Assembly (NCBI GenBank): GCA_934100165.1
Contig: CAKOPN010000006.1
Span: 52,837-116,836 of the forward strand
Direction of reading: 5' to 3'
Source: an uncultured Bacilli bacterium
GTDB lineage: Bacteria > Bacillota_I > Bacilli_A > RF39 > UBA660
Length of the DNA: 64,000 nt
The first letter of the stretch is position 1, and every line of letters begins with the position of its first letter. The translations under genes were made by a program, and so were the position numbers. Below the pieces are notes generated by a model, which saw only the letters and a list, made by a program, of their open reading frames with translations, had not been told where the DNA came from and searched no databases. Positions 1 to 64,000 of the stretch are shown here, one piece after another.

Positions 1-869
1 GTAATTGTTGAATTCTTAATTGACACTTTCGCACCGTTCTTGGCAATTATAGCAGAGTTAGTTCCATAGAAACTAGTATTGTCCCCTCCATCTGATGATC
101 CTGTTTTTTCTACAGTTATATTATTTAAATCTACAGTTATATCACCATCAATCAACAAAGCATTTTCATCTTTTTCGCTTGATGAATATTCTTCATTTTC
201 TACTGTTTTCGTTTCTTTAATTTCATTTTTTGAGGAGTATTCAATGTTGCTGTTTCCATTTCCTTTTTCTGTTGTGTTAGAACTATTTAAAAAATAATTA
301 GTAGTAATTGCACCAAATGAGTAAGTTAATACTCCTGTTGCTAAGAGTGTTCCTAAAATATATATAATAATTTTATCTTTGTTTTCAAAAGTTTCCTTAA
401 TATTTCTCTTATTTAAATTTGACATAACAAGATATATTGCTAAACTAGAAATCACTAATGCCTCTACTGCAAATACTATATAATATGTTGTACCAATTTC
501 TTTGCTTGATGCAGTGTTTGTATTTTGCCCAGGCATTTGTATATTGTTGTTTGGCATTTCTGGTCTGTTATTATCATTATCCATTTCTGGTATATTTGAC
601 TCATCATCTTGCATGTCTTCATTTTGATTTTCATTCATATCTGGTTTGTAACCAGGATCTTTTCTCTCTTCATCATCATTCATATCTGGAGGAGTCATTT
701 CCCCACCTTGGTCTTGGCCATTTCCCCCACTTGGCATTTCTGGAGGGTTATTAGAGAAATTGTTACTTCCCTTAACATTGTTTTTGGCATAATTCATTGT
801 TAGAAATACCATTACACAACTCAATATAATTAACACTACGCATATTGCATTTTTAACATTTCTTTTCAT
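1..869 (-). CDS. Membrane-anchored secreted protein, partial (3' end outside the window); possibly a Cthe_2159-like beta-helix / carbohydrate-binding family member
   Basis: Manual reverse translation from ATG at 869 (AAGGAAAG SD upstream). It gives MKRNVKNAICVVLIILSCVMVFL..., an acidic PEMP/PDMN-rich linker, a second TM segment, then ...TGSSDGGDNTSFYGTNSAIIAKNGAKVSIKNSTI. The frame stays open to position 1. It is absent from the ORF track because no stop lies in the window. Confidence 0.5.
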   Translation of the reverse strand, partial: MKRNVKNAICVVLIILSCVMVFLTMNYAKNNVKGSNNFSNNPPEMPSGGNGQDQGGEMTPPDMNDDEERKDPGYKPDMNENQNEDMQDDESNIPEMDNDNNRPEMPNNNIQMPGQNTNTASSKEIGTTYYIVFAVEALVISSLAIYLVMSNLNKRNIKETFENKDKIIIYILGTLLATGVLTYSFGAITTNYFLNSSNTTEKGNGNSNIEYSSKNEIKETKTVENEEYSSSEKDENALLIDGDITVDLNNITVEKTGSSDGGDNTSFYGTNSAIIAKNGAKVSIKNSTI

Positions 870-1039
870 TTTTTCTTTCCTTTCTTTTTTTATTTTTTTA
901 TATCATTTATCACTACCTTTTCTATGTTTAAAACTTTTACAGTTGATATTTTCTACCTTTATCTTATACTTTTTCCTCCTTTCTATGTATTAAATAATAG
1001 TACACATTTATTAAATAAAAATTAAAAATAAAAAAAGTT

Positions 1040-2299
1040 TTACTTTTTAAATAAAACTTTAAATGTTGTTATATCTTCCATTGAACTTGCTGTTATTGTT
1101 CCACCATGGGATTCAACAATATTTTTAGCAATCGCAAGTCCTAGTCCATACCTATTTTCATTTCTATTTCGTGATTTGTCTACTCTATAAAATCTTTCGA
1201 AGATCTTTTTTTCTTCACCTTTTGGTATAGGTTCGCCTTTATTTTGAACTTCTAATATTATTTGATTTGTACTGTTGGTTAAATTTAACGTGACTGTTGA
1301 GTTCTTTTTAGAATGTTTGATTGCATTATCTAATAAAATTTCCACAAGTTCTTTTATGCTGTTTTCGTTCATCTTGAATTTGATATCTTTATCTATATTG
1401 TATTTTAACTTTATATTGCTCTCAAATGCTTTTCCTTCAAACGTTAGTAGAGAAAGCTCTACTGTTTTTGATAAGTCTCCTTCTGATAATTTCATATTTT
1501 CTTTATTCTCTGTTGATGCAAGCTCTAATAAATCAGTTACTAAAATATTCATTCTTTTTGCTTCTTCTTTAATATTTTTTAGCCACTTTTCTTCCTTTGG
1601 ATTTGCTTCATAAGCTTCACTACTAGCTATTATTACAGAAAGTGGTGTTTTTAATTCGTGAGATGCATCCGCAATAAACTGTTTTTGTTTATTGAAACTT
1701 TCTTCTACTGGCTTAATTATCCAGCTTGTAATCCACTTTGTGATAAGTAATATTAAAGACTCTAATAAGAAGAAGATACATACTGATAGTCTTAGTGATG
1801 TTAAAAGATTAGTTTTTATATTCGAGTTGTCTAAAATAATCAAGAATTTCCCTTTTACGTATGAATAAGAATAATTTTCACTATATAATGATCCAATATA
1901 TTTACCTTGTCTATCTTGAGTATTTAATATCTCTTCCGCAATAGAGTTTATTTCTTCAGTGTTTTTATTATTGTTTGAATTATTTATTATTTCTTTTATA
2001 TTATTATTTTCATCAATAAGAACTGTGTATATAACTGAATCCATAAACTTAATATTTGGTTCTTCTTTTTTATTCATATCGTTGTTTTGTGGAGGTGTTT
2101 TGTCATCTGGTTTAATACCGTTTGGGTCTTTTCTATCATCTTGTTTTTTTGCATTATCCGTTGCAACATTTAAACTGTTTTCAACACTTTTCTTGTGTTC
2201 TATGTAGGTTTGTGTATTAAATAAAATAATAAAACTTAATATACTTATTGTTAATATTGAAAAGGTCACATAAAACACTTTATTTTTTAACTTCTTCAT
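1040..2299 (-). CDS. Sensor histidine kinase (HisKA + HATPase_c)
   Basis: H-box ADASHELKTPLSVI and G-box GLGLAIAKNIVESHGG, with two TM segments flanking a charged loop. The track start is a TTG; ATG at 2299 (MKKLKNK...) is more likely and overlaps the end of the response regulator gene. Confidence 0.9.
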   Translation of the reverse strand: MKKLKNKVFYVTFSILTISILSFIILFNTQTYIEHKKSVENSLNVATDNAKKQDDRKDPNGIKPDDKTPPQNNDMNKKEEPNIKFMDSVIYTVLIDENNNIKEIINNSNNNKNTEEINSIAEEILNTQDRQGKYIGSLYSENYSYSYVKGKFLIILDNSNIKTNLLTSLRLSVCIFFLLESLILLITKWITSWIIKPVEESFNKQKQFIADASHELKTPLSVIIASSEAYEANPKEEKWLKNIKEEAKRMNILVTDLLELASTENKENMKLSEGDLSKTVELSLLTFEGKAFESNIKLKYNIDKDIKFKMNENSIKELVEILLDNAIKHSKKNSTVTLNLTNSTNQIILEVQNKGEPIPKGEEKKIFERFYRVDKSRNRNENRYGLGLAIAKNIVESHGGTITASSMEDITTFKVLFKK

Positions 2300-2975
2300 A
2301 ATCATACTCCATTTTATAACCAAGATTTCTTACAGATTTAATGTTTACTTTTGACTCTATGGCTTTAAGTTTTCTTCTTAGAAATGATAAATATGCTTCT
2401 AGATTATTTGATTCTATATCATTTTCTATTCCCCAAATTTTGTCATATATTTGTTCTTTAGACAATATCTGTTTTGGATTATTTATGAAATATTCCATAA
2501 GCTGAAATTCTTTACATACTAGTTCTACTTGCTCTTTAGTAGTTGTACACTCCAAAGTTGAACTAGAAATATTTAAATTCAGATCTCCAAAAGTAATAGT
2601 ATTTTTCTTTGGACTTGCATTATTCTTCAATTGAATATTTACTCTTGCTACTAATTCTTCAATATGAAAAGGTTTAGTAACATAATCATTAGCACCGTTT
2701 TCTAAACCATCTAGTTTATCTTCTAAACTTGACTTTGCTGTAAGCATTATTACTTTACTCTGAACATCCTTTTCTCTTAACTTTTTTAATATATCAAAGC
2801 CATTCATACCTGGTAGCATGACATCAAGTATTATTAAATCATAAATATTTGTTAATGCTGAATAAAAACCTTCTTCACCATCTGTACATATATCCACAAT
2901 ATATTTTTCTTTTTTTAAGCTTGAAGATATAACATCCGCTAAATTAAATTCATCTTCTACAATTAAAATTCTCAT
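2280..2975 (-). CDS. OmpR-family response regulator
   Basis: Receiver domain (MRILIVEDE...LDVMLPGMNG...TAKS) plus a winged-helix C-terminal domain (LTxKEFQLMEYF...VRNLGYK). ATG at 2975 fits the canonical N-terminus. Confidence 0.93.
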   Translation of the reverse strand: MRILIVEDEFNLADVISSSLKKEKYIVDICTDGEEGFYSALTNIYDLIILDVMLPGMNGFDILKKLREKDVQSKVIMLTAKSSLEDKLDGLENGANDYVTKPFHIEELVARVNIQLKNNASPKKNTITFGDLNLNISSSTLECTTTKEQVELVCKEFQLMEYFINNPKQILSKEQIYDKIWGIENDIESNNLEAYLSFLRRKLKAIESKVNIKSVRNLGYKMEYDYEEVKK

Positions 2976-3040
2976 TATTATCACCCATTGCATAAATTTT
3001 ATTTCTAAATTATTAAATAAATATTAAATATATTATTAAT

Positions 3041-3069
3041 AAAAGAAAAGCTTTGGAAAAATCCAAAGC
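3041..3069 (-). terminator. Rho-independent terminator after rpsI
   Basis: 8-bp stem GCTTTGGA/TCCAAAGC with a 4-nt loop, followed on the minus strand by TTTTCTTTT. Confidence 0.75.
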
Positions 3070-3088
3070 CTGTAAAACTGTATATGTA

Positions 3089-3511
3089 TTAACGTTTTGA
3101 GAATTGTGGTGCACGTCTTGCTTTCTTTAAACCTGGTTTCTTACGTTCTTTAATTCTTGAATCTCTTGTGATAAATCCATTTGCTTTTAGTACTTTTCTA
3201 AAGCTATTTTCACTATCAGCAGGAGTTGTTGAATCATATTCTAGTAAAGCCTTTGTTATACCTAAACGAATTGCTCCAGTTTGTCCTGAGAATCCTCCAC
3301 CACAAACTTCAACTTCTACATCAAAGATTTCTCTTGTATTTGTAAGGTCAAGTGGTTGAGTTAAATTCATTATTAAAGTTTCATAAGGTAGATATTCATG
3401 AACATCTTTACCATTTACTGTTATTTTACCAGTTCCTGAAACTAATCTAACTTTTGCTATACTTGATTTTCTTCTACCAGTTCCATAATAAACGTTTTGT
3501 TTCTTTGCCAT
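3089..3511 (-). CDS. rpsI: 30S ribosomal protein S9
   Basis: [12 protein letters not shown]...GGGFSGQ...[12 protein letters not shown]; sits directly downstream of rplM. Confidence 0.97.
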
Positions 3512-3522
3512 GATTTACCTCC

Positions 3523-3954
3523 CTATTTAACTTCCAACTTTTCTGGTTTTTGAGCCATATGTGGATGTTCACTACCAGCGTAAACAAATAATTTCTTATA
3601 CATTTGTCTACCTAATCTGTTATGTGGAAGCATTCCTTTTACTGCTCTTTCTACCATTTCAACTGGATAGTTTTCTTTCATAACTTTTGCAGTTCTAACT
3701 CTTAATCCTCCTGGATACATTGAGTGATTATAGTATTTCTTATCTTCAAGCTTGTTTCCAGTTAAATTAACTTTGTCAGCATTGATAATAATGATATTAT
3801 CACCGCAATCGATATGTGGAGTATAAGTTGGCTTATGTTTTCCACGAAGCATATGTGCTGCTTTTGCTGCTATACGACCAAGAGTTGCATCTTGAGCGTC
3901 AATAACATACCATTTACGTTCTACAGTTTCTTTTTTTTGCATATAACTTGTCAT
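3523..3954 (-). CDS. rplM: 50S ribosomal protein L13
   Basis: [15 protein letters not shown]...[12 protein letters not shown]...GMLP; rplM-rpsI pair. Confidence 0.97.
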
Positions 3955-4027
3955 AATTTTCTCCTTTTACTTAAGCTTAACCTTCCCACAGTCAAACTTA
4001 TGTGGGGAATCAAATGTACCGATTAGA
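3955..4027 (-). promoter_or_regulatory. rplM 5' leader with hairpin (candidate L13 autoregulatory leader)
   Basis: Between the -10 box and the RBS there is a stem CCCACA(3985-3990)/TGTGGG(4001-4006) followed by AAGGAGA. This position matches the L13 leader known in Bacillota. Structural match was not computed. Confidence 0.45.
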
Positions 4028-4056
4028 ATTATACTAAAATAAGCTTTAAAAGTCAA
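4028..4056 (-). promoter_or_regulatory. Sigma-A-type promoter for rplM-rpsI
   Basis: On the minus strand: TTGACT (4051-4056), a 17-nt spacer, then TATAAT (4028-4033). Confidence 0.75.
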
Positions 4057-4081
4057 TGATTATATATAAATATTTATCTTT

Positions 4082-4819
4082 TTAACTGTTATATTCAATA
4101 TAATATAGATATAATCCTTCTGGTTTAATTGTTGTTACTAATTTTGCCTTATCATCGTCAATTAAAATTTCTTTAATATCACTTGGTAATAACTTTCCCT
4201 TTCCTACTTTAACAAGTGTTCCAACCATATTTCTTACCTGATATTTCATAAAACCAGTGCCAGTAAAGCTAAATATTAACTTGTCACCTTCTACTGTTAT
4301 ACTTGCATCATAGATCTCTCGCACATAGTTTTCTTTTTTTGCTTCACTTGAAACGAAGCTCTTGAAGTCATGTTTACCAATAAAGTACTTAATTCCATCA
4401 TTCATCTTTTCTATATCAAGCTTTTTACCATACTGATAAACATAATTTCTCTCAAGCGGATTATATTCTCCACAATTCATTATATATTTGTAAACTTTTG
4501 ACTTTGCCATATACCTTGCGTGAAAACTTTTATCCACAACTTCTGTGGAAAAAACATGAATATCATCTGGTAAAAGACTATTTAATGCACACTTAAGTTT
4601 GTAAAGTGTAATATCAACGTCAATGTCAAAATGTGCACATTGACATAATGCATGGACACCTCTGTCTGTTCTACCTGCTCCAGTTACCTTTGTTTCTTTA
4701 TGATTATTTATGCTAAATAAAGCTTTTTCAAGTTCACTTTCTACACATCTTTTCCCAGGTTGTTTTTGATATCCAGAAAAATTTGTACCATCATATGAAA
4801 CCTTTATCAAATATCTCAT
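4082..4819 (-). CDS. truA: tRNA pseudouridine(38-40) synthase
   Basis: YDGTNFSGYQKQ...GAGRTDRGVHA motif. ATG at 4819 is preceded by GGAGG; the track start is a TTG. Confidence 0.95.
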   Translation of the reverse strand: MRYLIKVSYDGTNFSGYQKQPGKRCVESELEKALFSINNHKETKVTGAGRTDRGVHALCQCAHFDIDVDITLYKLKCALNSLLPDDIHVFSTEVVDKSFHARYMAKSKVYKYIMNCGEYNPLERNYVYQYGKKLDIEKMNDGIKYFIGKHDFKSFVSSEAKKENYVREIYDASITVEGDKLIFSFTGTGFMKYQVRNMVGTLVKVGKGKLLPSDIKEILIDDDKAKLVTTIKPEGLYLYYIEYNS

Positions 4820-4821
4820 AA

Positions 4822-5418
4822 CTACCTCCAAAAAAAGTATAATATCGAAAAATATATTGTAGAAACAATTACAAAGATGAAATCATAATTTTTAAAGCTA
4901 AGAGGAAAAAGCGCTCTTCTTCTTTTAAATCCATAAAACTTTGATTTTCCATATATATATACTTCTTCTAAATCTTTTTTTACTCTATCATTTATACTTC
5001 TTTGTTCACTGTAAGTTTTTTTGTACATTTCTTCATTATATTCACGCACCTTTGGAAGCAACTCTTTGCAAAACATTTTTTTTCTTAATTTCTTTTTATA
5101 ATTATATAAGAAATTATTTTTAATAACATATCTGTTCTTTTTACTTATTGAGTATATTAGAAGTAAGATTACGCTTATAGCATATATTATTTTAATTAAA
5201 ATGTTTATCTTAGGCGCTAGTGGAAAATATATTAGTAACAAAAGTGTTAATATTCCCAAAGGAAGAGATTTGAAATTTATATCTATTATAGATACAATGA
5301 TAATATATATTGATAATATGTATATAATTGTTCTTTCTGTTTGATAATTTATAATAGTTCCTGCTAATAACAATAAAGCTGTAATAATAATTTTTAATAA
5401 ATAACTACATCTAGACAT
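4822..5418 (-). CDS. Small polytopic membrane protein in the EcfT position (possible degenerate EcfT)
   Basis: 198 aa with about 4 N-terminal TM segments, a basic helical region and a C-terminal TM. The tail ...YGKSKFYGFKRRRALFPLSFKNYDF... loosely parallels the EcfT coupling-helix/C-terminal region. The synteny is ecfA-ecfA'-ecfT-truA. Confidence 0.4.
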   Translation of the reverse strand: MSRCSYLLKIIITALLLLAGTIINYQTERTIIYILSIYIIIVSIIDINFKSLPLGILTLLLLIYFPLAPKINILIKIIYAISVILLLIYSISKKNRYVIKNNFLYNYKKKLRKKMFCKELLPKVREYNEEMYKKTYSEQRSINDRVKKDLEEVYIYGKSKFYGFKRRRALFPLSFKNYDFIFVIVSTIYFSILYFFWR

Positions 5419-6091
5419 GTTTATATATATCCTTTATTATGTCTCTTACATCTTTACTGTAGAATAATTTTACATTTTTTTCTTCTTTTGCTTTATAGGT
5501 TATTAGTGGAAGAGCGGGAACATTTATATTTTTATTAGTTAGAACTTCTTCACTAGTATATACATTATCTGTTGTGTCATATACAAATATTCCTTTATAC
5601 CAAATTATTGAATAATCAGATACTTTATATAAATTATCTGCATCACTATCTGCTACGATTATAATGTATTTTTTTTCTTTAAGGTAATTTAACAAATTTT
5701 TAAAGTTTTTTTGGTTTCTATAATCTAAGTATCGATACATATCTTTAAACAACACTCTTTTTGATGTTCCTGAAAGTCTTCTTAATATATTTAAATATAT
5801 CTTTTCCGTAAAAGATAGTGTATCTATTTTTCTAGTTAAATAATTGTTTTTTAATCCAAGTTCTTTTAACACATCAAGAGTTATACTATAATCTTCCATT
5901 CCATTATTGTAGATTCCTATTTCTGATTCAACTGTTGTGCCAATAAAATAAAGTGCTTCATTATCAATGATAGTTATATCGCTTAAATTTCCAATAATTT
6001 CATCTGTATATTTTGAATCTAATGAGGTTATCTGTCCTTCGTGAAGTTCTACTTTTTTAGCTCTGCTTTTATAAATCAAATCTAATTCCAT
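5411..6091 (-). CDS. Degenerate ABC-ATPase-like protein lacking a Walker A motif (EcfA' position)
   Basis: 226 aa. LSFTEKIYLNILRRL sits where the signature LSGGQ would be, and VLFKDMYRYLD where Walker B would be. IIIVADSD..YKGIFVY resembles the ABC C-terminal lobe. No P-loop is present. Confidence 0.5.
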   Translation of the reverse strand: MELDLIYKSRAKKVELHEGQITSLDSKYTDEIIGNLSDITIIDNEALYFIGTTVESEIGIYNNGMEDYSITLDVLKELGLKNNYLTRKIDTLSFTEKIYLNILRRLSGTSKRVLFKDMYRYLDYRNQKNFKNLLNYLKEKKYIIIVADSDADNLYKVSDYSIIWYKGIFVYDTTDNVYTSEEVLTNKNINVPALPLITYKAKEEKNVKLFYSKDVRDIIKDIYKHV

Positions 6092-6903
6092 AGCCTATCC
6101 ACCACCTCATCTACATCAAAATATATCTTATCGACTAGATTATAAAACTCTAGTTTTCTTGATAAATCTATCATCAGTGGTATATCTATTCCCATCTTAG
6201 ATAATTCATTATCACTTTTTATTATTTCTTCAAAAGTACCTTCCATAGCTTTTTTTCCATGACTCATCACTATAATGTTACTTGCATTTATAGCATCATT
6301 TATATTGCTAGTTGTGTAAAGAACTGCTATGTGCATTTTTGTTGAAATTTCCTTTAATAGCTTAAATATTTTTTTTCTATCATTATCGTTCAAGTACTTA
6401 AAAACATCATCTATCAAAAGTAAATCTGGGTTATGTGCTATAGAAGATGCTAATAAGACTTTTATTTTGTCAATCATTTTTAATTCTGATGAATTTTCCT
6501 TTAACATATTGTTTATTCCAAAAAATTCTGCTAACTCTGATACTCTTTTATTTATATGCGCTGAGTTAAAATTTAAGTTATAAAGCGGATATATAATCTC
6601 ATCTTTAACGGTTTCACAAATAAACTGTCTATCTATATTTTCAAAAACTGTACCTATTTTAGTGTGATAGCTATTAAATGTCTTATTATTTAATTCTATA
6701 TCATTTAATATTATTTTCCCTAGTTCTTTCTTTTCCAGCCCACTTAGTATTTTAATTAGTGTTGTTTTTCCTTCACTATTTGGAGAGAGTATTGCTACGA
6801 CTTCATTTTCAGCAACAGAAAAAGTTAAGTCATCAATTATTTTGTTATTGTTATCTATTCCGTAGTTAAAAGTTAAGTTGCTAACTTCAAGAGTATTTCC
6901 CAT
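6082..6903 (-). CDS. EcfA-like ABC ATPase with degenerate catalytic motifs
   Basis: ILSPNSEGKTTL replaces GxNGSGKST, FEN replaces the FQN Q-loop, and LLLIDDVFKYLN replaces LDEPT (no catalytic Glu). There is no LSGGQ and no H-loop His. The Ecf-type C-terminal MGIDIPLMIDLSRKL is retained. Confidence 0.6.
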   Translation of the reverse strand: MGNTLEVSNLTFNYGIDNNNKIIDDLTFSVAENEVVAILSPNSEGKTTLIKILSGLEKKELGKIILNDIELNNKTFNSYHTKIGTVFENIDRQFICETVKDEIIYPLYNLNFNSAHINKRVSELAEFFGINNMLKENSSELKMIDKIKVLLASSIAHNPDLLLIDDVFKYLNDNDRKKIFKLLKEISTKMHIAVLYTTSNINDAINASNIIVMSHGKKAMEGTFEEIIKSDNELSKMGIDIPLMIDLSRKLEFYNLVDKIYFDVDEVVDRLWN

Positions 6904-6998
6904 TTTAAATCACCGCTAATGTTTATTATACATGTTTTTATCGAAAATAAAAGAAGAAATATTGATAATATTACCTTCTTGCATTATTCTAAAATAAT

Positions 6999-7766
6999 TT
7001 ATTTATCCATGTTATTTTTTTCTTTTTTCTTTTGAAATTTGTATACTATTCTAATTGCTAATTTATTGGATACTAATCTGTTGAAGAATATTGTAAATTT
7101 CATCTTAATTCCTGGTATTATTATAAGTTTATTTTGAAACATTTTATCAATAGCATATCTTGCTACGTATTCACTACTTAATGATTTCATTGAAAACTGC
7201 ACATTTGCTACGTTGTTAAAATTTGTATTTACTGGACCTGGACATAAGCATGATATATGTACATTAGATTTATCACGTCTTAATTCTTCATATATTGCTA
7301 ATGTTAATTTAGTAACATAAGACTTTGTTGCATAATATGTTGCCATTAAAGGCCCTGCTTGGAAACTGGCCGCTGATGAAACATTTAATATGTAGCCTTT
7401 ATTTCTTTTCTTCATATCTTTTAGAAACAATTTAGTTAAAATGTGTACTGCTTTAATATTAACATCAATCATCTCTAACTCTTTATTTAAATCTGTTTCG
7501 GTAAATTCTCCAAAGAGACCAAAACCTGCATTATTTATTAAAATGTCGATGTTATCATTTTTACACAATACATATAACTCTTTTAATTTTGATTCATTTG
7601 ATAAATCCGCCACTACGATTTTTACTTCTCCAGATAACTCTTTTTGAATCTTTTGAAGTTTTTCCTTATCTCTTGCTACAAGTATCAAAGAATACCCCAT
7701 ACTATTCAGGTATTTTGCCATATTGTAACCAATGCCAGATGAGGCTCCAGTTATAAGTGCCTTCAT
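6999..7766 (-). CDS. Short-chain dehydrogenase/reductase (SDR)
   Basis: TGASSGIG cofactor motif, NNAG, and the S...YYATK catalytic motif. Confidence 0.9.
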   Translation of the reverse strand: MKALITGASSGIGYNMAKYLNSMGYSLILVARDKEKLQKIQKELSGEVKIVVADLSNESKLKELYVLCKNDNIDILINNAGFGLFGEFTETDLNKELEMIDVNIKAVHILTKLFLKDMKKRNKGYILNVSSAASFQAGPLMATYYATKSYVTKLTLAIYEELRRDKSNVHISCLCPGPVNTNFNNVANVQFSMKSLSSEYVARYAIDKMFQNKLIIIPGIKMKFTIFFNRLVSNKLAIRIVYKFQKKKEKNNMDK

Positions 7767-7851
7767 ATTATCAACTCCATAGTAATATTATAACATGTAA
7801 ATTATGAAATTTGTTACTTACATTATCAACTTTACATAATTAGTGGTAAAG

Positions 7852-7871
7852 AAAAAAAGCCTTGCGGCTTT
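7852..7871 (-). terminator. Rho-independent terminator overlapping the stop of the 7870 gene
   Basis: AAGCC-GCAA-GGCTT hairpin followed by TTTTTTCTTT on the minus strand. Confidence 0.7.
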
Positions 7872-9246
7872 AATCTTCGAATATATAGTCATTAAATTCG
7901 TCATCATTATTATCAATTTCTGAAAAATTTAATATGTCATAGATATTGTCATAAGCTTCACGTTGTTCATCAGTCATATCATCAACACTTTTTGCACCAG
8001 ATACATCTACCTTAGGCATTTCAACACCAAGTTCTATTTCATTTTCTGAATTTAAGGTAATTGCTGTTGAACCAGTACCCATTATCATTTTTGCATTGAA
8101 TGTACATTTTTTATCTTTTTCAATTTCTTTAAATGCCATTTCTAAGTCAAATGTAGAAGAGTCATCAAGTGGTGTATTGGCTTTTAATGAGACAGTAAAA
8201 TTATTTTCATCTTTTTCATATGTACCCTCTGCTTTTAACATATTTAGTACATATAATGTTAAATTACTTTTTGTTGCACTTTGACCTTTAGATGTAAATT
8301 CAACAACATTTATTCCCATTGCTGATAAATATACTTCAAGGTTTTCAAAGTTATTTTTATTTGTATATTTATTTACTGTTAATTTTAATGTAACAGTTGT
8401 TCCATCATCTATTGTTATGCTGTACTCATTTGACATTATCTTGTCTTTATATTCGTAAACAGCATAACCAATAAATTCTTTTTCGTTGTCAAGATCATTT
8501 AATCTTCCTTCAAGATTTGAAATCATAGTGTCAAGACTTAAACCATCTAGTTCTTCGTAATTTTTAATCGCGTATGCAATTAGCTCACTTAATTCTTTGT
8601 TATCTTTTACTTTCTTTAAAACATCAACTATTATTTCTGCTGTGTCTTTTTCAGTAAAACTAACTTTTACTTTCTTTGTGTCATACTCTGTACCATCAAA
8701 AGTCTTTTTAACTTTTTCAACAGAAACTTCTTTTTGATTTATTTTGTCAACTATTGTGTCTGCTAAATAATCAAATACTACTTCTGTTTGAGCACTTATT
8801 CCTTCTGCAAGTTTTGGATCTATTTGAGTATCATCAACTAAATCTTCATAATAAAAGTTGTCAAGTATACCTTTAATTTTTGTGTATTCTTTATTTCCTT
8901 CTACATACTTTTCTATTTCTTTCTTAATATTATCTCTTGCTATAGTTATGTTTGCATACACTTTCTCATCAGATGAAAAGTATATATCGCCAAGATATTC
9001 TAGCTTACTTTCTCCTGAATTCATTGTTGTGTTTGTTGTCACTTTTCCAGTTGTGAAAGTTTCATTGTTAAGACCTTTTATAAATTCTTTTGAACTTTCT
9101 TTTAAGTTCTTAAATGATGTTTCAACATGATTTGTTAATATTTTTTTGTCACTTGGCTTAAATAGGAAAAACATTCCTACACCAATTGCTGCTACACCAA
9201 TAATTATTAAACATATTATTAGAGTAGTCTTTAATTTTTTATTCAT
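7870..9246 (-). CDS. N-terminally membrane-anchored extracytoplasmic protein, unknown function
   Basis: 458-aa ORF with one N-terminal TM (TLIICLIIIGVAAIGVGMFFLF) and an acidic C-terminal tail. No recognisable catalytic motif. Confidence 0.7.
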   Translation of the reverse strand: MNKKLKTTLIICLIIIGVAAIGVGMFFLFKPSDKKILTNHVETSFKNLKESSKEFIKGLNNETFTTGKVTTNTTMNSGESKLEYLGDIYFSSDEKVYANITIARDNIKKEIEKYVEGNKEYTKIKGILDNFYYEDLVDDTQIDPKLAEGISAQTEVVFDYLADTIVDKINQKEVSVEKVKKTFDGTEYDTKKVKVSFTEKDTAEIIVDVLKKVKDNKELSELIAYAIKNYEELDGLSLDTMISNLEGRLNDLDNEKEFIGYAVYEYKDKIMSNEYSITIDDGTTVTLKLTVNKYTNKNNFENLEVYLSAMGINVVEFTSKGQSATKSNLTLYVLNMLKAEGTYEKDENNFTVSLKANTPLDDSSTFDLEMAFKEIEKDKKCTFNAKMIMGTGSTAITLNSENEIELGVEMPKVDVSGAKSVDDMTDEQREAYDNIYDILNFSEIDNNDDEFNDYIFED

Positions 9247-9317
9247 TTTATCACACTCACCTCTACAGTGTTAGTATATTATATTTTAAATAAAAAGTCT
9301 ATATTAAACATTTTTTT

Positions 9318-9348
9318 CAAAAAAAAACCTTGTATTGCTACAAAGGTT
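9318..9348 (-). terminator. Rho-independent terminator after rplQ (end of the alpha operon)
   Basis: AACCTTTGTA-GCAA-TACAAGGTT hairpin followed by T9 on the minus strand. Confidence 0.8.
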
Positions 9349-9359
9349 AATTTTATCGT

Positions 9360-9701
9360 TTAAACTAATTCGATTATTGCCATTAAAGCGTTGTCTCCAC
9401 GTCTTTCGTCAAGCTTTAATATTCTTGTATATCCACCGTTTCTAGTTGCATATTTTGGTGCTAATTCATCAAATACTTTCTTAACAGCAACAGTGTCGTT
9501 ATGAAGGAAGGCAAGTGCACTTCTTCTTGCTACTAAACTACCATCTTTTCCGTAGGTAATCATTTTGTCAACGAATTTACGAACTTCTTTAGCTCTAGTT
9601 TCAGTAGTAGTAACTCTGCCATTCATTATTACATCTCTTGTTAAATTAGCAAGCATGCTTCTTCTATGTTTATTATCAACACCTAGTTTTCTGTATGCCA
9701 T
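9360..9701 (-). CDS. rplQ: 50S ribosomal protein L17
   Basis: MAYRKLG...HRRSMLANL...TTETRAKE; follows rpoA. Confidence 0.97.
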
Positions 9702-9716
9702 ATTCTTTCCTCCTTA

Positions 9717-10667
9717 CTAATCATCATTACGTAGTACAAGACCTAAATCTCTTACTTTATCTAACACTTCTTTTAGTGATTTCTTACCTAAATTACGTAT
9801 TTTCATCATGTCGTTTTCACTCTTGTTAACTAAATCTTGAAGAGTATGAATATTTGCTCTCTTTAAGCAGTTGTATGCTCTTACAGAGAAATCCAAATCT
9901 TCTATTGTAGTCTCTAAAGCTTTTACTTTAGGATCTTCTGTTTTTTCAATCATCATACCAGTCATATCAGCGATATTACTTAAATTAGTAAGAATATTGA
10001 AATGTTCAATTAAAATTCTTGATGCTAAAGCAATTGCTTCTTCTGGTTTCATAGAACCTTTAGTCCATACATTAAGTATTAGTTTATCATAGTTTTCATT
10101 TTGTCCAACACGAGCAGGTTCAACATCATAAGAAATTCTATCAATTGGAGTAAATATTGAATCTATTGCAATAACTCCAACTTTTCTAATATCAAGAAGT
10201 TTCTTGTTTTCTTCACTTCTTACGTATCCTCTGCCGTTTGATACAGTCATTTCCATAATTAGTTTTCCACCCTTAGCAACATTTGCAATTACTAAGTCTG
10301 GGTTAATTATTTCGATATCTGAATCATGTTCGATATCTCCTGCAGTAACTGGACCTTCTTCAGTTTTACTTATTCTAATAGTTTTAATTTCTTTAGAATG
10401 ATTCTTAACTACTACTTGTTTTAAATTTAATATAATTGTTGTTACGTCTTCAAGTACTCCTTCAATTGTTTGGAATTCATGTAAAACTCCTTCAATTTTT
10501 ACGCTGCTAATTGCACTTCCAGGAAGACTTGATAGCATAACACGTCTTAATGCATTTCCTAAAGTTGTACCGAATCCTCTTTCAAGTGGTTCGATTTCGA
10601 ATTTACCATAAAAATTACTTTCTACATAATCAGTTATTTTATAGTTTGGTTTTTCAAATTCAATCAT
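9717..10667 (-). CDS. rpoA: DNA-directed RNA polymerase alpha subunit
   Basis: EPLERGFGTTLGNALRRVMLSSLPG, plus a C-terminal domain with SVRAYNCLKRANI. Confidence 0.98.
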   Translation of the reverse strand: MIEFEKPNYKITDYVESNFYGKFEIEPLERGFGTTLGNALRRVMLSSLPGSAISSVKIEGVLHEFQTIEGVLEDVTTIILNLKQVVVKNHSKEIKTIRISKTEEGPVTAGDIEHDSDIEIINPDLVIANVAKGGKLIMEMTVSNGRGYVRSEENKKLLDIRKVGVIAIDSIFTPIDRISYDVEPARVGQNENYDKLILNVWTKGSMKPEEAIALASRILIEHFNILTNLSNIADMTGMMIEKTEDPKVKALETTIEDLDFSVRAYNCLKRANIHTLQDLVNKSENDMMKIRNLGKKSLKEVLDKVRDLGLVLRNDD

Positions 10668-10697
10668 GAAACTACCTCCTTTATTTTTTAGTTACTA

Positions 10698-11081
10698 TTA
10701 ACCACGTGGACGCTTTGGTGGGCGACATCCATTATGTGGAATAGGTGTTACATCAGTAATTGAAGTTATTTCTAATCCTGCTGTTTGAAGTGATCTTATA
10801 GCAGTTTCTCTTCCAGGTCCTAAACCTTTAACTTGTACTTCTATTTTTCTCATGCCTAAATCATAAGCAGCTTTTCCAGCAGCTTCTGCAGCCATTCCAG
10901 CAGCAAATGGAGTAGATTTTTTACTTCCTTTAAATCCGATTGCTCCACTACTAGCCCAAGAAATAGCGCAACCTTCTTTATCTGTTATAGTAGTAATTGT
11001 ATTATTAAATGTTGAATGAATATGTGCTACACCTTCAGGAACATTCTTTTTGACTTTTTTCTTTCTTGTCTTATAAGCCAT
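10698..11081 (-). CDS. rpsK: 30S ribosomal protein S11
   Basis: [12 protein letters not shown]...[13 protein letters not shown]...[12 protein letters not shown]-like tail. Confidence 0.97.
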
Positions 11082-11114
11082 GTTTTTTTTCCTCCTTTAA
11101 CATATATTATTTAA

Positions 11115-11480
11115 TTATTTCTTTTTGTTAGCAACAGTTTTTCCTTTACCTTTACGAGTTCTAGCATTACTTCTAGTGCTTTGTCCTCTAACTGGTAATC
11201 CTTTTTTATGACGAGTTCCTTGATATGAATTGATTTCCATTTTAGTCTTGATGTTCATGTTAATTTCACGTCTTAAATCACCTTCAACCATGTATTTAGA
11301 AACTTCTTCACGTAGTCTAGTTAATTCATCGTTATCTAGATCTTTAACTCTTTTGCTACCTTCAACTTTTGCGTCATTAACTATTTTCTTTGCTAAATTT
11401 CTTCCTATTCCATAAATATAAGTTATTGAAGTTTCAACTTGCTTATCATTTGGAATATCTACACCTTTAATACGAGCCAT
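11115..11480 (-). CDS. rpsM: 30S ribosomal protein S13
   Basis: [10 protein letters not shown]...YIYGIG...RTNARTRKG. Confidence 0.97.
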
Positions 11481-11498
11481 TTCTTACACTCCCTTTCA

Positions 11499-11841
<343 letters not shown>

Positions 11842-11845
11842 AATA

Positions 11846-12601
11846 TCACTCTCCTGTCAAAATTTGATATCCATCTTTTGTTACAACAACAGTATGCTCA
11901 AAGTGAGCTGATGGACTACCGTCATAACTTTCTATTGTCCAACCATCATCTAGTATACATATATCTGCTTTACCTAAGTTCAACATAGGTTCAACAGCAA
12001 ATACCATTCCTTCTTTTATAAGTGGTCCAGTTCCAGCTTTTCCGTAATTTGGAATATCTGGAGCTTCATGTAAGTTATGACCTACGCCATGACCTACAAG
12101 TTCTTTAACTACACCTAAATGATATTTTTTAGCTACTGTTTCAACAGCATGTGAGATATCACCAATGTGATTACCTGGCTTAACCATACTAAGTCCAGCA
12201 AATAATGCTTCTTCGGTATGTTTCATTAAGAGTTCTTTCTCTTTACTAACATCTCCTACTTTGTATGTCCATGCTGAATCACCATGATATCCTTTGTAGC
12301 ATGCGCAAATATCGATAGATATTATATCACCATTTTTTAATTTTCGATCACTTGGAATTCCATGAACTACTTCTTCATTAACACTTGTACAAAGTGTTGC
12401 TGGATATCCTTCATAACCTTTACAAGAAGGAATAGCACCTTGGCTTCTTATAAAGTCTTCTGCAAGAGTGTCTAACTCTTTTGTTGTTATTCCTTCTTTA
12501 ATAAATGGTTTTAGATATTGGTGAGTTTTATAAACAATAGAACCAGCAATCTTTAAAAGTTCAATTTCTCTTTCACTTTTAATACTAATCAAGTTTATCA
12601 C
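11846..12601 (-). CDS. map: Type I methionine aminopeptidase
   Basis: Metal ligands are in context: [17 protein letters not shown]...VGHGVG...EPM. Confidence 0.95.
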
Positions 12602-13256
12602 CTAGAGTTTTTAAAAGCTCAGTTACTTGTTCAAATGTATATTCAGAACCTTTATTACTATCTACAGTGTATAAGTTTCCTTTAGCACTATAGAAGTCTA
12701 TTAAAGGTTGTGTCTTTTCTACGTAAGTATTATATCTTGTTTCAAGTGATTCAAGATTGTCATCACTTCTTTGATATAACTTTCCACCACATTTATCACA
12801 AGTACCTTCTACTTTTGGAGTAAGTTTAGGATTATTCATATTGTATATAGCACCGCATTCTTTGCAAAGTCTTCTACCAGTAATTCTACTAGCAAGTTCT
12901 TCCTTAGCAATATCTAGCACTATTACTATTCCTAAATCTCCATTTATTTTTTTGACTATTTCATCATATTTTTCAGCTTGTTTTACATTTCTTGGGAAAC
13001 CATCAAGAATATATCCTTTTTTGCAATCATCTTCCATAAGTCTATCTTCTAATAATTTATAAACAATTTCATCAGTAACAAGTAGTCCTTCTTTTTGCAT
13101 ATTAGCAATTTCACGGCCTAACTCATCATCTTTTAAAACTCTTTCTCTTAGTAGATCACCTGTGGAAATATGTACATAATTATATTTTTCTTTTAGTTCT
13201 TTTGCAAGTGTTCCTTTGCCAGCACCTGGTGCTGCTAATAATATTAAATTTCTCAT
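12585..13256 (-). CDS. adk: Adenylate kinase (Zn-lid type)
   Basis: GAPGAGKGT P-loop; the lid has CKECG...CDKCGG. Confidence 0.96.
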   Translation of the reverse strand: MRNLILLAAPGAGKGTLAKELKEKYNYVHISTGDLLRERVLKDDELGREIANMQKEGLLVTDEIVYKLLEDRLMEDDCKKGYILDGFPRNVKQAEKYDEIVKKINGDLGIVIVLDIAKEELASRITGRRLCKECGAIYNMNNPKLTPKVEGTCDKCGGKLYQRSDDNLESLETRYNTYVEKTQPLIDFYSAKGNLYTVDSNKGSEYTFEQVTELLKTLGDKLD

Positions 13257-14512
13257 CTTCTTGAATAACCTCTCTTATAATTTCTTGTAACTAAGCTACC
13301 TTCTAGTTGCCTATATGTTTCTAGTGCAACACCTACAACGATTAGTAAGCTTGTTCCTCCTACTGAAACCGTTGATGATAGGTTTGTCAAAGATGAAAAT
13401 ATTATTGGTAATGCAGATATTACGACAAGGAATAGTGCACCAAAAACTGTAAGTCTTGATAATACTTTCGAAATATAATTTTCAGTGTCTTTGCCAGGTC
13501 TTACTCCTGGAACAAATCCACCATTATCTTTTAAATTCTTTGCAAGCTCTTCTGGTCTTAATTGTATAAATGTATAGAAGTATGCAAAGAAATATATAAG
13601 TACTACAAATATTAAGAATCCAACTGGTTTTGTATAAGTTAAATAGTTGCTAACAAAGTTTTTAAATCCTTGGTTATCTACAAATTGTGCGATAACTCCT
13701 GGAATTGTTAAAAGACTTGATGCAAATATTACTGGTACAACTCCTGCTGTATTTATTTTAATTGGCATATATGATTTATTACCACCAATTGCTATTGTAG
13801 ACTTGTTTGCATATTGTATTGGAACTCTTCTTTCAGCTTCTTGCATGTATATTACACCGATTACTACAGCAAAATATACTATTACGAAAGCTATAAAAAT
13901 AAGTGTACCAATAAGTGTACTAAAATTACCAGATAATACTAATTCTTCAAAGGCTGTAACGAACATTGATGGAAGTGTTGATATTATACCTGCCATAATT
14001 ATTAGTGATACACCATTTCCTATTCCTTTTTGGGTAATTTGATCTCCAAGCCATAATAGGAATGCTGTTCCTGCTGTTATAACAGTTGCAACATACATGT
14101 AATCCATTGTTGTTTTGCCTTGACCTAAGAATGCTATTGCAAATACGAATCCTTCAATAAATGCAAATATTATTCCTAGATATCTAGTAATTTTATTTAT
14201 TTTTTGTCGACCCGTAGGTCCTTCATCTTTAAGTTCACTAAAATACGGAACTATATCCATTTGTAATAACTGCACTATAATCGATGCCGTTATGTATGGT
14301 GTTACTCCAAGTGAAAATATGGAGAACTTCTGCATTGCTCCTCCTGTAAATGAGTTAAGCGTTGCAAACGCACCAACATCGATATTTGGTGTTCCAGGTA
14401 TTTGAACATAGGTACCAATTATAAATAATGCTAGTGAACCTAATGTAAATAATACTCTAAATCTTAAATCTTTATTTGTAGGTGCGAATAATTGTTTCAA
14501 TTCTTGAAACAT
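13253..14512 (-). CDS. secY: Preprotein translocase subunit SecY
   Basis: 419-aa, 10-TM protein between rplO and adk, with LGVTPYITASIIVQLL. Confidence 0.97.
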   Translation of the reverse strand: MFQELKQLFAPTNKDLRFRVLFTLGSLALFIIGTYVQIPGTPNIDVGAFATLNSFTGGAMQKFSIFSLGVTPYITASIIVQLLQMDIVPYFSELKDEGPTGRQKINKITRYLGIIFAFIEGFVFAIAFLGQGKTTMDYMYVATVITAGTAFLLWLGDQITQKGIGNGVSLIIMAGIISTLPSMFVTAFEELVLSGNFSTLIGTLIFIAFVIVYFAVVIGVIYMQEAERRVPIQYANKSTIAIGGNKSYMPIKINTAGVVPVIFASSLLTIPGVIAQFVDNQGFKNFVSNYLTYTKPVGFLIFVVLIYFFAYFYTFIQLRPEELAKNLKDNGGFVPGVRPGKDTENYISKVLSRLTVFGALFLVVISALPIIFSSLTNLSSTVSVGGTSLLIVVGVALETYRQLEGSLVTRNYKRGYSRR

Positions 14513-14513
14513 A

Positions 14514-14957
14514 TTACATCACCTCAATTTTACTTCCTGATGCTTCGATTTTTTCTTTAGCTGTCTTTGAAAATTTATGTGCTTGAACAGTTAATTTCTT
14601 TTCTAATGTTCCATTTCCAAGTACTTTAATACCGTCAAGTTCTTTTTTTACTAATCCCATTTCTTTTAGTAATGCAGGTGATACTGTTGTACCATCTTCA
14701 AATCTATTTAAATCGCTAACATTGATAACTGCATATTTAGTTTGGAATTCATAGTTATTGAATCCTCTTTTTGGAAGACGTCTATATAATGGAGTTTGTC
14801 CTCCTTCAAATACAGTTCTTACTCCTCCACCACTTCTTGCGTTTTGACCTTTATGACCTTTACCACTTGTTTTTCCTAAACCTGATCCTCTACCACGACC
14901 TACAATTTTTCTTTTTTGTGTAGCTCCGATATTTTTCTCTAATTCATGTAACTTCAT
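14514..14957 (-). CDS. rplO: 50S ribosomal protein L15
   Basis: [19 protein letters not shown] motif. Confidence 0.97.
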
Positions 14958-15466
14958 TATCCTAAAATCTCCTCTTTAGTTTTTCCTCTTAGGCTTGCAA
15001 TGTGCTCAGGTGTTTTAATTTGTTTTAATGCATTAAGTGTTGCATTAGCCATATTGTTTTTAGTTCTTGATCCAAGTGATTTAGATAAAATGTCACGGAT
15101 TCCTGCAAGTTCTAGAACAGCTCTAACTGCTCCACCAGCAATTACACCAGTACCAGCAGCAGCAGGTCTTAATAAAACTCTAGCAGCTCCTCTTTCTCCA
15201 ATTACTTCATAAGCAATTGTTCTATCATCAGTTAAAGGTATTTTAATTAAATTTTTGTTAGCATCTTGAATAGCTTTCTTTACGGCATCGCCAACTTCGT
15301 TAGCTTTTCCCATACCTAGTCCAACTTGACCATGTCTGTCCCCAACTACAACAGTAGCAGAAAATCTTCTTTGTCTACCACCTTTATTAACTTTAACAAC
15401 ACTTTTGATTTCAACAACTTGTTCTTCTAAAGTTTTTGCTTTTGGGTCATTGTTTTTATTTTGCAT
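14957..15466 (-). CDS. rpsE: 30S ribosomal protein S5
   Basis: [22 protein letters not shown]...; its stop overlaps the rplO start by 1 nt, so there is no room for rpmD. Confidence 0.97.
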
Positions 15467-15480
15467 AAATTACCCTCCTT

Positions 15481-15843
15481 CTAAAATTCTAAACCATTTT
15501 CACGTGCTGCTTCTGCTAAAGCTTTAACACGTCCATGATATAAGTATCCACCTCTATCGAATACTACTTTTTTAACGTTTGCTTTTTTTGCTTCAGCTGC
15601 TACTTTTTCACCAACTTTAGTAGCTGCTTCAACATTGCTTCCATTAGTTAATTTTAGATCTTTATCAAGTGATGAGGCACTAGCTATTGTTGTTGCAGTC
15701 TCATCATCAATAATCTGTGCAAAAATGTTTGAATTTGATCTAAACACATTAAGTCTTGGAACAGCACTTGTACCATGTACATCTTTTCTTACTCTTTTGT
15801 GTCTTTCAACACGCATAGCGTTTCTTGATTCTTTCTTAATCAT
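15481..15843 (-). CDS. rplR: 50S ribosomal protein L18
   Basis: [27 protein letters not shown]...[17 protein letters not shown]. Confidence 0.97.
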
Positions 15844-15868
15844 AAGTAACTTCTCCTTATCTTATATT

Positions 15869-16399
15869 TTAAGCAGCTTTCTTACCTTCCTTACGAATAA
15901 TGTGTTCGTCTTTATAACGAATACCTTTTCCTTTATAAGGTTCTGGTTGTCTAACTTTTCTAACATTTGCTGCAAATTCTCCAACTTTTTCTTTATCGAT
16001 ACCTTTAATAGTAAGTTCTGTATTACTTGGAACTTCTACTGTAATACCTTCTGGAATTTGCATTTCAACTGGATGTGAATATCCAGCACTAATAACTATT
16101 ACATTACCTTTTAGAGTGAAACGGTAACCTACACCAATGATTTCAAGTTTCTTTTCATAACCATGTGTAACACCAGTAATCATATTATTGATGTTAGCAT
16201 TGATTGTACCATGCATTGGTTTGTAATTATCATTTGCTCTTAATACTTCTAAAGTGTTGTCTTCTACTTTAATAGTGATTCCTTTTACTAGATTAGTAGT
16301 AAGGGATCCTTTAGGTCCTTTAACAGTTACTATTCCATTTTCTTCTGTAATTGTAACACCTTCTGGTATTGCAATCTTTCTATTTCCTATACGACTCAT
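15869..16399 (-). CDS. rplF: 50S ribosomal protein L6
   Basis: MSRIGNRKIAIPEGV...GVGYRF; spc operon order. Confidence 0.97.
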   Translation of the reverse strand: MSRIGNRKIAIPEGVTITEENGIVTVKGPKGSLTTNLVKGITIKVEDNTLEVLRANDNYKPMHGTINANINNMITGVTHGYEKKLEIIGVGYRFTLKGNVIVISAGYSHPVEMQIPEGITVEVPSNTELTIKGIDKEKVGEFAANVRKVRQPEPYKGKGIRYKDEHIIRKEGKKAA

Positions 16400-16423
16400 T
16401 TCAAGGCCTCCTTACACTTTAGA

Positions 16424-16825
16424 TTACCAGATGTAAGCTAAAACTTCTCCACCAAGGTTTTCTTTACGAGCTTGTTTATCTGTCATAATTCCTTTTGAAG
16501 TAGAAATTATAGCAATTCCTAATCCATTTAATACTTTTGGAACTTCATCGCTTTTAACATAAACTCTTAATCCTGGTTTTGAAATACGCTTTAATCCAGT
16601 AATTACTTTTTCTTTTTTATTTCCATATTTAAGTGTTAGTAAAATGTTCTTTTGAGCATCTTCTCCAACTACTTTGTAATCTTTTATAAATCCTTCTTCT
16701 TTTAAAATTCTAGCAAGTTCTACTTTTAATTTAGAAGCAGGAACGGTTACATCAGCATAACCCATTGAATTTGCATTACGCATACGCGTTAGCATATCTG
16801 CAATTGTATCAGTTACTACAGCCAT
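16424..16825 (-). CDS. rpsH: 30S ribosomal protein S8
   Basis: [14 protein letters not shown]...GGEVLAYIW. Confidence 0.97.
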
Positions 16826-16844
16826 ATAAAATCCTCCTTCCCAA

Positions 16845-17030
16845 TTACCAGCTTGATTTTTTAATTCCTGGTATTTGTCCTTTATAAGCTAATTCTCTAA
16901 AGCAAATACGGCATATTCCAAATTTACTCATAACTGCATGAGGTCTACCACATCTTTTGCAACGTGTATATTCACGTACTTTGAATTTTTGCTTTCTATT
17001 AGCTTTAACAATCATACTTTTTTTTGCCAT
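16845..17030 (-). CDS. rpsN: 30S ribosomal protein S14, zinc-binding type Z (61 aa)
   Basis: MAKKSMIVK...[10 protein letters not shown]...[25 protein letters not shown] at 17030; the upstream part of the track ORF overlaps rplE. Confidence 0.95.
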
Positions 17031-17043
17031 TATTACCCTCCAA

Positions 17044-17583
17044 TTACTTTCTAAATGGAATTCCAAGTTCACTTAATAAATCATAAGCTTCTTCGTTAGT
17101 TTTTGCAGTTGTTACAAATACGATATCCATTCCACGTACTTTTACAACACTGTCATATTCTATCTCAGAAAATATAAGTTGTTCTTTAATTCCAAGTGTG
17201 TAGTTTCCTCTACCATCAAAAGCTTTTGGTGAAACACCTCTAAAATCACGTACACGAGGAAGACCGATTGATACTAACTTATCCATGAAGTTGTACATAT
17301 TGTTTCCTCTTAAAGTAACTTTACAACCAATTGATTGTCCTTCTCTTACTTTAAATCCTGCTATTGATTTTCTAGCTTTTGTAATAACTGGTTTTTGTCC
17401 TGAAATAACTTCAAGATCTTTTACGGCTGCATCTAGTAATTTTGAATTACTTGTTGCATCTCCTACACCCATGTTAATAACTATTTTTTCTAGTTTAGGA
17501 ACTTCCATTATTGTAGTATAATTATGTTTTTTAATTAGACTTGGAACAATTTCATTCATATATCTTTCTTTTAGGCGGTTCAT
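17044..17583 (-). CDS. rplE: 50S ribosomal protein L5
   Basis: MNRLKERY...VINMGVGDA...; spc operon order. Confidence 0.97.
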
Positions 17584-17602
17584 AAATCAAGTCCTCCTTC
17601 CA

Positions 17603-17908
17603 CTAATCGATTTTCTCGTTAGATTTCTTAGCTACTCTAACTTTTTTATCTTTTTCTATAGTATGTCCGATTCTAGTTCTCTTTTTAGTCTTAGGATCGA
17701 TAAGCATAACATTAGATCTATGAATTGGTGCTTCTTGTTCAAGAATTCCACCAGTTTCTTGACCGTTTCCTTTTTTATGTTTCTTTACGATATTACATCC
17801 TTCAACTATAACTCTATTTTCGGCTTTAAGGGTTTTTGTAATTTTTCCTTCTTTACCTTTACTAGATCCAGCAATTACTATAACTTTATCTCCTACTTTT
17901 AAGTTCAT
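17603..17908 (-). CDS. rplX: 50S ribosomal protein L24
   Basis: [20 protein letters not shown] (KOW motif). Confidence 0.96.
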
Positions 17909-17917
17909 AATATCCTC

Positions 17918-18286
17918 CTATAGTACTTCCTTAGCTAGTGATACTATTTTCATGAAATCTTTATCACGAAGTTCTCTAGCTACAGGGCCAAAAATACGAG
18001 TTCCTACTGGACTCTTATCATCCTTGATTATAACGCAAGCATTATCATCAAATTTAATATAAGAACCATCTTCTCTTCTTAATCCGAATGTTGTTCTAAC
18101 TATTACAGCTTTAACAACTTTACCTTTTTTAACAGTTCCATTAGGTGTGGCATTTTTAATTGTACCAACAACTATGTCACCGATATTACCAGTTTTAACT
18201 TTGCTTCCACCAAGTACTCTGATTACTAATAATTCTCTAGCACCTGAGTTGTCAGCAACTTTCAAACGACTTTCTTGTTGAATCAT
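17918..18286 (-). CDS. rplN: 50S ribosomal protein L14
   Basis: [27 protein letters not shown]. Confidence 0.98.
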
Positions 18287-18310
18287 AATTAATCCTCCTT
18301 CACCTAAGAG

Positions 18311-18568
18311 TTATAAAATAACTGCTTCCTTTACTATTTCTTTTAAGTAGAATCTCTTTGTTTTAGAAATAGGTTTTGTTTCAACTATTCTAACAACGTC
18401 TCCTACTTTTGCTCTATTTGATTCATCATGAACTGCATATTTCTTTGAAGACTTTACTCTTTTTCCATAAAGTGGATGTTTTTTGTAAGTTTCAACTAAT
18501 ACAGTTATTGTTTTATTATTAACAGAGCTAACTACTTTTCCAACTAATTCTCTATTTGTCTTTTCCAT
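18311..18568 (-). CDS. rpsQ: 30S ribosomal protein S17
   Basis: ATG at 18568 lies 6 nt after AGGAGG; [14 protein letters not shown]...HDE.N....GD.V.I.ETKPISK.K. Confidence 0.96.
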
Positions 18569-18578
18569 GTGCACCCTC

Positions 18579-18785
18579 CTACTTTGTATTTCCTTCGTTT
18601 AATTCTCTTTCACGAAGAACTGTTTTAAGTCTTGCAACAAGATGTCTTAAGTCTTTGATTCTTGAAGGTTTTTCTAGGTTACCAGTTGCTTGTTGGAAAC
18701 GCAAATTAAATAATTCTTCTTTAGTTTCTTTTATTTTGTTGTTTATCTCTTCAGTGGTTAGATTTCTAATTTCATTAACCTTCAT
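18579..18785 (-). CDS. rpmC: 50S ribosomal protein L29
   Basis: [25 protein letters not shown]. Confidence 0.96.
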
Positions 18786-19206
18786 TTATATCACCACCAT
18801 TTTCTTTCATAACAAATTTTGTCTTGATTGGTAGTTTGTGTGATGCAAGTCTTAATGCTTCTCTTGCAACATCTTCAGTAACTTCTGAGATTTCAAACAT
18901 AATCTTTCCAGATTTAACTACTGCTACCCAAGATTCTACATTACCCTTACCTTTTCCTTGACGAGTACCAAGTGGTTTTTTAGTTAAAGGCATATGTGGG
19001 AAAATGTTTATCCAAACTTTTCCACCACGTTTCATATAACGAGTCATCGCAACACGAGCTGCTTCGATTTGATTAGCTGTTATCCAAGCACCTTCCATTG
19101 CCATAAGTCCGTAAGTTCCATTGTGTAATTCAGTATTACCTTTTGCACGACCTTCGTAAGGTAATCTATGTACACGACGATATTTTGTCCTTGATGGTAT
19201 TAACAT
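18775..19206 (-). CDS. rplP: 50S ribosomal protein L16
   Basis: [14 protein letters not shown]...[15 protein letters not shown]. Confidence 0.97.
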
Positions 19207-19208
19207 AA

Positions 19209-19883
19209 TTAATTACCTCCCTTAGCCTTTGTATTATTTCTTTCAGTTTTTTTATCTTGAAGTATTTCACCTTTATAGATCCATACTTTTACACCAATCT
19301 TACCAAATGTTGTATCAGCTTCTGCTGTTGCATAGTCAACATTTGCTCTTAGTGTATGTAGTGGGATAGTTCCTTCTGAATATCCTTCACTACGTGCTAT
19401 ATCAGCACCATTTAATCTTCCAGATACTGAAGTTTTAACTCCCTTAGCTCCAGCTTTCATAACGTTTCTGATAGCTTTCTTTTGTGCCATTCTGAATGAT
19501 GCACGGTTTTCAATTTGTGATGCAATACTCTTTGCAACTAGTGTAGCATCAAGATCTGGTTTCTTAATATCAACGATTGAAATTTGAATATTTTCATCAA
19601 CTACTTTAGCGATTTCTTTTTTCAAATTCTCTATTTCTTCTCCGCCTTTTCCAATTATTACTCCAGGTTTAGCGGTATGTATAACGATTTCGCATCTTTT
19701 TGCATTTCTTTCAATATCAACAGCGCTAACTCCAGCATCTTTTAATCTTTTTTCTAGAAATTTACGGATTTTTAAATCGTTTTCTAGGTATTTACTAAAA
19801 TCGCTTTTGTTTGCATACCAGTTAGCTTCCCAACCTCTGTTGATTCCAATTCTAAGTCCAATTGGACTAACCTTTTGTCCCAT
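19209..19883 (-). CDS. rpsC: 30S ribosomal protein S3
   Basis: [18 protein letters not shown]...; KH domain. Confidence 0.97.
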
Positions 19884-19903
19884 ACATTAACCTCCTTTTA
19901 AGA

Positions 19904-20236
19904 TTATTTTTCTGCCACAACTATAACAATGTGACTAGTTCTTCTGTCTTTGTGTCCTATATGACTTCTTGAATCAAACATATGTCTTTTCATTACAGGA
20001 CCTGCATCTACTCTAGCTTCTTTAACATAAAGTTTATTTGCATCAAGTTTGAAATTATTAACTGCATTTGCTGTAGCTGAATTTAAAACTTTTAATACAA
20101 GTGTGCTAGATTTTTTGTTTCTGTTATTTAGTATGTTTACCGCATCATTTACATCTTTACCACGAATTAAATCAACAACTAATCTTGCTTTAATTGGTGA
20201 TATTCTAAGAGACTTTGCGATTGCTTTTGCTTCCAT
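19904..20236 (-). CDS. rplV: 50S ribosomal protein L22
   Basis: MEAKAIAKSLRISP.KARLV.DLIRGK. ATG at 20236 lies 8 nt after AGGAGG. Confidence 0.96.
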   Translation of the reverse strand: MEAKAIAKSLRISPIKARLVVDLIRGKDVNDAVNILNNRNKKSSTLVLKVLNSATANAVNNFKLDANKLYVKEARVDAGPVMKRHMFDSRSHIGHKDRRTSHIVIVVAEK

Positions 20237-20255
20237 ATTCATATCCTCCTAGCCA

Positions 20256-20525
20256 TTACTTTTTCTTGTTTTCGCCATGACCACCAAATTTACGAGTTAG
20301 TGCAAATTCTCCAAGTTTATGACCAACCATATCTTCAGTAACATAAACAGGGATAAATTCTTTGCCATTATGAACCGCAAATGTGTGCCCTATAAAGTCA
20401 GGGTATATTGTAGAACGGCGTGACCAAGTTTTAATAACTTCTTTCTTACCACTTTTATTTAGTTCTCTTACTCTATTTAATAATCTTTCAAATACGTAAG
20501 GACCTTTTTTAAGACTTCTTGCCAT
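20256..20525 (-). CDS. rpsS: 30S ribosomal protein S19
   Basis: [11 protein letters not shown]...[29 protein letters not shown]. Confidence 0.97.
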
Positions 20526-20539
20526 AAATAATCTCCTCC

Positions 20540-21367
20540 CTACTTACTACGACGGCGTACGATTAATTTATCAGACGCTTTTTTCTTTCTAGTTTTGTAT
20601 CCTAGTGCTGGTTTACCCCAAGGAGTAACTGGTCCTTTACGTCCGATTGGAGCACGACCTTCACCACCACCATGTGGGTGATCATTAGGGTTCATAACAG
20701 ATCCACGTACTGTAGGTTTGATTCCTAAGTGACGAGTTCTTCCTGCTTTTCCTAATTTAACAAGTTCATAGTCTTCATTACCAACTACACCAATAGTAGC
20801 ATAGCAAGTACCAAGAACTAATCTTTGTTCACCACTTGATAGACGAAGCATTACATAATTTCCTTCTCTACCTAAAATTTGAGCACTTGAACCAGCGCTT
20901 CTTGCAAGAGATGCACCTTTACCTGGTTTTAATTCAATATTGTGAACTGTTGTACCAACTGGAATGTTTGAAAGTGGTAGGGCATTTCCTACTTTAATAT
21001 CAACATTTTCGCCAGCAACAATAGTTGCTCCAACTTTTAAATCCTTTGGTGCGATGATGTATCTTTTTTCACCATCTATATAATTTATTAGTGCGATGTT
21101 TGCACTTCTGTTTGGATCGTATTCGATAGTTGCTACTTTTCCAGCTATATCTCTTTTATCTCTCTTGAAATCTATTATTCTGTATTTTCTTTTTGCTCCT
21201 CCGCCATGATGTCTAACAGTTATTCTTCCTTGATTATTACGACCACCGTTTTTATTTAAACTAACTAATAAGCTTTTTTCAGGAGTATCTGTAGTAATCT
21301 CTTCGTTTACTAATGTACTCATCTTACGTCTTGCATTAGTAGTTGGCTTATAATTTCTAATTGCCAT
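20540..21367 (-). CDS. rplB: 50S ribosomal protein L2
   Basis: RRNYKPTT...[13 protein letters not shown]...[13 protein letters not shown]. Confidence 0.98.
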
Positions 21368-21379
21368 AATATCCTCCCT

Positions 21380-21664
21380 CTAACCAAGATCGATAGTTTG
21401 ACCTTCTGCAAGTTTAACTATAGCTTTTTTAGCTCTGTTACTAACTCCTGCATAACGTCCTACTCTTCTTTTCTTAGTTTTAATATTTAATGTAGATATT
21501 TCTTCTACTTTTACTTTAAATATTTTTTCAATAGCATTCTTAATTTCAGTTTTTGATGCTTTTGGATCTACTTTAAATAAATACTTGTTTTCTTCTTGTG
21601 CTAAACGTGCACTTTTTTCTGTAACGATTGGTGCTTTGATTATTTCTAAATATTTTGTATCCAT
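21380..21664 (-). CDS. rplW: 50S ribosomal protein L23
   Basis: II.API.TEKS......NKY.FKV...A.K.EIK.A.E..F.VKV. Confidence 0.95.
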   Translation of the reverse strand: MDTKYLEIIKAPIVTEKSARLAQEENKYLFKVDPKASKTEIKNAIEKIFKVKVEEISTLNIKTKKRRVGRYAGVSNRAKKAIVKLAEGQTIDLG

Positions 21665-22284
21665 TATTTTAGCACCTCCTCTATAGCATTTAATGCTTCT
21701 TTTGTAACTAATACTTTTTCTGCTGCTATTAAATCAAGAACATTTATTTCTCCAGCTTCGATAAGTAAGATATTTGGAATGTTTCTTGAAGCAAGTATCA
21801 TATTTTCATCTAATTCTTTAACAATAACTAATGTGCTAACTGTATCTAATTTTAATGATTTTAAAAGGTTAGCTAATTCTTTAGTTTTTGGTGTTTCAAG
21901 TTTTAATTCGTCAACTACAACGAAATCTTGAACTTTTGAAGCTACAGCGCTCTTTAATGCAAGACGACGTTCTTTACGATTCATCTTTTTGCTGTAATCT
22001 CTTGGTTTTGGTCCTAGTGCGATTCCACCACCAACCCATTGTACAGCTCTAATTGAACCTTGACGTGCATGTCCTGTACCTTTTTGTCTCCAAGGTTTTC
22101 TTCCTCCACCGCTAACTTCTGAACGTGTTTTTGTGCTATGGGTTCCTTGTCTTAATGATGCTCTTGTTAAAATTATTGCATCATGTAAAACTTTATTATT
22201 TGGCTCAATACCAAATATTTCATCATTTAATTTAATGTCCTCTATTTTTTCACCTTTTGTGTTTAAAAGTGTTACTTTTGTCAT
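21664..22284 (-). CDS. rplD: 50S ribosomal protein L4
   Basis: KTRSEVSGGGRKPWRQKGTGHARQGSIR. Confidence 0.97.
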   Translation of the reverse strand: MTKVTLLNTKGEKIEDIKLNDEIFGIEPNNKVLHDAIILTRASLRQGTHSTKTRSEVSGGGRKPWRQKGTGHARQGSIRAVQWVGGGIALGPKPRDYSKKMNRKERRLALKSAVASKVQDFVVVDELKLETPKTKELANLLKSLKLDTVSTLVIVKELDENMILASRNIPNILLIEAGEINVLDLIAAEKVLVTKEALNAIEEVLK

Positions 22285-22340
22285 CCTTAATTCCTCCCTT
22301 CATCATATTTAAATATTTTATTAACAATTAACTATGACGA

Positions 22341-23063
22341 TTACTCTCCAGCTTCTTCTTTAGTTTCTTCTTCTACTTCTGTTTCTACTACAGGTGTTTC
22401 TTCGTAAGAGATAAGTTCTACTTGTTCATTTACTTTTTCACCTTTTTTAACAGATGTTCTAATCATAACTAAAGATTTCTTTGGACCTGGAACATTACCT
22501 TTGATTAAGATAACATTATTTTCTAAATCAACTGATACAACCTCTAAGTTTTGAATTGTTGTTGCAACATTTCCCATATGACCTGGTAATTTCTTACCCT
22601 TTAGCACGTGCATTGGTAATAGTGTTCCTAGTGAACCTACACCTCTATGATATTGTGATCCGTGACCCATTGGTCCACGACTTTGATTATAACGTTTAAT
22701 AACGCCTTGGAAACCTTTTCCTTTGCTTACACCGCTTACATCAACGATTTCTCCTTCTTTGAATAAGTCAGCTGTAATTGTTTGACCAAGTGTATAGTCA
22801 TTAACGTTTACTCCTCTAAGTTCTTTTAAGAAGCGCTTAGGAGCAGTATTTGCTTTTTTTGTATGACCAATTTTTGCTTTGTTAGAATTTTTTTCTTTCA
22901 CTGTTATAGCACCAAGTTGGATTGCATCATAACCGTCTTTTTCAACAGTCTTGATTTGTGTTACAACGTTAGGTTCTACTTCGATAACAGTTACAGGAAT
23001 AAGTTTTCCGTTCTTAGTAAAAACTTGAGTCATTCCTATTTTTCTACCTAAGATTCCTTTCAT
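22341..23063 (-). CDS. rplC: 50S ribosomal protein L3 with an acidic C-terminal extension
   Basis: [15 protein letters not shown]...[12 protein letters not shown]; an extra tail of about 30 aa, ...[19 protein letters not shown]. Confidence 0.97.
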
Positions 23064-23082
23064 TTTTCTTTCCTCCTAATGA

Positions 23083-23388
23083 TTATTGTTTGATTTGAAT
23101 GTCAACACCACTTGGAAGTTCAAGATGAGTTAATGCATCTATTACTTCTTTGTTTGGATTTTTAACATCAATTAGTCTTTTATGCGTACGCATTTCAAAT
23201 TGTTCACGAGAATCTTTATATTTGTGAACAGCTCTTAAAATAGTGAATTTTTCTACATCTGTTGGTAGTGGTACTGGTCCACTTACTTTTCCTCCAGATC
23301 TTTTAATAGTTTCAACTATTTTTGTAGCAGCATTGTCAAGAATTCTATGATCATATGCTTTTAATTTAATACGAACAACGTTTGACAT
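23083..23388 (-). CDS. rpsJ: 30S ribosomal protein S10
   Basis: [14 protein letters not shown]......IVET..R.G....GPVPLPT; first gene of the S10 operon. Confidence 0.97.
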
Positions 23389-23540
23389 ATTAAATCCTCC
23401 CTTCGCCTATATCTTCGTATAGACTTGCTCCGTGTAAATAACCTGAATTAGCCTAGCAACTTTGCCTGGTGTATCAGCAACCTCACACATCTAAGCAGCC
23501 ACACGCTTAAGAGTATATCATAGAGAACCTTTAAAATCAA
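23389..23540 (-). promoter_or_regulatory. S10-operon promoter and about 120-nt GC-enriched 5' leader
   Basis: On the minus strand: TTGATT (23535-23540), a 17-nt spacer, then TATACT (23512-23517). The leader that follows is visibly GC-richer than its surroundings (…GCGTGTGGCTGCTTAGATGTGTGAGGTTGCTG…CCAGGCAAAGTTGCTAGGC…). This suggests a structured regulatory leader. No fold was computed. Confidence 0.55.
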
Positions 23541-23599
23541 GGATTTTTTTCACTTTTTGTTTTGTTATTTCTTTTTATAAGGAACTTTGCCACGATTAC

Positions 23600-23626
23600 A
23601 AAAAAAATTCTAGAAAAATTCTAGAA
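23600..23626 (-). terminator. Rho-independent terminator after the PP2C gene
   Basis: Two copies of the self-complementary octamer TTCTAGAA separated by AAA form an 8-bp hairpin (23608-23626), followed by T8 on the minus strand. Confidence 0.75.
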
Positions 23627-23628
23627 TC

Positions 23629-25002
23629 TTATCGTTTTTTTGAAAAAATTGCTGCTGTAGAATTATCTTTTCCAGCTTCAATATATTCTTTATACTCAAA
23701 TTCGCCCTTTTGTTCTTTTCTATAAGACCTTGTAGTATTTGCAGCATCTATGAGTGCACTAGCAATTTTCTCTTTAGGTGTATTGGCAGTTATAGCCATA
23801 ATTCTACTATCAGATAAGCAATCTGTTACTCCATCGCTTAGTAATACTAATGAATCATAGTCTGTATTTTTAATTCTATACATATGTGGTCTTAATGGTC
23901 TTTCTGGATTAAGTGAGCCTATGCAACTTGTAATTATATTTGAATATATATGAAATCTCATATCATCTTTTCTTCTTATATAGCCAGCATCATAATATTT
24001 TTGAACTTGTGAATCATCTTTTGTTACTTGTATCAACTCATTATTTTTTACTATATATCCCCTAGAATCTCCAACAGAAGATACTAAAGTTTCATTCTTG
24101 CCAACTATTCCACATAAAAATGTTGTTTGTGAACCATTTTTTGTTCTAACAACTTCTCTATTCATTTCTTGAATCTTTTGGCTTAATTTTGCTCTTAACA
24201 TATCCATGTTTTCAAAGTCTTCTCTTTTTAACTCTTTAAACCACTCAAGCATTTCTTCCGCAACATAGCTACTTGCTGCTCCACCATTTTGTGAGCCACC
24301 AACACCATCTGCTACTAAAAGCATTTTATAATCTTTGTTTTTTGGGTATTCGGATAATAAAACAGAATCTTCTTGAGTTGGTTTTACATTTCCAATTGAT
24401 GATGATGCAAACATAGAAGTTCCAACCATATATTCAACATTCTTTTTCTGAAGTTGAACTCCATGGATAATATCGCTTTCACATTTATTTACATTATCGT
24501 GAAAAATCCTTAAATTCTTAGGTTTTATTTCCTTATTTTCCTCTCTTGAAAGATAACGAATACAGTCTATTATACTTGGAGATACATAACTATCTAGTTT
24601 TTTTAAATTTACACCATTATTTGGATAATATCTATTCTGAGTAAATGAATATGCTAGTGTTCTAAGAAGATCAGGATCATTTTTTAGAAAAGGAACAACC
24701 TCGTTCTTTTTTATTTTTAAATTCTTTAGACTATCATAAAATTTTACACAATTTGCTTTTCCTGATAAGTTTCCTGCTCTTAAGTCTATTTTGCTTACTC
24801 TGAGTGCTTGAATTGCTATTTCTTTAATAACATCGTCTGGAGTAAGGTCTTCTATCATTCTTCTTGCATTGTTACTTGATGTTATATGGTTCTGCATTCT
24901 TCCACTAAATAACATTCCACGAATAATTCCCTCTGGAGTTCCTTCTGGATGAGCCTTAAGTGTTTCAATTATTGCATAATCAATTTTTTCTAATCTTTGC
25001 AT
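23629..25002 (-). CDS. PP2C-family Ser/Thr phosphatase with an uncharacterised N-terminal domain of about 200 aa
   Basis: C-terminal half carries LLVADGVGGSQNGGAASSY ... VLLSDGVTD ... DNSTAAIF (PP2C metal-binding motifs). Confidence 0.8.
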   Translation of the reverse strand: MQRLEKIDYAIIETLKAHPEGTPEGIIRGMLFSGRMQNHITSSNNARRMIEDLTPDDVIKEIAIQALRVSKIDLRAGNLSGKANCVKFYDSLKNLKIKKNEVVPFLKNDPDLLRTLAYSFTQNRYYPNNGVNLKKLDSYVSPSIIDCIRYLSREENKEIKPKNLRIFHDNVNKCESDIIHGVQLQKKNVEYMVGTSMFASSSIGNVKPTQEDSVLLSEYPKNKDYKMLLVADGVGGSQNGGAASSYVAEEMLEWFKELKREDFENMDMLRAKLSQKIQEMNREVVRTKNGSQTTFLCGIVGKNETLVSSVGDSRGYIVKNNELIQVTKDDSQVQKYYDAGYIRRKDDMRFHIYSNIITSCIGSLNPERPLRPHMYRIKNTDYDSLVLLSDGVTDCLSDSRIMAITANTPKEKIASALIDAANTTRSYRKEQKGEFEYKEYIEAGKDNSTAAIFSKKR

Positions 25003-25020
25003 ATCTTACTCCTTATCATT

Positions 25021-26856
25021 TTATTTTTCTAGTATAGCTATTTTTTTTCTTATTTCTTCTTTTGTAATATTTTCTTTCTTGTATAATTCTTCCGGTGTTC
25101 CCTGTTCAATAAACTTATCGTTAAATCCCAGTGACATAACTTTTCCTTTATAATTTAGTTCCATTAACTTAGATGATACCATAGAGGTTAATCCACCACT
25201 TAACACATTATCCTCTATTATTAATATATTATAATGCTTTTTTGAAAGAAACTCTAGCATTTTATCATCAATTGGTTTCAAAAAACAAGCATTTATTATC
25301 ATCGAATGTAATTTGTACTCTTTTTTTGTTAGATATGCCTTTATAAGCATTCTTCCTGAAGCGATTATCGCAGTTTTTTGACCGTTATCAACAATTTCCC
25401 ATTTACCTTGTATAATTTTGTCAAGCGGCTTTATTTTAAATTCATCCCCACCCCTTGGATATCTTATTGCTATTGGACCACTTTGTTTAATAGCCCATTT
25501 CAACATTTTTTCCACTTCTTCTGTGGATTTTGGTGATAAAATTTTTATATTTGGGATTAAAGATAAATATGACACGTCGAAAATTCCTTGGTGAGTTTCG
25601 CCATCACTACCAACAATTCCAGCTCTATCTATTGCAAAAATTACATGTAAATTTTGCATGCATACATCGTGAACAATTTGGTCAAATGCTCTTTGCAAAA
25701 AAGTTGAATATATTGCCACTACCGGAACTAAATTCTCCTTTGCAAGACCCGCCGCAAAAGTTGTCGCATGCTCCTCGGCAATTCCAACATCAAAACTTCT
25801 GTCATTAAATTCTTCAAAGAATTTCTTTAAGCCAACCCCATCTTTCATCGCCGCTGTTATAGCTACAACATTTTTATTTTCTCTGCCTATTTTTACCATT
25901 GCATTTCCAAAAGCATTTGAATAAGTATCTTTTTCTTCAATAATAATTCCTTTATTTTTATCAAAAGGAGAAATCGCATGATATATATCAGGATTTTCTA
26001 AAGCTTTTTGATAACCAAGTCCTTTTTTAGTTACCACATGTATTATTACTGGTCCATCTAAAATTTGAGCTTTTCTAAATACTTTTGTCATCAATGAAAT
26101 ATCATGACCATCAAGAGGGCCAATATATGTTAATCCCATCGCTTCAAAATATTCTGATGGAACTAAAAAAGTCCTTAAGCCATCTTTCATTCTTGCTAAA
26201 ACCTTTGACATTGCATTTCCAATTTTTGTGTCATCCAAAGAATGCTTTATTTTATTTTTAACTTTTAAATAGCGTTCATTTATACTTATTCTACTCAAAT
26301 AACTTGAAAGGCCCCCAACATTACTTGATATGCTCATACCATTATCATTTAAGATAATAATCATTTTTGTCTTGTTGTATCCAAGATCATTTAACGCTTC
26401 TAGACTCATACCACTACTGATACTGCCATCACCAATAACACTTACAACATTATATTTTTCATTTTTTATGTCTCTTGCTCTTGCAAAACCTAGCGCAGCA
26501 GATATAGAGGTACTACTGTGTCCAGTTTCAAAGAAATCATATTTGCTTTCTTTTGGATATGGAAATCCTCTTAAGCCTTTATACTTCCTAAGTGTATCAA
26601 AATCTTTTCTTCTTCCAGTTAACATCTTATAAACATAGCTTTGATGCCCAACATCAAATATTACTCTATCGTTTGGAAAGTCAAAACTAGATACGAGAGC
26701 AATAGTTAACTCCACTACACCAAGGTTAGATGCTAGGTGCCCGCCGTTTTTTGATACTTTATCTATTAAAAATTCTCTTATTTCACCAGATAGTTCTTTT
26801 TTCTCTTTAATTGTTAATTTTTTTACATCCTCAGGTGAATTTATTTTTTCCAACAT
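25021..26856 (-). CDS. dxs: 1-deoxy-D-xylulose-5-phosphate synthase
   Basis: GGHLASNLGVVELT...DVGHQSY.YK.LTGR...GHSSTSISAALG...GDGS...EEHA.T.AAG. Confidence 0.95.
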   Translation of the reverse strand: MLEKINSPEDVKKLTIKEKKELSGEIREFLIDKVSKNGGHLASNLGVVELTIALVSSFDFPNDRVIFDVGHQSYVYKMLTGRRKDFDTLRKYKGLRGFPYPKESKYDFFETGHSSTSISAALGFARARDIKNEKYNVVSVIGDGSISSGMSLEALNDLGYNKTKMIIILNDNGMSISSNVGGLSSYLSRISINERYLKVKNKIKHSLDDTKIGNAMSKVLARMKDGLRTFLVPSEYFEAMGLTYIGPLDGHDISLMTKVFRKAQILDGPVIIHVVTKKGLGYQKALENPDIYHAISPFDKNKGIIIEEKDTYSNAFGNAMVKIGRENKNVVAITAAMKDGVGLKKFFEEFNDRSFDVGIAEEHATTFAAGLAKENLVPVVAIYSTFLQRAFDQIVHDVCMQNLHVIFAIDRAGIVGSDGETHQGIFDVSYLSLIPNIKILSPKSTEEVEKMLKWAIKQSGPIAIRYPRGGDEFKIKPLDKIIQGKWEIVDNGQKTAIIASGRMLIKAYLTKKEYKLHSMIINACFLKPIDDKMLEFLSKKHYNILIIEDNVLSGGLTSMVSSKLMELNYKGKVMSLGFNDKFIEQGTPEELYKKENITKEEIRKKIAILEK

Positions 26857-26906
26857 TTTTATTACCTCTTGTTTCTTCTATACTGTACTGTCTAATGCTT
26901 GAATAT

Positions 26907-27595
26907 TTATTTTTCTAGATAATTTCTATTTAAATAATATGCAAGTTTCATAAGTGTTTTGGCAGATTTTGTTCTTAAATATCTTTCATCAAGTATATAT
27001 TCAGATTCAAACCTTGTCCTGTCAAGAGCATCAGCATCCTTTAATATATTGCCAATAACTCTAGCCTTTTTTTTTCATTTTTAGTTAAATTAAAATATGA
27101 TGATACATTGTTGAATCCTACTTCTTCGTTCTTTTTTATATCAAAACCAGTTGTTCTTTCATCATGAAAGCTTATGGCTGCAGATATAATTCTAAGATCA
27201 CTGGTACTATATTTGTCCTTTAGGCTATCTTGAGCAATAATTGCACCTTTTAACCCATGCCTTATATCATCATCATTTTCTCTTCCCTCATCATGATACA
27301 TCGCAGATTCCATAAGCAAATTTATATTCTCTTTTATATTTTCAAATTTTGCTATTAAGAAAGCAAAAAGCATGACATTACCGGCGTGCTTTTTCCCATG
27401 ACAATTTGTTTTTCTTTTATATAAATTTCGTTTATCGATTTCGTTTATCCATTTTCTTATATATGACTTCTCGTCAGATGATAATTTTTCTATAATTTCA
27501 CTTTTTTCTTTTTGCTTAAGTGATGAGAACTCAATGTACTTTGGTAAATGTAAATTATCATCTTTCATTTCATATATGACATTTATTCTATCCAT
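26907..27595 (-). pseudogene. HD-domain phosphohydrolase interrupted by a frameshift at an A9 tract
   Basis: The track ORF 27041..27595 (H..MYHDEGR) ends just after the A9 run (T9 on the plus strand, 27067-27075). With one extra A the frame continues as ...NEKKKARVIGNILKDADALDRTRFESEYILDERYLRTKSAKTLMKLAYYLNRNYLEK* to a stop at 26907. Confidence 0.7.
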
Positions 27596-27603
27596 ATATA
27601 CTC

Positions 27604-29781
27604 CTATCTAAATAATCTATATTGTACCTTTTCACGTAAATTGTATGTGTCCTTCATTTCTCCTTCAAGAGCCATTGTATAATATTTTTGCCCATTTTTG
27701 TCCATGCTTACAACATAATTAGATGATGGTAATGTATCAATAGTAGAATATAAGAAGTTATAGTAAGGTGATAAATTCATATCCATATAACTCATGATAT
27801 AAGTAAATAATAAATCATCACTTAAATATTTTGTGTCATCAAAATCCATGTCATAGTTACTTAATATTAACGCTTCAGTGTTAAACTGACGATATGTGCT
27901 TTCTAAATCATATTTTTTGTTTAAGAAATTTGTTAAGAAAAGAGCATCTTGTCCTGTTTTGGTTTGAAGATGTGGCAAATGATCACCAAAGAAAACAATT
28001 ATAGTTTCTTCATCGATGGTGTTTATATAATCATATAATTTTTTCAAGGAAGCATCTGCTAAGTACATTCCCTTGGCATATGACTTGATTGTTCCTGTTA
28101 CATCATCATTATAGTCAGTTTCTGTTACTTCAAACTCATAGTCTTTATATCTTTCTTCATAATATGGCATATGACCACCCATAGTTATAGCAAAGTAAAA
28201 AGTTTTTTCGTCCTTTTTTTTGTTATTAAAGTATTCAATTACTTGATTCATTAAATAGTCATCAGTGACATATGATTTTTGTTTTAGTTCATCATATAAG
28301 TGATGCCTTTCATCTACGCCATAAAAATCATAAACATTATCACATTTGAACATCTCTTTGCTTGAAGCATTTAATATTACTGTTTTATAACCGTTATTTT
28401 TAAATTCTTTAATTATAGATGGAGTGTTACTACTTAGTTTTTTATTGTAAAGTTGCATGTAAGGTATGTATCCTTTACTAAAATAGTTTAGGCTTCCTCC
28501 TGTTAAAATTTCAAATTCAACATTAGAACTTATACCACCATATGATGGAGTAATCATTTCTACAACTTTTCCTTTTTCTTTTAATGCATGATAATTTGGT
28601 GTTACATCTTGACTAAACTTTATGCCATCTATTTTAGAAGCATCCCAGAAAGACTCTGAAAATACCACTATGACATTTGGCTTCCCTATTTTCCCTTTGT
28701 TTGGACTTTCTTTAACATTTGATAAAAGTTCATCAACTTCTTCTTCCTCGTAACCGATTGGTTCATATCGTCTTGTTTCTAGCAATTTTCCATACATGCC
28801 ACCAATTACACCATACTTACTATAATACTTTGTGTTACTTACTGTCATTGTGTAATCCTTGATACTTTTATAATTGTAAACATTATTTAAAATAAACTTA
28901 TCCAACCTTGAAATCGGTATGAAAAGTACTATAAGCATACATAAAGAAACTATAAATACGCAAATATTTTTTTTCTTTGTTTTAAATACAAGATTATTGT
29001 TATAACAAATATGTAGTAAATATATAAAAATTGCACCCACAATTATTGTTGGGAAAATCACATAATTTATTGCATTTATAAGAGTAACATCTACGAAATT
29101 AGTAAGTTCTCCTGTTGTCTCCAAAAAAGAAACGTCAGTAAGAAGTAATGTATCACTTGTGTAAAAAATTCTCATTTGGTTTGCTACAAACAAAAATAAA
29201 AACACTAAGAAAAATGTTAAAGTTGTTACGAACGTATTTCTAATTACAGACAATACAAGAAGATATATTGTATAGGCGATAATTAACGTCAAAACTAATG
29301 AGCAAAATGTTAATGTTAACTTTGGTGTTCCGAATGTACAAATTTTGTAATATATTTCAAGAATTATTATGCTTATAAGTGGCATTGAAAAATTAACTAC
29401 CTTTTTTAATTTTTCATTCTTAATAATTGTTTTGTCCTCTTTATTTAATTCTATCTTTCTTGCTTTCCTAGTAATTCTTATTGCTAATACAGCAATTAAC
29501 CCTAGTGTTAACGACTCAACAATTGACAATCCACTCATATATTCGTACATGAAAATACAACCTACTAGCATATATATCGTCATAATAGCTATAGGCTTTT
29601 TATACGATAATTCATTCTTGTGATACCACATAAAAGATAACAAGAAAAACTCTATTGGAAAGACTATATACATAAAAAACGGAGACAAGCTTTCAAATAT
29701 ATTTACTAAAACTGCTGTAAAAATAAATAAAAGCGTAGTAAACAAATAAAATTTTGTTTTATTTTCAAATACTTCCTTCAT
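27604..29781 (-). CDS. LTA synthase family protein (polytopic N-terminal domain + extracellular sulfatase-fold domain)
   Basis: Multiple N-terminal TM segments; VIVVFSESFW and FFGDHLP sulfatase/LtaS-type motifs. ATG at 29781 lies 8 nt after GAGGGG. Confidence 0.85.
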   Translation of the reverse strand: MKEVFENKTKFYLFTTLLFIFTAVLVNIFESLSPFFMYIVFPIEFFLLSFMWYHKNELSYKKPIAIMTIYMLVGCIFMYEYMSGLSIVESLTLGLIAVLAIRITRKARKIELNKEDKTIIKNEKLKKVVNFSMPLISIIILEIYYKICTFGTPKLTLTFCSLVLTLIIAYTIYLLVLSVIRNTFVTTLTFFLVFLFLFVANQMRIFYTSDTLLLTDVSFLETTGELTNFVDVTLINAINYVIFPTIIVGAIFIYLLHICYNNNLVFKTKKKNICVFIVSLCMLIVLFIPISRLDKFILNNVYNYKSIKDYTMTVSNTKYYSKYGVIGGMYGKLLETRRYEPIGYEEEEVDELLSNVKESPNKGKIGKPNVIVVFSESFWDASKIDGIKFSQDVTPNYHALKEKGKVVEMITPSYGGISSNVEFEILTGGSLNYFSKGYIPYMQLYNKKLSSNTPSIIKEFKNNGYKTVILNASSKEMFKCDNVYDFYGVDERHHLYDELKQKSYVTDDYLMNQVIEYFNNKKKDEKTFYFAITMGGHMPYYEERYKDYEFEVTETDYNDDVTGTIKSYAKGMYLADASLKKLYDYINTIDEETIIVFFGDHLPHLQTKTGQDALFLTNFLNKKYDLESTYRQFNTEALILSNYDMDFDDTKYLSDDLLFTYIMSYMDMNLSPYYNFLYSTIDTLPSSNYVVSMDKNGQKYYTMALEGEMKDTYNLREKVQYRLFR

Positions 29782-29792
29782 TTTAATACCCC

Positions 29793-30488
29793 TCAATCAT
29801 TCAACACTATAGCTTTATTCGAGTGCTTTTTAATTTGTTTATAAGCTATTATATACAAAAATGCTACAAATGCAAAGAATATTATAAGCGCATTTTCATT
29901 TTCTGTTAATAGTAAAAAGTCAAAGAATCCATGAAATATAATTGGTATTATTAAACTTACTATGATATACCTTTTTTCTCTTACTTTGTTACCTATTCTT
30001 TTCATAAGTTTGGCTTTTCCCATATAGTATCCCATTGACACTCCAAAAAAAGCATGAGCTGGTACTGAAACAAGAGCTCTTAATAAAGCTGCACTTTGTC
30101 CATATTTCAAAACATACAAAATATTTTCTAAAGTAGCAAATCCTAGCGATGTAAAAACGGCATACACTATTCCATCATACATATAGTTGAATGCCTTGTT
30201 ATTATATCCTTTCTTGTAAACAAATAATGCTTTGTATAATTCTTCGACTAAAGCTACACCTATGAAGCCAACTAAAAATGAATGCAAATTTACATTCGTA
30301 ATATTATCAAACAACTTTATTAGCAATAACTCTGTTACTGTCGCAGGTACAGTAGCAAGTACACCTGAAAAGAAGAGTGTAACTAAGAGTGAAACTGGTT
30401 CTTTTTCAAATACATCTTTTTTATAAACAAAGTAACTAAGTATTGCAGTTGGTAGAATTGCAAGTAATACTGTATAAACTAGTTCCAA
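29793..30488 (-). CDS. PrsW-family intramembrane glutamic/metallo-protease
   Basis: VEELYK (EExxK), FATLEN, HAFFG and FHGFFDF motifs in an approximately 7-TM protein. Confidence 0.85.
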   Translation of the reverse strand: MELVYTVLLAILPTAILSYFVYKKDVFEKEPVSLLVTLFFSGVLATVPATVTELLLIKLFDNITNVNLHSFLVGFIGVALVEELYKALFVYKKGYNNKAFNYMYDGIVYAVFTSLGFATLENILYVLKYGQSAALLRALVSVPAHAFFGVSMGYYMGKAKLMKRIGNKVREKRYIIVSLIIPIIFHGFFDFLLLTENENALIIFFAFVAFLYIIAYKQIKKHSNKAIVLND

Positions 30489-30633
30489 ATTATCACACCC
30501 TTTATTCTCTTGTATCTTTAGTATAACACTTTGGAAAGATAGTGTAAATTTTAAAATAGCTTAACATTTTTTATGTGTAAATACAAAAAAGAATCAACAC
30601 CTGTCTATTTACATTGTCGATTCTTTTGCTATT

Positions 30634-31185
30634 TTACAAATAATTGTCGCTTTTTACTTCCATAAAACTTTGTGGATGTTTACATACTGGACATACATCT
30701 AAAGCATTTTCTCCTACATATACATGTCCACAGTTTCTACATATCCAAATTTTTTCACCATCTTTGTGGAAAACTTTTTTATCTTTTACATTTTTTAGAA
30801 GTGCTAAATATCTTTCTTCATGTTCTTTTTCTATTTTACCTACAGCTTCAAACAAATATGCAAGCTCATCAAAACCTTCTTCTTTAGCAGTCTTAGCAAA
30901 CTCTTTGTACATTTCTGTCCATTCAAAATTTTCACCACTTGCAGCATCTTTTAAATTTTCTTCTGTTGAAGGAACTTCTCCACCATTTAAATATTTAAAC
31001 CAAAGTTTGGCATGTTCCTTTTCATTATTAGCAGTTTCTTCAAAAATTGAAGCGATTTGCTCATAACCATCTTTTTTTGCTTTTGATGCATAATAAGTGT
31101 ATTTGTTTCTTGCACAGCTTTCTCCTTTGAATGCTGTCATTAAATTTTCAACAGTCTTTGTTCCTTTTAATTTACTATAATCCAT
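30634..31185 (-). CDS. rbr: Rubrerythrin
   Basis: Ferritin-like diiron helices ([16 protein letters not shown]) plus a C-terminal rubredoxin CRNCGHVY...CPVCKHP. Confidence 0.93.
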
Positions 31186-31212
31186 TTCAAAATTCCTTTC
31201 CTTCTTATTATC

Positions 31213-31608
31213 TTAATTAGCCTTGTCTTCATTCTTTCTACACTCATCACAGTAACCATCTAGTAAAACATTATAATGCTCTATTTTTTCAGATCTGTTT
31301 TTAAAATGTTTTTGCACAATTGTTAGAAGTTCATCATCAAAAATATCTGTAATCTTATCACACTTCAAACATTCAAAATGAACATGTCCGTCATAGTAGT
31401 CATATCTATCCACACCACTTTGTGTCTTTACAATGTAAATTTTATTTTCTTCGACAAATTTTTTTACATTTCTATATACAGTGGCTTGTCCAATAGTTGG
31501 ATCTTTTTCTTTCACCAAGGTGTAAAGTTCTTGTGCAGTTGGATGACTCCTATTATTCTTTAAAACCTCTAAGATAATATTTTTTTGACTTGTGTTTCTG
31601 GAATTCAT
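31213..31608 (-). CDS. Fur-family transcriptional regulator (Fur/PerR-like)
   Basis: Winged helix (PTIGQATVYRNVKKF) and CxxC...CxxC (CLKCDK...CDEC). It lies upstream of rubrerythrin. Confidence 0.88.
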   Translation of the reverse strand: MNSRNTSQKNIILEVLKNNRSHPTAQELYTLVKEKDPTIGQATVYRNVKKFVEENKIYIVKTQSGVDRYDYYDGHVHFECLKCDKITDIFDDELLTIVQKHFKNRSEKIEHYNVLLDGYCDECRKNEDKAN

Positions 31609-31619
31609 GTGCCAGCTCC

Positions 31620-31642
31620 TTAATGATAATAATTATCATTAA
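31620..31642. promoter_or_regulatory. Perfect 23-bp palindrome containing a consensus 7-1-7 Fur box
   Basis: TTAATGATAATAATTATCATTAA. The core TGATAAT-A-ATTATCA (31624-31638) equals the Bacillus Fur-box consensus TGATAATNATTATCA. It sits between the -10 box and the RBS of the fur-family gene. Confidence 0.8.
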
Positions 31643-31643
31643 C

Positions 31644-31672
31644 AATATATCATGTTCTTTTTAAAAAGTAAA
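31644..31672 (-). promoter_or_regulatory. Promoter of the fur-family/rubrerythrin unit
   Basis: On the minus strand: TTTACT (31667-31672), a 17-nt spacer, then TATATT (31644-31649), immediately upstream of the Fur box. Confidence 0.6.
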
Positions 31673-31713
31673 TAGTAAAAATAATTTTGTTTAAAGATAT
31701 TCAATGTTGATAC

Positions 31714-32415
31714 CTAACTATTTGTTTTTACTTTTTTTCTGCTGCTTATAATAGGCGTTGTTACTTCTTTATCATTTAGATAATCAATATCAATTATTCT
31801 ATCGCTTTTGGATGTTTCCTTTACAAGCCTATAAAGATAGTTTTGCCAATCTTCTACTGTCGAATACCCACCATAATAAAGTTCATAATCTGAAAAATGT
31901 GTGCAACCACATGTTAATAATGAAAAATCCTTATCTTGAGCGTTAGCTTATTCTATAATTCTTACAGTAGATTCGCATGGATACATTGAGGTCACTAAAG
32001 TATAATTTTCTAATGACATATCGCCACAAAATGATGATTTGCACAACTTTACGTTTCCTAATTTTGTTGGAATCAAAAATGGATCTATTGCTGTTATACT
32101 TCCTTTGTTTATGCTTTGCTGACATATATCTATCTTTTCTGCTAGTGTTGGGAAAAAGCCACTTGCTACTTCTAAGATATCTTGATTTAGGCCATATTTT
32201 TCATTTATAAAATCCATAAATTTCTTATACACATCTCTATCGTCTGATAATGCAGAAATATGTGAATATATTTGACTAAGTATATCAATGTGTTCAAAAT
32301 CATGATAGTAACGTAAAAAGTTATCTCTTATAAAAGCTAAAGCTTTGCTGTCATATCCATGACCATATTCTTTTAAATACTCTTCTAGTTTTTTAGTTAA
32401 CTCTGCATCACTCAT
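31714..32415 (-). pseudogene. Hypothetical protein (weak SAM-MTase-like motif ILEVASGFF) interrupted by an in-frame TAA
   Basis: The track ORF 31948..32415 ends at TAA (31948-31950). The same frame stays open for 77 more codons (ANAQDKDFSLLTCGCTHFSDYELYYGGYSTVEDWQNYLYRLVKE...) to TAG at 31714-31716. That stretch has no in-frame ATG, GTG or TTG. Confidence 0.55.
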
Positions 32416-32439
32416 CTTTTAACTCCCTACCTACGTCTT

Positions 32440-33276
32440 TTACTTATCATAATCATCTAAAAAAGAATATTCTTTTCCATCTTTTTTGTATCCTAATATG
32501 GTGTTTAGATTTACATTACAAGCACTTTTAAAAATATTGAAGTCAATATTGGCATTTTTTGTTTTTAAATATTTTATTAACTCTTTTACTTCTTTTCTTT
32601 TACTTACGGATTCATCACTTGCTGATCTTTCAGTAAAACTACAAGCACAGTTCAAGAAAGTTAGATTATTAAAGTCCCTCCAAGATATTATATCTTTTTC
32701 ACGTATTAGATAAAGTGGTCTTATTAACTCTAATCCTTCAAAGTTTTCACTATGAAGTTTTGGTAGCATTGTTTTAAATTCTGCACCATATAGCATACTT
32801 AGCAAAGTTGTCTCTATTACATCATCGAAATGATGACCAAGTGCTATTTTGTTGCATCCTAGTTCTTTAGCCTTGCTATAAAGAAATCCCCTACGCATTC
32901 TTGCACACATATAACATGGTTTTTCCTCATTTAATTTTTCAGCAATGCTAAAGATATCACTTTCAAACATTTGAATATTTATATTAAGTATTTTGGCATT
33001 GTTTATTATTTTATCAACATTTTCTTTTCTGTATCCTGGGTTCATTACGACATATATAGCATCAAAATTTATTTTTCCGTGACGTTTTAACTCTTCTATA
33101 CACTTAGCAAGCAAAAAAGAATCTTTACCACCAGAGATGCATACCATAACCCTATCGTTTTCATTTATCAACTTATAATCTTTTACTGCACGAGTAAATC
33201 TACTCCATATCTCCTTACGATATTTTTTTATTATACTTCTTTCTATTTCTTTATATCTTTCTTCATTATTATTCAT
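32440..33276 (-). CDS. ttcA: tRNA 2-thiocytidine biosynthesis protein TtcA-like PP-loop ATPase
   Basis: PP-loop VCISGGKDS; CYMCARMRRG; ALGHHFDD. Confidence 0.85.
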   Translation of the reverse strand: MNNNEERYKEIERSIIKKYRKEIWSRFTRAVKDYKLINENDRVMVCISGGKDSFLLAKCIEELKRHGKINFDAIYVVMNPGYRKENVDKIINNAKILNINIQMFESDIFSIAEKLNEEKPCYMCARMRRGFLYSKAKELGCNKIALGHHFDDVIETTLLSMLYGAEFKTMLPKLHSENFEGLELIRPLYLIREKDIISWRDFNNLTFLNCACSFTERSASDESVSKRKEVKELIKYLKTKNANIDFNIFKSACNVNLNTILGYKKDGKEYSFLDDYDK

Positions 33277-33331
33277 ATTACGGCTCCTTAAACACCAATG
33301 AATTATAACAGGATAATAAGAATTTTACAAT

Positions 33332-33354
33332 AAAAAAAGAAGCCTTGCGGCTCC
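33332..33354 (-). terminator. Rho-independent terminator after hsp20
   Basis: GGAGCC-GCAA-GGCTTC hairpin followed by T7 on the minus strand. Confidence 0.7.
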
Positions 33355-33740
33355 TATTCTATTTCAATTAGTTTTTTATTCTCAGACTCTTCAACTTTTG
33401 GCACTTTAATCTTCAAAATACCATTTTCAAATTTAGCTGTAATATCATCTGTTCTTAATTCGCCTAAATAGAAAGATCTTTCAAATTTACCATATTTTCT
33501 TTCGTGGCAAATATAATTTTTCTTTTCTTCTTTTTCGTCTTCTTTCTTTTCGGCAGTTATAGTTAAGTAGCCATCCTTAGATTCTACTTTAATATCTTCT
33601 TTTCTAAATCCAGGAATATCAACTTCTATGTTATAATTACCATCCTTTTCGTAAACATCACATTTCATTGTATTTGTATTAGGTGTCATAAAATCATTGA
33701 ATACATCGTCTAAGAAATAATTTCTTGGTACTAATTTCAT
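33354..33740 (-). CDS. Hsp20/alpha-crystallin small heat-shock protein
   Basis: Alpha-crystallin domain (D.YE.D..Y.IEVD.PGF.KEDI.V......L.I.A.K..., ...F.NGIL.I..PK). ATG at 33740 lies 6 nt after GGAAGG. Confidence 0.9.
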   Translation of the reverse strand: MKLVPRNYFLDDVFNDFMTPNTNTMKCDVYEKDGNYNIEVDIPGFRKEDIKVESKDGYLTITAEKKEDEKEEKKNYICHERKYGKFERSFYLGELRTDDITAKFENGILKIKVPKVEESENKKLIEIE

Positions 33741-33779
33741 ATCCATCCTTCCTTTCACAATTGTAATTATAGCACTATA

Positions 33780-33806
33780 TTAGCAGATGTCAATAGAGAG
33801 TGCTAA
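33780..33806 (-). promoter_or_regulatory. CIRCE-like inverted repeat upstream of hsp20
   Basis: The minus strand reads TTAGCACTC-N9-ATCTGCTAA, versus the CIRCE consensus TTAGCACTC-N9-GAGTGCTAA. The left arm is perfect and the right arm matches 6/9. Confidence 0.45.
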
Positions 33807-33913
33807 TTTTTTTTATTTTTTTTGACACAGTATTATTATGATGTGTAAAAGGAAGAAATATTCTCATTATTGAAAATAAATTTACTTTTTCCAAAAAATG
33901 GTAAAACGCTTTA

Positions 33914-34939
33914 TTAGTCAGTGAAGTGACCATATCTTGCTTTTTCTTCATAGCATATATTTTTTAAATTTAAATCTTTAATTATATTTTTTGGTGTACA
34001 TTCATCATATAAAGACTCAGGAACTTCCAAATCTTTATTATTAGCTCTTATATAAATTGCTAAAGGCTTTTCCACTCCTATTGCATAAGATAACTGAACC
34101 ACACAAGTATCAAATTCAGGATGACGTGATAATACTTTTTTAGCAATTTCTCTTGCTTTATAAGCACCGCTTCTATCAACTTTAGTTGGATCTTTTCCTG
34201 AGAATGCTCCACCTCCTACACTAGCAAATGAATGATAGCTATCAACAACTATTTTTCTACCAGTTAGTCCTGCATCTCCAGAAAAACCACCAATTAAAAA
34301 TTTGCCTGTTGGATTTATTAAATACTTTTCAACTTTGATATTGTATCTTGCACAAATTTCATCACAAATTCTAATAATTATTTTGTCTGTATCTTCTCTT
34401 TCCTGTTCTGTGTTTTGGTAACATATGGTAAAAGTTTTGATTCCAGCAAGTTTTCCTTCACTAGTATATTCGCCTGTTATTTGTGCTTTACCATCTGGCA
34501 AAAATCTTTTGTCATTTTGACGAAGGACATCATAAGTCATGCTAAGTTTTTGTAAAATAACCATCGCTAAAGGAAGCATTTCTTCTGTATCTCTACAAGC
34601 AAATCCAAACATCATACCATTATCACCGGCACCACCTACTTCATCATTAGTGCCAAGTGCTATGTCATGGCTTTGCTTTCCTAAATTATTTATAATTTCA
34701 TAATTTGTTTCATAACCAACGTCTTTTAATACTCTTTTAACTACATTTTGCACATCAACTTCTGCACTGCTTGTAACTTCACCTGTTATAAATATTTTAC
34801 CTTTTCCTCCCATCACTTCGATTCCACATCTTGCATTCTTATCCTTTTCTAGGTAAGCATCTAAAAGTGCGTCACTTATTTGATCACAAACTTTGTCTGG
34901 ATGCCCCCTAAATACTATTTCATTACTATACAATTTCAT
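33914..34939 (-). CDS. metK: S-adenosylmethionine synthetase (short form, about 341 aa)
   Basis: GHPDKVCDQISDA, GAGDNGMMFGFA and GGGAFSGKDPTKVDRSGAY motifs. ATG at 34939 is preceded by AAGGAGAA. Confidence 0.92.
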   Translation of the reverse strand: MKLYSNEIVFRGHPDKVCDQISDALLDAYLEKDKNARCGIEVMGGKGKIFITGEVTSSAEVDVQNVVKRVLKDVGYETNYEIINNLGKQSHDIALGTNDEVGGAGDNGMMFGFACRDTEEMLPLAMVILQKLSMTYDVLRQNDKRFLPDGKAQITGEYTSEGKLAGIKTFTICYQNTEQEREDTDKIIIRICDEICARYNIKVEKYLINPTGKFLIGGFSGDAGLTGRKIVVDSYHSFASVGGGAFSGKDPTKVDRSGAYKAREIAKKVLSRHPEFDTCVVQLSYAIGVEKPLAIYIRANNKDLEVPESLYDECTPKNIIKDLNLKNICYEEKARYGHFTD

Positions 34940-34986
34940 ATTTTCTCCTTCTTTCATTTTTGTAAGTATTTTTATTTCCATCTCAC

Positions 34987-35112
34987 AAAAAAACACCCAA
35001 GATAACTTTATCTTGAGTGACGAAGTTATCTCATAGTTCTAGCATTACCACCTAATTCAATAGGTTGGTGTGACTTCACAGGGCTAGTCCCTCCATCACT
35101 CTTTATAAGATG
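34987..35112 (-). promoter_or_regulatory. SAM-I (S-box) riboswitch with intrinsic terminator
   Basis: The minus strand reads CTTATAAAGAGTGATGGAGGGACTAGCCCTGTGAAGTCACACCAACC...GGTGGTAATGCTAGAAC...GAGATAAC (S-box core). It is followed by the terminator CACTCAAGATAAAGTTATCTTGGGTG + T7, directly upstream of metK. Confidence 0.88.
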
Positions 35113-35236
35113 TAATCTAATTATACAATACGATAAAAAATTTGCAAGTGTTTGCTAATAAAGTAATAATATTTTTACAAAAAAATAAAGATAAAGCTTT
35201 GTGTATATGCTTTACCTTTTTAAATTACTTTATACT

Positions 35237-36688
35237 TTATTTCACACTTTTAATATAAAAATCATATCCAATTGTATCTTTCACAACTTCAAAAGTAACA
35301 TCATATTTTTTCCCTTTGGTCAAATTCAATGCACTTGATCCATCAGAAATAATGTACTTCATTTCGTATACATTGTTTTTGCTATCTAACAATGTGTAAT
35401 CAATATAAGCATAAGCTTCATCATCTTTATATCCAAAACCAGTAGAACCAATTTCATTTAAAGTAAATGATTCTGTATGAGTTCCAACTGAATATAATCC
35501 TATTTTGTCTCTTAATTCGTCTTCACTTTTAACGTTCTTAATTTCTTCATTATTTGATTTTAAGTATATTTTGTAATCAACGATAGTCTTCTTGCTGCCT
35601 TTCTTAGTATAATATATATTTATTTTTATATGATCACTATAATAGCTTAATTTATTAAACAAATCAATATTATCAGCTGCAAATGCATAATCTACAGACT
35701 TGCCTGACTCTTCAATAGAGATGGTACATTCAGAATTAAGGCAAAAAGAACCATTAACAGTAACATTTTCTACTAAAGTGGCATCTTTCGTATCGCTGTT
35801 ATTTGTTTTATTTTCATTTGTTGTATTTTCACGATTATTAGGATTAAACATGTCTACAATCGTACCACCAATTCCTGCAGCAATCATTATAGCCGTTGCA
35901 ACTGCTGTAATTCCCATTACTGAAAGGAATCCCAAGAAAATTTGACCAACACTTGTTCCACCTTTATCGGCACAAATCTTTTTTAGTTCATTAAAATCTT
36001 TTTGTTGGTTCAAAAACTTAATTTTTTCAATTTTCTTTTTTGCGTAATATAAGTAGATTTTATTTATCGAAAATCCAACTAGTAAGCTATATATGATATT
36101 CACTATATCATTGTTTATCGTATTTATCATAATTAAACTTATTATAAATGAAATAATGGCATATAAGAACATTTTTCTATAAAACATATACATTGTTGTA
36201 AAGAAGAAACCTGCAAAGTTGAATGGTTTAGTAGTTATTTTTTCATAATTGTTTCCAATAAAGGCCTTCAAGAGTTCTTCATCATTTGTAGAACCAGTAT
36301 TATTTGTTGGTGGTGTTGTATAATTCATATTTTGTTGTGGCATAGAATACATATTACCTACTGGTTGCTGTGGTTGCATAGCAGGGTTTATTGCTTGTGC
36401 ATTAAAATTGTTTGCTGGATTAGCATTATATTGTTGTTGATTTGGTTGCATAAGATTGTTGGTATCTGAGGCATTTATATTAGGTAAAGCATTGGTGCTT
36501 TGATTGTTAAATTGCTCGTTATTTAAACCATTATTTGGCAAAAATGTATTATTCATTTGTGGCTGTTGCATAGCTGTAGGGTTTGAATTATTAAATTGAG
36601 TTGGTGGAATTAGATTTGGAATAGCATTATTATTTGAATCATCTACTCCATTAAGAAACTTATTAGTATTAGTGTTATTATCATCCAT
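35237..36688 (-). CDS. Membrane protein with an N/Q/P-rich low-complexity N-terminal domain of about 140 aa
   Basis: N-terminus is NNTNTNKF...QQPQMNNTFLPNNGLNNEQFNNQ...; central TM segments (FNFAGFFFTTMYMFYRKMFLYAII, possibly DUF2628-like); C-terminal globular domain. Confidence 0.75.
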   Translation of the reverse strand: MDDNNTNTNKFLNGVDDSNNNAIPNLIPPTQFNNSNPTAMQQPQMNNTFLPNNGLNNEQFNNQSTNALPNINASDTNNLMQPNQQQYNANPANNFNAQAINPAMQPQQPVGNMYSMPQQNMNYTTPPTNNTGSTNDEELLKAFIGNNYEKITTKPFNFAGFFFTTMYMFYRKMFLYAIISFIISLIMINTINNDIVNIIYSLLVGFSINKIYLYYAKKKIEKIKFLNQQKDFNELKKICADKGGTSVGQIFLGFLSVMGITAVATAIMIAAGIGGTIVDMFNPNNRENTTNENKTNNSDTKDATLVENVTVNGSFCLNSECTISIEESGKSVDYAFAADNIDLFNKLSYYSDHIKINIYYTKKGSKKTIVDYKIYLKSNNEEIKNVKSEDELRDKIGLYSVGTHTESFTLNEIGSTGFGYKDDEAYAYIDYTLLDSKNNVYEMKYIISDGSSALNLTKGKKYDVTFEVVKDTIGYDFYIKSVK

Positions 36689-36893
36689 AACTGGTTACCT
36701 CCTATTTTTTTAATTATATCATACAAGTAATCAAAATCGACTATTTTTTTTATAGGAAATAACTTTAAAATGTCATTTTTTCATAATTTTATTTAGACAC
36801 CAACACAGTCTAAATTATATTAGTTATTTAGCATAATGCTTTTTTTAATAAAAAAACGATTTAACCTTTGAAATGTCAAATCGTAAATATCTT

Positions 36894-36969
36894 TGGCAGG
36901 GGATGCAAGACTCGAACTCACGACACCCAGATTTGGAGTCTGGTGTTCTACCAACTGAACTAATCCCCT
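36894..36969 (-). tRNA. trnW: tRNA-Trp (anticodon CCA), encoded 3' CCA
   Basis: The reverse complement AGGGGATTAGTTCAGTTGGTAGAACACCAGACTCCAAATCTGGGTGTCGTGAGTTCGAGTCTTGCATCCCCTGCCA folds as a cloverleaf. It has a 7-bp acceptor stem, anticodon stem CCAGA/TCTGG, loop CTCCAAA and a TTCGAGT T-loop. Confidence 0.95.
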
Positions 36970-37034
36970 ATAAATATAATGCTAAAATCCATCACATGTC
37001 TAATTTTAACATTATATTTTTAAAAGTTCAACTA

Positions 37035-37907
37035 TTATTTTACTTTTTCTACAGAAACAAAAGCATATGTGCCATTTGAATCTTTTTCAAAAGTATATTT
37101 GTAAATACTAGCTTTATCTTGATACTTATTGAAGAATTCATCGTTTGTCATTACTTGACCATTTACTTGAGCAACAAGCGTCTTTCCTTGATAATCAGAA
37201 TAATAACTCGAATCGCAGAAATTAAATGCGACATATTCATATACATCTATAGTATCTTTGCTTGAACTTATTGTCTTTTTAGCATAACCTATTTTAGAAT
37301 ATGTTTTATCACAAACCATTCCACCACCATCTTTATTTTGTTGTTCATATCTATTTTTAGCATCTGACCATTCAAACCCAGTTCCTAATACTGTTTTTAA
37401 AATGAATGAACTTCTAGAATAGCTTATAGTGTTGCCATATAAACCAGTAAATGCATTTTGTACTTCTTCTTCTGATAGATATGCCACTTTGTTATTTTGT
37501 TCCAATTTAACTTTATCTTTTATAGATTCAGTTGATAATGATAATCTAAGTTTCTGTGGTTCATCTTTTAATACTGTTTTATCTTTTTTATAAAAATAGT
37601 TTCTATAAAAATACTCACCATCAGTATTGTAAACATTAATAGCTTTTTTTACTAAATTTTGTACTTCTTCACTGTTTACATCTAAATCTATTACAGTTTC
37701 TTTATTTTCTTCTTTGTTGTCATCCTTGTTATCATTGTTTGTAGGATCTTTTACTTCTTCATTGTTTCCGTTATTTTGATTTTTATCATCATTTTTACTG
37801 AATAGATTACTTTGTCCTACTACTATACCTCCAAGAAAAAATATTATTACTAATAGCACTACTATCACAATATATAATGCATTTCCCTTTTTTGTTTTCT
37901 CCTCCAT
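37035..37907 (-). CDS. N-terminally anchored extracytoplasmic protein, unknown function
   Basis: ATG at 37907 lies 7 nt after AAGGAG. One TM (ALYIVIVVLLVIIFFLGGIVVG), an N/D/K-rich linker, then a globular domain. Confidence 0.7.
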   Translation of the reverse strand: MEEKTKKGNALYIVIVVLLVIIFFLGGIVVGQSNLFSKNDDKNQNNGNNEEVKDPTNNDNKDDNKEENKETVIDLDVNSEEVQNLVKKAINVYNTDGEYFYRNYFYKKDKTVLKDEPQKLRLSLSTESIKDKVKLEQNNKVAYLSEEEVQNAFTGLYGNTISYSRSSFILKTVLGTGFEWSDAKNRYEQQNKDGGGMVCDKTYSKIGYAKKTISSSKDTIDVYEYVAFNFCDSSYYSDYQGKTLVAQVNGQVMTNDEFFNKYQDKASIYKYTFEKDSNGTYAFVSVEKVK

Positions 37908-38069
37908 TTGCCTACTCCTTTTTATTGTAAATAATAGCACATATTACATCATTTTTCAATCTATCAATCATTTATTATTTTTTGAGCATAATTACCAAAT
38001 TTTACCATTTTTTTGTTTTACTACATAAAAAAATCAATTACACCTTCTTCGATATAATTGATTACACTT

Positions 38070-39217
38070 TTATCTTGGCAACAATAAAAGTTGATTTATT
38101 CTTAGAACATTGCTAGTTAAATTATTTAAACTTTTTATTGCATCTACAGTAGTATTGTTTTCTCTTGCTATAGAATATAATGTGTCATTTGGTTGTACAT
38201 AATAATTTATGTAAGAGTTTGTATTTGGAATATATAAGATTTCCCCTACCGTTAAAGTTGTTGATGGGAGTGAGTTATATTCCATTATTTCATTAACTGT
38301 AGTTCCATATTTTCTAGCAATTGAATAAAGCGTATCATTCCTTGCCACTACATGTTTTATATCATCTTGATTGACATTTCCTTGATTATTATTACCTATG
38401 TTACAACTAGCTGGAAGTAACAAGATATCCCCTCTTCTAATAATGGTAGTTTCTAGATTATTTAGTCTTATAATCTCATTAACATCTATGCTACAAGTAT
38501 TTGCAATTTTCCATAAAGAATCACCATCTTGAACCGTATAACTGATCGTTTCTGTGCCATTGCCTGGTGTTTCATTACTTATTGGTATCAAAAGTTGTTG
38601 GCCAATTACCAAATTTTGGGTATTTAGCTTGTTAAAATCTATGATATCTTCTGGTGTTATTCCATATTCTGTGGCAATTTTATATAATGTATCTCCTCTT
38701 TTTACTGTGTAGACTGTATAATTACTTGGATTTGGAATAATTATTTCTTCAGAATCTGGAAGGATTAGTTTTTGACCTATTTGAAGTGTGTTTGATGTTA
38801 AGTTATTTGCACTTTTTATGGCCTGAACAGTAGTGTTATACTTTTGTGCTATACTGTACAGACTATCTCCTCTTTGCACTACATAAATATTTTGACTATC
38901 ACCGTTAACAGGAACGTATGGTACACCAATGTAATTAGCAACTGCTTTTACAACTGCTTCACCATAATCTAGCAAATTGTTTTGAAGTTTATATAAGTCA
39001 TTTTTATTGTCTATAAAGCCATACTCAATTAGTAGAGACTCTGTATCGCCAGTTAATCTTTGAATAAAGTAATAATCCTTTGATGGATTTTCTGGTAATC
39101 TTCTTTGATAATATTTTCTACCCTTTTGACCAGCTTTTTCTAGTTCTTCTAGAATTGACTTTGCAAGAGTATCATCATTTCTCAATGCGTAAACAACTTC
39201 AGCGCCTTCACCACCTG
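38070..39217 (-). pseudogene. N-acetylmuramoyl-L-alanine amidase (Amidase_3) gene, 3' fragment: C-terminal half of the catalytic domain plus 5 LysM repeats
   Basis: The frame is open from 39245. It reads ...PGGEGAEVVYALRNDDTLAKSILEEL...YYFIQR...LLIEYGFIDN, followed by five LysM units (Y.V..GD.LY.IA....). It has no proper start; the track uses a TTG at 39185. It is the continuation of the fragment at 51973..52243. Confidence 0.85.
39209..39217. repeat. 9-bp direct repeat flanking the element (left copy; att core region)
   Basis: CACCACCTG is also present at 51973-51981. Confidence 0.85.
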
Positions 39218-39234
39218 GTGATGGGCATTGTGTA
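39218..39234. repeat. 17-bp terminal inverted repeat, left end
   Basis: GTGATGGGCATTGTGTA. The reverse complement of 51956-51972 is GTGATGGTCATTGTGTA, a 16/17 match. Confidence 0.85.
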
Positions 39235-39245
39235 GTTAATTTATT

Positions 39246-40511
39246 TTAAAAATGTTTATTAAATTTATAATCATTATAATTTAACATATTTGAAAAAATT
39301 ATATCAATTACAATATCATAAAGTATTTTTGTTCTTTTATAAATCCATTCAATATCAACATCATTTGCAAAATAATCTTTTGGATTTTTTTTACCTTTTA
39401 TTCTAGGATATATTATTTCTAATGTTTCATTGTCAATAAAATATCCATTGTGTGCATAATGATTTCTTAAACTTATTATCTCCCTAGTGTAATCTTCAAC
39501 ATTAACTATTATCTCTTTTTTATAGTTATTAATAAGGCTATATGAAATAAAATCATTATAATGTCCATTACATTTGTAATAACATTCAATAAATCTATAA
39601 AACATTAAAAAATTATCTTCAATATTTCTAGAAGTATTTAAAATTATATATGGGATATTTCTTATTTCACTTTTACTATTTCTATATGGTATTAAATTAT
39701 AACATTTTGGCAAAAAATTTTTTAACTCATCAGACACGCTATTAAGTACAAGCTTACTATTATAGTCTAATCTTTTCATAGGAATATTCAATTCGTAATA
39801 AAAATCATTAATAAATACTTGAACTTTATCTATTATCAATTTATCAGGCCTTAATAATTGTAAGTATATCATAATTTCTCTTATATAATCATATACATCA
39901 TCACAACTTATTGCATCTTCCAAAATCATTTCCAAATAACCCGTTAATTTGATAGATATATCTTTATTTTTATAGTTATGAATATGATTCCAATCATCTG
40001 ATAAAATTAATTTTTTTATATTATCTTTGTTTATGTCAATTGTTTGTTTTATTGTTTCAAATTGAAGTTTTATTACCAATTCATTTTCTATTGTTTCCTC
40101 AAATAAGCTTGGATGACCTATAAGTTCATTAATAAAACTACTATATAATTTTATTTTTTTAACATCTGGACTTTTAGGCAATTCACATAATTTGTTATAA
40201 TCCTTATGACTATAATAACACCTTGAAATAAATTTGGTTTTTGAACCACCATCTGGAGTCCCCCACACGTTAGTGTGCCCTGAATAACATGCATCTTTTA
40301 ACAAGTAATTTATTTTATTTTGATAATCAATAATTAGTATATCTCGCTCATTAAATTTTGTATTTATTCCAAAAGTTCTAACTCCATTATTATTTGGTTC
40401 AATTTCATCATCTATATCATAATTTACAATTACTTCTATTGCTTTGTCATTAATTAAATATTCACATTCAAAAGATTTATCATAATCCTTATTAAAAAAA
40501 CATACTGCCAT
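39246..40511 (-). CDS. HEPN-domain protein, ApeA-like candidate
   Basis: 421 aa. The C-terminal region has NFLMFYRFIECYY ... EIISLRNHYAHNGYF (Rx4H HEPN motif). Size and layout resemble ApeA-type single-protein defence nucleases. Not verified by HMM. Confidence 0.5.
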   Translation of the reverse strand: MAVCFFNKDYDKSFECEYLINDKAIEVIVNYDIDDEIEPNNNGVRTFGINTKFNERDILIIDYQNKINYLLKDACYSGHTNVWGTPDGGSKTKFISRCYYSHKDYNKLCELPKSPDVKKIKLYSSFINELIGHPSLFEETIENELVIKLQFETIKQTIDINKDNIKKLILSDDWNHIHNYKNKDISIKLTGYLEMILEDAISCDDVYDYIREIMIYLQLLRPDKLIIDKVQVFINDFYYELNIPMKRLDYNSKLVLNSVSDELKNFLPKCYNLIPYRNSKSEIRNIPYIILNTSRNIEDNFLMFYRFIECYYKCNGHYNDFISYSLINNYKKEIIVNVEDYTREIISLRNHYAHNGYFIDNETLEIIYPRIKGKKNPKDYFANDVDIEWIYKRTKILYDIVIDIIFSNMLNYNDYKFNKHF

Positions 40512-40531
40512 TATAATACCTCCAAAACTAC

Positions 40532-40729
40532 TTAAAATTCATCATCTATATCATAAATAATACCACTTGTAGGATGTTTTAAAATTTTTAATAATTCATT
40601 TCCTATTATTCTTATTTCAAAATAAAATACTATTGCATCTTCAGAATCAAATGTATTATCTCTATCAGGATCTGTATCATGTTTTGCATAATTTAATAAT
40701 CTTCTTAAATTGTTAAGTCTATCGTACAA
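40532..40729 (-). CDS. Small HEPN-motif ORF (possibly the 3' part of a frameshifted gene)
   Basis: LNNLRRLLNYAKHDT (Rx6H) followed by DSEDAIVFYFEIRIIGNELLKIL, a typical post-motif HEPN helix. There is no ATG; the track start is a TTG. The frame opens inside the end of the upstream ORF. Confidence 0.45.
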   Translation of the reverse strand: MYDRLNNLRRLLNYAKHDTDPDRDNTFDSEDAIVFYFEIRIIGNELLKILKHPTSGIIYDIDDEF

Positions 40730-40740
40730 ATCCCCATTAA

Positions 40741-41154
40741 TTATTCCTTCGTTATATAATGTTCAATATTTCTTCCAAACTCTCTTTTATTATAAATAAA
40801 TTTAATAAGTTTATTTTTAGATAAAGTTAATTTAACAAGTGTTTCTACATGTAATGCAGCATCTATTATTATATGTCTTGCTCTATTGCAACAATACATA
40901 TCACTTCTTGCATATTGAAGACTTCTGAATACATTTCTATAGTCACCTAATCTATTAAATGGATTTACTGTAGGATTTAATGGTGCAGCGTAACCACCAA
41001 ATCCACCTATTTTTTGATCAAATTCCCATATTTCTCTTTGCTTTTCCTTATTCATGTATTCCTTATCAATTATTTTTGCAAATCTCTTAAAAAGTGTTAT
41101 TTCTTCTTTAGTATAGTAGTTATTTACAATAATTCTAGTTTCTATTCTCATCAA
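40741..41154 (-). CDS. Hypothetical protein (possibly the 5' part of the same HEPN gene)
   Basis: 137-aa ORF, 6 nt downstream of the Fic gene. It ends ...RNIEHYITKE*, and the -1 frame continues as ...LYNEGIINGDLYDRLNNLRR.... Confidence 0.5.
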   Translation of the reverse strand: MMRIETRIIVNNYYTKEEITLFKRFAKIIDKEYMNKEKQREIWEFDQKIGGFGGYAAPLNPTVNPFNRLGDYRNVFRSLQYARSDMYCCNRARHIIIDAALHVETLVKLTLSKNKLIKFIYNKREFGRNIEHYITKE

Positions 41155-41160
41155 TGATTC

Positions 41161-42087
41161 CTATATTAATTCTAAATATTTCTTTAGCATTTCGACTTCT
41201 AACTTAGTAACCAATTTAATAAAATCAGTATAATTACCAGTTGTATGTGCCTTATCTAGTGCTTCATAATATTTTAATCTTGATTCTTTTTTAATAATTA
41301 CAGGATTATATCCATTGTTCATTAAAACCAAATTCATAAGTAATCTGGATGTTCTTCCATTACCATCTACAAACGGATGTATTTTTACTAATTCTCCATG
41401 CAATAACGCTGCTTGAATTATCGGATGATATTCACTCCAAGTATTATAAGTTAATATTAATTTTTCCATCAATTCAGGAATTTTTAAATAGTCTGGGGGA
41501 ATATGTGTTGCACCTTTAATAGTTACATTTTCTTTTCTATATCTCCCAGCATTTTCATTATCTATATCTTTTAAAATTAACTGATGGATATTTTTAATAT
41601 TCCATTCGCTAATTGGTTCATTATCTTTAACTAAATCATCTAAAAATAAAATTGCTTTTTCATGGTTAATTGCTTCTAAATGTTCTTTAATAGATTTTCC
41701 ACCAACAGTTATTCCTTCTAAAACAACTTGTGTTTCTCTTAATGTTAAAGTATTACCTTCTATTCCATTGCTATTATAAGTCCACTCTAAATTAATAGAT
41801 TCTCTTAATGATTTTAAAGTTTCTTTTGATATTGGTCTTTTACTATCTAAATCTTTTTTTAAGCCATCTACTTCATCAAAATAATTATCTTCTAAATCAA
41901 TAATAAATTTATTATCATCCGGTTTAATTATTCTTTTATCAACAGGTTTATCAGCATCAATAGGAATATTCCAACTATTTCCTACTTTAATGGCACCCTC
42001 AATTCTACCATCTTGCAGTAATTGTCTTATTCTCCTCTCGCTAATGTTCCATTTTTCAACAGCTTCTTTCGTAGTCATAAATTCCAT
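41161..42087 (-). CDS. Fic-family protein (AMPylase-type) with N-terminal HTH
   Basis: Canonical Fic motif HPFVDGNGRTSRLLMN. The class-II inhibitory-helix-like motif SNGIEGN fits (S/T)xxxE(G/N). N-terminal MerR/excisionase-like HTH (TTKEAVEKWNISERRIRQLLQDGRIEGAIKVGNSWNI). ATG at 42087 lies 6 nt after GAGGTG and downstream of the promoter. Confidence 0.9.
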   Translation of the reverse strand: MEFMTTKEAVEKWNISERRIRQLLQDGRIEGAIKVGNSWNIPIDADKPVDKRIIKPDDNKFIIDLEDNYFDEVDGLKKDLDSKRPISKETLKSLRESINLEWTYNSNGIEGNTLTLRETQVVLEGITVGGKSIKEHLEAINHEKAILFLDDLVKDNEPISEWNIKNIHQLILKDIDNENAGRYRKENVTIKGATHIPPDYLKIPELMEKLILTYNTWSEYHPIIQAALLHGELVKIHPFVDGNGRTSRLLMNLVLMNNGYNPVIIKKESRLKYYEALDKAHTTGNYTDFIKLVTKLEVEMLKKYLELI

Positions 42088-42106
42088 ACTATTCACCTCG
42101 TTTGTA

Positions 42107-42135
42107 ATTATACCGTATTCGGTATAATTAGTCAA
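42107..42135 (-). promoter_or_regulatory. Consensus promoter of the Fic-HEPN operon with an embedded 7-bp inverted repeat (candidate operator)
   Basis: On the minus strand: TTGACT (42130-42135), a 17-nt spacer, then TATAAT (42107-42112). The spacer/-10 region contains TATACCG-N4-CGGTATA (42109-42126). Confidence 0.75.
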
Positions 42136-42273
42136 TGTTTTTATTCCGAGGTTGGTACAACATTTTTATAAATTTCCAACATGTTGCACAAAGTTATTAA
42201 AATGAGACTCAATCAATTGCCTATATCTTTACAAAGTGTTAGTATATATAACTAAATTATGGAGGTATTTACT

Positions 42274-43242
42274 ATGAAATTTATTTTAAACAGTAACATT
42301 TTTGATACAGTGATTTCAATATTTTTGATTATTAATACAATAACAACAATAATTGTATATTTTTGTGAATCTAAGAACGAAATAAAAAATATTAAAATGG
42401 ATAATATGTTGAATAAATCAGAATTGTTTAAGTTAATCGTCAATATTATATTTATTATTATCTTTACATTCGTTTTGATTATTGTTGCAAACAAATGTAA
42501 AATAACATCTTATATTATTTTACTATATTATTTGAGCTTTATTTTGATATCATTAAAACTTTCAAAAAAGAATATCATAAATTTAACTACTGAAAATAAA
42601 ATGTCATATATTCAAACTACAATTTTATTTACTATTTTCTTTTCAAGTAAAGCGACCGCGATTTGTATAAATAGTTTTTCTACTTTTTCTCGCACTGCAA
42701 AAGAATATTTATTAATATTTTTCCTTATTTTTAAATTAGTATTTTTTATATATTGTACAATAATTAATTTTTCCATATTTATTTCTAATTTAAACATTAT
42801 ATTAAAAAAACAATTAAAATTTATCAAGACAATATTAATAAAAATTGAAAATAAATATTTTGAACTTAAATTATACAACTTTTATTTTTCAAGAAACAAC
42901 AATAGCAAACCTTTTTTTATTATAGATAGTATCATTTATATATTATTGTATCCATTTATAATGATATTATATTTTACATTTGCACTAGTTATCCTATCTA
43001 TAAAGTTTTTAATTAGGAAAATACTAGCATTATATACAAAAATAATTAATTATTTTAATAATAGTTCGAAAGTAATAAGAAAAACAATTAAAATATCTAC
43101 TATAATTTCATTACTTATTATTTATATAATTATAACTTACAATAACAACATTTTTTCTACAAACACAAAAGATATATTTACCCTTTTATCAACAGTTATA
43201 TTAATACCTTTAATTTATGATAGTATAAAATCTAATAAATAA
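42274..43242 (+). CDS. Polytopic membrane protein (about 8 TM), extremely AT-rich, unknown function
   Basis: ATG at 42274 lies 8 nt after GGAGG. The 322-aa protein is I/L/F/N/K-rich and consists of successive hydrophobic segments. It is transcribed divergently from the Fic operon. Confidence 0.6.
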   Translation: MKFILNSNIFDTVISIFLIINTITTIIVYFCESKNEIKNIKMDNMLNKSELFKLIVNIIFIIIFTFVLIIVANKCKITSYIILLYYLSFILISLKLSKKNIINLTTENKMSYIQTTILFTIFFSSKATAICINSFSTFSRTAKEYLLIFFLIFKLVFFIYCTIINFSIFISNLNIILKKQLKFIKTILIKIENKYFELKLYNFYFSRNNNSKPFFIIDSIIYILLYPFIMILYFTFALVILSIKFLIRKILALYTKIINYFNNSSKVIRKTIKISTIISLLIIYIIITYNNNIFSTNTKDIFTLLSTVILIPLIYDSIKSNK

Positions 43243-43283
43243 TTTAACTTCTGACCATATTATTCAAAAGTTATAATATTGTA

Positions 43284-43450
43284 TTTTTTCAACTTCTCCT
43301 CAAATTGGGGCAAAGTTGTTTAGCTTTACACTTTGGATCCTTTTGGACCGACGTTATTTAGTTTTCAACTTTGCGACAACTGGCCGAGAAGTTAGAATTT
43401 TGATGTTACGAGTTTTTATGTACTATTCTGTGCAAATGCACAGAATTTTT
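43284..43450 (+). ncRNA. Candidate structured small RNA / structured 3' UTR
   Basis: TATAAT at 43272-43277. Nested long-range stems pair AACTTCTC (43291-98) with GAGAAGTT (43386-93), and CAAAGTTG (43311-18) with CAACTTTG (43366-73). A terminator hairpin TTCTGTGCA-AA-TGCACAGAA (43426-45) plus T5 follows. This is a locally GC-richer, ORF-free stretch of about 200 bp. Confidence 0.35.
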
Positions 43451-45023
43451 AAATCATGAATCTATAGAAAATTTCAATATTTTTATCCTTATCAATTTCA
43501 ATTCTATCAATTAATGTTTGTAAAAGTTCTCTAGTAGGATTTTTTATATCTATTAATTCTCTTATTCTTTCTTCATATTCTTCTAATTCTTTAGTTTTAA
43601 CACTTTCTTTTTTAGTACCTTTATATTTTTCTAAATCCAATTGAGCTTTATTTAATAGACTTTCCGTTTCTTGAGATAATCTTTTATAAGTAACATCTGA
43701 TATATTACCTTTAAATTTATCTTCATATAACATATCAATTTTCGAGACATATTCTTTTATCTTCTCCTCTAAATATTTTATCTTTTCTTTATTATCTTCT
43801 TTCCTATTATTTTTAGTTGCTATTTCTTTAGATAATGATTTAGAATCAATTCGCTTAATATAATTTTTACAAGTCGTTCTTACTACTTCAAGTAGAGCTT
43901 CCTCTAATTTATCATATGGCATAAAATGCGGTTCACATAGTCTTCTTCTTGGATCTCTTGCATATTTATTACAATTAATAGTCCAATAATTATGATTTTT
44001 TCGGTACGTAATAGTTAATGTATTACCACATTCTTTACAAAATAGTAAATTTTCAAATAATCTTTTTTCTCTATTACTAACACTTACATTAGTCCTTTTG
44101 ACATTACCTTGTATTCTTTCAAAAGTTAGTTTATCAACTAATGGTTCATGTGTTTCAGAAACTATGTCCCAATTACTTTTTGGAAGTGCTTTTTTCTTTT
44201 TAGATTTATAATTTATTTTAGTCTGTGTACTTTGAACCATATCACCTGTATACATTCTATTTTTTAATATCTTTTTAACTGATGATATAGTCCATTGTTC
44301 ATTATATCTCATTTTAGAATTAAGATTTTTTCGTTTTAAACTACTAGGTGTTTTAATTTTATTATCATTTAAATATGAAGCTATATCAGATAATCCTACA
44401 CCACTGGCTGCCATTTCAAATATTTTTTTAACTACCGATGCATATTCAGGATCAGGTATTAAATGACCTTTTTCATTTGGATCTTTCATATATCCATAGC
44501 TTGGATTACTTCCAATAAACTTTCCTTTCTTTCTTTTATCATTTAAAACACTCCTAATTTTAATAGAATTTTGCCTACTATAATAATCGTTACAAGCAAT
44601 TATAAATGTTGATGAATCATTACTTGCTTGATTAATTGCACTATCATAGTTTTCTTGTAATGATATAAATCTTATATTATTTTCTGGGAAAAATCTTTCA
44701 ATATAATATCCTGTCATAACATGATCTCTACCTAATCTTGATAAATCTTTTACTATAACTAAATTTACCTTTTTACTTTTAATATCTTCAATCATTTTAG
44801 TAAATCCAGGTCTTTCAAAATTAGTACCAGAATATCCATCATCAACATATTCTCCAACAAATATAAAACCTTTTTCTTTTACAAAGTTCATTAATAAATT
44901 TCTTTGATTAGTAATACTTTCACTTTCTGATTCATAAGATTTTCCTTCATCTGCTTCAGATAATCTTATATATATGACCGCTCTATAAATATTATTTGGC
45001 ACTTGTATCAATCCGTTATACAT
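43449..45023 (-). CDS. Large serine recombinase (resolvase N-terminal domain + recombinase domain + zinc ribbon + coiled coil)
   Basis: AVIYIRLSEADEG...SITNQR (catalytic Ser context), VKDLSRLGRD, a central recombinase domain, CKECGNTL...C...C, and a C-terminal coiled coil. Confidence 0.92.
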   Translation of the reverse strand: MYNGLIQVPNNIYRAVIYIRLSEADEGKSYESESESITNQRNLLMNFVKEKGFIFVGEYVDDGYSGTNFERPGFTKMIEDIKSKKVNLVIVKDLSRLGRDHVMTGYYIERFFPENNIRFISLQENYDSAINQASNDSSTFIIACNDYYSRQNSIKIRSVLNDKRKKGKFIGSNPSYGYMKDPNEKGHLIPDPEYASVVKKIFEMAASGVGLSDIASYLNDNKIKTPSSLKRKNLNSKMRYNEQWTISSVKKILKNRMYTGDMVQSTQTKINYKSKKKKALPKSNWDIVSETHEPLVDKLTFERIQGNVKRTNVSVSNREKRLFENLLFCKECGNTLTITYRKNHNYWTINCNKYARDPRRRLCEPHFMPYDKLEEALLEVVRTTCKNYIKRIDSKSLSKEIATKNNRKEDNKEKIKYLEEKIKEYVSKIDMLYEDKFKGNISDVTYKRLSQETESLLNKAQLDLEKYKGTKKESVKTKELEEYEERIRELIDIKNPTRELLQTLIDRIEIDKDKNIEIFYRFMI

Positions 45024-45100
45024 TTATTACTCCTTTCTTTTTTGTATAACAATCAAAGCCATTTAAAGTATAATGCTTTATTTTCATAAGTACCAATGTG

Positions 45101-45199
45101 CTAATTTTGAATTAGTACACTTTTTATATATTTATTTAACAAATCCACCAAATTAAGAGCATTATCATCCTTTTTAAAAGTTTCCGTAATTTTAAACAT
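45101..45199 (-). CDS. Small ORF (32 aa) immediately upstream of the recombinase
   Basis: ATG at 45199 is preceded by GAGGTGG. It encodes MFKITETFKKDDNALNLVDLLNKYIKSVLIQN*. It is below the track cutoff and coding status is unproven. Confidence 0.3.
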   Translation of the reverse strand: MFKITETFKKDDNALNLVDLLNKYIKSVLIQN

Positions 45200-45244
45200 A
45201 AGCCACCTCATAAAATTTTATGAGTGTCTTTTTCATTTTATTTC

Positions 45245-45748
45245 TTATTCCTCCTCGTACATATCACTTAATAATTTTTTTAACTCTTTTTGTTTTTCAA
45301 TAGTTGCCTCATTTTTAGGTATTAACTTACCATGCCAGTATTCATTACCATCTTCATCTTTATAATAAATACTATCTTCTTTTTTATTTAATTTATTATA
45401 TTGTTTAAAGTTTTGTTTATAGCCTGTATTAAAATTATCTTTAACACTTTTTATTTTTAAATTTAAGAACTCTGATAATTTAATTATACGCTTAGAATTA
45501 TTTGTACCTTTATTATCATATTCAGTCTTAATATAACCAAAGGTGGCCAAATTACTTATACTTTTTGATATAGTTACTTGTGTTACATTATAAATATCAC
45601 AAAAATATCTATTAGTAGCCCAACAATAACCATTTTTCTTACAAAGACTTATTATATGAATTAATAATAGTCTTTCTAAAAATGTTAATCTATTATCTCT
45701 TAATACGGATTTTAAAATAAATACATTTATGAATTCTTCTTTATCCAT
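45245..45748 (-). CDS. Winged-helix/HTH DNA-binding protein (phage/plasmid replication- or regulator-like)
   Basis: LTFLERLLLIHIISLCKKNGYCWATNRYFCDIYNVTQVTISKSISNLATFGYIK. The ATG at 45748 is chosen because the longer track ORF runs through the upstream terminator hairpin. The start is uncertain. Confidence 0.6.
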   Translation of the reverse strand: MDKEEFINVFILKSVLRDNRLTFLERLLLIHIISLCKKNGYCWATNRYFCDIYNVTQVTISKSISNLATFGYIKTEYDNKGTNNSKRIIKLSEFLNLKIKSVKDNFNTGYKQNFKQYNKLNKKEDSIYYKDEDGNEYWHGKLIPKNEATIEKQKELKKLLSDMYEEE

Positions 45749-45860
45749 AATAATCAATATATAAGATATATCTTGAGATAATAAAAGTGCACTTTTAAAG
45801 ATTATTTTCCTAGGTGTTTTCATCTTATAACAAATTAAAATAAAAAGAAATTGTACAAAA

Positions 45861-45889
45861 CATGCAAAAGGAGTACATTTCTGTACTCC
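45861..45889 (-). terminator. Rho-independent terminator ending the ATPase-TOPRIM / Mrr-STAND operon
   Basis: GGAGTACA-GAAA-TGTACTCC 8-bp hairpin (45870-45889), followed by TTTTGCATGTTTTG on the minus strand. It lies 8 nt after the stop at 45898. Confidence 0.8.
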
Positions 45890-45897
45890 CAATTTAA

Positions 45898-48207
45898 TCA
45901 TTGTATATCATAATCTTGATTAAATATATCGTCAACATCAATTGTATTTGAATTTATCCTTTGAGAATAATCATAATCAATAGAATCCCCATACATTTCT
46001 TTCTTGTAATCATTTAAATCATCGTCTAATAACATTTCAATACATATATTATCAATTATATAATCATAATCTAACTCTACATTATTAAATTTATACCCTA
46101 AATTTCTAATATAATCAATGCATTCATTAGCTTTTTGTATTAATTCTTCTTCCACTTGCTGCTTAACTTCAAAAACGTAATTTATGTTTCCTTCTAATTC
46201 TTCATTATTATTTATAAATTTTATATCAGGTGATGTACTTCTAATTGTTTCATTAACAAAATCTTCTCCTAAGGAAATTAATTTATATTCAAGAGAAGAT
46301 GATAAAACACTAATTAAGTTTTTTTCTACTAATAAATTAGGCAATTCAATATCCGAATAATATTCTAATAATTCTTCAATATATTCATAATCTGAATCAA
46401 CTATTTTTTTTGAAAATTTTTCCACATCATTTATAATCGTCTCTAAAGAATAAAAAGCTCGGATACTTTTATTTAAAGCAAATTTAACTAAATAATTTCT
46501 TTTTAAATCATAATCAAAAAATGAAGAGACATAGTTTTTAATTTTTTTATCACAATACTTATGTTTAATAATAAATTCTATTTTCTTCTTTATTTCTAAA
46601 TTATCTTCACTCATAAATGAATTATAGTGATTATATGCTGATATTTTTTCAAAATTATCAATATTATTTTCTAAAAAATAAGGACATAATCCCGAAATTT
46701 TATCCAATTGTTCTACATATAAAGCAGTATCAAATATTTTTTTCAATTGAGCATTATTATCAAGCAAATAATTTTGTATATAATCATTGATGGATGGGTT
46801 TAATACACTTATATATTTTTTCTTGCCTAAAATAGCGATTCCTATCAGTGATTTACTCAATCTATTTATTGAATCATTAAAACTATAACGAGAAACGTCA
46901 TATCCATTTCTTATTAGAAAATTTACTGTTGATTTTTTTAAAACATCTATTGGAATATAATTATTTCCCAAAGTATATAATTGATACATTAATATCGCAT
47001 CACAAGGTTCAATCCTATCAAACTCACTTTTCCAAACATCCTTTGGGTTATTTAATGCATTTATAATGAAATCATAAAAATTTTCTGATTCTAACTTTTT
47101 CTCACGTATAACACACATTTCAATAATGCGTGTATTAAATGATTTATGCTCAATAATACTATTATAATTTTTATTTTTAATTATTGACTCATATGATTTT
47201 TTAGTAACACCGTTATGATACATTAAATTATATAAAATTCTTGCCCGATCTAATTTAGTTATTTCATTAACATCTATCAAACATTCTTTAATACCAATTT
47301 CGTCCATTAGCTTTTCAAATTCTTGTTTTTCATTCTTAGCTTTATTTAAAATTGTAATTCTACTATTTAGTATAATCTTTTTATTTTTATAAATTCTTGT
47401 TAATTTTAATAACGATTTTAATTCATTAATCAATTTATCACTAATTGATAAGGACGTTTGTCCTAAAAAATCATCTAAAAAAATTATTTCAGGATTATCA
47501 TTTTGTTGCACAGATTCTATCAACTTTGAAAAATCATTATTAGATACTGTTGTCAATCTATATTCTTTGTTACTTATCAAAAGATACCTTATCAACATTT
47601 TAGATGTCAATGTTTTTCCAATGCCAGGATCACCAATAAATAAAATAACTCCACTAGAATTTATAATATCGACTGCATCATAATATGCTTTAGTTTCTAC
47701 AAAATATTTTGTTTCATTTTCAAAATCATCTATCATGACTTTACTAATAGCATCAGAATACCTATTTAAATACAAATCTAATACTACAGCTGATGAAAGC
47801 CATAATTTATGATTCTTTTTTAAAACATCAATATTTGCATCATCTATTAAAAAATCATCGATATCATTTTTTCCTATAACATAAGAATAATTTTTCATGT
47901 AGTCTCTAAAAATATCATATATATTCTTAGTAACCGTTTCACTAATTTCAGCAGTAGTTAGTAAATAATATGAATCAAAAGACTGTTTTTTTATTTTTTC
48001 TAATTCTTTTTTGCAAGCATCAACTAATTTTGAAGAATCTTTATATCTTTTACATTGACAAATAACTTTACCATCAAAACTTATTAAATCAATGCCATCA
48101 TCTTTACCAGGACCAAATCTTTTAAATTTTAAATTTAATCTTTTTTCCATAAAATCCAGGCAAAACTTTTCAAACTCTATTGGATCTAAATTTAAAATAT
48201 TAAACAT
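45898..48207 (-). CDS. Mrr-like PD-(D/E)xK nuclease fused to a STAND-type P-loop NTPase with a helical C-terminal region of about 500 aa
   Basis: N-terminus: FEKFCLDFM...GPGKDDGIDLISFDGKVICQCKRY (Mrr_cat pattern). Walker A ILFIGDPGIGKTLTS (aa 188-202), Walker B EIIFLDDFLG (aa 240-249). The C-terminal remainder is long and alpha-helical looking. Confidence 0.75.
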   Translation of the reverse strand: MFNILNLDPIEFEKFCLDFMEKRLNLKFKRFGPGKDDGIDLISFDGKVICQCKRYKDSSKLVDACKKELEKIKKQSFDSYYLLTTAEISETVTKNIYDIFRDYMKNYSYVIGKNDIDDFLIDDANIDVLKKNHKLWLSSAVVLDLYLNRYSDAISKVMIDDFENETKYFVETKAYYDAVDIINSSGVILFIGDPGIGKTLTSKMLIRYLLISNKEYRLTTVSNNDFSKLIESVQQNDNPEIIFLDDFLGQTSLSISDKLINELKSLLKLTRIYKNKKIILNSRITILNKAKNEKQEFEKLMDEIGIKECLIDVNEITKLDRARILYNLMYHNGVTKKSYESIIKNKNYNSIIEHKSFNTRIIEMCVIREKKLESENFYDFIINALNNPKDVWKSEFDRIEPCDAILMYQLYTLGNNYIPIDVLKKSTVNFLIRNGYDVSRYSFNDSINRLSKSLIGIAILGKKKYISVLNPSINDYIQNYLLDNNAQLKKIFDTALYVEQLDKISGLCPYFLENNIDNFEKISAYNHYNSFMSEDNLEIKKKIEFIIKHKYCDKKIKNYVSSFFDYDLKRNYLVKFALNKSIRAFYSLETIINDVEKFSKKIVDSDYEYIEELLEYYSDIELPNLLVEKNLISVLSSSLEYKLISLGEDFVNETIRSTSPDIKFINNNEELEGNINYVFEVKQQVEEELIQKANECIDYIRNLGYKFNNVELDYDYIIDNICIEMLLDDDLNDYKKEMYGDSIDYDYSQRINSNTIDVDDIFNQDYDIQ

Positions 48208-48208
48208 T

Positions 48209-49390
48209 TTATTTTACCTCCTCAACTAAATATTTATATTTCTCATAATCTTTAAAATTGTCTAAATATTCAATAAAATCAGGAGCATTTTCTTTTTTCC
48301 CAGTATAACCAATTTCACCCTCTAATATTGTATTTGATTCCAAATATATATTACATTTTTTTATTTCAATATTAATTGCTTTATTATTTTCATCCTTTTC
48401 ATTATCCTTATCAAATAATGGAATAACTTCTATATCAAGATTTTGAAATATTTTTATAAAAGGTATAAAGTGTGGCTTTCCATAACATTGAAAAATACTA
48501 TATTGTGTATATTGTTTATTATAATTAACTAACAATTTTTTAATAAACAATTCATCATTTATACCTTCTACCATATAAATTTTTTTTGAAAACAACGAAT
48601 TCAAGAATTCCTTTTTATGAAGTTCTATAATATTTCTTTTTAACGAATCTACAGAGAAATAAGATTTTGATTTATTATTCAAATTTTCAACATGAATATC
48701 ACTAGGGAGTAATATAGCACTTTTAAAATCAATTTTTTTTGGTTCTCCAAAATTTGGATCATTAAATATAAATAAATTTTCAAAATCAATATCTAATAAA
48801 TTTAATAAATCTGGAGAATGTGTAGCTACACAAATATCTTTCGTTTTACTTAAATCATTTATAAGACCTGCAGTAACATGCAACAACGATGGATGAGTAT
48901 GATTTTCTGGTTCATCTAAATAAATAAACTGCTTATGACTCTTTTGTATTAATTTTAATAAAAATTGTAATTTCTGACCACTTCCCATGTTATTTTTTAA
49001 ATCATCTGAATTTATTTTTACTATTTTTTTATACTCTTTTGTCGGAGTTGTAGAAATAACGTTTTTTTCTCTCTTTTGATTATTAAGGCTTAAAACCTCT
49101 TCCATTATTTCATTATAAATTTGTTGGTTCTCCTCAATACTTTTATCCAAAGCACTTTCATAATTTTTTCTAGCATTAGAAATCTCTTCATTCTCTAACA
49201 ACTCACTAATCAAATATTCCATTACAAAAGAGCTATTAACCGTATCTTTCATTTCATCAACAAATACTATTTCGGAATTTAATAATAGAATATCTTTTCT
49301 TTCTTTATCCTGTTTTTTTAATTCTTCTATTTCTTTATTTATCGCAAATGTTTTACCATAACCATTTGGACCAATATAAATTTTTAACAT
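48209..49390 (-). CDS. ABC/AAA_21-type ATPase fused to a TOPRIM domain (compact OLD-family-like / DUF4435-like protein)
   Basis: Walker A GPNGYGKT (aa 7-14), signature-like MGSGQKLQF, Walker B IYLDEPENHTHP, VATHSP, then TOPRIM-like IYMVEGINDE (aa 271-280) and LFDKDNE (aa 325-331). Its stop lies 1 nt before the downstream ATG. Confidence 0.7.
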   Translation of the reverse strand: MLKIYIGPNGYGKTFAINKEIEELKKQDKERKDILLLNSEIVFVDEMKDTVNSSFVMEYLISELLENEEISNARKNYESALDKSIEENQQIYNEIMEEVLSLNNQKREKNVISTTPTKEYKKIVKINSDDLKNNMGSGQKLQFLLKLIQKSHKQFIYLDEPENHTHPSLLHVTAGLINDLSKTKDICVATHSPDLLNLLDIDFENLFIFNDPNFGEPKKIDFKSAILLPSDIHVENLNNKSKSYFSVDSLKRNIIELHKKEFLNSLFSKKIYMVEGINDELFIKKLLVNYNKQYTQYSIFQCYGKPHFIPFIKIFQNLDIEVIPLFDKDNEKDENNKAINIEIKKCNIYLESNTILEGEIGYTGKKENAPDFIEYLDNFKDYEKYKYLVEEVK

Positions 49391-49472
49391 ACTACATCAC
49401 TCCTACTACTAAAAAAACGCAATACAAAACTTAAAGATAATTTAAGCCTGTACTAGCGCCTTTTTATTCTTT

Positions 49473-49715
49473 TTATAATTTTATATTCCAAATACCTTGT
49501 TTTCCAGATATTTCATTTTTACAATTAACTTTTTCTAAATTTTCTAATTTCCAAGCATATCCAGTTCTATCAAACTTATGACCATAGACCAGCTCATTTT
49601 CGCTTATTATTTTCTTATTTACATCTGGATCAAGCTTGATACAATCCGTAATGCTTACTTTAGCCAATATTCGAGGTTTTGAATAATTTAAATTAAGATG
49701 TTCAAATTTCTTCAT
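49473..49715 (-). pseudogene. ASCH-like domain remnant (C-terminal portion)
   Basis: The frame is open upstream of the annotated M and reads [29 protein letters not shown]...GKQGIWNIKL. The expected ASCH N-terminal strand is missing. It abuts the dcm fragment in a different frame. Confidence 0.4.
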
Positions 49716-49747
49716 AGCATCTAAGTCAACACCCTTACCAGCATGAA

Positions 49748-49891
49748 TTAAAATTTCTCCTCTTGCCTCATATGTTTGTATAGCAACTTATCTATTTCAG
49801 AAGAAAAAAAACATGTACCACCTAATTTTTGATACGGTCTTCTAATACCACCTATTCCCGCAAATAAATCTATAAATTTAAAATCTGACAT
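49748..49891 (-). pseudogene. 5' fragment of a DNA (cytosine-5) methyltransferase gene
   Basis: ATG at 49891 follows GAGGTGA. It encodes [35 protein letters not shown]..., which is motif I FxGxGG plus motif II (SEID). It then goes out of frame and stops after 47 codons. Motif IV (PCQ) and later motifs are absent. Confidence 0.7.
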
Positions 49892-50084
49892 TTTTATCAC
49901 CTCACTATTGTACAATTTCTAGTACGCTCTCTATAAATAATTATAACACATATTTCGACATTTTTATTAAGGGTTTGGGAATTTCCCACAAAAGAATTTC
50001 TTACGGGAGTACAAATTCAGTGCTGGCTAGACAATAAACATACTCCTACATCAATTTTTTAATGTGTTTTATTTTTGAATTTAA

Positions 50085-51191
50085 TTACAAAGTATAGTTA
50101 CTTATTAATTGGAGTATAATCTGATTTCTTTGCATAACTAAACTTTCCGGTTCGTAAAAGCACATAAACATTTCATTTTTATCTACCGATTTTTTATATA
50201 ATTTCAAAAATAAAATTAAGTTTTTTCTTTGAAAATCAGTCATGTTTTCTAACAAACAAATTATATTTTGATAAGAATTTTGATCCAAAAAATCAAAAAA
50301 TTTATTCATAAAACCAATCATAACATCAGATAATTGTAATCGAATATTTTTCTTAGAATCTTCGAAATTATAATTAGTTATATCGCTATTTTTTAATTTA
50401 TCTTGAATTTCCGAAATCTCATCAAAGCAATGAAACGATTTATAAAATTTAACACACATATCTAAGTTCAACCCTGAATAACCATCAATTATTACTTTTT
50501 CAGAATTATTTTCTAAAAAAAATAATTGCTCCTTTTTTGAAAATTTTTTAAATAATTGTCTACAAGTTTCAAGACAAAATAACATATTAGTATCTGTTTC
50601 ATTAATCCAATTATACATTTTTTTGCAAAAAAACTCAATGCAATCTCCAGTAACATTGGGATAATTTGATTCTTCTAAAATATGTATAAACCTATTTATA
50701 TCTGTTTTTACATAAAAATATAATTCATCTTTCATTATTGGTGCTAAAAAAGAATATGTTTCTTTATATTTATCTAACAATAAAGAATCAACTATTTCTA
50801 TTATTACATCATAAAGATTATCAAAAGTAGAACAATGTAAATATATATCATTATCATACATAAATTCTAATATTTTATTTAAGTTTTTTCCTCTCAGGCA
50901 ATTTATAAATGTATCTGTTTTTCCTGTATTTATTTGTTTAAATTTTAATTCACCTTGTACATTTAATTTTTTTAATAAGTCGTCCCAATCAACCATATCA
51001 TCTTTATTTTTATCTAAAGTTAATCCACCTAATCTATATTTTTGTAAAAAATTATCAATATTTAAAATTTTGTTATCTTTAAACTGAAATTTAATAAAAT
51101 TATTTGTTTCATCATAATAAAAATTATTAACCACATTAGTATCATAACCTTGCTCAGTATAGTATTCTTCTAGCAATGCACTAAGACTCAT
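50085..51191 (-). CDS. Hypothetical protein, DUF3800-like candidate
   Basis: ATG at 51191 lies 9 nt after GAGGAG. N-terminal FYYDETNNF and C-terminal FEDSKKNIRLQLSDVMIGF resemble the DUF3800 D-E...DS..LQ.aD signature. Not verified by HMM. Confidence 0.4.
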   Translation of the reverse strand: MSLSALLEEYYTEQGYDTNVVNNFYYDETNNFIKFQFKDNKILNIDNFLQKYRLGGLTLDKNKDDMVDWDDLLKKLNVQGELKFKQINTGKTDTFINCLRGKNLNKILEFMYDNDIYLHCSTFDNLYDVIIEIVDSLLLDKYKETYSFLAPIMKDELYFYVKTDINRFIHILEESNYPNVTGDCIEFFCKKMYNWINETDTNMLFCLETCRQLFKKFSKKEQLFFLENNSEKVIIDGYSGLNLDMCVKFYKSFHCFDEISEIQDKLKNSDITNYNFEDSKKNIRLQLSDVMIGFMNKFFDFLDQNSYQNIICLLENMTDFQRKNLILFLKLYKKSVDKNEMFMCFYEPESLVMQRNQIILQLISNYTL

Positions 51192-51257
51192 AACAATCAA
51201 CTCCTCACATATATTATAACATTAAAAACACTACCATTTCTGATAGCGTTAATTTTT

Positions 51258-51557
51258 TTAATAATATCTTTTTAATCTTAATGGATTACTATTCTTCACT
51301 ACTAAATTATATTTTATTTTTAATATTTCTTTTATCTTAGGTATAAGTCTACTAATATCACACCTACAATTAAATATATCTACAGCAGAGTTAATATGAT
51401 TTATTAAATTACATTCTGATAAACAATGTCTACTATATACATTTGCTAAATAGAATGCAACTACATCTGGTATAACATAATTATTTAAATAATTATTAAC
51501 ATTGTTATAGAAAGGTAAATATATTTCTTCAAATTCTTTATTAGTTATATCACACAT
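51258..51557 (-). CDS. Hypothetical small protein
   Basis: 99-aa ORF overlapping the end of the tnpV-like gene by 8 nt. No recognisable motif. Confidence 0.5.
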   Translation of the reverse strand: MCDITNKEFEEIYLPFYNNVNNYLNNYVIPDVVAFYLANVYSRHCLSECNLINHINSAVDIFNCRCDISRLIPKIKEILKIKYNLVVKNSNPLRLKRYY

Positions 51558-51912
51558 AGATATACTCCTTTAAAATTATTTCTTCGACTTTATTTTTTAT
51601 ATTATTCATTTTACCTATCCATAACATTTGACTACTACTTTTTAATTCTTCAGTTATATTTTCTTTTTCAACAAGTTCTTTAATTAAACTTTGTTCTTTA
51701 TCAATAAGTGTAATATCAATATCATTCAAATACTCATTCAACTTATCTTTCATAAGTAGCTCAGTATATAATACTCTTTTATTCTTCTTTAAATACTCCA
51801 ATTTAAGTAATCCGTACTTTCCTAAATTAAATCTTTCTTTATTTTCTAATTTCAAATCTGGTAATAAATAATCACCAATTCTAGTGTAACTAATGCTCAT
51901 AATTTTCCTCAT
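51550..51912 (-). CDS. tnpV: TnpV-like protein (Tn4451-family accessory protein)
   Basis: SISYTRIGDYLLPDLKL...LGKYGLLKLEYLKKNKRVLYTELLMKDKLNEYLNDID...SSSQMLWIGKMNNIKNKVEEIILKEYIY matches my recollection of the TnpV family pattern. It is the first gene inside the right end of the element. The start may instead be ATG at 51900. Confidence 0.65.
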   Translation of the reverse strand: MRKIMSISYTRIGDYLLPDLKLENKERFNLGKYGLLKLEYLKKNKRVLYTELLMKDKLNEYLNDIDITLIDKEQSLIKELVEKENITEELKSSSQMLWIGKMNNIKNKVEEIILKEYIYV

Positions 51913-51955
51913 TTCTTTCTATTTTATTTGGTTTTAATTGTTATACATATTTCGT

Positions 51956-51972
51956 TACACAATGACCATCAC
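51956..51972. repeat. 17-bp terminal inverted repeat, right end
   Basis: TACACAATGACCATCAC is the reverse complement (16/17) of 39218-39234. Confidence 0.85.
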
Positions 51973-51981
51973 CACCACCTG
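51973..51981. repeat. 9-bp direct repeat flanking the element (right copy)
   Basis: CACCACCTG is identical to 39209-39217. Confidence 0.85.
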
Positions 51982-52243
51982 CATTTATGTGATTAGATAA
52001 AACAATTACATCAGAACTATTCCCAAAAGCATTTAAAATTCTATTTACTCTTTCATTTCTATCTAAAGTTTCATCTGTATCTCTTGTAATATAAACTGGT
52101 ACTCCTAGTTGTTTTAATCTATCATAAATGTAGTTAGCAACTTCTAAATTAAAATTTTTTTCGTAAATATTACCATTAACAGCACCTGAATCAACGCCTC
52201 CATGGCCAGCATCAACCACTACTTTTTTGATATTGTCATTCAT
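51973..52243 (-). pseudogene. N-acetylmuramoyl-L-alanine amidase (Amidase_3) gene, 5' fragment
   Basis: MNDNIKKVVVDAGHGGVDSGAV...VIVLSNHINAGG is the N-terminal half of Amidase_3. The track ORF continues 10 codons into the element (…GDGHCVTKYV*) to 51941. Confidence 0.85.
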
Positions 52244-52347
52244 AGTTTCACCTCACAATAAAATATGCAAATAATATGATTGTGTGAAAGTGCAACTATG
52301 AATTTTTAATATCTTTTGTTGCTGAAAGCTTTTTGATTCTCTGATAA

Positions 52348-53457
52348 TTACTTTTTTATCAAAATAACAGGAACATAAACCTCATCATCCGAGTATCCAG
52401 CATGCTGTGAATACAATACATCATCGCCTTCTGTTATTATACATTTTTGTGAATCGTTTGCTATAGCTATAAAGTCTCCGAGCGCATCATAAAATAGCTC
52501 GTTTACTTTTCCATCTCCAAATAACTTGCTATCAATAATATCTTGTCTATCATATAAATCAAACCATTTTCCAAATAGTTCATTAAACTTTATAGGAAAC
52601 TCATTTAAGCATTCTTTTTTTACTTTAAAAGAAACTGCTCTTTGCTCTAGTGATGTTGTTCTTTCCAACATATTTATTATTTCAGAATATTCTTCTAAAA
52701 AAATATGTTCAACTTTCATATGCCCATGGTCCGCTACAATTATTACTAAAGTATTCCTTAATTTTTTACACAAAGCTTCTACTTTATTATTTCTTTCCAA
52801 TATCAAATTTCTGGATTCTTCACTATTTGGTCCAAAACCGTGCATAGTGTGATCTGGTTCAGTGTCATAAGCATATATGAATTTTTTCTCTTTCTTTTTA
52901 GTTTCTGTCAAAATAATGTTTAACATATCATCTAAATCTTTATATACAACTGCATTACCTGTAGGAAAAGGAAATAACTCCATTGCAGAAAACTTTCCAC
53001 ATTCATTTATCTCATCTGCAATTGTCTTTGAAACAAGCTTATATTTAGCATCTAAAAAGTCATTACAAACTTCTTTCTTACCTTTTTCACTGTTCATAAA
53101 CAAAGTAATAGTTTTATCTATTGGCTTTATATACATATTCCAGCCAAGCCAACCATGCTCAATAGGATTTAATCCTGTTCTAATAGATGTTGTTGCCGCG
53201 GTAGTAGTTGCGGGAAATACTGTAGTTATGTCTTTGTAATCATTTTTAATAAAAAATGCATCTTCAGGTAAACTTCTTTTCAAAATATTAGAGCCCATTC
53301 CATCAAATAACATTAAAATAACATTATTTGGGTTATCTTTTTCTAATATCTTATCTATATAAGTAAGAGTATTATGTTCATAATCAAGACCGAAATATTT
53401 TCTTATAGAACATGCTAAATTTGTTAAGCATTCATTGTAATTATTTTTGACTTTCAC
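52348..53457 (-). CDS. Alkaline-phosphatase-superfamily protein (type I phosphodiesterase/nucleotide pyrophosphatase-like)
   Basis: LMLFDGMGSN, FPATTTAATTSIRTG and VIIVADHGH motifs. The likely start is GTG at 53457, 8 nt after AAGGAG. Confidence 0.8.
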   Translation of the reverse strand: MKVKNNYNECLTNLACSIRKYFGLDYEHNTLTYIDKILEKDNPNNVILMLFDGMGSNILKRSLPEDAFFIKNDYKDITTVFPATTTAATTSIRTGLNPIEHGWLGWNMYIKPIDKTITLFMNSEKGKKEVCNDFLDAKYKLVSKTIADEINECGKFSAMELFPFPTGNAVVYKDLDDMLNIILTETKKKEKKFIYAYDTEPDHTMHGFGPNSEESRNLILERNNKVEALCKKLRNTLVIIVADHGHMKVEHIFLEEYSEIINMLERTTSLEQRAVSFKVKKECLNEFPIKFNELFGKWFDLYDRQDIIDSKLFGDGKVNELFYDALGDFIAIANDSQKCIITEGDDVLYSQHAGYSDDEVYVPVILIKK

Positions 53458-53535
53458 GCATACCACTCCTTTTTGCTTTTATTATAACAATAAATTTAAT
53501 CAAATCATATATTATTCTTAGTGACTATTTCTTTT

Positions 53536-54504
53536 TTATAAAATTCTTACTTCTTTTATTTTATCTAATGTTTTTTTATCCCAACTAGAAGCTTGTACTT
53601 CTGCAATATGTTTTTTCCCTAGCAAAAACATTAACAATCTTGATTGACCAATTCCGCCGCCAATAGTATATGGTAATTCACCTTTTTCTATTTTTTGATG
53701 ATATGGAAGATGCATTCTATCTAAACAACCAGATTTTTCAAGCTGTGACATAAGTGACTTTCTATCAACCCTTATTCCCATAGAAGACAATTCTACAGCC
53801 TTGTCAATTACCTTGTCGTAAACTATCAAATCACCATCCAAGGACCAATCATCATAATCTGGGCTCCTTAAATCATGCTGTATGCCTGATTTCAACATGT
53901 CTCCTATTCCTATTATGAATACACACTTTTTTTCTTTCACTATTATTTCTTCTCTTTCTTTTGGTGTCTTACTTGGATACATATCTTCTAGTTCTTGACT
54001 AGTGATAAAAAATAATGATTTTGGTAAATCAACCATTTTCAACTTGCATTTTTTCTCAACAAATATGGCAGTTTGCCTTAATGATTTATAAATACTTTTT
54101 ACAGTCTCTTTTAAATAATCTATCGTTCTATCTTCTTTGCCAATAACCTTTTCCCAATCCCATTGTTCAATAAATAATGAATGAATATCATCTACTTTCT
54201 CATCTTTTCTAATTGCTTTCATATCCGTATATAGTCCTGTATACATAGGGAAATCATACCTTCCTAATGCATCTCTCTTCCACTTTGCTAGAGAATGGAC
54301 TATTTCGAATTTTTCACTTTCTTTTTTGAAACTTACTCCTTTTTCAACTCCGGTCAATGCATCTTGCAATCCCGAATCAGATTTAACAAATAACGGACTT
54401 TGAACCTTTACTAAAGACAGTCTTGATTCAAGCTGTCCTTCAAAAAATTTCTTTACTTTATCAATTATTTTTACGGTTTCTAAATAGCTTAATTCTTTTT
54501 TCAT
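53536..54504 (-). CDS. asnA: Aspartate--ammonia ligase (asparagine synthetase A)
   Basis: 322 aa, with ...YTIGGGIGQSRLLMFLLGKKHIAEVQ and a class-II aaRS-like core. Confidence 0.9.
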   Translation of the reverse strand: MKKELSYLETVKIIDKVKKFFEGQLESRLSLVKVQSPLFVKSDSGLQDALTGVEKGVSFKKESEKFEIVHSLAKWKRDALGRYDFPMYTGLYTDMKAIRKDEKVDDIHSLFIEQWDWEKVIGKEDRTIDYLKETVKSIYKSLRQTAIFVEKKCKLKMVDLPKSLFFITSQELEDMYPSKTPKEREEIIVKEKKCVFIIGIGDMLKSGIQHDLRSPDYDDWSLDGDLIVYDKVIDKAVELSSMGIRVDRKSLMSQLEKSGCLDRMHLPYHQKIEKGELPYTIGGGIGQSRLLMFLLGKKHIAEVQASSWDKKTLDKIKEVRIL

Positions 54505-54705
54505 ATTATACCTTCTTTCTTAATTTATCTTTATAAATAAACCAAAATAGATTGTAGGTACTATCCATTTTATTTATCATACATAAAATAGATTTAAAAA
54601 GACTTTCTTAAAACCATCTATTTATGTATATTTTAATTTTGATTTCAATTTTAGTTTTATATTATTGTCATTTTCATTAGACATATCTATCACTTCCTTA
54701 ATAAC

Positions 54706-54990
54706 AAATAAAAATACCCGTATCATCCTACAATAAGGACGAATACGGGTATCCGTGGTGCAACCTTAATTTATTACATTAAAACTATAAATAGTTTTAT
54801 AACATAGTAATCTTTTTTCAGTTCTAACAAACCTAGCAATATGATAACGGATTGCCAACCGGACTAGTCTACTAAGTTTTACCTTTCGGTAGTCTGCTCC
54901 AGAGTGTTTGTTCGTCAAACATTATTATTAGTTCACACTATACCTAACTCACTTGAATAATAGTTTTGATTACTTTTCTCTTTCATCGCA
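54706..54990 (-). promoter_or_regulatory. T-box riboswitch leader upstream of asnA
   Basis: Stem I starts GCGATGAAAGAGAAAAGTAAT. T-box sequence AAATTAAGGTTGCACCACGG (54753-54772). Terminator ATACCCGTAT...ATACGGGTAT (54714-54752) plus T-run. The candidate specifier lies in ..GACGAACAAACAC.. (AAC/Asn, or CAA). Confidence 0.85.
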
Positions 54991-54995
54991 CCTTA

Positions 54996-55024
54996 GATAT
55001 ATCATAAATTATTTAATATGTCAA
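54996..55024 (-). promoter_or_regulatory. Promoter of the asnA T-box leader
   Basis: On the minus strand: TTGACA (55019-55024), a 17-nt spacer, then TATATC (54996-55001). Confidence 0.65.
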
Positions 55025-55095
55025 ATTTTTCAATTTTATTACCTTTGAAAATCACATATTGTTTTTTTTAGAATACTTTACTATGAAGGAGTTTT

Positions 55096-55908
55096 ATGAT
55101 GTTAGATTTTTTTACTAATTTAAATCCAGTATTACAAGCATTTATTGCCACTCTTTTTACATGGAGTGTCACTATACTTGGAGCACTTTTAGTATTTTTC
55201 TTTAAGAAAGTAAATAAAACAGTTATGGATGGAATGCTTGGTTTCTCAGCAGGTGTTATGATTGCAGCAGCATTTTGGTCTTTATTATCTCCAGCATTAG
55301 AAATGGCAGAAAACTTGGAAATGATTCCTTGTTTGGTTGTATCTGTTGGCTTTCTTTTAGGTGGTGGCCTTTTATTTGCCGGAGATAAAATTTTTGATTT
55401 TTTTGATAGAAAATATGCTAAAAGATCAAAAGATGAAAGCATAAGTAGAAAAAGAGTTTTAATGCTTGTCTTTTCAATAACTCTCCATAATATACCTGAA
55501 GGACTTGCAGTAGGCGTTGCTTTTGGTTCTGTTTTCTATGGGTTAGAAGGTGCTACCTTAATGGCTGCTATTATCTTAGCATTAGGAATTGGCATTCAAA
55601 ATTTCCCAGAAGGAACTGCCGTTAGTGTTCCTCTTAGAAGAGAAGGATTCTCTCGTGGCAAAGCTTTCTTTTATGGTCAATTAAGTGGCATAGTTGAACC
55701 AATTTCTGGAGTTATTGGTGCACTACTTGTCTTAAAAGTAAGATACATACTACCATTTCTTTTAGCATTCGCTGGTGGTGCAATGATATATGTTGTTGTT
55801 CAAGAATTGATTCCTGCCAGTCAATCAAACGAAAAAAAAGAGTTTATGGCTCTTTCTACGTTAATTGGATTTGTTCTTATGATGGTACTTGATGTTGCTC
55901 TTGGCTAA
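55096..55908 (+). CDS. ZIP-family divalent metal (zinc) transporter
   Basis: HNIPEGLAVGVAF and QNFPEGTAVSVPL signature helices; about 8 TM. GAAGGAG lies upstream (ATG at 55096 or 55099). Confidence 0.9.
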   Translation: MMLDFFTNLNPVLQAFIATLFTWSVTILGALLVFFFKKVNKTVMDGMLGFSAGVMIAAAFWSLLSPALEMAENLEMIPCLVVSVGFLLGGGLLFAGDKIFDFFDRKYAKRSKDESISRKRVLMLVFSITLHNIPEGLAVGVAFGSVFYGLEGATLMAAIILALGIGIQNFPEGTAVSVPLRREGFSRGKAFFYGQLSGIVEPISGVIGALLVLKVRYILPFLLAFAGGAMIYVVVQELIPASQSNEKKEFMALSTLIGFVLMMVLDVALG

Positions 55909-56584
55909 GTTCTAAGTACCTTTGATAATCAAATCTATAATGTCCTGTAATGGGACTTTTTTTATTCCAACTTAATAGTGCATCTTCTTCTCTTAAAGGC
56001 TGTCCTGCATTGTGAATCAAATAAGGAATACCATCTTTATTTCTCTTATCCGAAATAATACCTATGTGCGTTGTTCCAAAAATTACTATATCTCCTGGCA
56101 TCCACTGCTCTATATCAGTTGGATCTGTAGTTAAATTTATGGCATATCTTTCAAAAAATACTTTTAGATTTTTAACTCTTCTAAAATCAATATTTGTATC
56201 TCTTTTACCATTTACTCTTGGATATAGTTCTATATTGTTTTTGATATCTTCGTCAACTAAATCTTTTAGTATAATTCCAGCGTTTTTAAAAGCTCTCCAT
56301 ACAGTATCTGTACATACACCTTCATTATCAGGTGGATATCCTCCACTATAGTACACACTTTTATATTTAGGATGATTTTTAGCATCCATTCTTGCACCAT
56401 TTAATATATCTGTATAATCATCTATTCCATTATTGTTAGTATCATTTTGACTTTTTATAACCTCTATTCCAAAATCTTTTGCAGAGTATGACTTCTTATA
56501 TTTTGGATATAAATAGTATTTAGTTGCAACATACAATATGACTACAAATATACTTATTATTATAATTAAAATTTTTCTTTTCAT
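55877..56584 (-). CDS. DUF1287-family protein (N-terminal TM anchor)
   Basis: GVCTDTVWRAFKNAGI...DTNIDFRRV.NL..FF...W.PGDIVIF...HIGIISDK pattern. The 3' end overlaps the ZIP gene convergently by 32 nt. Confidence 0.6.
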   Translation of the reverse strand: MKRKILIIIISIFVVILYVATKYYLYPKYKKSYSAKDFGIEVIKSQNDTNNNGIDDYTDILNGARMDAKNHPKYKSVYYSGGYPPDNEGVCTDTVWRAFKNAGIILKDLVDEDIKNNIELYPRVNGKRDTNIDFRRVKNLKVFFERYAINLTTDPTDIEQWMPGDIVIFGTTHIGIISDKRNKDGIPYLIHNAGQPLREEDALLSWNKKSPITGHYRFDYQRYLELSQEQHQVPS

Positions 56585-56585
56585 A

Positions 56586-57524
56586 TTACTTATTTATCAT
56601 ATTGCTATCATAAAATAACGGTAGCAATACATATCCCTTGCTTTGTAGATATTCTATCATATCAGGAAGTATTGATAAAGTAATTTTGCTATAATCATGA
56701 AGTAATACAACTTCTATGTTTTGATCTATTGTAGATGTAAATATACTCCAAGCTTGTTCTTTTGTTTTTAAATTTCCACCATCACCATCTTGTGCCGACC
56801 AGTCTACCCAACCATAGTTCATTTTTCTTAACTCTGTAATAATCGGTTGTTTTAAACCTTTTGCAGTGGAACTTCCACCTGGAAATCTAACTATATTTGT
56901 TAAATATCCACCCGTTTGTTCTTTAACTTGATTCTCCTGATTCTTTACAGCAGTAATAAAATTATCAGTGCTTTTGTATAAGCTTCCTCTTATTGCATGA
57001 GTAAATGTATGATTAGCAATAGTATGGCCATATTTCAAATATTCTTTGTATACTAAGTAACAATTTTCACTTTTTTTATCATAACAATATTCACCGTTAA
57101 TTGTTGTTGTAAAAAATGTAGCTTTGGCATTATACTTTTCTAATACTTTTAGAACTTCATATGTATTATAGTAAGGACCATCATCAAATGTTAGGTATGC
57201 TATTTTTTTATCCGACTTTTTACTAATTATTGCATCTTCTAAAGTTTTAATACTGGAATAGTAATCTTTTTTTACTTCTTTAATAGCATTATCTAAATTT
57301 TCTAAGTCTTTTATTTTTTCTTCTTCTTGTTGCACTTCTGCATTCAAAGTTTCCAATTCTTTGACTTTATCATTATAATTTTTTTCTTGTGTTCCAGATT
57401 CACTGTTTAATTTTTCTTTTTCTTTATACACAATATAATTCATTACAATTGTTACTGATAATAAAATAATTACAAATATAAACACTATAGTAAATCCTGA
57501 ATTTCTTTTAACATTTTTTTCCAT
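56586..57524 (-). CDS. Polysaccharide deacetylase (NodB homology domain), membrane anchored with a coiled-coil linker
   Basis: AYLTFDDGP, HTFTH and LLHD motifs; N-terminal TM. Confidence 0.88.
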   Translation of the reverse strand: MEKNVKRNSGFTIVFIFVIILLSVTIVMNYIVYKEKEKLNSESGTQEKNYNDKVKELETLNAEVQQEEEKIKDLENLDNAIKEVKKDYYSSIKTLEDAIISKKSDKKIAYLTFDDGPYYNTYEVLKVLEKYNAKATFFTTTINGEYCYDKKSENCYLVYKEYLKYGHTIANHTFTHAIRGSLYKSTDNFITAVKNQENQVKEQTGGYLTNIVRFPGGSSTAKGLKQPIITELRKMNYGWVDWSAQDGDGGNLKTKEQAWSIFTSTIDQNIEVVLLHDYSKITLSILPDMIEYLQSKGYVLLPLFYDSNMINK

Positions 57525-57757
57525 TTTTCATACTCCTCAATTTTTTCTTTACTACTGTCTTTTATTTCTTCATATTTATTTTTATATTCTTGAATTTTGT
57601 TTTTTTGTGCTTCAATATTATTATTTATTTCTTCTACTTCTTTAACCTTATTTTCATTTTTATCTTTGTTTTGTAAATAATCATTGCAGTTATAAAGCAA
57701 GAATCCTCCGGAAGCAACAGTTAATAAACTCACGAATACAAACAGAACTTTCTTCAT
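57485..57757 (-). CDS. Small membrane-anchored coiled-coil protein
   Basis: ATG at 57757 follows AGGTGA; MKKVLFVFVSLLTVASGGFLL plus a K/E-rich helix. Confidence 0.6.
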   Translation of the reverse strand: MKKVLFVFVSLLTVASGGFLLYNCNDYLQNKDKNENKVKEVEEINNNIEAQKNKIQEYKNKYEEIKDSSKEKIEEYEKWKKMLKEIQDLL

Positions 57758-58019
57758 ATTATCACCTATAATAATTTTAGTATAAACCATCTTGATAGTC
57801 AACTTGTTGAAGTAAAGTAACATAATAAAATTATTTACTCTACATTTTAAAACTTTTTATTGATTACATTCCTTTTTATTTGGCAAAATAAAGCATTTTG
57901 TAAATTACTTTTTTAAAATTCATTCATAGTTTTATTCTTATTTCTAAATTTGAAGGCTTTATGTTCAACATTGTACATGATATAATTATGGTGATATATC
58001 ATGCTAACGAAAGAGAGAA

Positions 58020-59114
58020 ATGATTAAAATGAAAAAGACAGAAGCCAAAAAAAATATTGCAATTTTTGTTGATAATTTTAAAGTAGGTGGAATTCAAAAA
58101 TCTTTGATAAATTTGCTAAATAATAATGATTATGATAAATGGAATATTGATGTTTATGTAGCAGATTGTAACGACAACTTTTTTAATATAAATAAAAATG
58201 CTAACATAATAAAATTTAACAAAGTTTCTCCAGCCTTGAAATTTGTTCCATTCAATATTGTATATAAAATATATCACCCAAACATTTTAAATAAGGAATA
58301 TGATTTAGCAATTGATTTTGATAGCTATCAAATGCATACCGCTATAGGGGCACTTAAATGTAATAGTAAAAGAAAGGCAATTTGGATTCATAATGATATA
58401 CCAATAAAATTAAGAGAAGAATATAAATATAGAATTCTATATTTCTTTTTTAAGAGAAAGTATGATTACTTTGATACATATTGTGCAGTTTCTCAAGGAG
58501 CACTAGATTCATTTAAAAGAATTAACAAAGAAAAAAATGCTAATAAAGAATATCTAGTTATACCAAATTATATTGATACAAAAGAAATCGCTGATAAACT
58601 TAAGGAGAACTGTGATATAAAAGTTGAAAAAGAAAAAGTAAATATTGTAACTGTTGGAAGATTATGTCATCAAAAAGGTATTGATATTATGCTTGACAAT
58701 ATAAAACAACTTAGCTTAGAAAGAAAAGATTTTCATTTATATATTATTGGGGATGGAGACGAAAAAGAAAAACTTATTGAAAGAGCAAAAAAATTAGACT
58801 TAGAAAATTATGTTACTTTCTTAGGTAATCAAAAAAATCCTTTTAAGTATTTGAAAGAAATGGACTTATTTTATCTTTCTAGTAGATACGAAGGTCAGGG
58901 AATGGTTATATTGGAAGCCAAAAGCGTTGGACTTGATGTATTGATACCTAAACATTTAGAAAAATATTGTCCACCAATTAAGGGTGTAGATGATATATTA
59001 CTATATTTAAAAAATTACGAAAAGAATAATAAAAACAAAAAGTTTGATGATTTAAAAGATTATAATAATAGTATTAGAGAAAAGTTAGATAATTTATTTG
59101 ATGGCGTTAAATAA
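58020..59114 (+). CDS. Glycosyltransferase family 4 (GT-B)
   Basis: VGRLCHQKG...GDG..K........L.....V.F.G........Y.....F.LSSRYEGQGMVILEA.SVGL (E-x7-E region). Confidence 0.85.
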   Translation: MIKMKKTEAKKNIAIFVDNFKVGGIQKSLINLLNNNDYDKWNIDVYVADCNDNFFNINKNANIIKFNKVSPALKFVPFNIVYKIYHPNILNKEYDLAIDFDSYQMHTAIGALKCNSKRKAIWIHNDIPIKLREEYKYRILYFFFKRKYDYFDTYCAVSQGALDSFKRINKEKNANKEYLVIPNYIDTKEIADKLKENCDIKVEKEKVNIVTVGRLCHQKGIDIMLDNIKQLSLERKDFHLYIIGDGDEKEKLIERAKKLDLENYVTFLGNQKNPFKYLKEMDLFYLSSRYEGQGMVILEAKSVGLDVLIPKHLEKYCPPIKGVDDILLYLKNYEKNNKNKKFDDLKDYNNSIREKLDNLFDGVK

Positions 59115-59173
59115 AGAAAAATTCAAACCATTAGTCTCAGCTTTACTTTGCTACATCAGTAAAGCTCTATAGT

Positions 59174-59202
59174 TTGACAATTACTTGGGAAAATATTATA
59201 CT
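59174..59202 (+). promoter_or_regulatory. Near-consensus sigma-A promoter for the plus-strand FemAB gene
   Basis: TTGACA (59174-59179), a 17-nt spacer, then TATACT (59197-59202). It is preceded by a 9-bp-stem hairpin AGCTTTACT/AGTAAAGCT (59139-59166). Confidence 0.7.
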
Positions 59203-59226
59203 TTTGTTGTTAAAGGTAATGATAAT

Positions 59227-60525
59227 ATGAAATTTATTGAAAATGTTGAAAAGAATAGATATGAAAAATTTGTAAAGAATCATAAAAAATCACATTTCTT
59301 ACAAAGTTATGCTTGGGGTGAATTTGCTAAAAAAAGTAAAAATTTAACTCCATATTATGTTGGAATGGAAGATAAGAAGAAAAATTTAGTAGCAACTGCC
59401 CTTTTACTTGAAAAGAAATTACCGCTAGGATATTCTTATTTTTATTCTCCACGTGGATTTGTAATTGATTTTTTTGATAAAGAATTAGTAACTGAATTTG
59501 TAGAATATGTTAAATCGTTTGTAAAAAAGAAAAAAGGTATTTTCTTAAAAATAGACCCAGATGTCATAATTAACGAAGAAAATTGTTTAGGGGAAGAAGT
59601 TGAGCTTAATTATAATCCCAAAGATGTTTTTTCTATATTAAAAGGATGTGGATTTAAGCATCTTGGCTTTACTAAAAATTTTGAAACTATGCAACCTAGA
59701 TACACTTTTAGAATAGATATGAATAGACCATTTGAGGAAATAGAAAAGAACTTTTCAAAAACAACAAAACAAAGGATTAGCAAAGCTGAATCTTTAAATA
59801 CAAAAGTACGACTTGGTACAATTGATGATGTTTTAGAGTTTAGTCACCTTATGGATTTAACAGAAAATAGAAAAGACTTTGTTTCTCATAACTATGAATA
59901 TTATAAGTCTTTGTATGAAATATATAATCAAGATAATAAAATGGATTTATTTATTGGATCTATTAACGTAAAAGATGTTGTCAATACATATGAAAAAGAA
60001 AAAGAAGAGATTTTAAAAGCTCTTGAAGAGTTCAATACTGATTCACTAAGTAAGAGTGCTAAAACAAAGAAAAATGAGTTAGAAAAAAGATTAAATAAAC
60101 TAAATCAATATATTGGAGAATATAATGATGCCTTAAACAAATATCAAGAAGAAATAATATTAAATGGTCATGTAATTATGGAGTATGGAGATAAAGCTTG
60201 GGTGTTATATGCAGGAAATCACAACATATTAACTGATAGCTATGCAAATTACAAAACTTACTATGAACATATTAAATATTGTTATGAACATGGCATTAAA
60301 ATGTATGATCAATTTGGGACCATTGGTGATTTATCTAAAGATAACCCTAGACTTGGCTTACATGAGTTTAAGAAAAAGTTTGGTGGAGATTATGTTGAAT
60401 TTACTGGTGAATTTGATTTAGTCACTAATAAACTTATGTACTTTGTGTTTACTAAACTAGTTCCTATATATAGAAGCATTATTAAAAAACGTGCAAAAAA
60501 AGAAAAAAAGAAAATTACAGAATAA
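59227..60525 (+). CDS. FemAB-family peptidoglycan interpeptide-bridge aminoacyltransferase
   Basis: HFLQSYAWGEF, YSPRGFVIDF, a coiled-coil insert, and KFGG C-terminal motifs. ATG at 59227; the track start is a TTG inside the promoter. Confidence 0.85.
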   Translation: MKFIENVEKNRYEKFVKNHKKSHFLQSYAWGEFAKKSKNLTPYYVGMEDKKKNLVATALLLEKKLPLGYSYFYSPRGFVIDFFDKELVTEFVEYVKSFVKKKKGIFLKIDPDVIINEENCLGEEVELNYNPKDVFSILKGCGFKHLGFTKNFETMQPRYTFRIDMNRPFEEIEKNFSKTTKQRISKAESLNTKVRLGTIDDVLEFSHLMDLTENRKDFVSHNYEYYKSLYEIYNQDNKMDLFIGSINVKDVVNTYEKEKEEILKALEEFNTDSLSKSAKTKKNELEKRLNKLNQYIGEYNDALNKYQEEIILNGHVIMEYGDKAWVLYAGNHNILTDSYANYKTYYEHIKYCYEHGIKMYDQFGTIGDLSKDNPRLGLHEFKKKFGGDYVEFTGEFDLVTNKLMYFVFTKLVPIYRSIIKKRAKKEKKKITE

Positions 60526-60531
60526 ATAAAA

Positions 60532-60559
60532 AATCAAGGAAATTATTTCTTCCTTGATT
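60532..60559. terminator. Bidirectional terminator between the convergent FemAB genes
   Basis: 10-bp stem AATCAAGGAA/TTCCTTGATT flanked by an A-run and a T-run. It overlaps the stop of the minus-strand gene. Confidence 0.7.
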
Positions 60560-61808
60560 TTATTTTATGTTTTATAGTACGCATTACGTTATAAAAATCA
60601 TAAAAGTTAGTTATCTTTAAAGAGAACTGTCCAATTAACTCTACAACGTTGCCATTGAATCCCTTTTTAAATTCATATATACCATAATATTTTCCATTTT
60701 TATTAAAATCTCCAGTTATTCCATAAAAGTCTACATATTTATATCCCATTTCATAAGCATCTTTTATATGGCAATCATAAAGTGCATACTTTGGAGTAAA
60801 ACTTTTATACTCTTCTAAAACTCCACTTGATAATGTCAAATATTCATGACCAGACTTCATCGATAGTAAAACTCCAATATCTTTACCTTTTGGATTTTCT
60901 TTTTTAAACTTTTTAGCTTTTTCAAGTTCTTCTTTATATTTCTCAATTTGTTTCAAAGCAAGTTCCCTTTGCTGTTTTATCTTTGTACCAACACAACTTG
61001 TCTTAGCTTTATTTTCTATTTCTTCAGCATTTTTTAAGGCTTCATTTAACAATTCCTCTGTGTGGCTTAAATATATATCTGGATCTAAGTATGCTATATA
61101 AATTGTCATCAGATCTTTCATATGTTTATACATTTTTTGATAATAAGCAAGACTTCTAGAAAAGAAATCCTTTCTTTGAGCAGTAGAAGTGAATATTTCT
61201 TCCATTGTTGGCAAATCTTCTATTTTTCCACGTCTTACTGACAATCCTTTTTTGTAACAAGCTTCGATATTTTTCCTAGTACTTTTCGAAAAATTCTTTT
61301 TAATCTCTTCATATGGTTTATCTAAGCTTAAAAAATATTCCCAACGAACTTGAAGAGCCTCAAGATACGTATTGAATCCAAAATGTTTATATCCAAGTTT
61401 TTTTAAATTATCAACAGCCTCATCATTAGGTGAATCATTTTCCATAAGTTCACCTTCACTAGTTCTCATTCTATAAATTACATTTGGGTCAATAGTTAAC
61501 ATAAAACCTTTTTTCTCTTTTATGAACTTCTTAATTTCATTTGTAAAAAATTCTAATAGCTTTATATTTTTATAATCAATTAAGAATCCTCTTGGTGCAT
61601 AAAATGTTTTTTTGTTAAGTACACTTTTTTCTTCTAATAAAAGAGTCGCTGCAACAATTTTTTTACCATCTAAAACTCCTAAATAGTAAACTTTGTCACC
61701 AAGTTCCTCTTTCAAATGCCCAAGTTCTACCGTTTGCATAAAGCTTTCATTTTCGTGTGTTTCAGAAAAGTTTTTAAATTCACTTTCTGTCAAGACTTTA
61801 AATTTCAT
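60543..61808 (-). CDS. FemAB-family peptidoglycan interpeptide-bridge aminoacyltransferase (second paralogue)
   Basis: SFMQTVELG, YAPRGFLIDY, coiled-coil insert, FKKGFNG. Confidence 0.85.
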   Translation of the reverse strand: MKFKVLTESEFKNFSETHENESFMQTVELGHLKEELGDKVYYLGVLDGKKIVAATLLLEEKSVLNKKTFYAPRGFLIDYKNIKLLEFFTNEIKKFIKEKKGFMLTIDPNVIYRMRTSEGELMENDSPNDEAVDNLKKLGYKHFGFNTYLEALQVRWEYFLSLDKPYEEIKKNFSKSTRKNIEACYKKGLSVRRGKIEDLPTMEEIFTSTAQRKDFFSRSLAYYQKMYKHMKDLMTIYIAYLDPDIYLSHTEELLNEALKNAEEIENKAKTSCVGTKIKQQRELALKQIEKYKEELEKAKKFKKENPKGKDIGVLLSMKSGHEYLTLSSGVLEEYKSFTPKYALYDCHIKDAYEMGYKYVDFYGITGDFNKNGKYYGIYEFKKGFNGNVVELIGQFSLKITNFYDFYNVMRTIKHKIKSRKK

Positions 61809-61809
61809 T

Positions 61810-63459
61810 TTATGCCTCTTTTCTTTTTCTACATAATTTATTTTTTATCTTTTCAAGAATACTCTTTCCAAAAACTTTTTCTAGTGTTTTTGTCTTGTAC
61901 ATATAGAATAGATATACTGAACCACCTACTAATGCATATAAACCTGCTATTAGTATTGATAAGATTCTGCTATTAACCTTTAAAGGAATGAATACTTCTA
62001 ATAAAAACATTGATAATAACATTAGTGCAACGCCTACTACTATGTGCTTAAACTGACTGTATACATCTTTATAACTTATATTAAATTTTCTCTTTATGTG
62101 TACTGTAGCTATAATAGCTGATGTTACAAATCCTAATATTGTAGCAGTTATAGCACCATAAAATGGATAAATACCAAGATTATTTGCTAAATACATAAAT
62201 GGAATATTAAGTGTACCCTTAAGTAGTAATCCTACAATTAAAGTAACAAATACCATTTTATACTCTTTTAATAATTGTAAAGTTGTTGTGCTAGCAGTAA
62301 ATAATGTTGTTGCAAATGCTACAAATACTAAATATCTATATGTTATTGGTCCATAGACTGATGCACCATAAAATGCCTTCCATACTGGAGTAGTTAAAAA
62401 GCTTAGTCCAATTGTCATTGGTAATGATATACAAAGAATAACTTCCAGTGTTTGATTTATCTTTCTTTCAACATCTTTCATATCTTTTTTGACAAAGCTA
62501 TCCGTTAGGTTTGGTATCAAACTTGTCATCATTCCTGATACAATTGATATTATAATCATATTTAATTTTAGTCCCCAAGTTGATATAACACTCATAACAG
62601 TTTCTGCATCTTTTGTAGCATATCCAAAATCATTAACAAGTGCTTTTACTAAAGTTATTACATCTACTGAGTTATAAATTGATCTAAACAAATCGATCAT
62701 TACGAATGGAACTGCATATACTATTAGTTTTTTTAGTATTTCTTTAGTAGTTATTTTTGGTTCTTTAACTTTACTTTTTAGTATCAACTGTTCTTTGTTT
62801 TTCTTTATTTTCATGTATATATAAAAGTATGAGCATAATGCCCCAATAGTAGCTGCAAAAACAGCACAACCTACAGCACTTCTAAGTGGTAAGTTAAATA
62901 CTTTTAACATTAAATAACTTCCTACAACTATTATTACAACTCTTACTAATTGCTCTATAACTTGACTTATTGGGGTTGGTGTAATAAATTTATGCCCCTG
63001 AAGGTATCCTCTTGATACACTTAATACAGGTACAACAAGTATTGCTGTTGATATTATTCTTATTACGAAAACTATGTCCTCTGGTGTATTACCATCAGTA
63101 ACTCCTCCAATTATCAAATCTGCTATTTGAGGAGCAAAAATAAAGAGAACTAAAAAACAAACTAATCCTAAAATATTTAAAAATCTTTTCCCTATCTTAT
63201 ATGCTTTTTCTTTTGTTTCATAGTATCCTAACGCATTATATTCACTTATTATTTTGCTCATAGCAAGCGGAAGCCCGGCTTGTGATATTCCTAAGAATAT
63301 CGAATAAATGTTATAGGCATATCCATATAAGGCACCACCTTGATCTCCTATAATAGCATAAAAAGGAATTACATATATAATTCCTAATATTTTACTTATT
63401 ACTATCCCTAAAGTAGCAATGAATGCTCCCTGGATAAATGTATTTTTTTTAAGTTTCAT
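61810..63459 (-). CDS. MOP-superfamily flippase (MurJ/SpoVB-like polysaccharide biosynthesis protein)
   Basis: 549 aa, about 14 TM, N-terminal FIQGAFIATLGIVISKILGIIYVIPF pattern typical of the Polysacc_synt/MurJ family. Confidence 0.8.
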   Translation of the reverse strand: MKLKKNTFIQGAFIATLGIVISKILGIIYVIPFYAIIGDQGGALYGYAYNIYSIFLGISQAGLPLAMSKIISEYNALGYYETKEKAYKIGKRFLNILGLVCFLVLFIFAPQIADLIIGGVTDGNTPEDIVFVIRIISTAILVVPVLSVSRGYLQGHKFITPTPISQVIEQLVRVVIIVVGSYLMLKVFNLPLRSAVGCAVFAATIGALCSYFYIYMKIKKNKEQLILKSKVKEPKITTKEILKKLIVYAVPFVMIDLFRSIYNSVDVITLVKALVNDFGYATKDAETVMSVISTWGLKLNMIIISIVSGMMTSLIPNLTDSFVKKDMKDVERKINQTLEVILCISLPMTIGLSFLTTPVWKAFYGASVYGPITYRYLVFVAFATTLFTASTTTLQLLKEYKMVFVTLIVGLLLKGTLNIPFMYLANNLGIYPFYGAITATILGFVTSAIIATVHIKRKFNISYKDVYSQFKHIVVGVALMLLSMFLLEVFIPLKVNSRILSILIAGLYALVGGSVYLFYMYKTKTLEKVFGKSILEKIKNKLCRKRKEA

Positions 63460-63508
63460 TGTTTCACATCTTTTCTATGGTATATTTGTTTCTACTTATA
63501 TAGTATAA

Positions 63509-64000
63509 CTATTCGGCATTTTCTGTCAATGTTACTTTAGTAGTCATTTCTTTTGTACCACGAATATATGTCATTTCAATAGTGTCTCCAACTTTATATT
63601 TATATAATAAATATTTTAAATAAGCCATATTTGTAACTTTATCATCATTTACTTTAATTATTACATCGCCTTTTTGTAATCCTGCTTTATCTGCAGCTGA
63701 TCCATCTACTACAGAAACGATTGCTATTCCATATGTTATATCACTATCAATTGAAACTCCATAACGTCTTAATGTTGATGTATCAGTAGCATTGACATGA
63801 CTTATACCTAAAAGTGGTCTTTCTATTTTGTTCCCTTTTTCTAATTCATCAACGTGTTTCATAGCATCTTCAATTTTTATAGCAAAGCCCATTCCTTCAA
63901 TGCTTGAGTTAACAAGCTTTAATGATGTTACCCCTATTACCTCACCATTGAAATTTACCAATGGTCCACCACTGTTACCAGGATTTATTGCTGCATCAAT
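63509..64000 (-). CDS. HtrA/DegP-family serine protease with PDZ domain, partial (5' end outside the window)
   Basis: The reverse translation at the window edge gives [24 protein letters not shown] (catalytic Ser motif), followed by a PDZ domain ([16 protein letters not shown]). Confidence 0.88.

Follow-up and report, generated by a model that had tools for sequence, protein, structure and literature searches.

A serine-recombinase element inside an autolysin gene, probably a site-specific mobile defence island of uncultured gut Bacilli

INTRODUCTION

Integrative mobilisable elements of the Tn4451 type are small, are not phages and carry accessory cargo (PMC3158075), and the same holds for the element described here, which lies in a 64-kb stretch of DNA from an uncultured Bacilli bacterium (the window). 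Like Tn4451, Tn4453 and Tn6104 of Clostridium, this element has a TnpV gene, an apparent 2-bp crossover and a large serine recombinase, whose best match among solved structures (PDB) is the TnpX catalytic domain. It differs from that type in several respects. Its recombinase is only about 32% identical to TndX/DUF4368 proteins over a full-length alignment, and its DUF4368 match (19.6 bits) is below the cutoff of 25. A scan of its 14 main ORFs turned up no gene for a relaxase, mobilisation or conjugation, and the Pfam families listed for related elements likewise include neither a relaxase nor Mob. The core is GG rather than GA, the recombinase gene sits in mid-element, and the cargo consists of candidate defence genes in place of catP. 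Finally, the window family keeps strictly to one codon, whereas Tn4451-type elements behave like transposons and use many sites similar to their own ends.

A second group, the gene-intervening elements of spore-formers, comprises skin in sigK, SPbeta in spsM, gin in gerE and yin in yabG. Here, as with the window element, a coding sequence is broken up by an element with a serine recombinase and made whole again by exact excision, and short direct and inverted repeats mark the attachment sites. As gin shows, an element of this group does not have to be a prophage (PMC5595907, PMC4191935, PMC5025042, PMC10747680). The genes that host these elements serve sporulation, and they are restored in the terminal mother cell, where sporulation sigma factors act via a directionality factor (RDF). 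In contrast, the window element belongs to a family with clear recent horizontal mobility and swappable cargo, and neither a sporulation link nor an RDF was recognised for it. XisF, a large serine recombinase that excises the fdxN element of Anabaena heterocysts to restore a gene, is the best NCBIfam match of the window recombinase; the score of 90 bits, where the cutoff is 375, rules out an XisF orthologue.

The SCC elements of staphylococci insert at the 3′ end of rlmH and do not destroy the gene, unlike the window element, which interrupts its target within the catalytic domain. Both SCCmec-type elements and the window family occupy a single conserved chromosomal site where heterologous elements accrete in tandem, and SCC elements carry anti-phage defences (PMC11470126), as the window family is predicted to do. 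The window recombinase is not a Ccr, a candidate that we rejected on a CcrB equivalog score of 86.6 bits against a cutoff of 900.

Insertion into coding sequence is also known from the A118-type prophage of Listeria, which sits in comK. Site-specific large serine recombinases (LSRs) target conserved coding sites, among them a Mg-chelatase/ATP-dependent protease gene and a prolyl isomerase gene; an amidase target is not mentioned in the main text of the paper describing them, and the TndX/DUF4368 group, to which the window recombinase is nearer in sequence, is classed there as multi-targeting (Durrant et al. 2022, PMC10083194). As in the site-specific class, divergent recombinases of the window family, down to 52% identity, converge on one site in one gene family. 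On the evidence below, we conclude that positions 39216-51976 of the window are very probably an integrated site-specific mobile defence island, one member of a large family in uncultured human-gut Bacilli.

RESULTS

One amidase gene, split by an element

A preliminary description of the locus proposed that a serine-recombinase element divides a single Amidase_3-LysM gene, and that its excision would restore the reading frame. The two open frames that flank the element do fall on the two halves of the Amidase_3 profile (Table 1). Joined, they give a contiguous Amidase_3 domain, aligned in one stretch over positions 1-173/174 with 104.7 bits. Uninterrupted orthologous genes also exist, encoding proteins of 470 aa that are 99% identical, with a scar-free attB. 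These orthologues and their attB DNA are exactly what the join yields once its register is corrected (below), confirming that one gene was split and that precise excision regenerates an intact ORF. As integrated, the N-fragment ORF runs into the element and stops at 51941, for a length of 100 aa.

Table 1. Features of the split amidase gene and the inserted element, in gene order (window positions)
Feature	Position	Strand	Evidence or remarks
Amidase 5′ part, codons 1-89, Amidase_3 N-half	51977..52243	-	Amidase_3 profile 1-82, 69 bits
Inferred crossover dinucleotide, amidase N-part junction	51975..51976		CC (GG on gene strand); identity-window overlap, attP dyad centre
Terminal arm, P′ half-site	51956..51974	-	TGGTGATGGTCATTGTGTA on gene strand
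18-nt motif TGTATAACAATTAAAACC, copy A	51930..51947	-	35 nt upstream of TnpV start codon
TnpV-family protein, 120 aa, first element gene	51550..51912	-	PF14198, 124 bits, cutoff 27
99-aa conserved backbone ORF (u99)	51258..51557	-	Without Pfam family
Cargo: candidate defence protein, 371 aa, PDC-S51-like	50085..51200	-	255 bits, full length
C5 cytosine DNA methylase remnant, 55 aa	49748..49915	-	Profile positions 1-36 of 324 only
Cargo: OLD-like ATPase/TOPRIM, 393 aa	48209..49390	-	OLD-like_TOPRIM, AAA_21, AAA_15; weak GajA / PDC-M01A
Cargo: Mrr_cat nuclease + nSTAND3 NTPase, 769 aa, PDC-S73-like candidate	45898..48207	-	339 bits, full length
HTH_36 protein, backbone gene	45245..45901	-	Directly upstream of recombinase in most relatives
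18-nt motif, copy B (inverted)	45043..45060	+	Starts exactly 37 nt upstream of recombinase start codon
Large serine recombinase, 524 aa	43449..45023	-	Resolvase + Recombinase + Zn_ribbon_recom; weak DUF4368-like C-terminus
Hydrophobic ORF, 327 aa	42259..43242	+	Sole opposite-strand element gene; 38% identical counterpart in relatives
Fic/DOC protein, N-terminal excisionase-type HTH	41161..42135	-	SoFic / PDC-S04-like
Right-end element segment	39246..41154	-	Contents found together only in L039
Terminal arm, P half-site	39216..39234	+	TGGTGATGGGCATTGTGTA on + strand
Inferred crossover dinucleotide, amidase C-part junction	39214..39215		CC (GG on gene strand)
Amidase 3′ part, codons 90-470 + stop, Amidase_3 C-half + five LysM	38070..39215	-	Amidase_3 84-173

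Crossover register and attachment sites

The element had been delimited by a 9-bp direct repeat, CACCACCTG, and by 17-bp inverted repeats, and both are present (39209-17 and 51973-81; 16 of 17 positions matched). An ACC/GGT triplet repeat makes two join registers possible, and the intact genes decide between them. All intact orthologues, at 470 aa, read HINAGGGEGAEV, with three Gly at the join; the core shared by both junctions is therefore the 8-bp TCACCACC (39208-15 and 51969-76) and not the 9-bp repeat. Together with the attB DNA of natural empty sites, AATGCAGGTGGTGGTGAAGGCGC, these orthologues fix the register 3 bp from the one first proposed. The serine-recombinase insertion stands, but its length changes from 12,755 to 12,761 bp (39216-51976). 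The join first proposed was in frame and made Amidase_3 contiguous, but it gave a 469-aa product reading HINAGGEGAEV. Likewise, the reconstructed attP keeps its palindrome of 19-bp arms with one mismatch (18/19), but the corrected register reduces it from about 43 bp around GGTGG to 40 bp around a 2-bp dyad centre, GG.

When different elements are compared, the windows of identity between attL and attR read GGTGGTGA, GAGGTGG(CGA), GGTGG and GGTG, so that GGTG is their sole common part, with the arms in register around GG. The arm consensus TGGYGAWRGTCAWWGTGTAAC is common to the window element and its relatives, and on both sides of the GG core the attP arms follow GTTACAC-WW-TGACCATC-RCSA. Within the 64-kb window, the 19-nt terminal arm is found at the two element ends only (0.02 matches expected by chance; two matches in 0 of 100 shuffles). 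The GC content of the element is 23.2%, compared with 28-30% in its flanks.

These sites suggest how the element would integrate. The recombinase would recombine two sites: the imperfectly palindromic attP of about 40 bp, which the element carries once excised, and an attB within the amidase gene that spans the codons for H-I-N-A-G-G-G-E-G-A-E. From the mechanism of serine recombinases, the attP dyad centre and the 4-bp overlap of the identity windows, we infer a staggered cut at the GG of Gly codon 90. Integration would leave the split that is observed, a 100-aa N-fragment and a start-less C-fragment of an Amidase_3-LysM autolysin, and presumably disables the enzyme. Judged in silico against natural empty sites, the reverse reaction would restore the 470-aa gene without a scar.

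Gene content of the element

The large serine recombinase was correctly recognised from the start, and its Resolvase, Recombinase and Zn ribbon domains all pass their cutoffs. It is a distant relative of TnpX/TndX. The affinity to the Tn4451 family that had been suggested draws support, in terms of domains, from TnpV and from the TnpX-like recombinase; the low identity to TndX, the lack of a mobilisation gene among the scanned ORFs and the strict site specificity qualify it. The TnpV-like protein is also as described, about 40% identical to annotated TnpV proteins (Table 1).

The elements of the family, 9.9-13.9 kb long, share a backbone: TnpV and the 99-aa ORF occupy the left end, and the right end has the HTH_36 protein, the recombinase and, in many cases, a Fic module; the Fic module is 90-95% identical even between elements whose recombinases are only 58% identical. 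The 99-aa ORF forms 353 clusters, with one exact sequence on at least 1000 contigs, and 2,944 blocks of the collection index the P0346 version. Its predicted structure is unusable (pLDDT 42), the search for a solved structural relative of TnpV found none, and by these two routes no directionality factor was recognisable among the element genes. TnpV, the 99-aa ORF and the HTH_36 protein are candidates for such a factor, and the 18-nt motif pair described next is a further candidate for the control of excision.

We also observed a conserved pair of 18-nt motifs. Copy A occupies the same position in L008, L023, L029, L031, L081 and L085, and the 37-nt offset of copy B is identical in the window, L008, L023, L081, L007 and L019. 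Standing upstream of both TnpV and the recombinase, the motif probably co-regulates the two.

Between the conserved ends, a central slot would hold anti-phage defence cargo that varies by element. In the window, the cargo is marked as candidate anti-phage defence genes by its matches to the profiles of candidate systems: PDC-S51, an OLD-like ATPase, PDC-S73 and, for Fic, SoFic/PDC-S04. In related elements, the slot is taken by Gabija-like genes, Hachiman, a restriction-modification system, a reverse transcriptase or an entire CRISPR-Cas9 locus; the families seen include OLD+UvrD, GmrSD, HamA+helicase, type I and type II RM and RVT_1, and one related element has Cas9-Cas1-Cas2 with a CRISPR array. 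The cargo is swappable between elements.

One codon targeted by a mobile family

Of 15 related species representatives that could be assessed, 10 have the amidase gene interrupted at this very codon; intact alleles are also common. For two related recombinases (91% and 69% identity), every context is this same amidase codon, and no recombinase context examined falls outside the amidase gene. When the arm and core pattern was sought in metagenome contigs, 40 of the 44 carrying it continued into diverse amidase alleles, the other four were tandem junctions with a second element, and none lay in any other gene. Recombinases 52-95% identical to that of the window, whose elements have ends of three or more kinds, use the same GG of the amidase codon. 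The window element belongs to a very common family that targets one amidase codon in many uncultured human-gut Bacilli, a family that is apparently undescribed.

Its members have moved recently. A related 13.9-kb element is 100.0% identical in four hosts (L023, L025, L028 and L029) whose flanks align at about 70% identity over less than 20% of their length, a clear sign that it was transferred horizontally not long ago. From strain to strain, the element with the P0346 99-aa ORF shows 99.9-100% identity, and it does so equally in a host with a 71% identical amidase. Tandem accretion is seen in L028, L051, L052, L061 and L077, where the junctions are hybrids of two types of element. The family would spread horizontally among species, and its elements can stack in tandem at the site.

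DISCUSSION

Could the insertion instead, or in addition, be a regulated switch, a domesticated intervening element that is excised on cue (sporulation-type differentiation, stress or phage attack) and rebuilds the lysin when it is needed? Several observations are consistent with such a role. The join is in frame and free of scars, about 50 of 65 split C-halves retain ORFs of 295-429 aa, and the gene, split in most of the assessable representatives, has nevertheless been retained. The dN/dS ratio is 0.26 in split copies and 0.23 in intact ones, so that no relaxation is detectable, in a test that is weak because dS is saturated (about 1.3). Without exception, the left-end genes run in the direction of the amidase, 25-75 nt past the N-fragment; in the window, TnpV starts 28 nt past its stop, with no terminator-like site between. 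The cue for excision could possibly be amidase-promoter transcription that runs into TnpV or the 99-aa ORF, either of which would act as the directionality factor. The Amidase_3 domain begins at residue 8, which leaves no room for a signal peptide, and both sporulating and non-sporulating species are predicted in the host clade (PMC10868615).

Against a switch, the identical elements in unrelated hosts, the mosaic cargo and the stacking of elements in tandem suggest selfish mobility, and intact alleles are abundant. At least one host copy (L082) lacks the 5′ end of the amidase gene and is beyond restoration. No sporulation link is demonstrable for the gene or the 64-kb window, since the amidase scores 74.8 bits against the CwlD equivalog cutoff of 221.55 and no sporulation genes were found within the window. 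Promoter-like matches in the junction regions are no commoner than in shuffled sequence. A regulated switch is unlikely, and the analogy with the sigK and spsM developmental switches, raised in the preliminary description, is not supported so far.

A more elaborate version, which we consider quite improbable, would make the split autolysin a self-repairing, on-demand gene, whose promoter-driven left-end genes direct the recombinase and are co-regulated with it via the 18-nt motif. If it were true, a lysin without a signal peptide would be rebuilt only in cells that switch the amidase promoter on, for example terminal, sporulation-like cells or phage-infected cells committing to lysis. The principle of sigK and spsM would then extend to a cell-wall hydrolase of reduced-genome gut Bacilli, and a mobile defence island would be tied to programmed lysis.

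It is very unlikely that the element is dead, no longer able to move, and that a dispensable autolysin gene has been lost to it for good. Decay of the cargo, seen in the 55-aa methylase remnant, would fit this reading, as would the lack of any recombinase more than 95% identical to that of the window in the protein collection. The self-attP circle junction was likewise not detected, either in assembled metagenome and viral contigs, which rarely retain such junctions, or among the 44 arm-containing contigs. However, the recombinase is encoded at full length and has all three of its domains, both arms are intact (18/19), both gene halves are open, and the closest relatives were demonstrably mobile in recent times.

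A prophage or phage satellite is the least credible explanation and extremely improbable: temperate phages commonly carry serine integrases, and recombinases 29-42% identical occur in ‘Bacteriophage sp.’ contigs from human faeces, but capsid, terminase, portal and tail families are absent among the scanned ORFs (Pfam), the arm and core pattern has no match in IMG/VR, the element DNA has none in phage or plasmid records, and the size range of the family is too small for a tailed phage.

The reading we favour remains that of a mobile element. The window family would represent a site-specific integrative defence island housed inside an autolysin gene.

Reconstruction of the split amidase gene

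The serine-recombinase element divides an Amidase_3-LysM autolysin gene into two fragments that are halves of one gene, as the preliminary description had proposed. The 100-aa ORF of the N-fragment matches positions 1-82 of the Amidase_3 profile, the open frame of the C-fragment supplies positions 84-173 followed by five LysM repeats, and intact orthologues have 470 aa. A protein search recovered such uninterrupted orthologues at 99% identity, all of them with 470 aa and reading HINAGGGEGAEV; the same residues are read in more distant amidase orthologues.

We then compared the element's junctions with the natural empty site, CACATAAATGCAGGTGGTGGTGAAGGCGCTGAAG, taken from the DNA of two intact loci (L001 and L002). 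The 9-bp direct repeat CACCACCTG and the 17-bp inverted repeats (16/17 match) are present at the element's ends as first reported. However, joining the flanks at CACCACCTG creates a 469-aa ORF reading HINAGGEGAEV, which is one glycine short of every intact orthologue, and this register was rejected in favor of the TCACCACC/GG register. An 8-bp sequence, GGTGGTGA (TCACCACC on the + strand), is common to both window junctions, and deleting one copy of it yields exactly attB. The proposal of a precise excision is therefore upheld, whereas its register was off by 3 bp; both registers are visible in the raw sequence because of a GGT/ACC triplet repeat. Corrected against the natural attB, the element is 12,761 bp long, and the gene is cut between Gly89 and the first two bases of Gly codon 90.

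The rebuilt attP, TACACAATGCCCATCACCA-GG-TGGTGATGGTCATTGTGTA, has 19-bp arms (18/19 complementary) around a 2-bp non-palindromic centre, replacing the 5-bp centre drawn previously. The serine-recombinase mechanism requires a 2-bp non-palindromic centre. The 19-nt arm, TGGTGATGGKCATTGTGTA, occurs in the 64-kb window only at the two ends of the element, with 0.02 occurrences expected by chance, and the element's G+C content is 23.2%, compared to 28-30% in its flanks. Among complete elements, the identity stretch shared by the two junctions is GGTGGTGA in the window, GAGGTGG or GAGGTGGCGA in the relatives L008 and L023-27, GGTGG in the L031 type and GGTG in L029/L030, whose host site is GCTGGG-GG-TGCAGAAGG. 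Because these stretches overlap only in GGTG, with the arms in register around GG, we take GG as the crossover dinucleotide.

Positions of features in the window and in compared loci (window numbering unless a locus is named)
Feature	Position	Strand	Remarks
Element	39216-51976		corrected boundaries
Direct repeat CACCACCTG	39209-17; 51973-81
8-bp junction sequence TCACCACC	39208-15; 51969-76	+
19-nt arm	39216-34	+
19-nt arm	51956-74	-
Amidase N-fragment ORF	52243..51941	-
Amidase C-fragment frame	39245 to 38070	-
TnpV-family ORF	51912..51550	-	124 bits
Large serine recombinase ORF	45023..43449	-
Fic protein	41161-42135	-	N-terminal excisionase-type HTH (HTH_17; TIGR01764, weak); homologues in L019, L040, L047, L023 and others
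C5 methylase remnant	49748-49915	-	55 aa; profile positions 1-36 of 324
18-nt motif TGTATAACAATYAAARCC	51930-51947	-	35 nt upstream of TnpV start codon
Inverted copy of 18-nt motif	45043-45060	+	begins exactly 37 nt upstream of recombinase start codon
301-aa gene	37035-37940
tRNA-Trp	36894-36969
483-aa gene	35237-36688		Asn/Gln-rich
SAM riboswitch	35028-35111	-	65.5 bits; upstream of metK; ordinary
Helicase gene	L001:7241-9895		window ~52287-52344
Element with type II CRISPR-Cas	L003:1-10012		array of ~17 repeats at 6005-7160
Tandem element	L028:15331-21575
99-aa ORF homologue	L009:14432-14719
Separate C-half fragment	L014:12561
Truncated N-fragment	L082:8240-8660
Predicted attP junction, window type			...ACACAATGCCCATCACCA-GG-TGGTGATGGTCATTGTGT...
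Predicted attP junction, L023 type			...CACTTTGACCATCGCGA-GG-TGGCGATAGTCATTGTG...
attB junction			...AATGCAGGT-GG-TGGTGAAGGCGC...

State of the amidase and its neighbourhood

The element interrupts the gene midway through the catalytic domain, so activity is not expected of either fragment. The window contains no second Amidase_3 gene. In general, the split halves are not decaying. About 50 of 65 split C-halves retain ORFs of 295-429 aa, and the dN/dS ratio over the first 100 C-half codons is 0.26 for split pairs versus 0.23 for intact pairs, a test that is weak either way because synonymous sites are saturated (dS ~1.3). Both states are frequent in the window's own species, with 84 member sequences in clusters of intact proteins and 32 in C-fragment clusters. 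At one compared locus (L082), the 5′ end of the N-fragment is lost, with a TAA just upstream of the AHGG motif and no start codon; consequently, excision could not restore that amidase.

The Amidase_3 domain begins at residue 8, and the protein therefore lacks a signal peptide. Its nearest solved relatives are the amidase domain of C. difficile Cwp6 and a germination-specific amidase, CwlD; the protein scores well below the CwlD equivalog cutoff. At several loci (L023-L027, L025 and L031-L034), a Hydrolase_2 gene, encoding a SleB/CwlJ-type cell-wall hydrolase, adjoins the amidase downstream of the C-fragment, which hints that in these hosts the amidase could be part of a germination- or sporulation-related wall-remodelling set.

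The window's flanks hold only housekeeping genes (a ribosomal cluster, SecY, two FemAB genes, a MurJ-like flippase, a two-component system and PP2C), and no sporulation clues were found in the window. Between the amidase and the SAM riboswitch/metK, two genes of 301 and 483 aa without a convincing Pfam match flank tRNA-Trp. At the conspecific loci L001 and L003, where the shared sequence is limited to the 165-bp tRNA-Trp segment, both genes are missing, which makes them a second strain-specific insertion pair, this one beside a tRNA. An 884-aa gene for an AAA_11/AAA_12 helicase with DUF2726 separates the phosphodiesterase gene from the amidase in conspecific strains whose amidase is intact, and is missing from the window; a similar 912-aa gene replaces the N-fragment side of the amidase in L032.

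Occupancy of the same codon in other species

We scanned one genome per species and found 15 relatives with an assessable site. The amidase is split in 10 of them (L006, L007, L008, L010, L011, L013, L015, L018, L019 and L020), its match starting at residue 90 or stopping at 89, and is intact in the other five (L005, L009, L012, L014 and L016). In relatives, a recombinase with 52-71% identity to the window's is located upstream of the C-fragment, 0.1-5 kb away. On a closed 1.31-Mb chromosome (L008), a complete 9,869-bp element has the same order of TnpV, 99-aa ORF, HTH_36 and recombinase. A locus of the window's own species from a Hadza gut metagenome (L003), with flanks of 95-97% nucleotide identity, has a different element at the same position; its 552-aa recombinase is 53% identical to the window's, and it carries a complete type II CRISPR-Cas system (Cas9-Cas1-Cas2) with its repeat array. 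L020 is possibly the other junction of that element, and the attP rebuilt from L003 and L020 is not obviously palindromic.

The arm-plus-core pattern ACACWWTGMYCATCRCSAGGTG, which would match both integrated and circular forms, was run on the metagenome collection and found 44 contigs, nearly all from the human gut. In 40 of these, representing >25 distinct alleles, the sequence runs on in frame into the amidase (GG[E/D/T]GAE... or GAEGAE...); the other four run into the left arm of a different element, forming the same hybrid junction as L028. In none of the 44 does the pattern continue into any other gene. Such tandem accretion, with a right arm, GG and the left arm of another element (TGGCGAGTTTACTTACCATTACATAATTTG...), is seen at L028 and also at L051, L052, L061 and L077; the second island in L028 encodes HamA with a helicase, Fic and a C5 methylase.

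At all occupied sites, GG is followed by T. In the intact alleles of L005, L009 and L012, the codon that is GGT at occupied sites is GGA, GGC or AAT, and L012 lacks the motif altogether; as a lead rather than a result, these alleles may be unusable by the element's recombinase. Two intact loci have additional features that may be traces of other elements or past events: a separate 87-aa C-half fragment ~4.8 kb downstream of the amidase in L014, and, in L009, an ORF ~4 kb downstream that is distantly homologous (41%) to the 99-aa ORF.

Transfer of elements between hosts

One exact 524-aa recombinase sequence, with 91% identity to that in the window, is found in several chromosomal neighbourhoods, and in every one examined it is flanked by an Amidase_3 N-fragment and a LysM C-fragment. 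The surrounding 13,942-bp element has 100.0% nucleotide identity among four loci (L023, L025, L028 and L029), whose flanks align at only ~70% over <20% of their length. A second variant encodes type I restriction-modification together with a reverse transcriptase. Strains with flanks 98.6-99.9% identical share it at 99.9-100% identity, as does a host with an amidase N-part of only 71% identity, and the assembly collection contains 2,944 blocks in which the variant's 99-aa ORF is indexed. Such patterns require recent transfer between species and faithful re-insertion at the amidase site.

Pfam scans detected no relaxase or conjugation gene in the window's element or in related elements. A phage or plasmid vehicle was considered and set aside: phage and plasmid records contain no DNA match to the element, only protein matches of 29-42% identity, and the arm pattern has no match in IMG/VR. 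The exact attP circle junction had 0 matches in the assembled metagenome_contigs and viral_contigs collections, a result uninformative on excision frequency; as a control, the arm-plus-core search found its 44 integrated copies, with no circular form assembled.

Recombinase, backbone and cargo

The assignment of the recombinase and TnpV genes was confirmed. The recombinase ORF encodes a large serine recombinase with Resolvase, Recombinase and Zn_ribbon_recom domains all above cutoff, and the first gene of the left end encodes a TnpV-family protein. Thirteen of the element's 14 ORFs are co-directional with the amidase. According to a presence/absence matrix across all loci, the recombinase is present throughout, usually with HTH_36 just upstream, and the left end, wherever captured, carries TnpV and the 99-aa ORF. 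TnpV is not a universal left-end gene, since the L031 type starts with a 99-aa ORF homologue (59% identity) and lacks TnpV.

The whole interval between the 99-aa ORF and HTH_36 is variable, with defence-like content. The window's cargo includes PDC-S51 (255 bits), an OLD-like ATPase/TOPRIM protein, PDC-S73 (Mrr_cat with nSTAND3, 339 bits) and a C5 cytosine methylase remnant that suggests cargo turnover or decay. Relatives carry GmrSD with an OLD+UvrD pair resembling Gabija, HinfI restriction-modification with HamA and a helicase (Hachiman-like), type I restriction-modification with RVT_1, or CRISPR-Cas9. The Fic module keeps 90-95% identity between elements with recombinases of only 58-94% identity; because its identity is high even where the recombinases share 58-59%, it appears to have undergone mosaic exchange between elements.

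The 18-nt motif upstream of TnpV has an inverted copy upstream of the recombinase, and the 37-nt offset to the recombinase start codon is the same in six elements (window, L008, L023, L081, L007 and L019). From this spacing, the pair may be a shared operator. Rfam matched nothing inside the element. No directionality factor was identified: the AlphaFold model of the 99-aa ORF (18-sequence alignment) was unusable at a pLDDT of 42, and TnpV had no match in the PDB. In the literature, an Xis-like function of TnpV has only been postulated, and TnpX is sufficient by itself for transposition of Tn4451 (PMC3158075 and references cited there).

Comparison with known systems

Over its full length, the recombinase is ~32% identical to large resolvases of the TndX/DUF4368 type, and among solved structures the TnpX catalytic domain matches it best. 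Unlike Tn4451/Tn4453, the element has no mobilisation gene and does not use multiple targets, and for these reasons we leave it outside the Tn4451 family. By the operational definition of Durrant et al. (PMC10083194), it belongs to the site-specific large serine recombinase class, but its sequence is nearer the group that they call multi-targeting; the main text of that paper names no amidase target. Tandem accretion and defence cargo are shared with SCCmec (PMC11470126), but the enzyme is not Ccr. Our literature search found no paper that connects an amidase target with a serine recombinase and an intervening element, nor any account of this target or family.

DISCUSSION

The finding is real, although its register had to be shifted by 3 bp, and it extends far beyond one locus. 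The evidence best supports a site-specific integrative element that carries defence genes, and it is consistent with elements being inserted, excised and replaced in a dynamic balance at a conserved hotspot. The preliminary description had also raised a regulated switch, like skin/sigK or SPbeta/spsM, in which excision would restore the gene. Sporulation gene-intervening elements likewise split a coding sequence precisely (PMC5595907, PMC4191935), and several observations are compatible with a switch: the host clade is predicted to hold both sporulating and non-sporulating species (PMC10868615), the lysin has no signal peptide, and the left-end genes immediately follow the amidase promoter, from which no terminator-like site separates them. 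Promoter-like matches at the junctions did not exceed their frequency in shuffled sequence, and a scan for terminators found none. In contrast to the sporulation elements, this one is highly mobile and without a shown developmental link, and nothing specific supports the switch. The autolysin gene is split in most species examined and yet is not decaying, which could reflect tolerated damage, constant element turnover or a regulated switch.

A serine-recombinase island in a conserved coding site is of a known kind; the integrative element described here stands out for its prevalence in the human gut, its strict codon-level specificity, its swappable defence cargo and the persistence of the split autolysin gene. 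Together, these results define a precise, highly conserved hotspot at a single glycine codon within the catalytic domain of the Amidase_3-LysM autolysin, as well as the family of recombinases acting there, in uncultured RF39-like Bacilli abundant in the human gut. The enzyme is tightly site-specific though related to the usually promiscuous TnpX/TndX group, and its many natural attP/attB pairs with a GG core provide material for studying and engineering serine-integrase specificity; with the recombinase, they could aid genetic tools for RF39-like hosts. The elements explain strain-level variation at the amidase locus, cross species essentially unchanged, and constitute a major and hitherto unannotated carrier of defence systems, a complete CRISPR-Cas9 locus among them, in RF39-like gut Bacilli.

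What the first reader, a model, noticed from the sequence alone, without database searches (positions are those of the whole stretch)
39246..42135. Fic (HTH-fused) / small HEPN / ApeA-like HEPN operon at the left end of the element
What the sequence shows: four ORFs are packed with gaps of 6, 11 and 20 nt behind a consensus promoter (TTGACT-17-TATAAT).
- An HTH-Fic protein with the canonical HPFVDGNGRTSR motif and an SNGIEGN inhibitory-type motif.
- A 137-aa ORF.
- A 65-aa ORF with an Rx6H HEPN motif.
- A 421-aa protein ending in LRNHYAH (Rx4H).

Established knowledge: Fic toxins and HEPN RNases are recurrent toxin/abortive-infection modules, and ApeA is a single-gene HEPN defence protein.

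Inference: a co-transcribed Fic + double-HEPN arrangement could be a composite toxin-antitoxin or abortive-infection module. I do not recognise this combination as a described system.
Basis: partly seen in the sequence, partly recalled or inferred. Interest (0 to 1): 0.7.

Follow-up and report, generated by a model that had tools for sequence, protein, structure and literature searches.

The report
Defence-gene stack behind a Fic gene
At one end of a 12.8-kb mobile element that splits a cell-wall amidase gene, a Fic enzyme, a frameshift-broken HEPN-fold gene and an ApeA-like RNase sit in one operon. About 150 related loci show these are separately swappable anti-phage cargo genes, not a new composite system.

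Summary
The ORFs, motifs and promoter are real, but there are three genes, not four. The 137-aa and 65-aa ORFs are halves of one ~206-aa gene ("p206") split by a 1-nt deletion. That allele occurs on 18 independent contigs.

- **Fic:** a 308-aa class-II, SoFic-like enzyme with an N-terminal HTH. The TTG "start" at 42135 is the -35 box.
- **421-aa protein:** a beta-rich ApeA_NTD1 domain plus a helical domain with an invariant RNxxxH. The ApeA_NTD1 profile matches homologues significantly; the HEPN_Apea profile matches only below threshold.
- **p206:** a small unannotated family with a HEPN-like predicted fold. Its motif arginine is not conserved.

The "composite Fic + double-HEPN system" reading is not supported.
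- 77 of the 80 closest Fic loci lack both partners.
- About 24 of 30 ApeA-like loci lack p206 and Fic.
- p206 also occurs alone or beside TIR, DUF4238, type I R-M or an unknown gene.

The slot just after the Fic stop codon is a defence-cassette hot spot in this element family, holding Dodola, Gabija, OLD and others. The genes are most likely independent abortive-infection modules read from one Fic promoter, which carries a conserved palindromic operator.

Verdict: new members of known kinds; moderate interest.

The parts
42107..42135 (-). Sigma-70-type promoter TTGACT-17-TATAAT of the operon
   Evidence: Best match in 39000-43500 at 11/12. The -10 box ends 20 nt before the ATG at 42087. TTGAC[AT]-N17-TATAAT is kept in 38/50 related Fic loci.
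42105..42130 (.). Perfect 11-4-11 palindrome TAATTATACCG-AATA-CGGTATAATTA overlapping the -10 box; candidate operator
   Evidence: the repeat finder reports 100% complementary arms. The core TACCG-N3-5-CGGTA lies ~40 nt upstream of the Fic ATG in 68/79 related loci. Those account for 68 of only 88 such palindromes in 590 kb. Binding by the HTH of Fic is inferred, not shown.
42143..42157 (-). Degenerate second operator-like site TACCAACCTCGGAAT upstream of the -35 box
   Evidence: Relatives carry TACCGATAACGGAAT here. 26/79 loci have two sites, at -40 and at -70/-75.
41161..42087 (-). HTH-Fic, 308 aa: N-terminal HTH_17-like domain, inhibitory motif S106xxxE110G, Fic core HPFVDGNGRTSR (aa 237-248)
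   Evidence: Pfam Fic E=2.5e-25; HTH_17 E=4.3e-5, sub-threshold. PADLOC SoFic E=1.4e-35 over profile positions 56-270 of 361; PDC-S04 E=6.6e-36. Motif positions.
40532..41154 (-). p206 pseudogene: one ~206-aa HEPN-fold gene split by a 1-nt deletion between 40761 and 40760 into the '137-aa' and '65-aa' ORFs
   Evidence: Relatives have a single ORF and the deletion is visible in the DNA alignment. The same allele is on 18 contigs. AF2 gives pLDDT 89, all helical. Top Foldseek hits are HEPN proteins: 2hsb prob 1.0, TM-score 0.71 on the target, plus HepT; E-values are 0.14-2. DUF4145 scores E=0.004-0.008, sub-threshold.
39246..40511 (-). ApeA-like protein, 421 aa: beta-rich ApeA_NTD1-type domain (aa 1-245) plus helical HEPN-type domain (aa ~263-409) with R349-N350-x3-H354
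   Evidence: AF2 gives pLDDT 87.6, pTM 0.83. ApeA_NTD1 matches 13/36 homologues, best 1.4e-7; L027 scores 28.5 bits against a cut-off of 25.5. HEPN_Apea is sub-threshold in 3/26 distant members, in the same register in the two hits checked. R, N, H and Y are invariant in the distant alignment.
39209..39234 (.). Left end of the mobile element: 8-bp repeat AGGTGGTG (39209-39216) plus 18-nt terminal inverted repeat (39217-39234)
   Evidence: Read. The other end carries the same 8-mer (51973-51980) and the inverted repeat (51956-51973, 17/18 match). Joining the flanks restores ...HINAGGG|EGAEVVY... of Amidase_3. The N-terminal half is at 51941-52243 and the C-terminal half plus LysM at 38070-39185.
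43449..45023 (-). Large serine recombinase of the element (context, not part of the operon)
   Evidence: Pfam Resolvase, Recombinase and Zn_ribbon_recom, plus a weak DUF4368 hit. Homologues lie next to Fic, p206 or ApeA-like in L001-L006, L047, L052 and L059-L084.

Best explanation
The locus is the cargo end of a ~12.8-kb serine-recombinase/TnpV element inserted in an Amidase_3-LysM gene. It holds three genes, which are separately mobile toxin/defence modules stacked in one transcription unit, not one system.

1. HTH-Fic is a class-II (SoFic-like) self-inhibited AMP-transferase. It is the conserved head gene of the slot. Its promoter carries a conserved dyad operator, so it is probably autoregulated through its own HTH (inferred).
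2. p206 is a DUF4145-like HEPN-fold protein. It occurs in varied defence contexts and is inactivated here by a frameshift.
3. The 421-aa protein has an ApeA_NTD1 domain plus a HEPN domain. It most likely acts alone as a dimeric or oligomeric HEPN RNase. On infection it would cleave tRNA or other RNA and abort the infection, by analogy with characterised ApeA (inferred).

Shown here: the gene structures, domain and fold assignments, the frameshift, the element ends, and the lack of obligate linkage. Inferred: the enzymatic activities, the anti-phage role and the autoregulation.
For: Independence of the genes:
- The 80 closest Fic loci (at least 80% identity) comprise 77 without p206 or ApeA-like and 3 with only a 48-aa p206 remnant.
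- The gene after Fic falls into more than 150 clusters. These include DolA/DolB (E=8e-63 and 3e-116), GajA (8e-177), Old/AriA-like and a NERD-UvrD helicase (3e-178).
- Of 32 ApeA-like genome loci, only 6 have p206 and 2 have Fic. The others sit beside a KAP NTPase, ThsA_Macro, UDG or GIY-YIG gene, or directly after the recombinase.
- p206 is followed by ApeA-like, an unknown 256-aa gene, DUF4238-Pers, TIR_2, Bro-N or type I R-M. It also stands alone.
- Identity is mosaic: L005 is 97% (Fic) and 94% (p206) identical to the window but only 56% in ApeA-like.
- p206 is frameshifted on 18 contigs while Fic and ApeA-like stay intact.

Domain evidence.

Element. Its other cargo matches PDC-S73 (E=1.6e-101) and PDC-S51 (E=2.3e-76) and includes an OLD-like ATPase-TOPRIM.

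Known ApeA biology: a single-protein abortive-infection HEPN tRNase (bioRxiv 10.64898/2026.01.26.701840).
Against: - The three genes share one promoter, have 6-20 nt gaps and no internal terminator.
- The trio recurs in L005 and L010.
- The Fic-p206 pair recurs with a different third gene (L037-39, L046, L048, L139-141).
- The p206-ApeA-like pair recurs without Fic (L001-3, L006, L040). Within one ApeA-like clade every included member has p206 upstream.
- HEPN_Apea profile support is only sub-threshold, and the window protein has no profile hit of its own.
- No activity was tested.
Confidence: 0.68

Rival explanations
1. One reading: Fic, p206 and the ApeA-like protein work together as one toxin-antitoxin or abortive-infection module.
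For: There is one promoter, the gaps are tight and the genes share a strand. The same trio is present in L005/L043 and L010/L044. A third locus, L045, has Fic and p206, but the ApeA-like match after them is only 44 aa.
Against: 77/80 Fic loci lack both partners. About 24/30 ApeA-like loci lack both. p206 is a circulating pseudogene next to intact neighbours. ApeA-like identity (56%) is decoupled from Fic and p206 identity (97% and 94%) in L005.
Confidence: 0.07
2. p206 is a generic partner (regulator, sensor or antitoxin) for whichever effector lies just downstream: ApeA-like HEPN, TIR, DUF4238 or the 256-aa protein. This would make two-gene systems with swappable effectors.
For: In most loci p206 lies 8-31 nt upstream of a same-strand gene of variable type. 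The window/L001/L040 ApeA-like clade is uniformly p206-linked in the tree. Divergence of p206 (56%) and ApeA-like (52%) in L040 is comparable.
Against: - p206 stands alone, or downstream of other genes, in L033, L034 and L056.
- ApeA-like is mostly solo. L004, the closest relative of the L001 type at 66%, lacks p206.
- A distant homologue of the 256-aa gene is solo.
- DUF4238-Pers matches a PADLOC model in its own right.
- p206 decays repeatedly through frameshifts and remnants while the downstream gene stays intact.
Confidence: 0.15
3. Fic and p206 form an AMPylation-controlled pair analogous to MntA-HepT (type VII TA). Fic would AMPylate the HEPN-fold protein near its NxAKH-D-T motif.
For: The gene order is transferase then HEPN, with a 6-8 nt gap. 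The pair is conserved at 80% (Fic) and 71% (p206) identity in a second context, L037-39. p206's fold neighbours are HepT toxins, including AMPylated forms. Thr at H+2 is invariant, where HepT has the AMPylated Tyr of RX4HXY (PMC7641770).
Against: Most Fic loci lack p206 and most p206 lineages lack Fic. The catalytic Arg of p206 is not conserved, so p206 may not be a toxin at all. The Fic carries its own inhibitory helix motif.
Confidence: 0.06

Closest known systems
ApeA (Gao et al. 2020; mechanism in bioRxiv 10.64898/2026.01.26.701840) and the ApeA-NTD1 + HEPN(Apea) architecture of Anantharaman et al. 2013 (PMC3710099)
   Same: It is a single polypeptide with a C-terminal helical domain carrying an invariant RNxxxH. 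It usually occurs as a lone gene in defence islands. [quoted passage not shown]
   Different: - Characterised E. coli ApeA proteins are ~580 aa and predominantly alpha-helical (N-terminal, Mid and HEPN domains). This protein is 421 aa with a beta-rich N-terminal half.
- It has no PADLOC hit at E<=1 other than PDC-M09A at E=0.061.
- HEPN_Apea is only sub-threshold.
- The family is narrow: 203 representatives in 1.84 billion, from gut Bacillota.
SoFic / class II Fic AMP-transferases (Engel et al. 2012, cited from memory; PMC12249575)
   Same: It has the canonical HPFxDGNGRxxR motif and an N-terminal inhibitory motif SxxxEG. It gives a strong PADLOC SoFic/PDC-S04 match over the Fic core and lies in a defence island.
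   Different: It has an N-terminal HTH_17-like domain and lacks the SoFic C-terminal domain; the profile is covered only over positions 56-270 of 361. No AS1-like 47-aa downstream gene was identified. Its promoter carries a conserved palindrome.
DUF4145-type HEPN proteins of R-M and defence operons (PMC3710099)
   Same: p206 is small and helical. It gives weak DUF4145 hits across the motif helix and has a HEPN-like predicted fold. It occurs beside type I R-M, helicase-nuclease and other defence genes.
   Different: The motif arginine is not conserved. There is an extra ~65-aa N-terminal helical part with an invariant GGxGGYAAPLNP...RNVFRSLQYAR block. No Pfam or PADLOC model recognises it above threshold.
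HepT/MntA type VII toxin-antitoxin (PMC7641770)
   Same: A nucleotidyl-transferring enzyme gene lies directly upstream of a HEPN-fold gene, and a hydroxyl residue sits two positions after the motif His.
   Different: The transferase is Fic, not MNT. The residue is Thr, not Tyr. The pair is not obligately linked.
Defence-cargo hot spots of integrative elements; Tn4451-like TnpX/TnpV elements (from memory)
   Same: A conserved recombinase and backbone genes flank a hypervariable slot filled with alternative defence systems. The element has a large serine recombinase and TnpV.
   Different: The slot begins at the stop codon of an HTH-Fic gene, and the element interrupts an amidase gene. Mobility was not tested.

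Membership tests
Fic/DOC (PF02661) | Profile match and HxFx(D/E)GNGRxxR motif | tested here: met
   E=2.5e-25, 89.6 bits against a cut-off of 24. HPFVDGNGRTSR lies at aa 237-248.
Class II Fic / SoFic | Inhibitory (S/T)xxxE(G/N) motif N-terminal to the Fic core in the same chain | tested here: met
   S106-N-G-I-E110-G111 lies 130 residues before the Fic motif. This is a sequence motif only; the helix was not modelled.
Class II Fic / SoFic | SoFic two-domain architecture with a C-terminal domain needed for toxicity (PMC12249575) | tested here: not met
   The PADLOC SoFic profile is matched only over positions 56-270 of 361. The protein ends about 60 aa after the Fic motif and has an N-terminal HTH instead.
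ApeA-NTD1 + HEPN(Apea) proteins (PF18862 + PF18739) | N-terminal ~300-aa mostly-beta ApeA_NTD1 domain | tested here: met
   The window protein itself has no hit. 13/36 homologues match, best E=1.4e-7. L027 scores 28.5 bits against a cut-off of 25.5 over profile positions 7-254 of 271. The AF2 model has a beta-rich region at aa 1-245.
ApeA-NTD1 + HEPN(Apea) proteins (PF18862 + PF18739) | C-terminal HEPN_Apea profile match | tested here: inconclusive
   Only 3/26 distant members hit, at E=0.004-0.05 and below the 24.4-bit cut-off. In the two hits examined, the motif Arg falls near model position 90.
HEPN superfamily (421-aa protein) | Rx4-6H motif on a helix of a helical bundle, conserved across the family | tested here: met
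   R349, N350 and H354 lie on predicted helix 338-355. R, N, H and Y are invariant among members of about 20% identity. Foldseek did not report HEPN hits for the whole model; its top hits were to the N-terminal domain.
Experimentally characterised ApeA (Gao_Ape; Ec1-4ApeA) | Predominantly alpha-helical N-terminal and Mid domains, ~580 aa; match to the defence-finder ApeA model | tested here: not met
   The N-terminal half is beta-rich and the protein is 421 aa. PADLOC returned only PDC-M09A at E=0.061 and no ApeA match. There was no PADLOC hit for L027, P0293 or P0253.
Experimentally characterised ApeA | tRNA anticodon-loop cleavage, doughnut-shaped oligomer, ligand-activated pocket | not testable with these tools
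   Needs biochemistry or cryo-EM.
HEPN superfamily / DUF4145 (p206) | HEPN four-helix fold | tested here: inconclusive
   The model has pLDDT 89. About 30 of the top 50 Foldseek hits are HEPN proteins; 2hsb has prob 1.0, TM-score 0.71 on the target and rmsd 3.2. All E-values are 0.14 or higher. DUF4145 scores E=0.004-0.008, below the 23.1-bit cut-off.
HEPN superfamily / DUF4145 (p206) | Conserved catalytic Rx4-6H | tested here: not met
   His is invariant, but the Arg position is R, K, I or T across 31 members.
HepT/MntA type VII TA | MNT partner with GSX10DXD and HEPN with RX4HXY | tested here: not met
   There is no MNT gene. p206 has H-D-T rather than H-x-Y (PMC7641770).
Obligate multi-gene defence or TA system (Fic + p206 + ApeA-like) | Components co-occur across genomes beyond shared element ancestry | tested here: not met
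   Fic occurs without partners in 77/80 loci. ApeA-like occurs without partners in about 24/30 loci. p206 has varied neighbours.
Large-serine-recombinase integrative element | Recombinase gene, defined ends, interrupted target gene restored on excision | tested here: met
   Resolvase, Recombinase and Zn_ribbon_recom domains are present. TnpV scores E=2.7e-36. The ends carry an 8-bp direct repeat and 18-nt inverted repeats, and both Amidase_3 halves flank the element. The C-terminal amidase half follows the cargo in at least 13 related loci. Mobility itself was not tested.

The most novel reading that the evidence does not exclude
The HTH-Fic gene is the conserved, autoregulated 'gatekeeper' of a defence-cassette slot, rather than just another toxin. 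Its promoter and dyad operator (kept in 68/79 loci) would drive whichever defence cassette is recombined in 9-31 nt after its stop codon. Cassettes seen there include ApeA-like, p206, Dodola, Gabija and OLD. The Fic domain would act as the switch that de-represses, or directly modifies, the cargo on infection. This would be a Fic-based counterpart of BrxR/CapW-type defence regulators (comparison from memory). A sharper sub-variant is that Fic AMPylates HEPN cargo near the catalytic motif, as MntA does to HepT.
Probability: 0.15. Interest if true: 0.65.

Novelty: new member of a known kind. Interest (0 to 1): 0.35.

Why it matters
- **For annotation:** the '65-aa HEPN' ORF should not be called a gene, and the trio should not be catalogued as a new multi-gene system.
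- **Two candidate defence families:** the ApeA_NTD1-HEPN proteins of gut Bacillota (about 200 representative clusters) and the ~206-aa HEPN-fold p206 family (82 clusters). PADLOC 2.0 matches neither above threshold. Both sit in a hot spot that also holds Dodola, Gabija and OLD-type systems, which makes them candidates for phage-challenge tests.
- **A discovery handle:** the hot spot is anchored on an HTH-Fic gene with a conserved operator. It lies in a serine-recombinase element that targets an amidase gene in uncultured gut Bacilli. More than 150 cargo clusters were seen after the Fic gene, and most were not annotated here.

Tried and rejected
- **Pfam and PADLOC on the window's 421-aa protein:** no significant hit. 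Homologues were needed.
- **Profile search of PDB sequences:** nothing for A1; only chance vinculin hits at E>=0.25 for p206.
- **Foldseek of the full ApeA-like model against PDB:** only weak Hcp/tail-tube-like hits to the beta domain (E>=0.011). No HEPN hit was listed and no ApeA structure is in the library. The C-terminal domain could not be submitted alone.
- **tblastn of the 421-aa protein against plasmid and phage collections:** no match.
- **hhalign of the ApeA-like family against the p206 family:** unrelated, probability 0.1%.
- **137 + 65-aa ORFs as a sequencing error:** rejected, because the allele is on 18 independent contigs.
- **Programmed frameshifting:** judged unlikely. There is no slippery heptamer at GAACATTAT. 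The second lineage's deletion is at a different base, in an A-run 14 nt upstream. The downstream piece has only a TTG start with a badly spaced GGGGA.
- **p206 as an AS1-like anti-SoFic antitoxin (PMC12249575):** rejected. AS1 is 47 aa, and 77/80 Fic loci lack p206.
- **Promoter enrichment statistics:** promoter-like sites are no more frequent than in shuffled sequence.
- **Rfam:** nothing in 39-43.5 kb.
- **Third homologous-protein search:** not used. Precomputed Pfam labels of close relatives already lacked PF18739, so little gain was expected.


Full report
**1. Observation**

Reading the sequence shows TTGACT-17-TATAAT at 42135-42107. This is the best promoter match in 39000-43500, at 11/12.

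The TTG that opens the 324-aa ORF is the -35 hexamer itself. The real start is the ATG at 42087, preceded by GAGGTG. The Fic protein is therefore 308 aa (41161-42087).

Promoter-like matches are not enriched in this AT-rich DNA. The region has 43 sites against 44 in shuffles. The whole window has 7 sites at 11/12 or better, against 6.9 +/- 2.5 in simulations. The case for this promoter rests on two things: its position, and its conservation in 38/50 related loci.

**2. Three genes, not four**

In related loci L005, L010, L001 and L002, the '137-aa' and '65-aa' ORFs form one uninterrupted ~206-aa ORF. The DNA alignment shows a single-base deletion in the window (GAACAATTA to GAAC-ATTA, between 40761 and 40760). 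I call the gene p206.

The split allele is not an assembly error. The identical 136/137-aa product, followed by the 65-aa and 421-aa ORFs, is on 18 contigs from independent samples.

The gene decays in several other ways.
- A second lineage (P0188, at least 6 contigs) has its own 1-nt deletion, in an A-run 14 nt upstream.
- A third allele has a deletion near the 3' end, in L037.
- Only 48-aa or 58-aa remnants of p206 remain in L061, L066, L080 and L058.

**3. Fic**

Pfam Fic scores E=2.5e-25. HTH_17 scores E=4.3e-5, below its cut-off, and other excisionase/MerR-type HTH models give weaker hits.

The motif HPFVDGNGRTSR lies at aa 237-248. S106-x3-E110-G111 fits the (S/T)xxxE(G/N) inhibitory motif of class II Fic proteins (classification as summarised in PMC12249575).

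PADLOC gives SoFic at E=1.4e-35 and PDC-S04 at E=6.6e-36. The SoFic profile is covered only over positions 56-270 of 361, so the SoFic C-terminal domain is absent and an N-terminal HTH is present instead.

**4. The 421-aa protein**

Homologues rescue the call.
- 13/36 family members match ApeA_NTD1, best E=1.4e-7.
- L027 scores 28.5 bits, above the 25.5-bit cut-off, over profile positions 7-254 of 271.
- The AF2 model (pLDDT 87.6, pTM 0.83) has a beta-rich N-terminal half (aa 1-245) and a helical C-terminal domain. R349-N350-x3-H354 lies on helix 338-355.
- In an alignment of distant members (~20% identity) the only invariant residues are one Glu and the R, N, H and Y of the motif.
- HEPN_Apea itself matches only below threshold, in 3/26 distant members (E=0.004-0.05). 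In the two hits examined, the motif Arg falls near model position 90.

Foldseek against PDB found only weak Hcp/tube-like similarity for the beta domain, and the library holds no ApeA entry.

The family is small: 203 representatives at E<=1e-3 among 1.84 billion proteins. It is absent from the plasmid and phage collections.

The experimentally studied ApeA proteins are ~580 aa, predominantly helical, single-protein abortive-infection tRNases that form doughnut-shaped oligomers (bioRxiv 10.64898/2026.01.26.701840). The window protein shares the HEPN logic and the single-gene habit. It does not share their N-terminal architecture.

**5. p206**

Only 82 clusters exist in 5.8 billion, almost all 204-206 aa, and none carries a Pfam label.

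AF2 gives an all-helical model with pLDDT 89. Its Foldseek neighbours are overwhelmingly HEPN proteins: AF_0298 (2hsb; prob 1.0, TM-score 0.71 on the target), HepT toxins, HI0074 and MtlR. E-values are only 0.14-2.

DUF4145, a HEPN family (PMC3710099), matches at E=0.004-0.008 across the frameshift junction.

The motif His and the block NxAKHDTD are conserved, but the 'Rx6H' arginine is R, K, I or T across members. So p206 has a HEPN-like predicted fold, but its catalytic competence is doubtful.

**6. Are the genes linked?**

*ApeA-like.* Among 32 genome loci, 6 have p206 upstream and 2 also have Fic. Two follow the serine recombinase directly. The rest sit beside a KAP NTPase, ThsA_Macro, UDG, GIY-YIG or other genes.

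*Fic.* Among the 80 closest loci (at least 80% identity), 77 have neither partner and 3 have a p206 remnant.

*p206.* The downstream neighbour varies widely.
- ApeA-like: window, L005, L010, L001-3, L006, L040.
- An unknown 256-aa protein: L037-39, L046, L048, L139-141.
- DUF4238-Pers: L047, L052.
- A TIR_2 protein: L055.
- A Bro-N protein: L054.
- Type I R-M: L036.
- In L033, L034 and L056 p206 has no same-strand downstream partner.

A distant homologue of the 256-aa gene is also solo.

Identity is mosaic. L005 is 97% (Fic) and 94% (p206) identical to the window but only 56% in ApeA-like.

Against full independence, an NJ tree places the ApeA-likes of the window, L001-3, L006 and L040 in one clade, and all of them have p206 upstream. 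However L004, which is closest to L001 at 66%, lacks p206. The p206-ApeA-like association is therefore recurrent but facultative.

**7. What the slot is**

The first gene after Fic falls into more than 150 sequence clusters. It often starts 9-31 nt after the Fic stop. In at least 13 loci the cargo is followed by the C-terminal half of the amidase gene.

Sampled cargo includes the following.
- Dodola DolA (E=8e-63) and DolB (E=3e-116).
- GajA (E=8e-177).
- An Old/AriA-like ATPase.
- A NERD-UvrD helicase (E=3e-178).
- A Ppl/PDC-M49A-like protein.
- A TPR protein with a weak HEPN_RiboL-PSP match.

In the window the element runs from about 39.21 to 51.98 kb.
- Its ends carry the 8-bp direct repeat AGGTGGTG and 18-nt inverted repeats matching at 17/18 positions.
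- Joining the flanks restores the Amidase_3 sequence HINAGGG|EGAEVVY. The two amidase halves lie at 51941-52243 and 38070-39185.
- The rest of the element encodes a large serine recombinase, TnpV, an HTH_36 protein, a Mrr-nSTAND3 protein (PDC-S73, E=1.6e-101), an OLD-like ATPase-TOPRIM and PDC-S51 (E=2.3e-76).

The finding therefore sits in a defence-cargo hot spot of a mobile element.

**8. Regulation**

The -10 box is embedded in a perfect 11-4-11 palindrome at 42105-42130. Its core, TACCG-N3-5-CGGTA, lies ~40 nt upstream of the Fic ATG in 68/79 related loci. Those are 68 of only 88 such palindromes in 590 kb. In 26 loci there is a second site at -70/-75.

This is a strong operator candidate. 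That the HTH of Fic binds it is an inference. No terminator-like site lies within the operon, so the cargo is probably co-transcribed with Fic.

**9. Mechanism and verdict**

Best explanation (confidence ~0.68): three independent modules are stacked in one transcription unit.
- An autoregulated, self-inhibited SoFic-like AMP-transferase.
- A decayed DUF4145-like HEPN-fold gene.
- A self-sufficient ApeA_NTD1-HEPN RNase that probably aborts infection by RNA cleavage.

Rivals:
- The full composite system (~0.07).
- p206 as a generic partner of swappable effectors (~0.15).
- A Fic-HEPN AMPylation pair analogous to MntA-HepT (~0.06). This rests on fold neighbours that include AMPylated HepT and on an invariant Thr where HepT has its AMPylated Tyr (PMC7641770).

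The most novel reading not excluded is that HTH-Fic is a conserved regulator of the cassette slot.

Overall these are new members of known kinds in an instructive genomic setting: interest 0.35.

Noticed in passing
window 39209-39234 and 51956-51980; amidase halves 38070-39185(-) and 51941-52243(-): A ~12.8-kb serine-recombinase/TnpV element interrupts an Amidase_3-LysM gene. Its ends carry the 8-bp direct repeat AGGTGGTG and 18-nt inverted repeats (17/18). Excision would restore HINAGGG|EGAEVVY. The same amidase C-terminal half follows the cargo in at least 13 related loci, so the target site is conserved.
   Followed up: partly
L059-L138 (Fic loci), first gene after the Fic stop: The slot 9-31 nt downstream of the HTH-Fic stop codon is hypervariable, with more than 150 clusters in ~70 loci. 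It holds Dodola, GajA, Old/AriA-like, NERD-UvrD helicase and Ppl-like genes and many unannotated ones. It could serve as a discovery handle for new defence genes.
   Followed up: partly
window 42105-42130 and 42143-42157; same position in 68/79 related loci: A conserved dyad TACCG-N3-5-CGGTA overlaps the -10 box of the Fic promoter, and 26 loci have a second copy upstream of the -35 box. It is probably an operator. The binding protein is unknown; the HTH of Fic is suspected.
   Followed up: partly
window 40760/40761; L139 ~4395; L037 ~5595; L061, L066, L080, L058: p206 is repeatedly inactivated. Two independent 1-nt deletions lie within 15 nt of each other in different lineages, each seen in several samples. 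A third frameshift lies near the 3' end, and several loci keep only short remnants. This suggests the gene is costly or dispensable.
   Followed up: partly
window 45898-48207(-), 48209-49390(-), 50085-51200(-), 51550-51912(-), 45245-45901(-): Other element cargo: a Mrr_cat + nSTAND3 protein (PADLOC PDC-S73, E=1.6e-101), an OLD-like ABC ATPase-TOPRIM (GajA/PDC-M01A-like), PDC-S51 (E=2.3e-76), TnpV and an HTH_36 protein.
   Followed up: partly
L037:5638-6408, L046, L048, L139-L141, L147; distant copy L148:2779-3657: An unannotated 256-aa protein family replaces ApeA-like after Fic-p206 in a second lineage, next to Gabija or AAA_13 genes. It has no Pfam or PADLOC hit, and only 4 genome loci were found.
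   Followed up: partly
window 39246-40511(-), aa 1-245 of the model: The ApeA_NTD1 beta domain gives weak but consistent Foldseek hits to Hcp/tail-tube-like proteins (prob up to 1.0, TM-score 0.4-0.58 on the target, E>=0.011). The meaning is unknown.
   Followed up: no
window 42259-43242(+): A 327-aa multi-pass membrane ORF with no family hit lies between the recombinase and Fic on the opposite strand. It is conserved (64-86%) in L062, L065, L070 and L080.
   Followed up: no
window 35028-35111(-), 23403-23501(-), 36897-36969(-): A SAM riboswitch, an S10-Clostridia ribosomal leader and tRNA-Trp lie in the chromosomal flank. A ribosomal-protein operon occupies roughly 9-25 kb.
   Followed up: no
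window 60543-63459(-): Two further large ORFs (421 and 549 aa) lie here. Near position 61752 they share a 38-nt 71% match with the serine recombinase gene at 44145, so a second recombinase pair or element may be present. This was not examined.
   Followed up: no

Follow-up and report, generated by a model that had tools for sequence, protein, structure and literature searches.

P2 Old, itself located on a mobile element, is the archetypal OLD protein, and OLD classes 2-4 act with partners (PMC10568477). Defence by single OLD or ABC-TOPRIM proteins is also reported (PMC12392090). HEC-04, a defence protein that unites an ABC ATPase and a TOPRIM in one chain and is embedded in Hma/R-M loci, protects alone and requires both the Walker A and the TOPRIM acidic residues (Payne et al., bioRxiv 10.1101/2024.01.29.577857). 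The PDC systems are "guilt-by-embedding" predictions (bioRxiv 10.1101/2024.01.29.577857). Among the Avs proteins, Avs5 has a SIR2-nSTAND3-repeat organization and carries the Pfam nSTAND3 domain (bioRxiv 10.1101/2025.07.08.663546), and its sensor clusters with SAMD9 (PMC13581612).

The locus described here lies in the window, that is, the whole 64,000-nt stretch of DNA that was analysed, and combines an OLD-like gene (gene 1) with a STAND gene (gene 2). Two open reading frames encoding 393 and 769 aa, separated by 1 nt, were found exactly where the initial annotation had placed them, and both were intact with all catalytic residues present. The domains it had assigned, an ATPase and a TOPRIM in gene 1 and an Mrr nuclease, a STAND NTPase and a helical tail in gene 2, were confirmed by Pfam and by fold comparison, and the motifs that had been called by eye were upheld by profiles and family alignments. 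It was also right in describing a co-transcribed unit within a defence island that a recombinase element carries. At the junction the sequence is gag gag gta aaa TAA a ATG, and the Shine-Dalgarno sequence embedded in gene 1 indicates that translation of gene 2 is coupled to that of gene 1. The AGGAGGTAA motif of this Shine-Dalgarno also occurs 3' of the leader hairpin in another locus (L079), there with a solo STAND gene. The features of the locus are listed in Table 1.

Table 1. Features of the OLD-STAND cassette and of its boundaries in the window
Feature	Position	Strand	Basis
Leader hairpin with A-tract/U-tract, core GCGCTAGTACAGGC at 49446-49459	49410..49466	(-)	Folding, conservation
Gene 1 Shine-Dalgarno, AGGAG	49400..49404	(-)	Direct sequence reading
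Gene 1, compact OLD-family nuclease (predicted), 393 aa	48209..49390	(-)	ORF list, profiles, alignment, fold
Gene 1 layout: ABC ATPase aa 1-~205, linker, TOPRIM aa ~266-393			
ABC-type ATPase head of gene 1	48776..49390	(-)	Invariant alignment columns, modelled secondary structure
ATPase head motifs of gene 1: Walker A 7-14, signature 135-140, Walker B 156-162, H-loop 190-193			
TOPRIM nuclease domain of gene 1 (E275, D279, D327xD329)	48212..48595	(-)	PF20469, alignment
Gene 2 Shine-Dalgarno, GAGGAGG	48217..48223	(-)	Embedded in final codons of gene 1
Gene 2, Mrr-nSTAND3-helical sensor protein, 769 aa	45898..48207	(-)	PADLOC, Pfam, AlphaFold2 model
Mrr-type PD-(D/E)xK nuclease domain of gene 2 (D40 ... 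Q51-x-K53)	47935..48195	(-)	Pfam Mrr_cat, invariant residues
nSTAND3 P-loop NTPase of gene 2 (Walker A 191-198, Walker B D245 D246)	47215..47703	(-)	Pfam PF20720, invariant residues
Helical C-terminal region of gene 2: STAND helical/winged-helix modules and presumed sensor	45901..47214	(-)	AlphaFold2 model
Terminator hairpin GGGAGTACA-gaaa-TGTACTCC then TTTT, 3' cargo boundary	45866..45890	(-)	Folding, conservation
Backbone right of the slot: HTH_36 protein 45245-45901, large serine recombinase 43449-45023	43449..45901	(-)	Pfam

Gene 1 was assigned, from its sequence, as a putative compact OLD-family ABC-ATPase–TOPRIM nuclease. It carries the general marks of OLD proteins, N-terminal ABC ATPase motifs and a C-terminal TOPRIM Glu/DxD. 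The Pfam OLD-like_TOPRIM model (PF20469) matched aa 266-329 at 1.1e-10, scoring 42.3 bits where the cut-off is 23.2. From the profiles anticipated in the initial annotation, a TOPRIM model, Mrr_cat and nSTAND3 were recovered, AAA_21 and AAA_15 scored slightly under their gathering cut-offs and DUF4435 was absent. In an alignment of 18 family members, Walker A G7, N9, G10, G12 and K13, signature G136, S137, G138 and Q139, Walker B D159, E160, P161 and E162, H-loop T190, H191 and S192, and TOPRIM E275, G276, D279 and D327 were invariant, and D329 was nearly so. The AlphaFold2 model (pLDDT 84) gave as its top PDB fold match the Class 1 OLD of Thermus (6p74; E 6e-10, query-normalised TM-score 0.46), followed by GajA and the retron-Eco8 OLD.

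Class 1 OLD (P2 Old, Thermus scotoductus OLD 6P74 and Vibrio cholerae Class 1 OLD) was thus the closest structural match, and like it many members of the compact family stand alone. The sequence similarity was marginal, with E 6e-6 across 45 residues. Solved Class 1 chains have 512-528 aa against 393 aa in gene 1, and the full-size proteins, of about 520-590 aa, carry a dimerisation domain inserted in the ATPase, whereas gene 1 was modelled with a short two-helix insert of about 50 aa there (aa 54-101). A protein so much smaller than the characterised OLDs could need a partner. Class 1 OLD has no dedicated partner, whereas gene 1 lies 1 nt from the STAND gene; a relative of gene 1 in locus L011 has no coupled gene downstream. 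Gene 1 also resides inside a defence island, contrary to the description of Class 1 OLD in a review (PMC10568477). With HEC-04 the compact OLD family shares the ATPase-TOPRIM fusion and a position in or beside R-M genes, its neighbours being type I R-M, an MTase with GmrSD, and Dcm. No HEC-04 model was among the PADLOC matches listed for gene 1, so a different sequence family of analogous architecture was indicated.

Gabija and PARIS share the ABC ATPase and TOPRIM chemistry expected for gene 1, and their GajA and AriA PADLOC models matched it weakly and partially (1e-7 to 1e-8; AriA 1.1e-7). The UvrD/PcrA/Rep-like GajB of Gabija (Class 2 OLD) was absent from the ORFs at 40-56 kb and from the ten neighbouring ORFs scanned. 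AriB/DUF4435 of PARIS was absent among the PADLOC and Pfam matches and the 40-56 kb ORFs, the TOPRIM here being PF20469. Of the adjacent reverse transcriptase and msr/msd ncRNA that characterise a Class 3 OLD/retron, the scanned neighbouring ORFs contained no RT domain, and an Rfam search of 45000-52500 was empty at E ≤ 1. Unlike the partners in Gabija and PARIS, gene 2 encodes effector and sensor in one complete protein, which also occurs on its own.

In gene 2, Pfam detected Mrr_cat at aa 5-91 (1.9e-7) and nSTAND3 (PF20720) at aa 169-331 (1e-33), and PADLOC models of pAgo-associated REase N-termini also matched aa 3-154. Residues D36, D40, Q51, K53, G192, P194, G195, G197, K198, D245 and D246 were invariant across the family alignment. 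The C-terminal region was modelled as mostly helical (pLDDT about 80-95; 83 for the whole protein). The tail of about 500 aa proposed in the initial annotation was an overestimate; the nSTAND3 match leaves about 440 aa to the C-terminus, some of which belong to a STAND helical/winged-helix module. This region lost identity fastest among homologues, and many matches spanned only ~65% of the query. The top fold matches included SAMD9, EfAvs5, CED-4, Apaf-1 and Avs4; those to SAMD9, EfAvs5 and Avs4 agree with the clustering of the Avs5 sensor with SAMD9 (PMC13581612).

Like Avs, gene 2 unites an N-terminal effector, a STAND NTPase and a presumed C-terminal helical sensor in one chain. An Mrr effector is also borne by Avs2 and Avs4, and the NTPase family, nSTAND3 (PF20720), is that of Avs5. 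The earlier statement that Avs proteins are much larger did not apply to Avs5, since the solved EfAvs5 chain has 833 residues against 769 aa in gene 2. The effector of Avs5 is SIR2, whereas gene 2 has Mrr and no SIR2 match in Pfam. None of the AVAST type 1-5 PADLOC models matched gene 2 at E ≤ 1, and the solved Avs proteins in the PDB gave no significant sequence match. The PADLOC model PDC-S73, however, matched it over its full length (E 1.6e-101; aa 6-764 on profile positions 8-751 of 752). Gene 2 is a putative Avs/NLR-like single-protein system that is already in PADLOC as the single-gene candidate PDC-S73, which was unmentioned in the literature searched. The claim that the pairing falls outside described systems held for the pair itself, as no named multi-gene PADLOC system covering both genes was matched, but not for gene 2 taken alone.

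The pair occupies the variable cargo slot of a large-serine-recombinase element of ~13 kb, which is inserted in an Amidase_3/LysM gene. The stretch 45201-45912 was 93-97% identical in DNA to three sibling elements (L175, L210 and L240), all with different cargo, and the HTH_36 and recombinase proteins were 90-92% identical to those of sibling elements. Homology with the three siblings ended at the OLD start codon (49380-49400) and restarted at the STAND stop (45855-45912). Their cargo consisted of single genes of other families, in L175 a member of the Ppl-like cluster represented by L183. The hairpin at the 3' boundary folded at -13.3 kcal/mol (z = -3.1) and was kept in other paired loci but absent 3' of the solo STAND genes of L079/L080. 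Its designation as a strong terminator was overstated, since it has only 4 T's and was uncalled by a consensus scan.

The 5' boundary marker of the slot is the leader hairpin, which sits 5 nt 5' of the gene 1 Shine-Dalgarno and folds at -22 kcal/mol (z = -3.5). It was near-invariant among loci with unrelated upstream genes. The leader was recovered in at least 120 metagenome stretches, where it precedes at least 33 unrelated ORF families; the ORF clusters 3' of it were mostly PADLOC defence or candidate families.

The distribution of the two families did not agree with the obligate pairing claimed in the initial annotation, as both mostly occur apart. For the STAND family, relatives were found in 326 species, and neighbourhoods were counted in the best 80, taken as species-level Mrr-nSTAND3 loci. 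The compact OLD was present in 4 of these 80, and ~45 of them had no same-strand neighbour within 60 nt. Solo STAND genes were found in a Clostridium prophage, Brachyspira, Bacillus toyonensis and a MAG. In L079 and L080 the leader hairpin lies directly 5' of the STAND gene and OLD is absent; these STAND proteins were 70-71% identical to the L016 group, and hence the unpaired STAND nests inside the paired clade. As for the compact OLD, no gene was called in the 1.7 kb after it in L001, it precedes a Ppl-like protein in L007, and in L017-L020 it has the leader in front and a 204-aa membrane protein as the next gene. Paired and unpaired members had equal lengths and the same catalytic residues, and no domain-level dependency between the two proteins is apparent.

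It was proposed that the bicistronic operon represents two self-sufficient anti-phage modules fused into one cargo cassette, which we regard as a reasonably probable explanation; the pair probably does not constitute a new immune system of two parts. The OLD module, if it resembles Class 1 OLD and HEC-04, would act alone as an ATP-dependent enzyme nicking or degrading DNA. By analogy with Avs, the C-terminal helical domain of the second module would bind a phage protein, the nSTAND3 NTPase would then drive oligomerisation, and the oligomer would activate the N-terminal Mrr nuclease, resulting in DNA degradation and aborted infection. The slot is delimited by a conserved promoter and the terminator-like hairpin leader on the 5' side and by the HTH_36-recombinase backbone on the 3' side. 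Other single defence genes, STAND alone, and OLD alone or with another partner were found behind the same leader, which points to a lineage-specific fusion of two cassettes. In such a fusion the STAND gene would have lost its own leader, so that both genes would be expressed from one leader and give a layered defence.

Self-sufficiency of the modules has its counterpoints. The pair persists in one shallow clade, where OLD is 66-93% and STAND 66-90% identical to the window's proteins; the conserved adjacency that the initial annotation had set as a test held only in this narrow clade. Within it the two genes co-diverge (OLD/STAND identities of 93/90, 79/72 and 66/66%), every junction is tight, with either 1 nt between the genes or an 8-nt overlap, and the two genes stay together in at least 4 different upstream contexts, through which they move as one. 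Other OLD-family genes are independently and tightly linked to Mrr-nSTAND3, in either order, in L103 (29-nt overlap), L110 and L122. Together with the enclosure of both genes within the cassette boundaries and the use of partners by OLD classes 2-4 (PMC10568477), these observations favour cooperation between the two genes, which would amount to a new context class for OLD nucleases, with an NLR-like STAND as partner. OLD could make or sense DNA damage that licenses STAND, could guard STAND from phage inhibitors, or both could form one complex. We consider such cooperation unlikely, since each family usually occurs without the other, a solo STAND stands behind the leader inside the paired clade, equally diverged OLDs pair with the membrane protein, and paired members show no domain loss. 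Non-adjacent AAA_15/AAA_21 ATPases made up about 8 of 167 flank ORFs in the same islands, so the OLD adjacency does not clearly exceed the background level of defence islands. L167 has a split OLD gene beside an intact STAND, although this is a single contig and possibly an assembly error.

The pair might instead mainly serve the mobile element, through addiction and stabilisation or through competition with rival elements; the nucleases would then act by killing cells that had lost the element or gained a rival. The serine-recombinase element itself, the Fic-domain gene that adjoins the pair (PADLOC SoFic/PDC-S04 models) and other cargo are consistent with such a role, as are the location of P2 Old on a mobile element (PMC10568477) and a STAND homologue aboard a Clostridium phage. 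It is nevertheless improbable as the main role, because most of the alternative cargo found in this slot belongs to PADLOC defence and candidate families and solo homologues occur in chromosomal, non-mobile contexts, such as that of Brachyspira between PEPCK and ankyrin-repeat genes. Service to the element would also overlap with defence rather than exclude it.

An operon that is silent or decaying in the window was suggested by a decayed Dcm/ASCH remnant ending within ~6 nt of the leader hairpin, by a deletion of ~2 kb upstream relative to L014, and by the lack of an extended -10 box (TGnTATAAT) within 45 nt upstream; such a box was found in 51 of 80 leader loci, among them L229, whose pair is 94% identical, and where it is missing, as here, transcripts from upstream would meet a terminator. 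This is very improbable, since the ORFs and catalytic residues are intact, weaker -10-like boxes (TATAAA, TTATAA) lie upstream, and the ASCH-leader arrangement recurs in L014, where the genes are intact at a DNA identity of 78%, which indicates purifying selection over a long time.

The most novel feature of the locus is the leader, which matched no Rfam family. It resembles an intrinsic terminator or attenuator, and in 67 of 67 variants its sense strand was much more stable than its antisense strand. Together, the shared promoter and hairpin may constitute an RNA attenuator not described before or a cassette landmark, for which the support is better than for a cooperative pair. They may control more than 30 families of defence genes, or mediate their exchange, in mobile elements that occur mostly in metagenomes from the gut and from other animal-associated sources.

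The ORF calls placed both genes of the minus-strand pair exactly where the initial annotation had located them. The first encoded a compact OLD-family ABC-ATPase-TOPRIM protein of 393 aa (OLD) and the second a 769-aa protein with an Mrr nuclease, an nSTAND3 domain and a helical sensor (STAND). The stop codon of OLD was likewise confirmed to lie 1 nt before the ATG of STAND (junction gag gag gta aaa TAA a ATG), and the GAGGAGG Shine-Dalgarno (SD) sequence of STAND was found within the last codons of OLD. A hairpin GGGAGTACA-gaaa-TGTACTCC followed by TTTT was present 3' of STAND (-13.3 kcal/mol, z = -3.1) and was kept in related loci; with four T's only, it was not called by a consensus terminator scan. 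All motifs previously called by eye were backed by Pfam profiles and family alignments.

The OLD protein matched the Pfam family OLD-like_TOPRIM (1.1e-10), with AAA_21 and AAA_15 slightly below the cut-offs. In 18 family members the Walker A, SGQ signature, Walker B (DEPE), H-loop and TOPRIM Glu were invariant, as was D327 of the DxD motif, D329 being nearly so. The best PDB fold match of the AlphaFold2 model (pLDDT 84) was the Class 1 OLD nuclease of Thermus scotoductus (6P74, E 6e-10), a stand-alone nuclease, followed by GajA and the retron-Eco8 OLD. The sequence similarity to OLD proteins of known structure was marginal, and PADLOC returned only weak, partial matches to GajA, PDC-M01A, HEC-01A and AriA (PDC, PADLOC phage defence candidate). 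PPR matches in the PDB sequence search were discarded as repeat-summing artefacts. Based on the fold match, the marginal sequence similarity and the weak PADLOC matches, the protein was assigned to a compact OLD lineage of ~390 aa. A protein search yielded 173 clusters (E ≤ 0.001). The compact OLD was present in about 25 species-representative genomes, mainly gut or other animal-associated Bacilli or Mollicutes-like MAGs and Coriobacteriia, and no relative was found in phage genomes.

The STAND protein matched Mrr_cat (1.9e-7) and nSTAND3 (1e-33) in Pfam, and the D…QxK nuclease residues, Walker A and Walker B (DD) were invariant in the family alignment. It also matched the PADLOC single-gene candidate PDC-S73 from end to end (E 1.6e-101). 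The PDC systems are 145 'guilt-by-embedding' predictions and candidates only (bioRxiv 10.1101/2024.01.29.577857); no mention of PDC-S73 was found in the literature searched. The AlphaFold2 model (pLDDT 83) gave best fold matches to SAMD9, ORC/Cdc6, EfAvs5 (SIR2-STAND, 833 residues), CED-4, plant TIR-NLR, Apaf-1 and Avs4. The nSTAND3 domain is also found in Avs5 (bioRxiv 10.1101/2025.07.08.663546), the sensor of which was reported to cluster with SAMD9 (PMC13581612). Taken together, the domains, the fold matches and the nSTAND3 of Avs5 identified STAND as an Avs-like NLR of the nSTAND3 clade. Avs5 carries a SIR2 effector, whereas STAND carries an Mrr nuclease; the two are of similar size, so the earlier description of STAND as a 'mini' protein was not appropriate. 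None of the AVAST models in PADLOC detected STAND, and the PDB sequence search returned P-loop noise only, with no solved Avs match. Three distant relatives were found in phage genomes. Both lineages came mostly from gut or other animal-associated metagenomes and MAGs.

The pair was present in four comparison loci from other genomes and metagenomes (L014, L015, L016 and L021), in which OLD was 66-79% identical to that of the window. Within this close clade the pair was stable: the two genes were in every case separated by 1 nt or overlapped by 8 nt, and the OLD/STAND identities co-diverged (93/90, 79/72 and 66/66%). It was found behind a Dcm R-M module, a type I R-M system, or an EcoRI-like MTase and GmrSD with or without DUF4268, and with or without a recombinase downstream. 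Other arrangements were frequent. At 66% OLD identity (L017-L020), the next gene encoded a 204-aa predicted membrane protein, the start of which overlapped the OLD stop by 17 nt and which had no Pfam or PADLOC match; in L017-L019 a KAP-family NTPase came next. At 43% identity (L007) the downstream gene encoded an unrelated Ppl-like PHP-ATPase protein. This 785-aa partner had been considered as a divergent STAND and was rejected as Ppl-like. At 50-57% identity (L011 and L001) OLD had no coupled downstream partner.

From the opposite side, STAND relatives were recorded in 326 species-representative genomes. Among the best 80 of these loci, about 45 had no same-strand ORF within 60 nt of STAND, and only 4 had the compact OLD. 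Distant members stood alone in Brachyspira, Bacillus toyonensis, a MAG and a Clostridium prophage. In Brachyspira (L028-L030), the gene that follows STAND encoded a 393-aa protein with no Pfam match. Judged by their 70-71% identity to the L016 group, the STAND proteins of L079 and L080 nested inside the paired clade, and a Schlafen-type helicase gene was found upstream of them in place of OLD. In L167, a single 3.6 kb contig, OLD was split into 272-aa and 111-aa ORFs (51-1231) upstream of an intact STAND (768 aa), explained either by decay of OLD or by misassembly. On the basis of the neighborhood censuses from both sides, the obligate pairing proposed in the initial annotation was rejected. 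Its view of the unit as an operon of defence-type genes within a mobile island was supported; the obligate, unrecognized two-component system was not.

A truly cooperative OLD-STAND system, which would be favored by the conserved coupling and by recurring OLD/nSTAND3 adjacencies, was considered unlikely. The adjacencies were found in L103, L110 and L122, where different full-size OLD-family genes were tightly linked, in either order, to a distant Mrr-nSTAND3 gene; the best match of the L103 gene was the PADLOC 'Old' model. In other Mrr-nSTAND3 loci the linked position was occupied by AAA_21, AAA_13 or AAA_23+DUF3732 ATPases. A control Pfam scan of 167 non-adjacent ORFs (≥330 aa) from the same flanks revealed AAA_21 or AAA_15 proteins in ~8 of them, along with UvrD, SIR2 and YhcG nucleases, so that the flanks were ordinary defence islands and the adjacency was not clearly above background, the AAA_15/AAA_21 ATPase frequency per gene being comparable in non-adjacent and adjacent ORFs. 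A phmmer enrichment test was biased because its queries were the adjacent genes themselves. Given this bias and the comparable Pfam control, a specific enrichment of OLD beside Mrr-nSTAND3 was left as unproven, and the three adjacencies are suggestive only, of either a defence-island coincidence or a recurrent functional association. Other recurrent genes upstream of STAND encoded a ~300-aa fusion of YunG and uracil-DNA-glycosylase (L081, L082 and L031), a 123-aa relative of this fusion (L084), and a ~379-aa protein with no Pfam match in eight loci, mainly of Lachnospiraceae (L091, L108, L113, L115, L116, L118, L120 and L123).

The OLD SD was closely preceded by a hairpin carrying a U-tract (49410-49466; -22 kcal/mol, z = -3.5). 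It was almost invariant in all close OLD loci despite unrelated upstream genes, its exact 14-mer lying upstream of all close OLD genes; in more divergent OLD loci the hairpin and the T-run were kept and the stem sequences differed. A metagenome scan with the two hairpin arms returned at least 120 stretches, of which 80 loci were kept (L168-L247). In 51 of these 80, an extended -10 box (TGnTATAAT-like) preceded the hairpin by a median of 17 nt, and a T-run followed the hairpin in 79. The leader module ended with an SD ~5 nt past the T-run and then a start codon, and the similarity between loci stopped right after the SD, at the start codon. The ORFs behind the leader formed at least 33 unrelated clusters in 65 loci, OLD being encoded in only 3 loci. 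The hairpin was therefore rejected as an OLD-specific regulatory element. PADLOC and Pfam, run on 29 representatives of the ORF clusters, showed mostly defence-related families: the named systems Ppl, Tmn/YobI, AbiD and AbiLi, the candidates PDC-S06, PDC-S19, PDC-S46, PDC-S48, PDC-M49A, PDC-M36A and PDC-M01A, and DEDDh exonuclease, Schlafen-AlbA_2, DUF6119 and DUF3644 domains.

The RNAalifold consensus of the leader was unusable due to two basal-stem registers (…TTGCGC and …TTGGCG) and an apical stem of variable length, and the structure was judged by per-sequence folds and a sense-versus-antisense test. The sense strand was the more stable in 67 of 67 unique variants (mean MFE -18.5 versus -7.1 kcal/mol), with about 5 G·U among 19 pairs, and the apical stem appeared to covary (CTTATAA/TTATAAG, CTTGAA/TTCAAG, CTTAAAT/ATTTAAG). 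By these folding predictions the hairpin acts on the sense strand. No Rfam family matched the leader. The hairpin recurred in L079 with a single mismatch, directly upstream of STAND and ahead of AGGAGGTAA; in the window, this AGGAGGTAA codes for the C-terminal residues of OLD. Such an arrangement is consistent with a fusion of the OLD ORF to the STAND 5' UTR, accompanied by loss of the second hairpin. The two genes were also seen apart, each behind this leader.

The operon is cargo of a ~13 kb large-serine-recombinase element (about 39.2-51.9 kb) inserted in an Amidase_3 and LysM gene, which it splits into an N-terminal fragment at one end of the element and a C-terminal part at the other (Table). 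This recalls the way in which intervening elements interrupt sporulation genes. Elements in L155, L170, L180, L210 and L240 shared the insertion site and the TnpV/HTH_36/recombinase backbone and carried different cargo. A DNA comparison with three sibling elements (L175, L210 and L240) gave four homology blocks, which left a non-homologous stretch whose ends coincided exactly with the OLD start codon and the STAND stop codon. In the siblings this slot held one gene of another family, encoding a Ppl-like PHP-ATPase (L175), a 532-aa protein (L210) or a 661-aa protein (L240).

Features of the element in minus-strand order, homology blocks, and related features of the comparison loci
Feature	Coordinates	Strand	Remark
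Amidase_3 N-terminal fragment	51941-52243		
TnpV	51550-51912		
99-aa ORF	51258-51557		
PDC-S51, 371 aa	50085-51200	-	PADLOC single-gene candidate, 2.3e-76
Dcm/ASCH remnant	49473-50050	-	
OLD	48209-49390	-	
STAND	45898-48207	-	
HTH_36 protein	45245-45901		
Large serine recombinase	43449-45023		
HTH-Fic	41161-42135	-	PADLOC SoFic/PDC-S04, about 1e-35
421-aa ORF	39246-40511		No assigned family
Amidase_3 C-terminal part + LysM repeats	38070-39185		
Left backbone block	52260/52275 to ~51224		Siblings: L210, L240 only
88-nt block	~49963-50056	-	Siblings: L210, L240 only; also L014; 86-93% conserved
Leader block	49380-49488		Homologous to siblings
Right backbone block	from 45855-45912 to 45201		93-97% identical to siblings
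Leader module, ~100 nt	49389-49488	-	Also L168-L247, L014-L021, L079:4935-4985
Full-size OLD-family genes	L103:5938-7434, L110:3092-4966, L122:7334-9292		AAA_15 + OLD-TOPRIM
204-aa predicted membrane protein	L017:7154-7768, L020:6415-7029		Also L036-L039; alternative tightly coupled partner of compact OLD

The 88-nt block, with the left backbone on one side and the variable region on the other, closely precedes a TGTTATAAT box and may serve as a second landmark of the slot. Compared with L014, the window had gained PDC-S51 by insertion and lost ~2 kb (L014 3643-5644), comprising the Dcm C-terminal part, a 373-aa gene between Dcm and ASCH, and the ASCH N-terminal part; in the remnant, a decayed Dcm-type C5-methyltransferase runs into the C-terminal half of an ASCH-like gene. 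The PDC-S51 start was likewise preceded at short distance by a hairpin resembling a terminator, with a T-run (51227-51250). The HTH-Fic gene was found beyond the recombinase yet inside the element, followed by ORFs of 137, 65 and 421 aa (39246-41154, minus strand); the 421-aa ORF had no Pfam match, and neither it nor the 137-aa ORF had a PADLOC match. The region from HTH-Fic to the 421-aa ORF may be a third cargo region. The GC content was 22-25% in the element (40-52 kb) versus about 27-34% in the remaining window. The chromosomal part of the window carried, on the minus strand, a SAM riboswitch (35028-35111), a tRNA gene (36897-36969) and an S10 ribosomal-protein leader of the Clostridia type (23403-23501).

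It was concluded that the operon is best read as a fusion of two autonomous modules into a single cargo cassette, a reasonably probable reading. If STAND works as Avs proteins do, a phage protein would be bound by its C-terminal helical sensor, after which ATP-dependent oligomerization via nSTAND3 would switch on the Mrr nuclease, degrading DNA and aborting the infection. The Class 1 OLD and HEC-04 suggest that OLD would perform ATP-regulated nicking or degradation of DNA by its TOPRIM two-metal site, with the ATPase and TOPRIM residues both being needed. The two proteins would most likely act in parallel, as a layered defence from a single mRNA, and the promoter-proximal terminator of the leader probably holds expression low or conditional. 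The leader could serve as an attenuator by which toxic cargo is expressed at limited levels, as a landmark in cassette exchange, or in both roles.

Both members of the pair are variants of known protein types, a compact OLD and an Mrr-nSTAND3 Avs-like protein already listed as PDC-S73. As candidate defence genes, the locus contributes an OLD-family lineage of minimal size (~390 aa) and an Mrr-effector version of the nSTAND3 (Avs5-type) STAND clade; as a system it is modest, and it illustrates that tight operonic coupling in a defence island need not imply functional dependence. The shared leader and slot architecture are more original observations than the pair, and the wider value lies in this scaffold, a serine-recombinase element with leader-defined cargo slots. 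The leader provides a sequence handle for mining defence genes, any gene downstream of it being a candidate, and gives a testable model in which toxic defence genes would be held at low or conditional expression.
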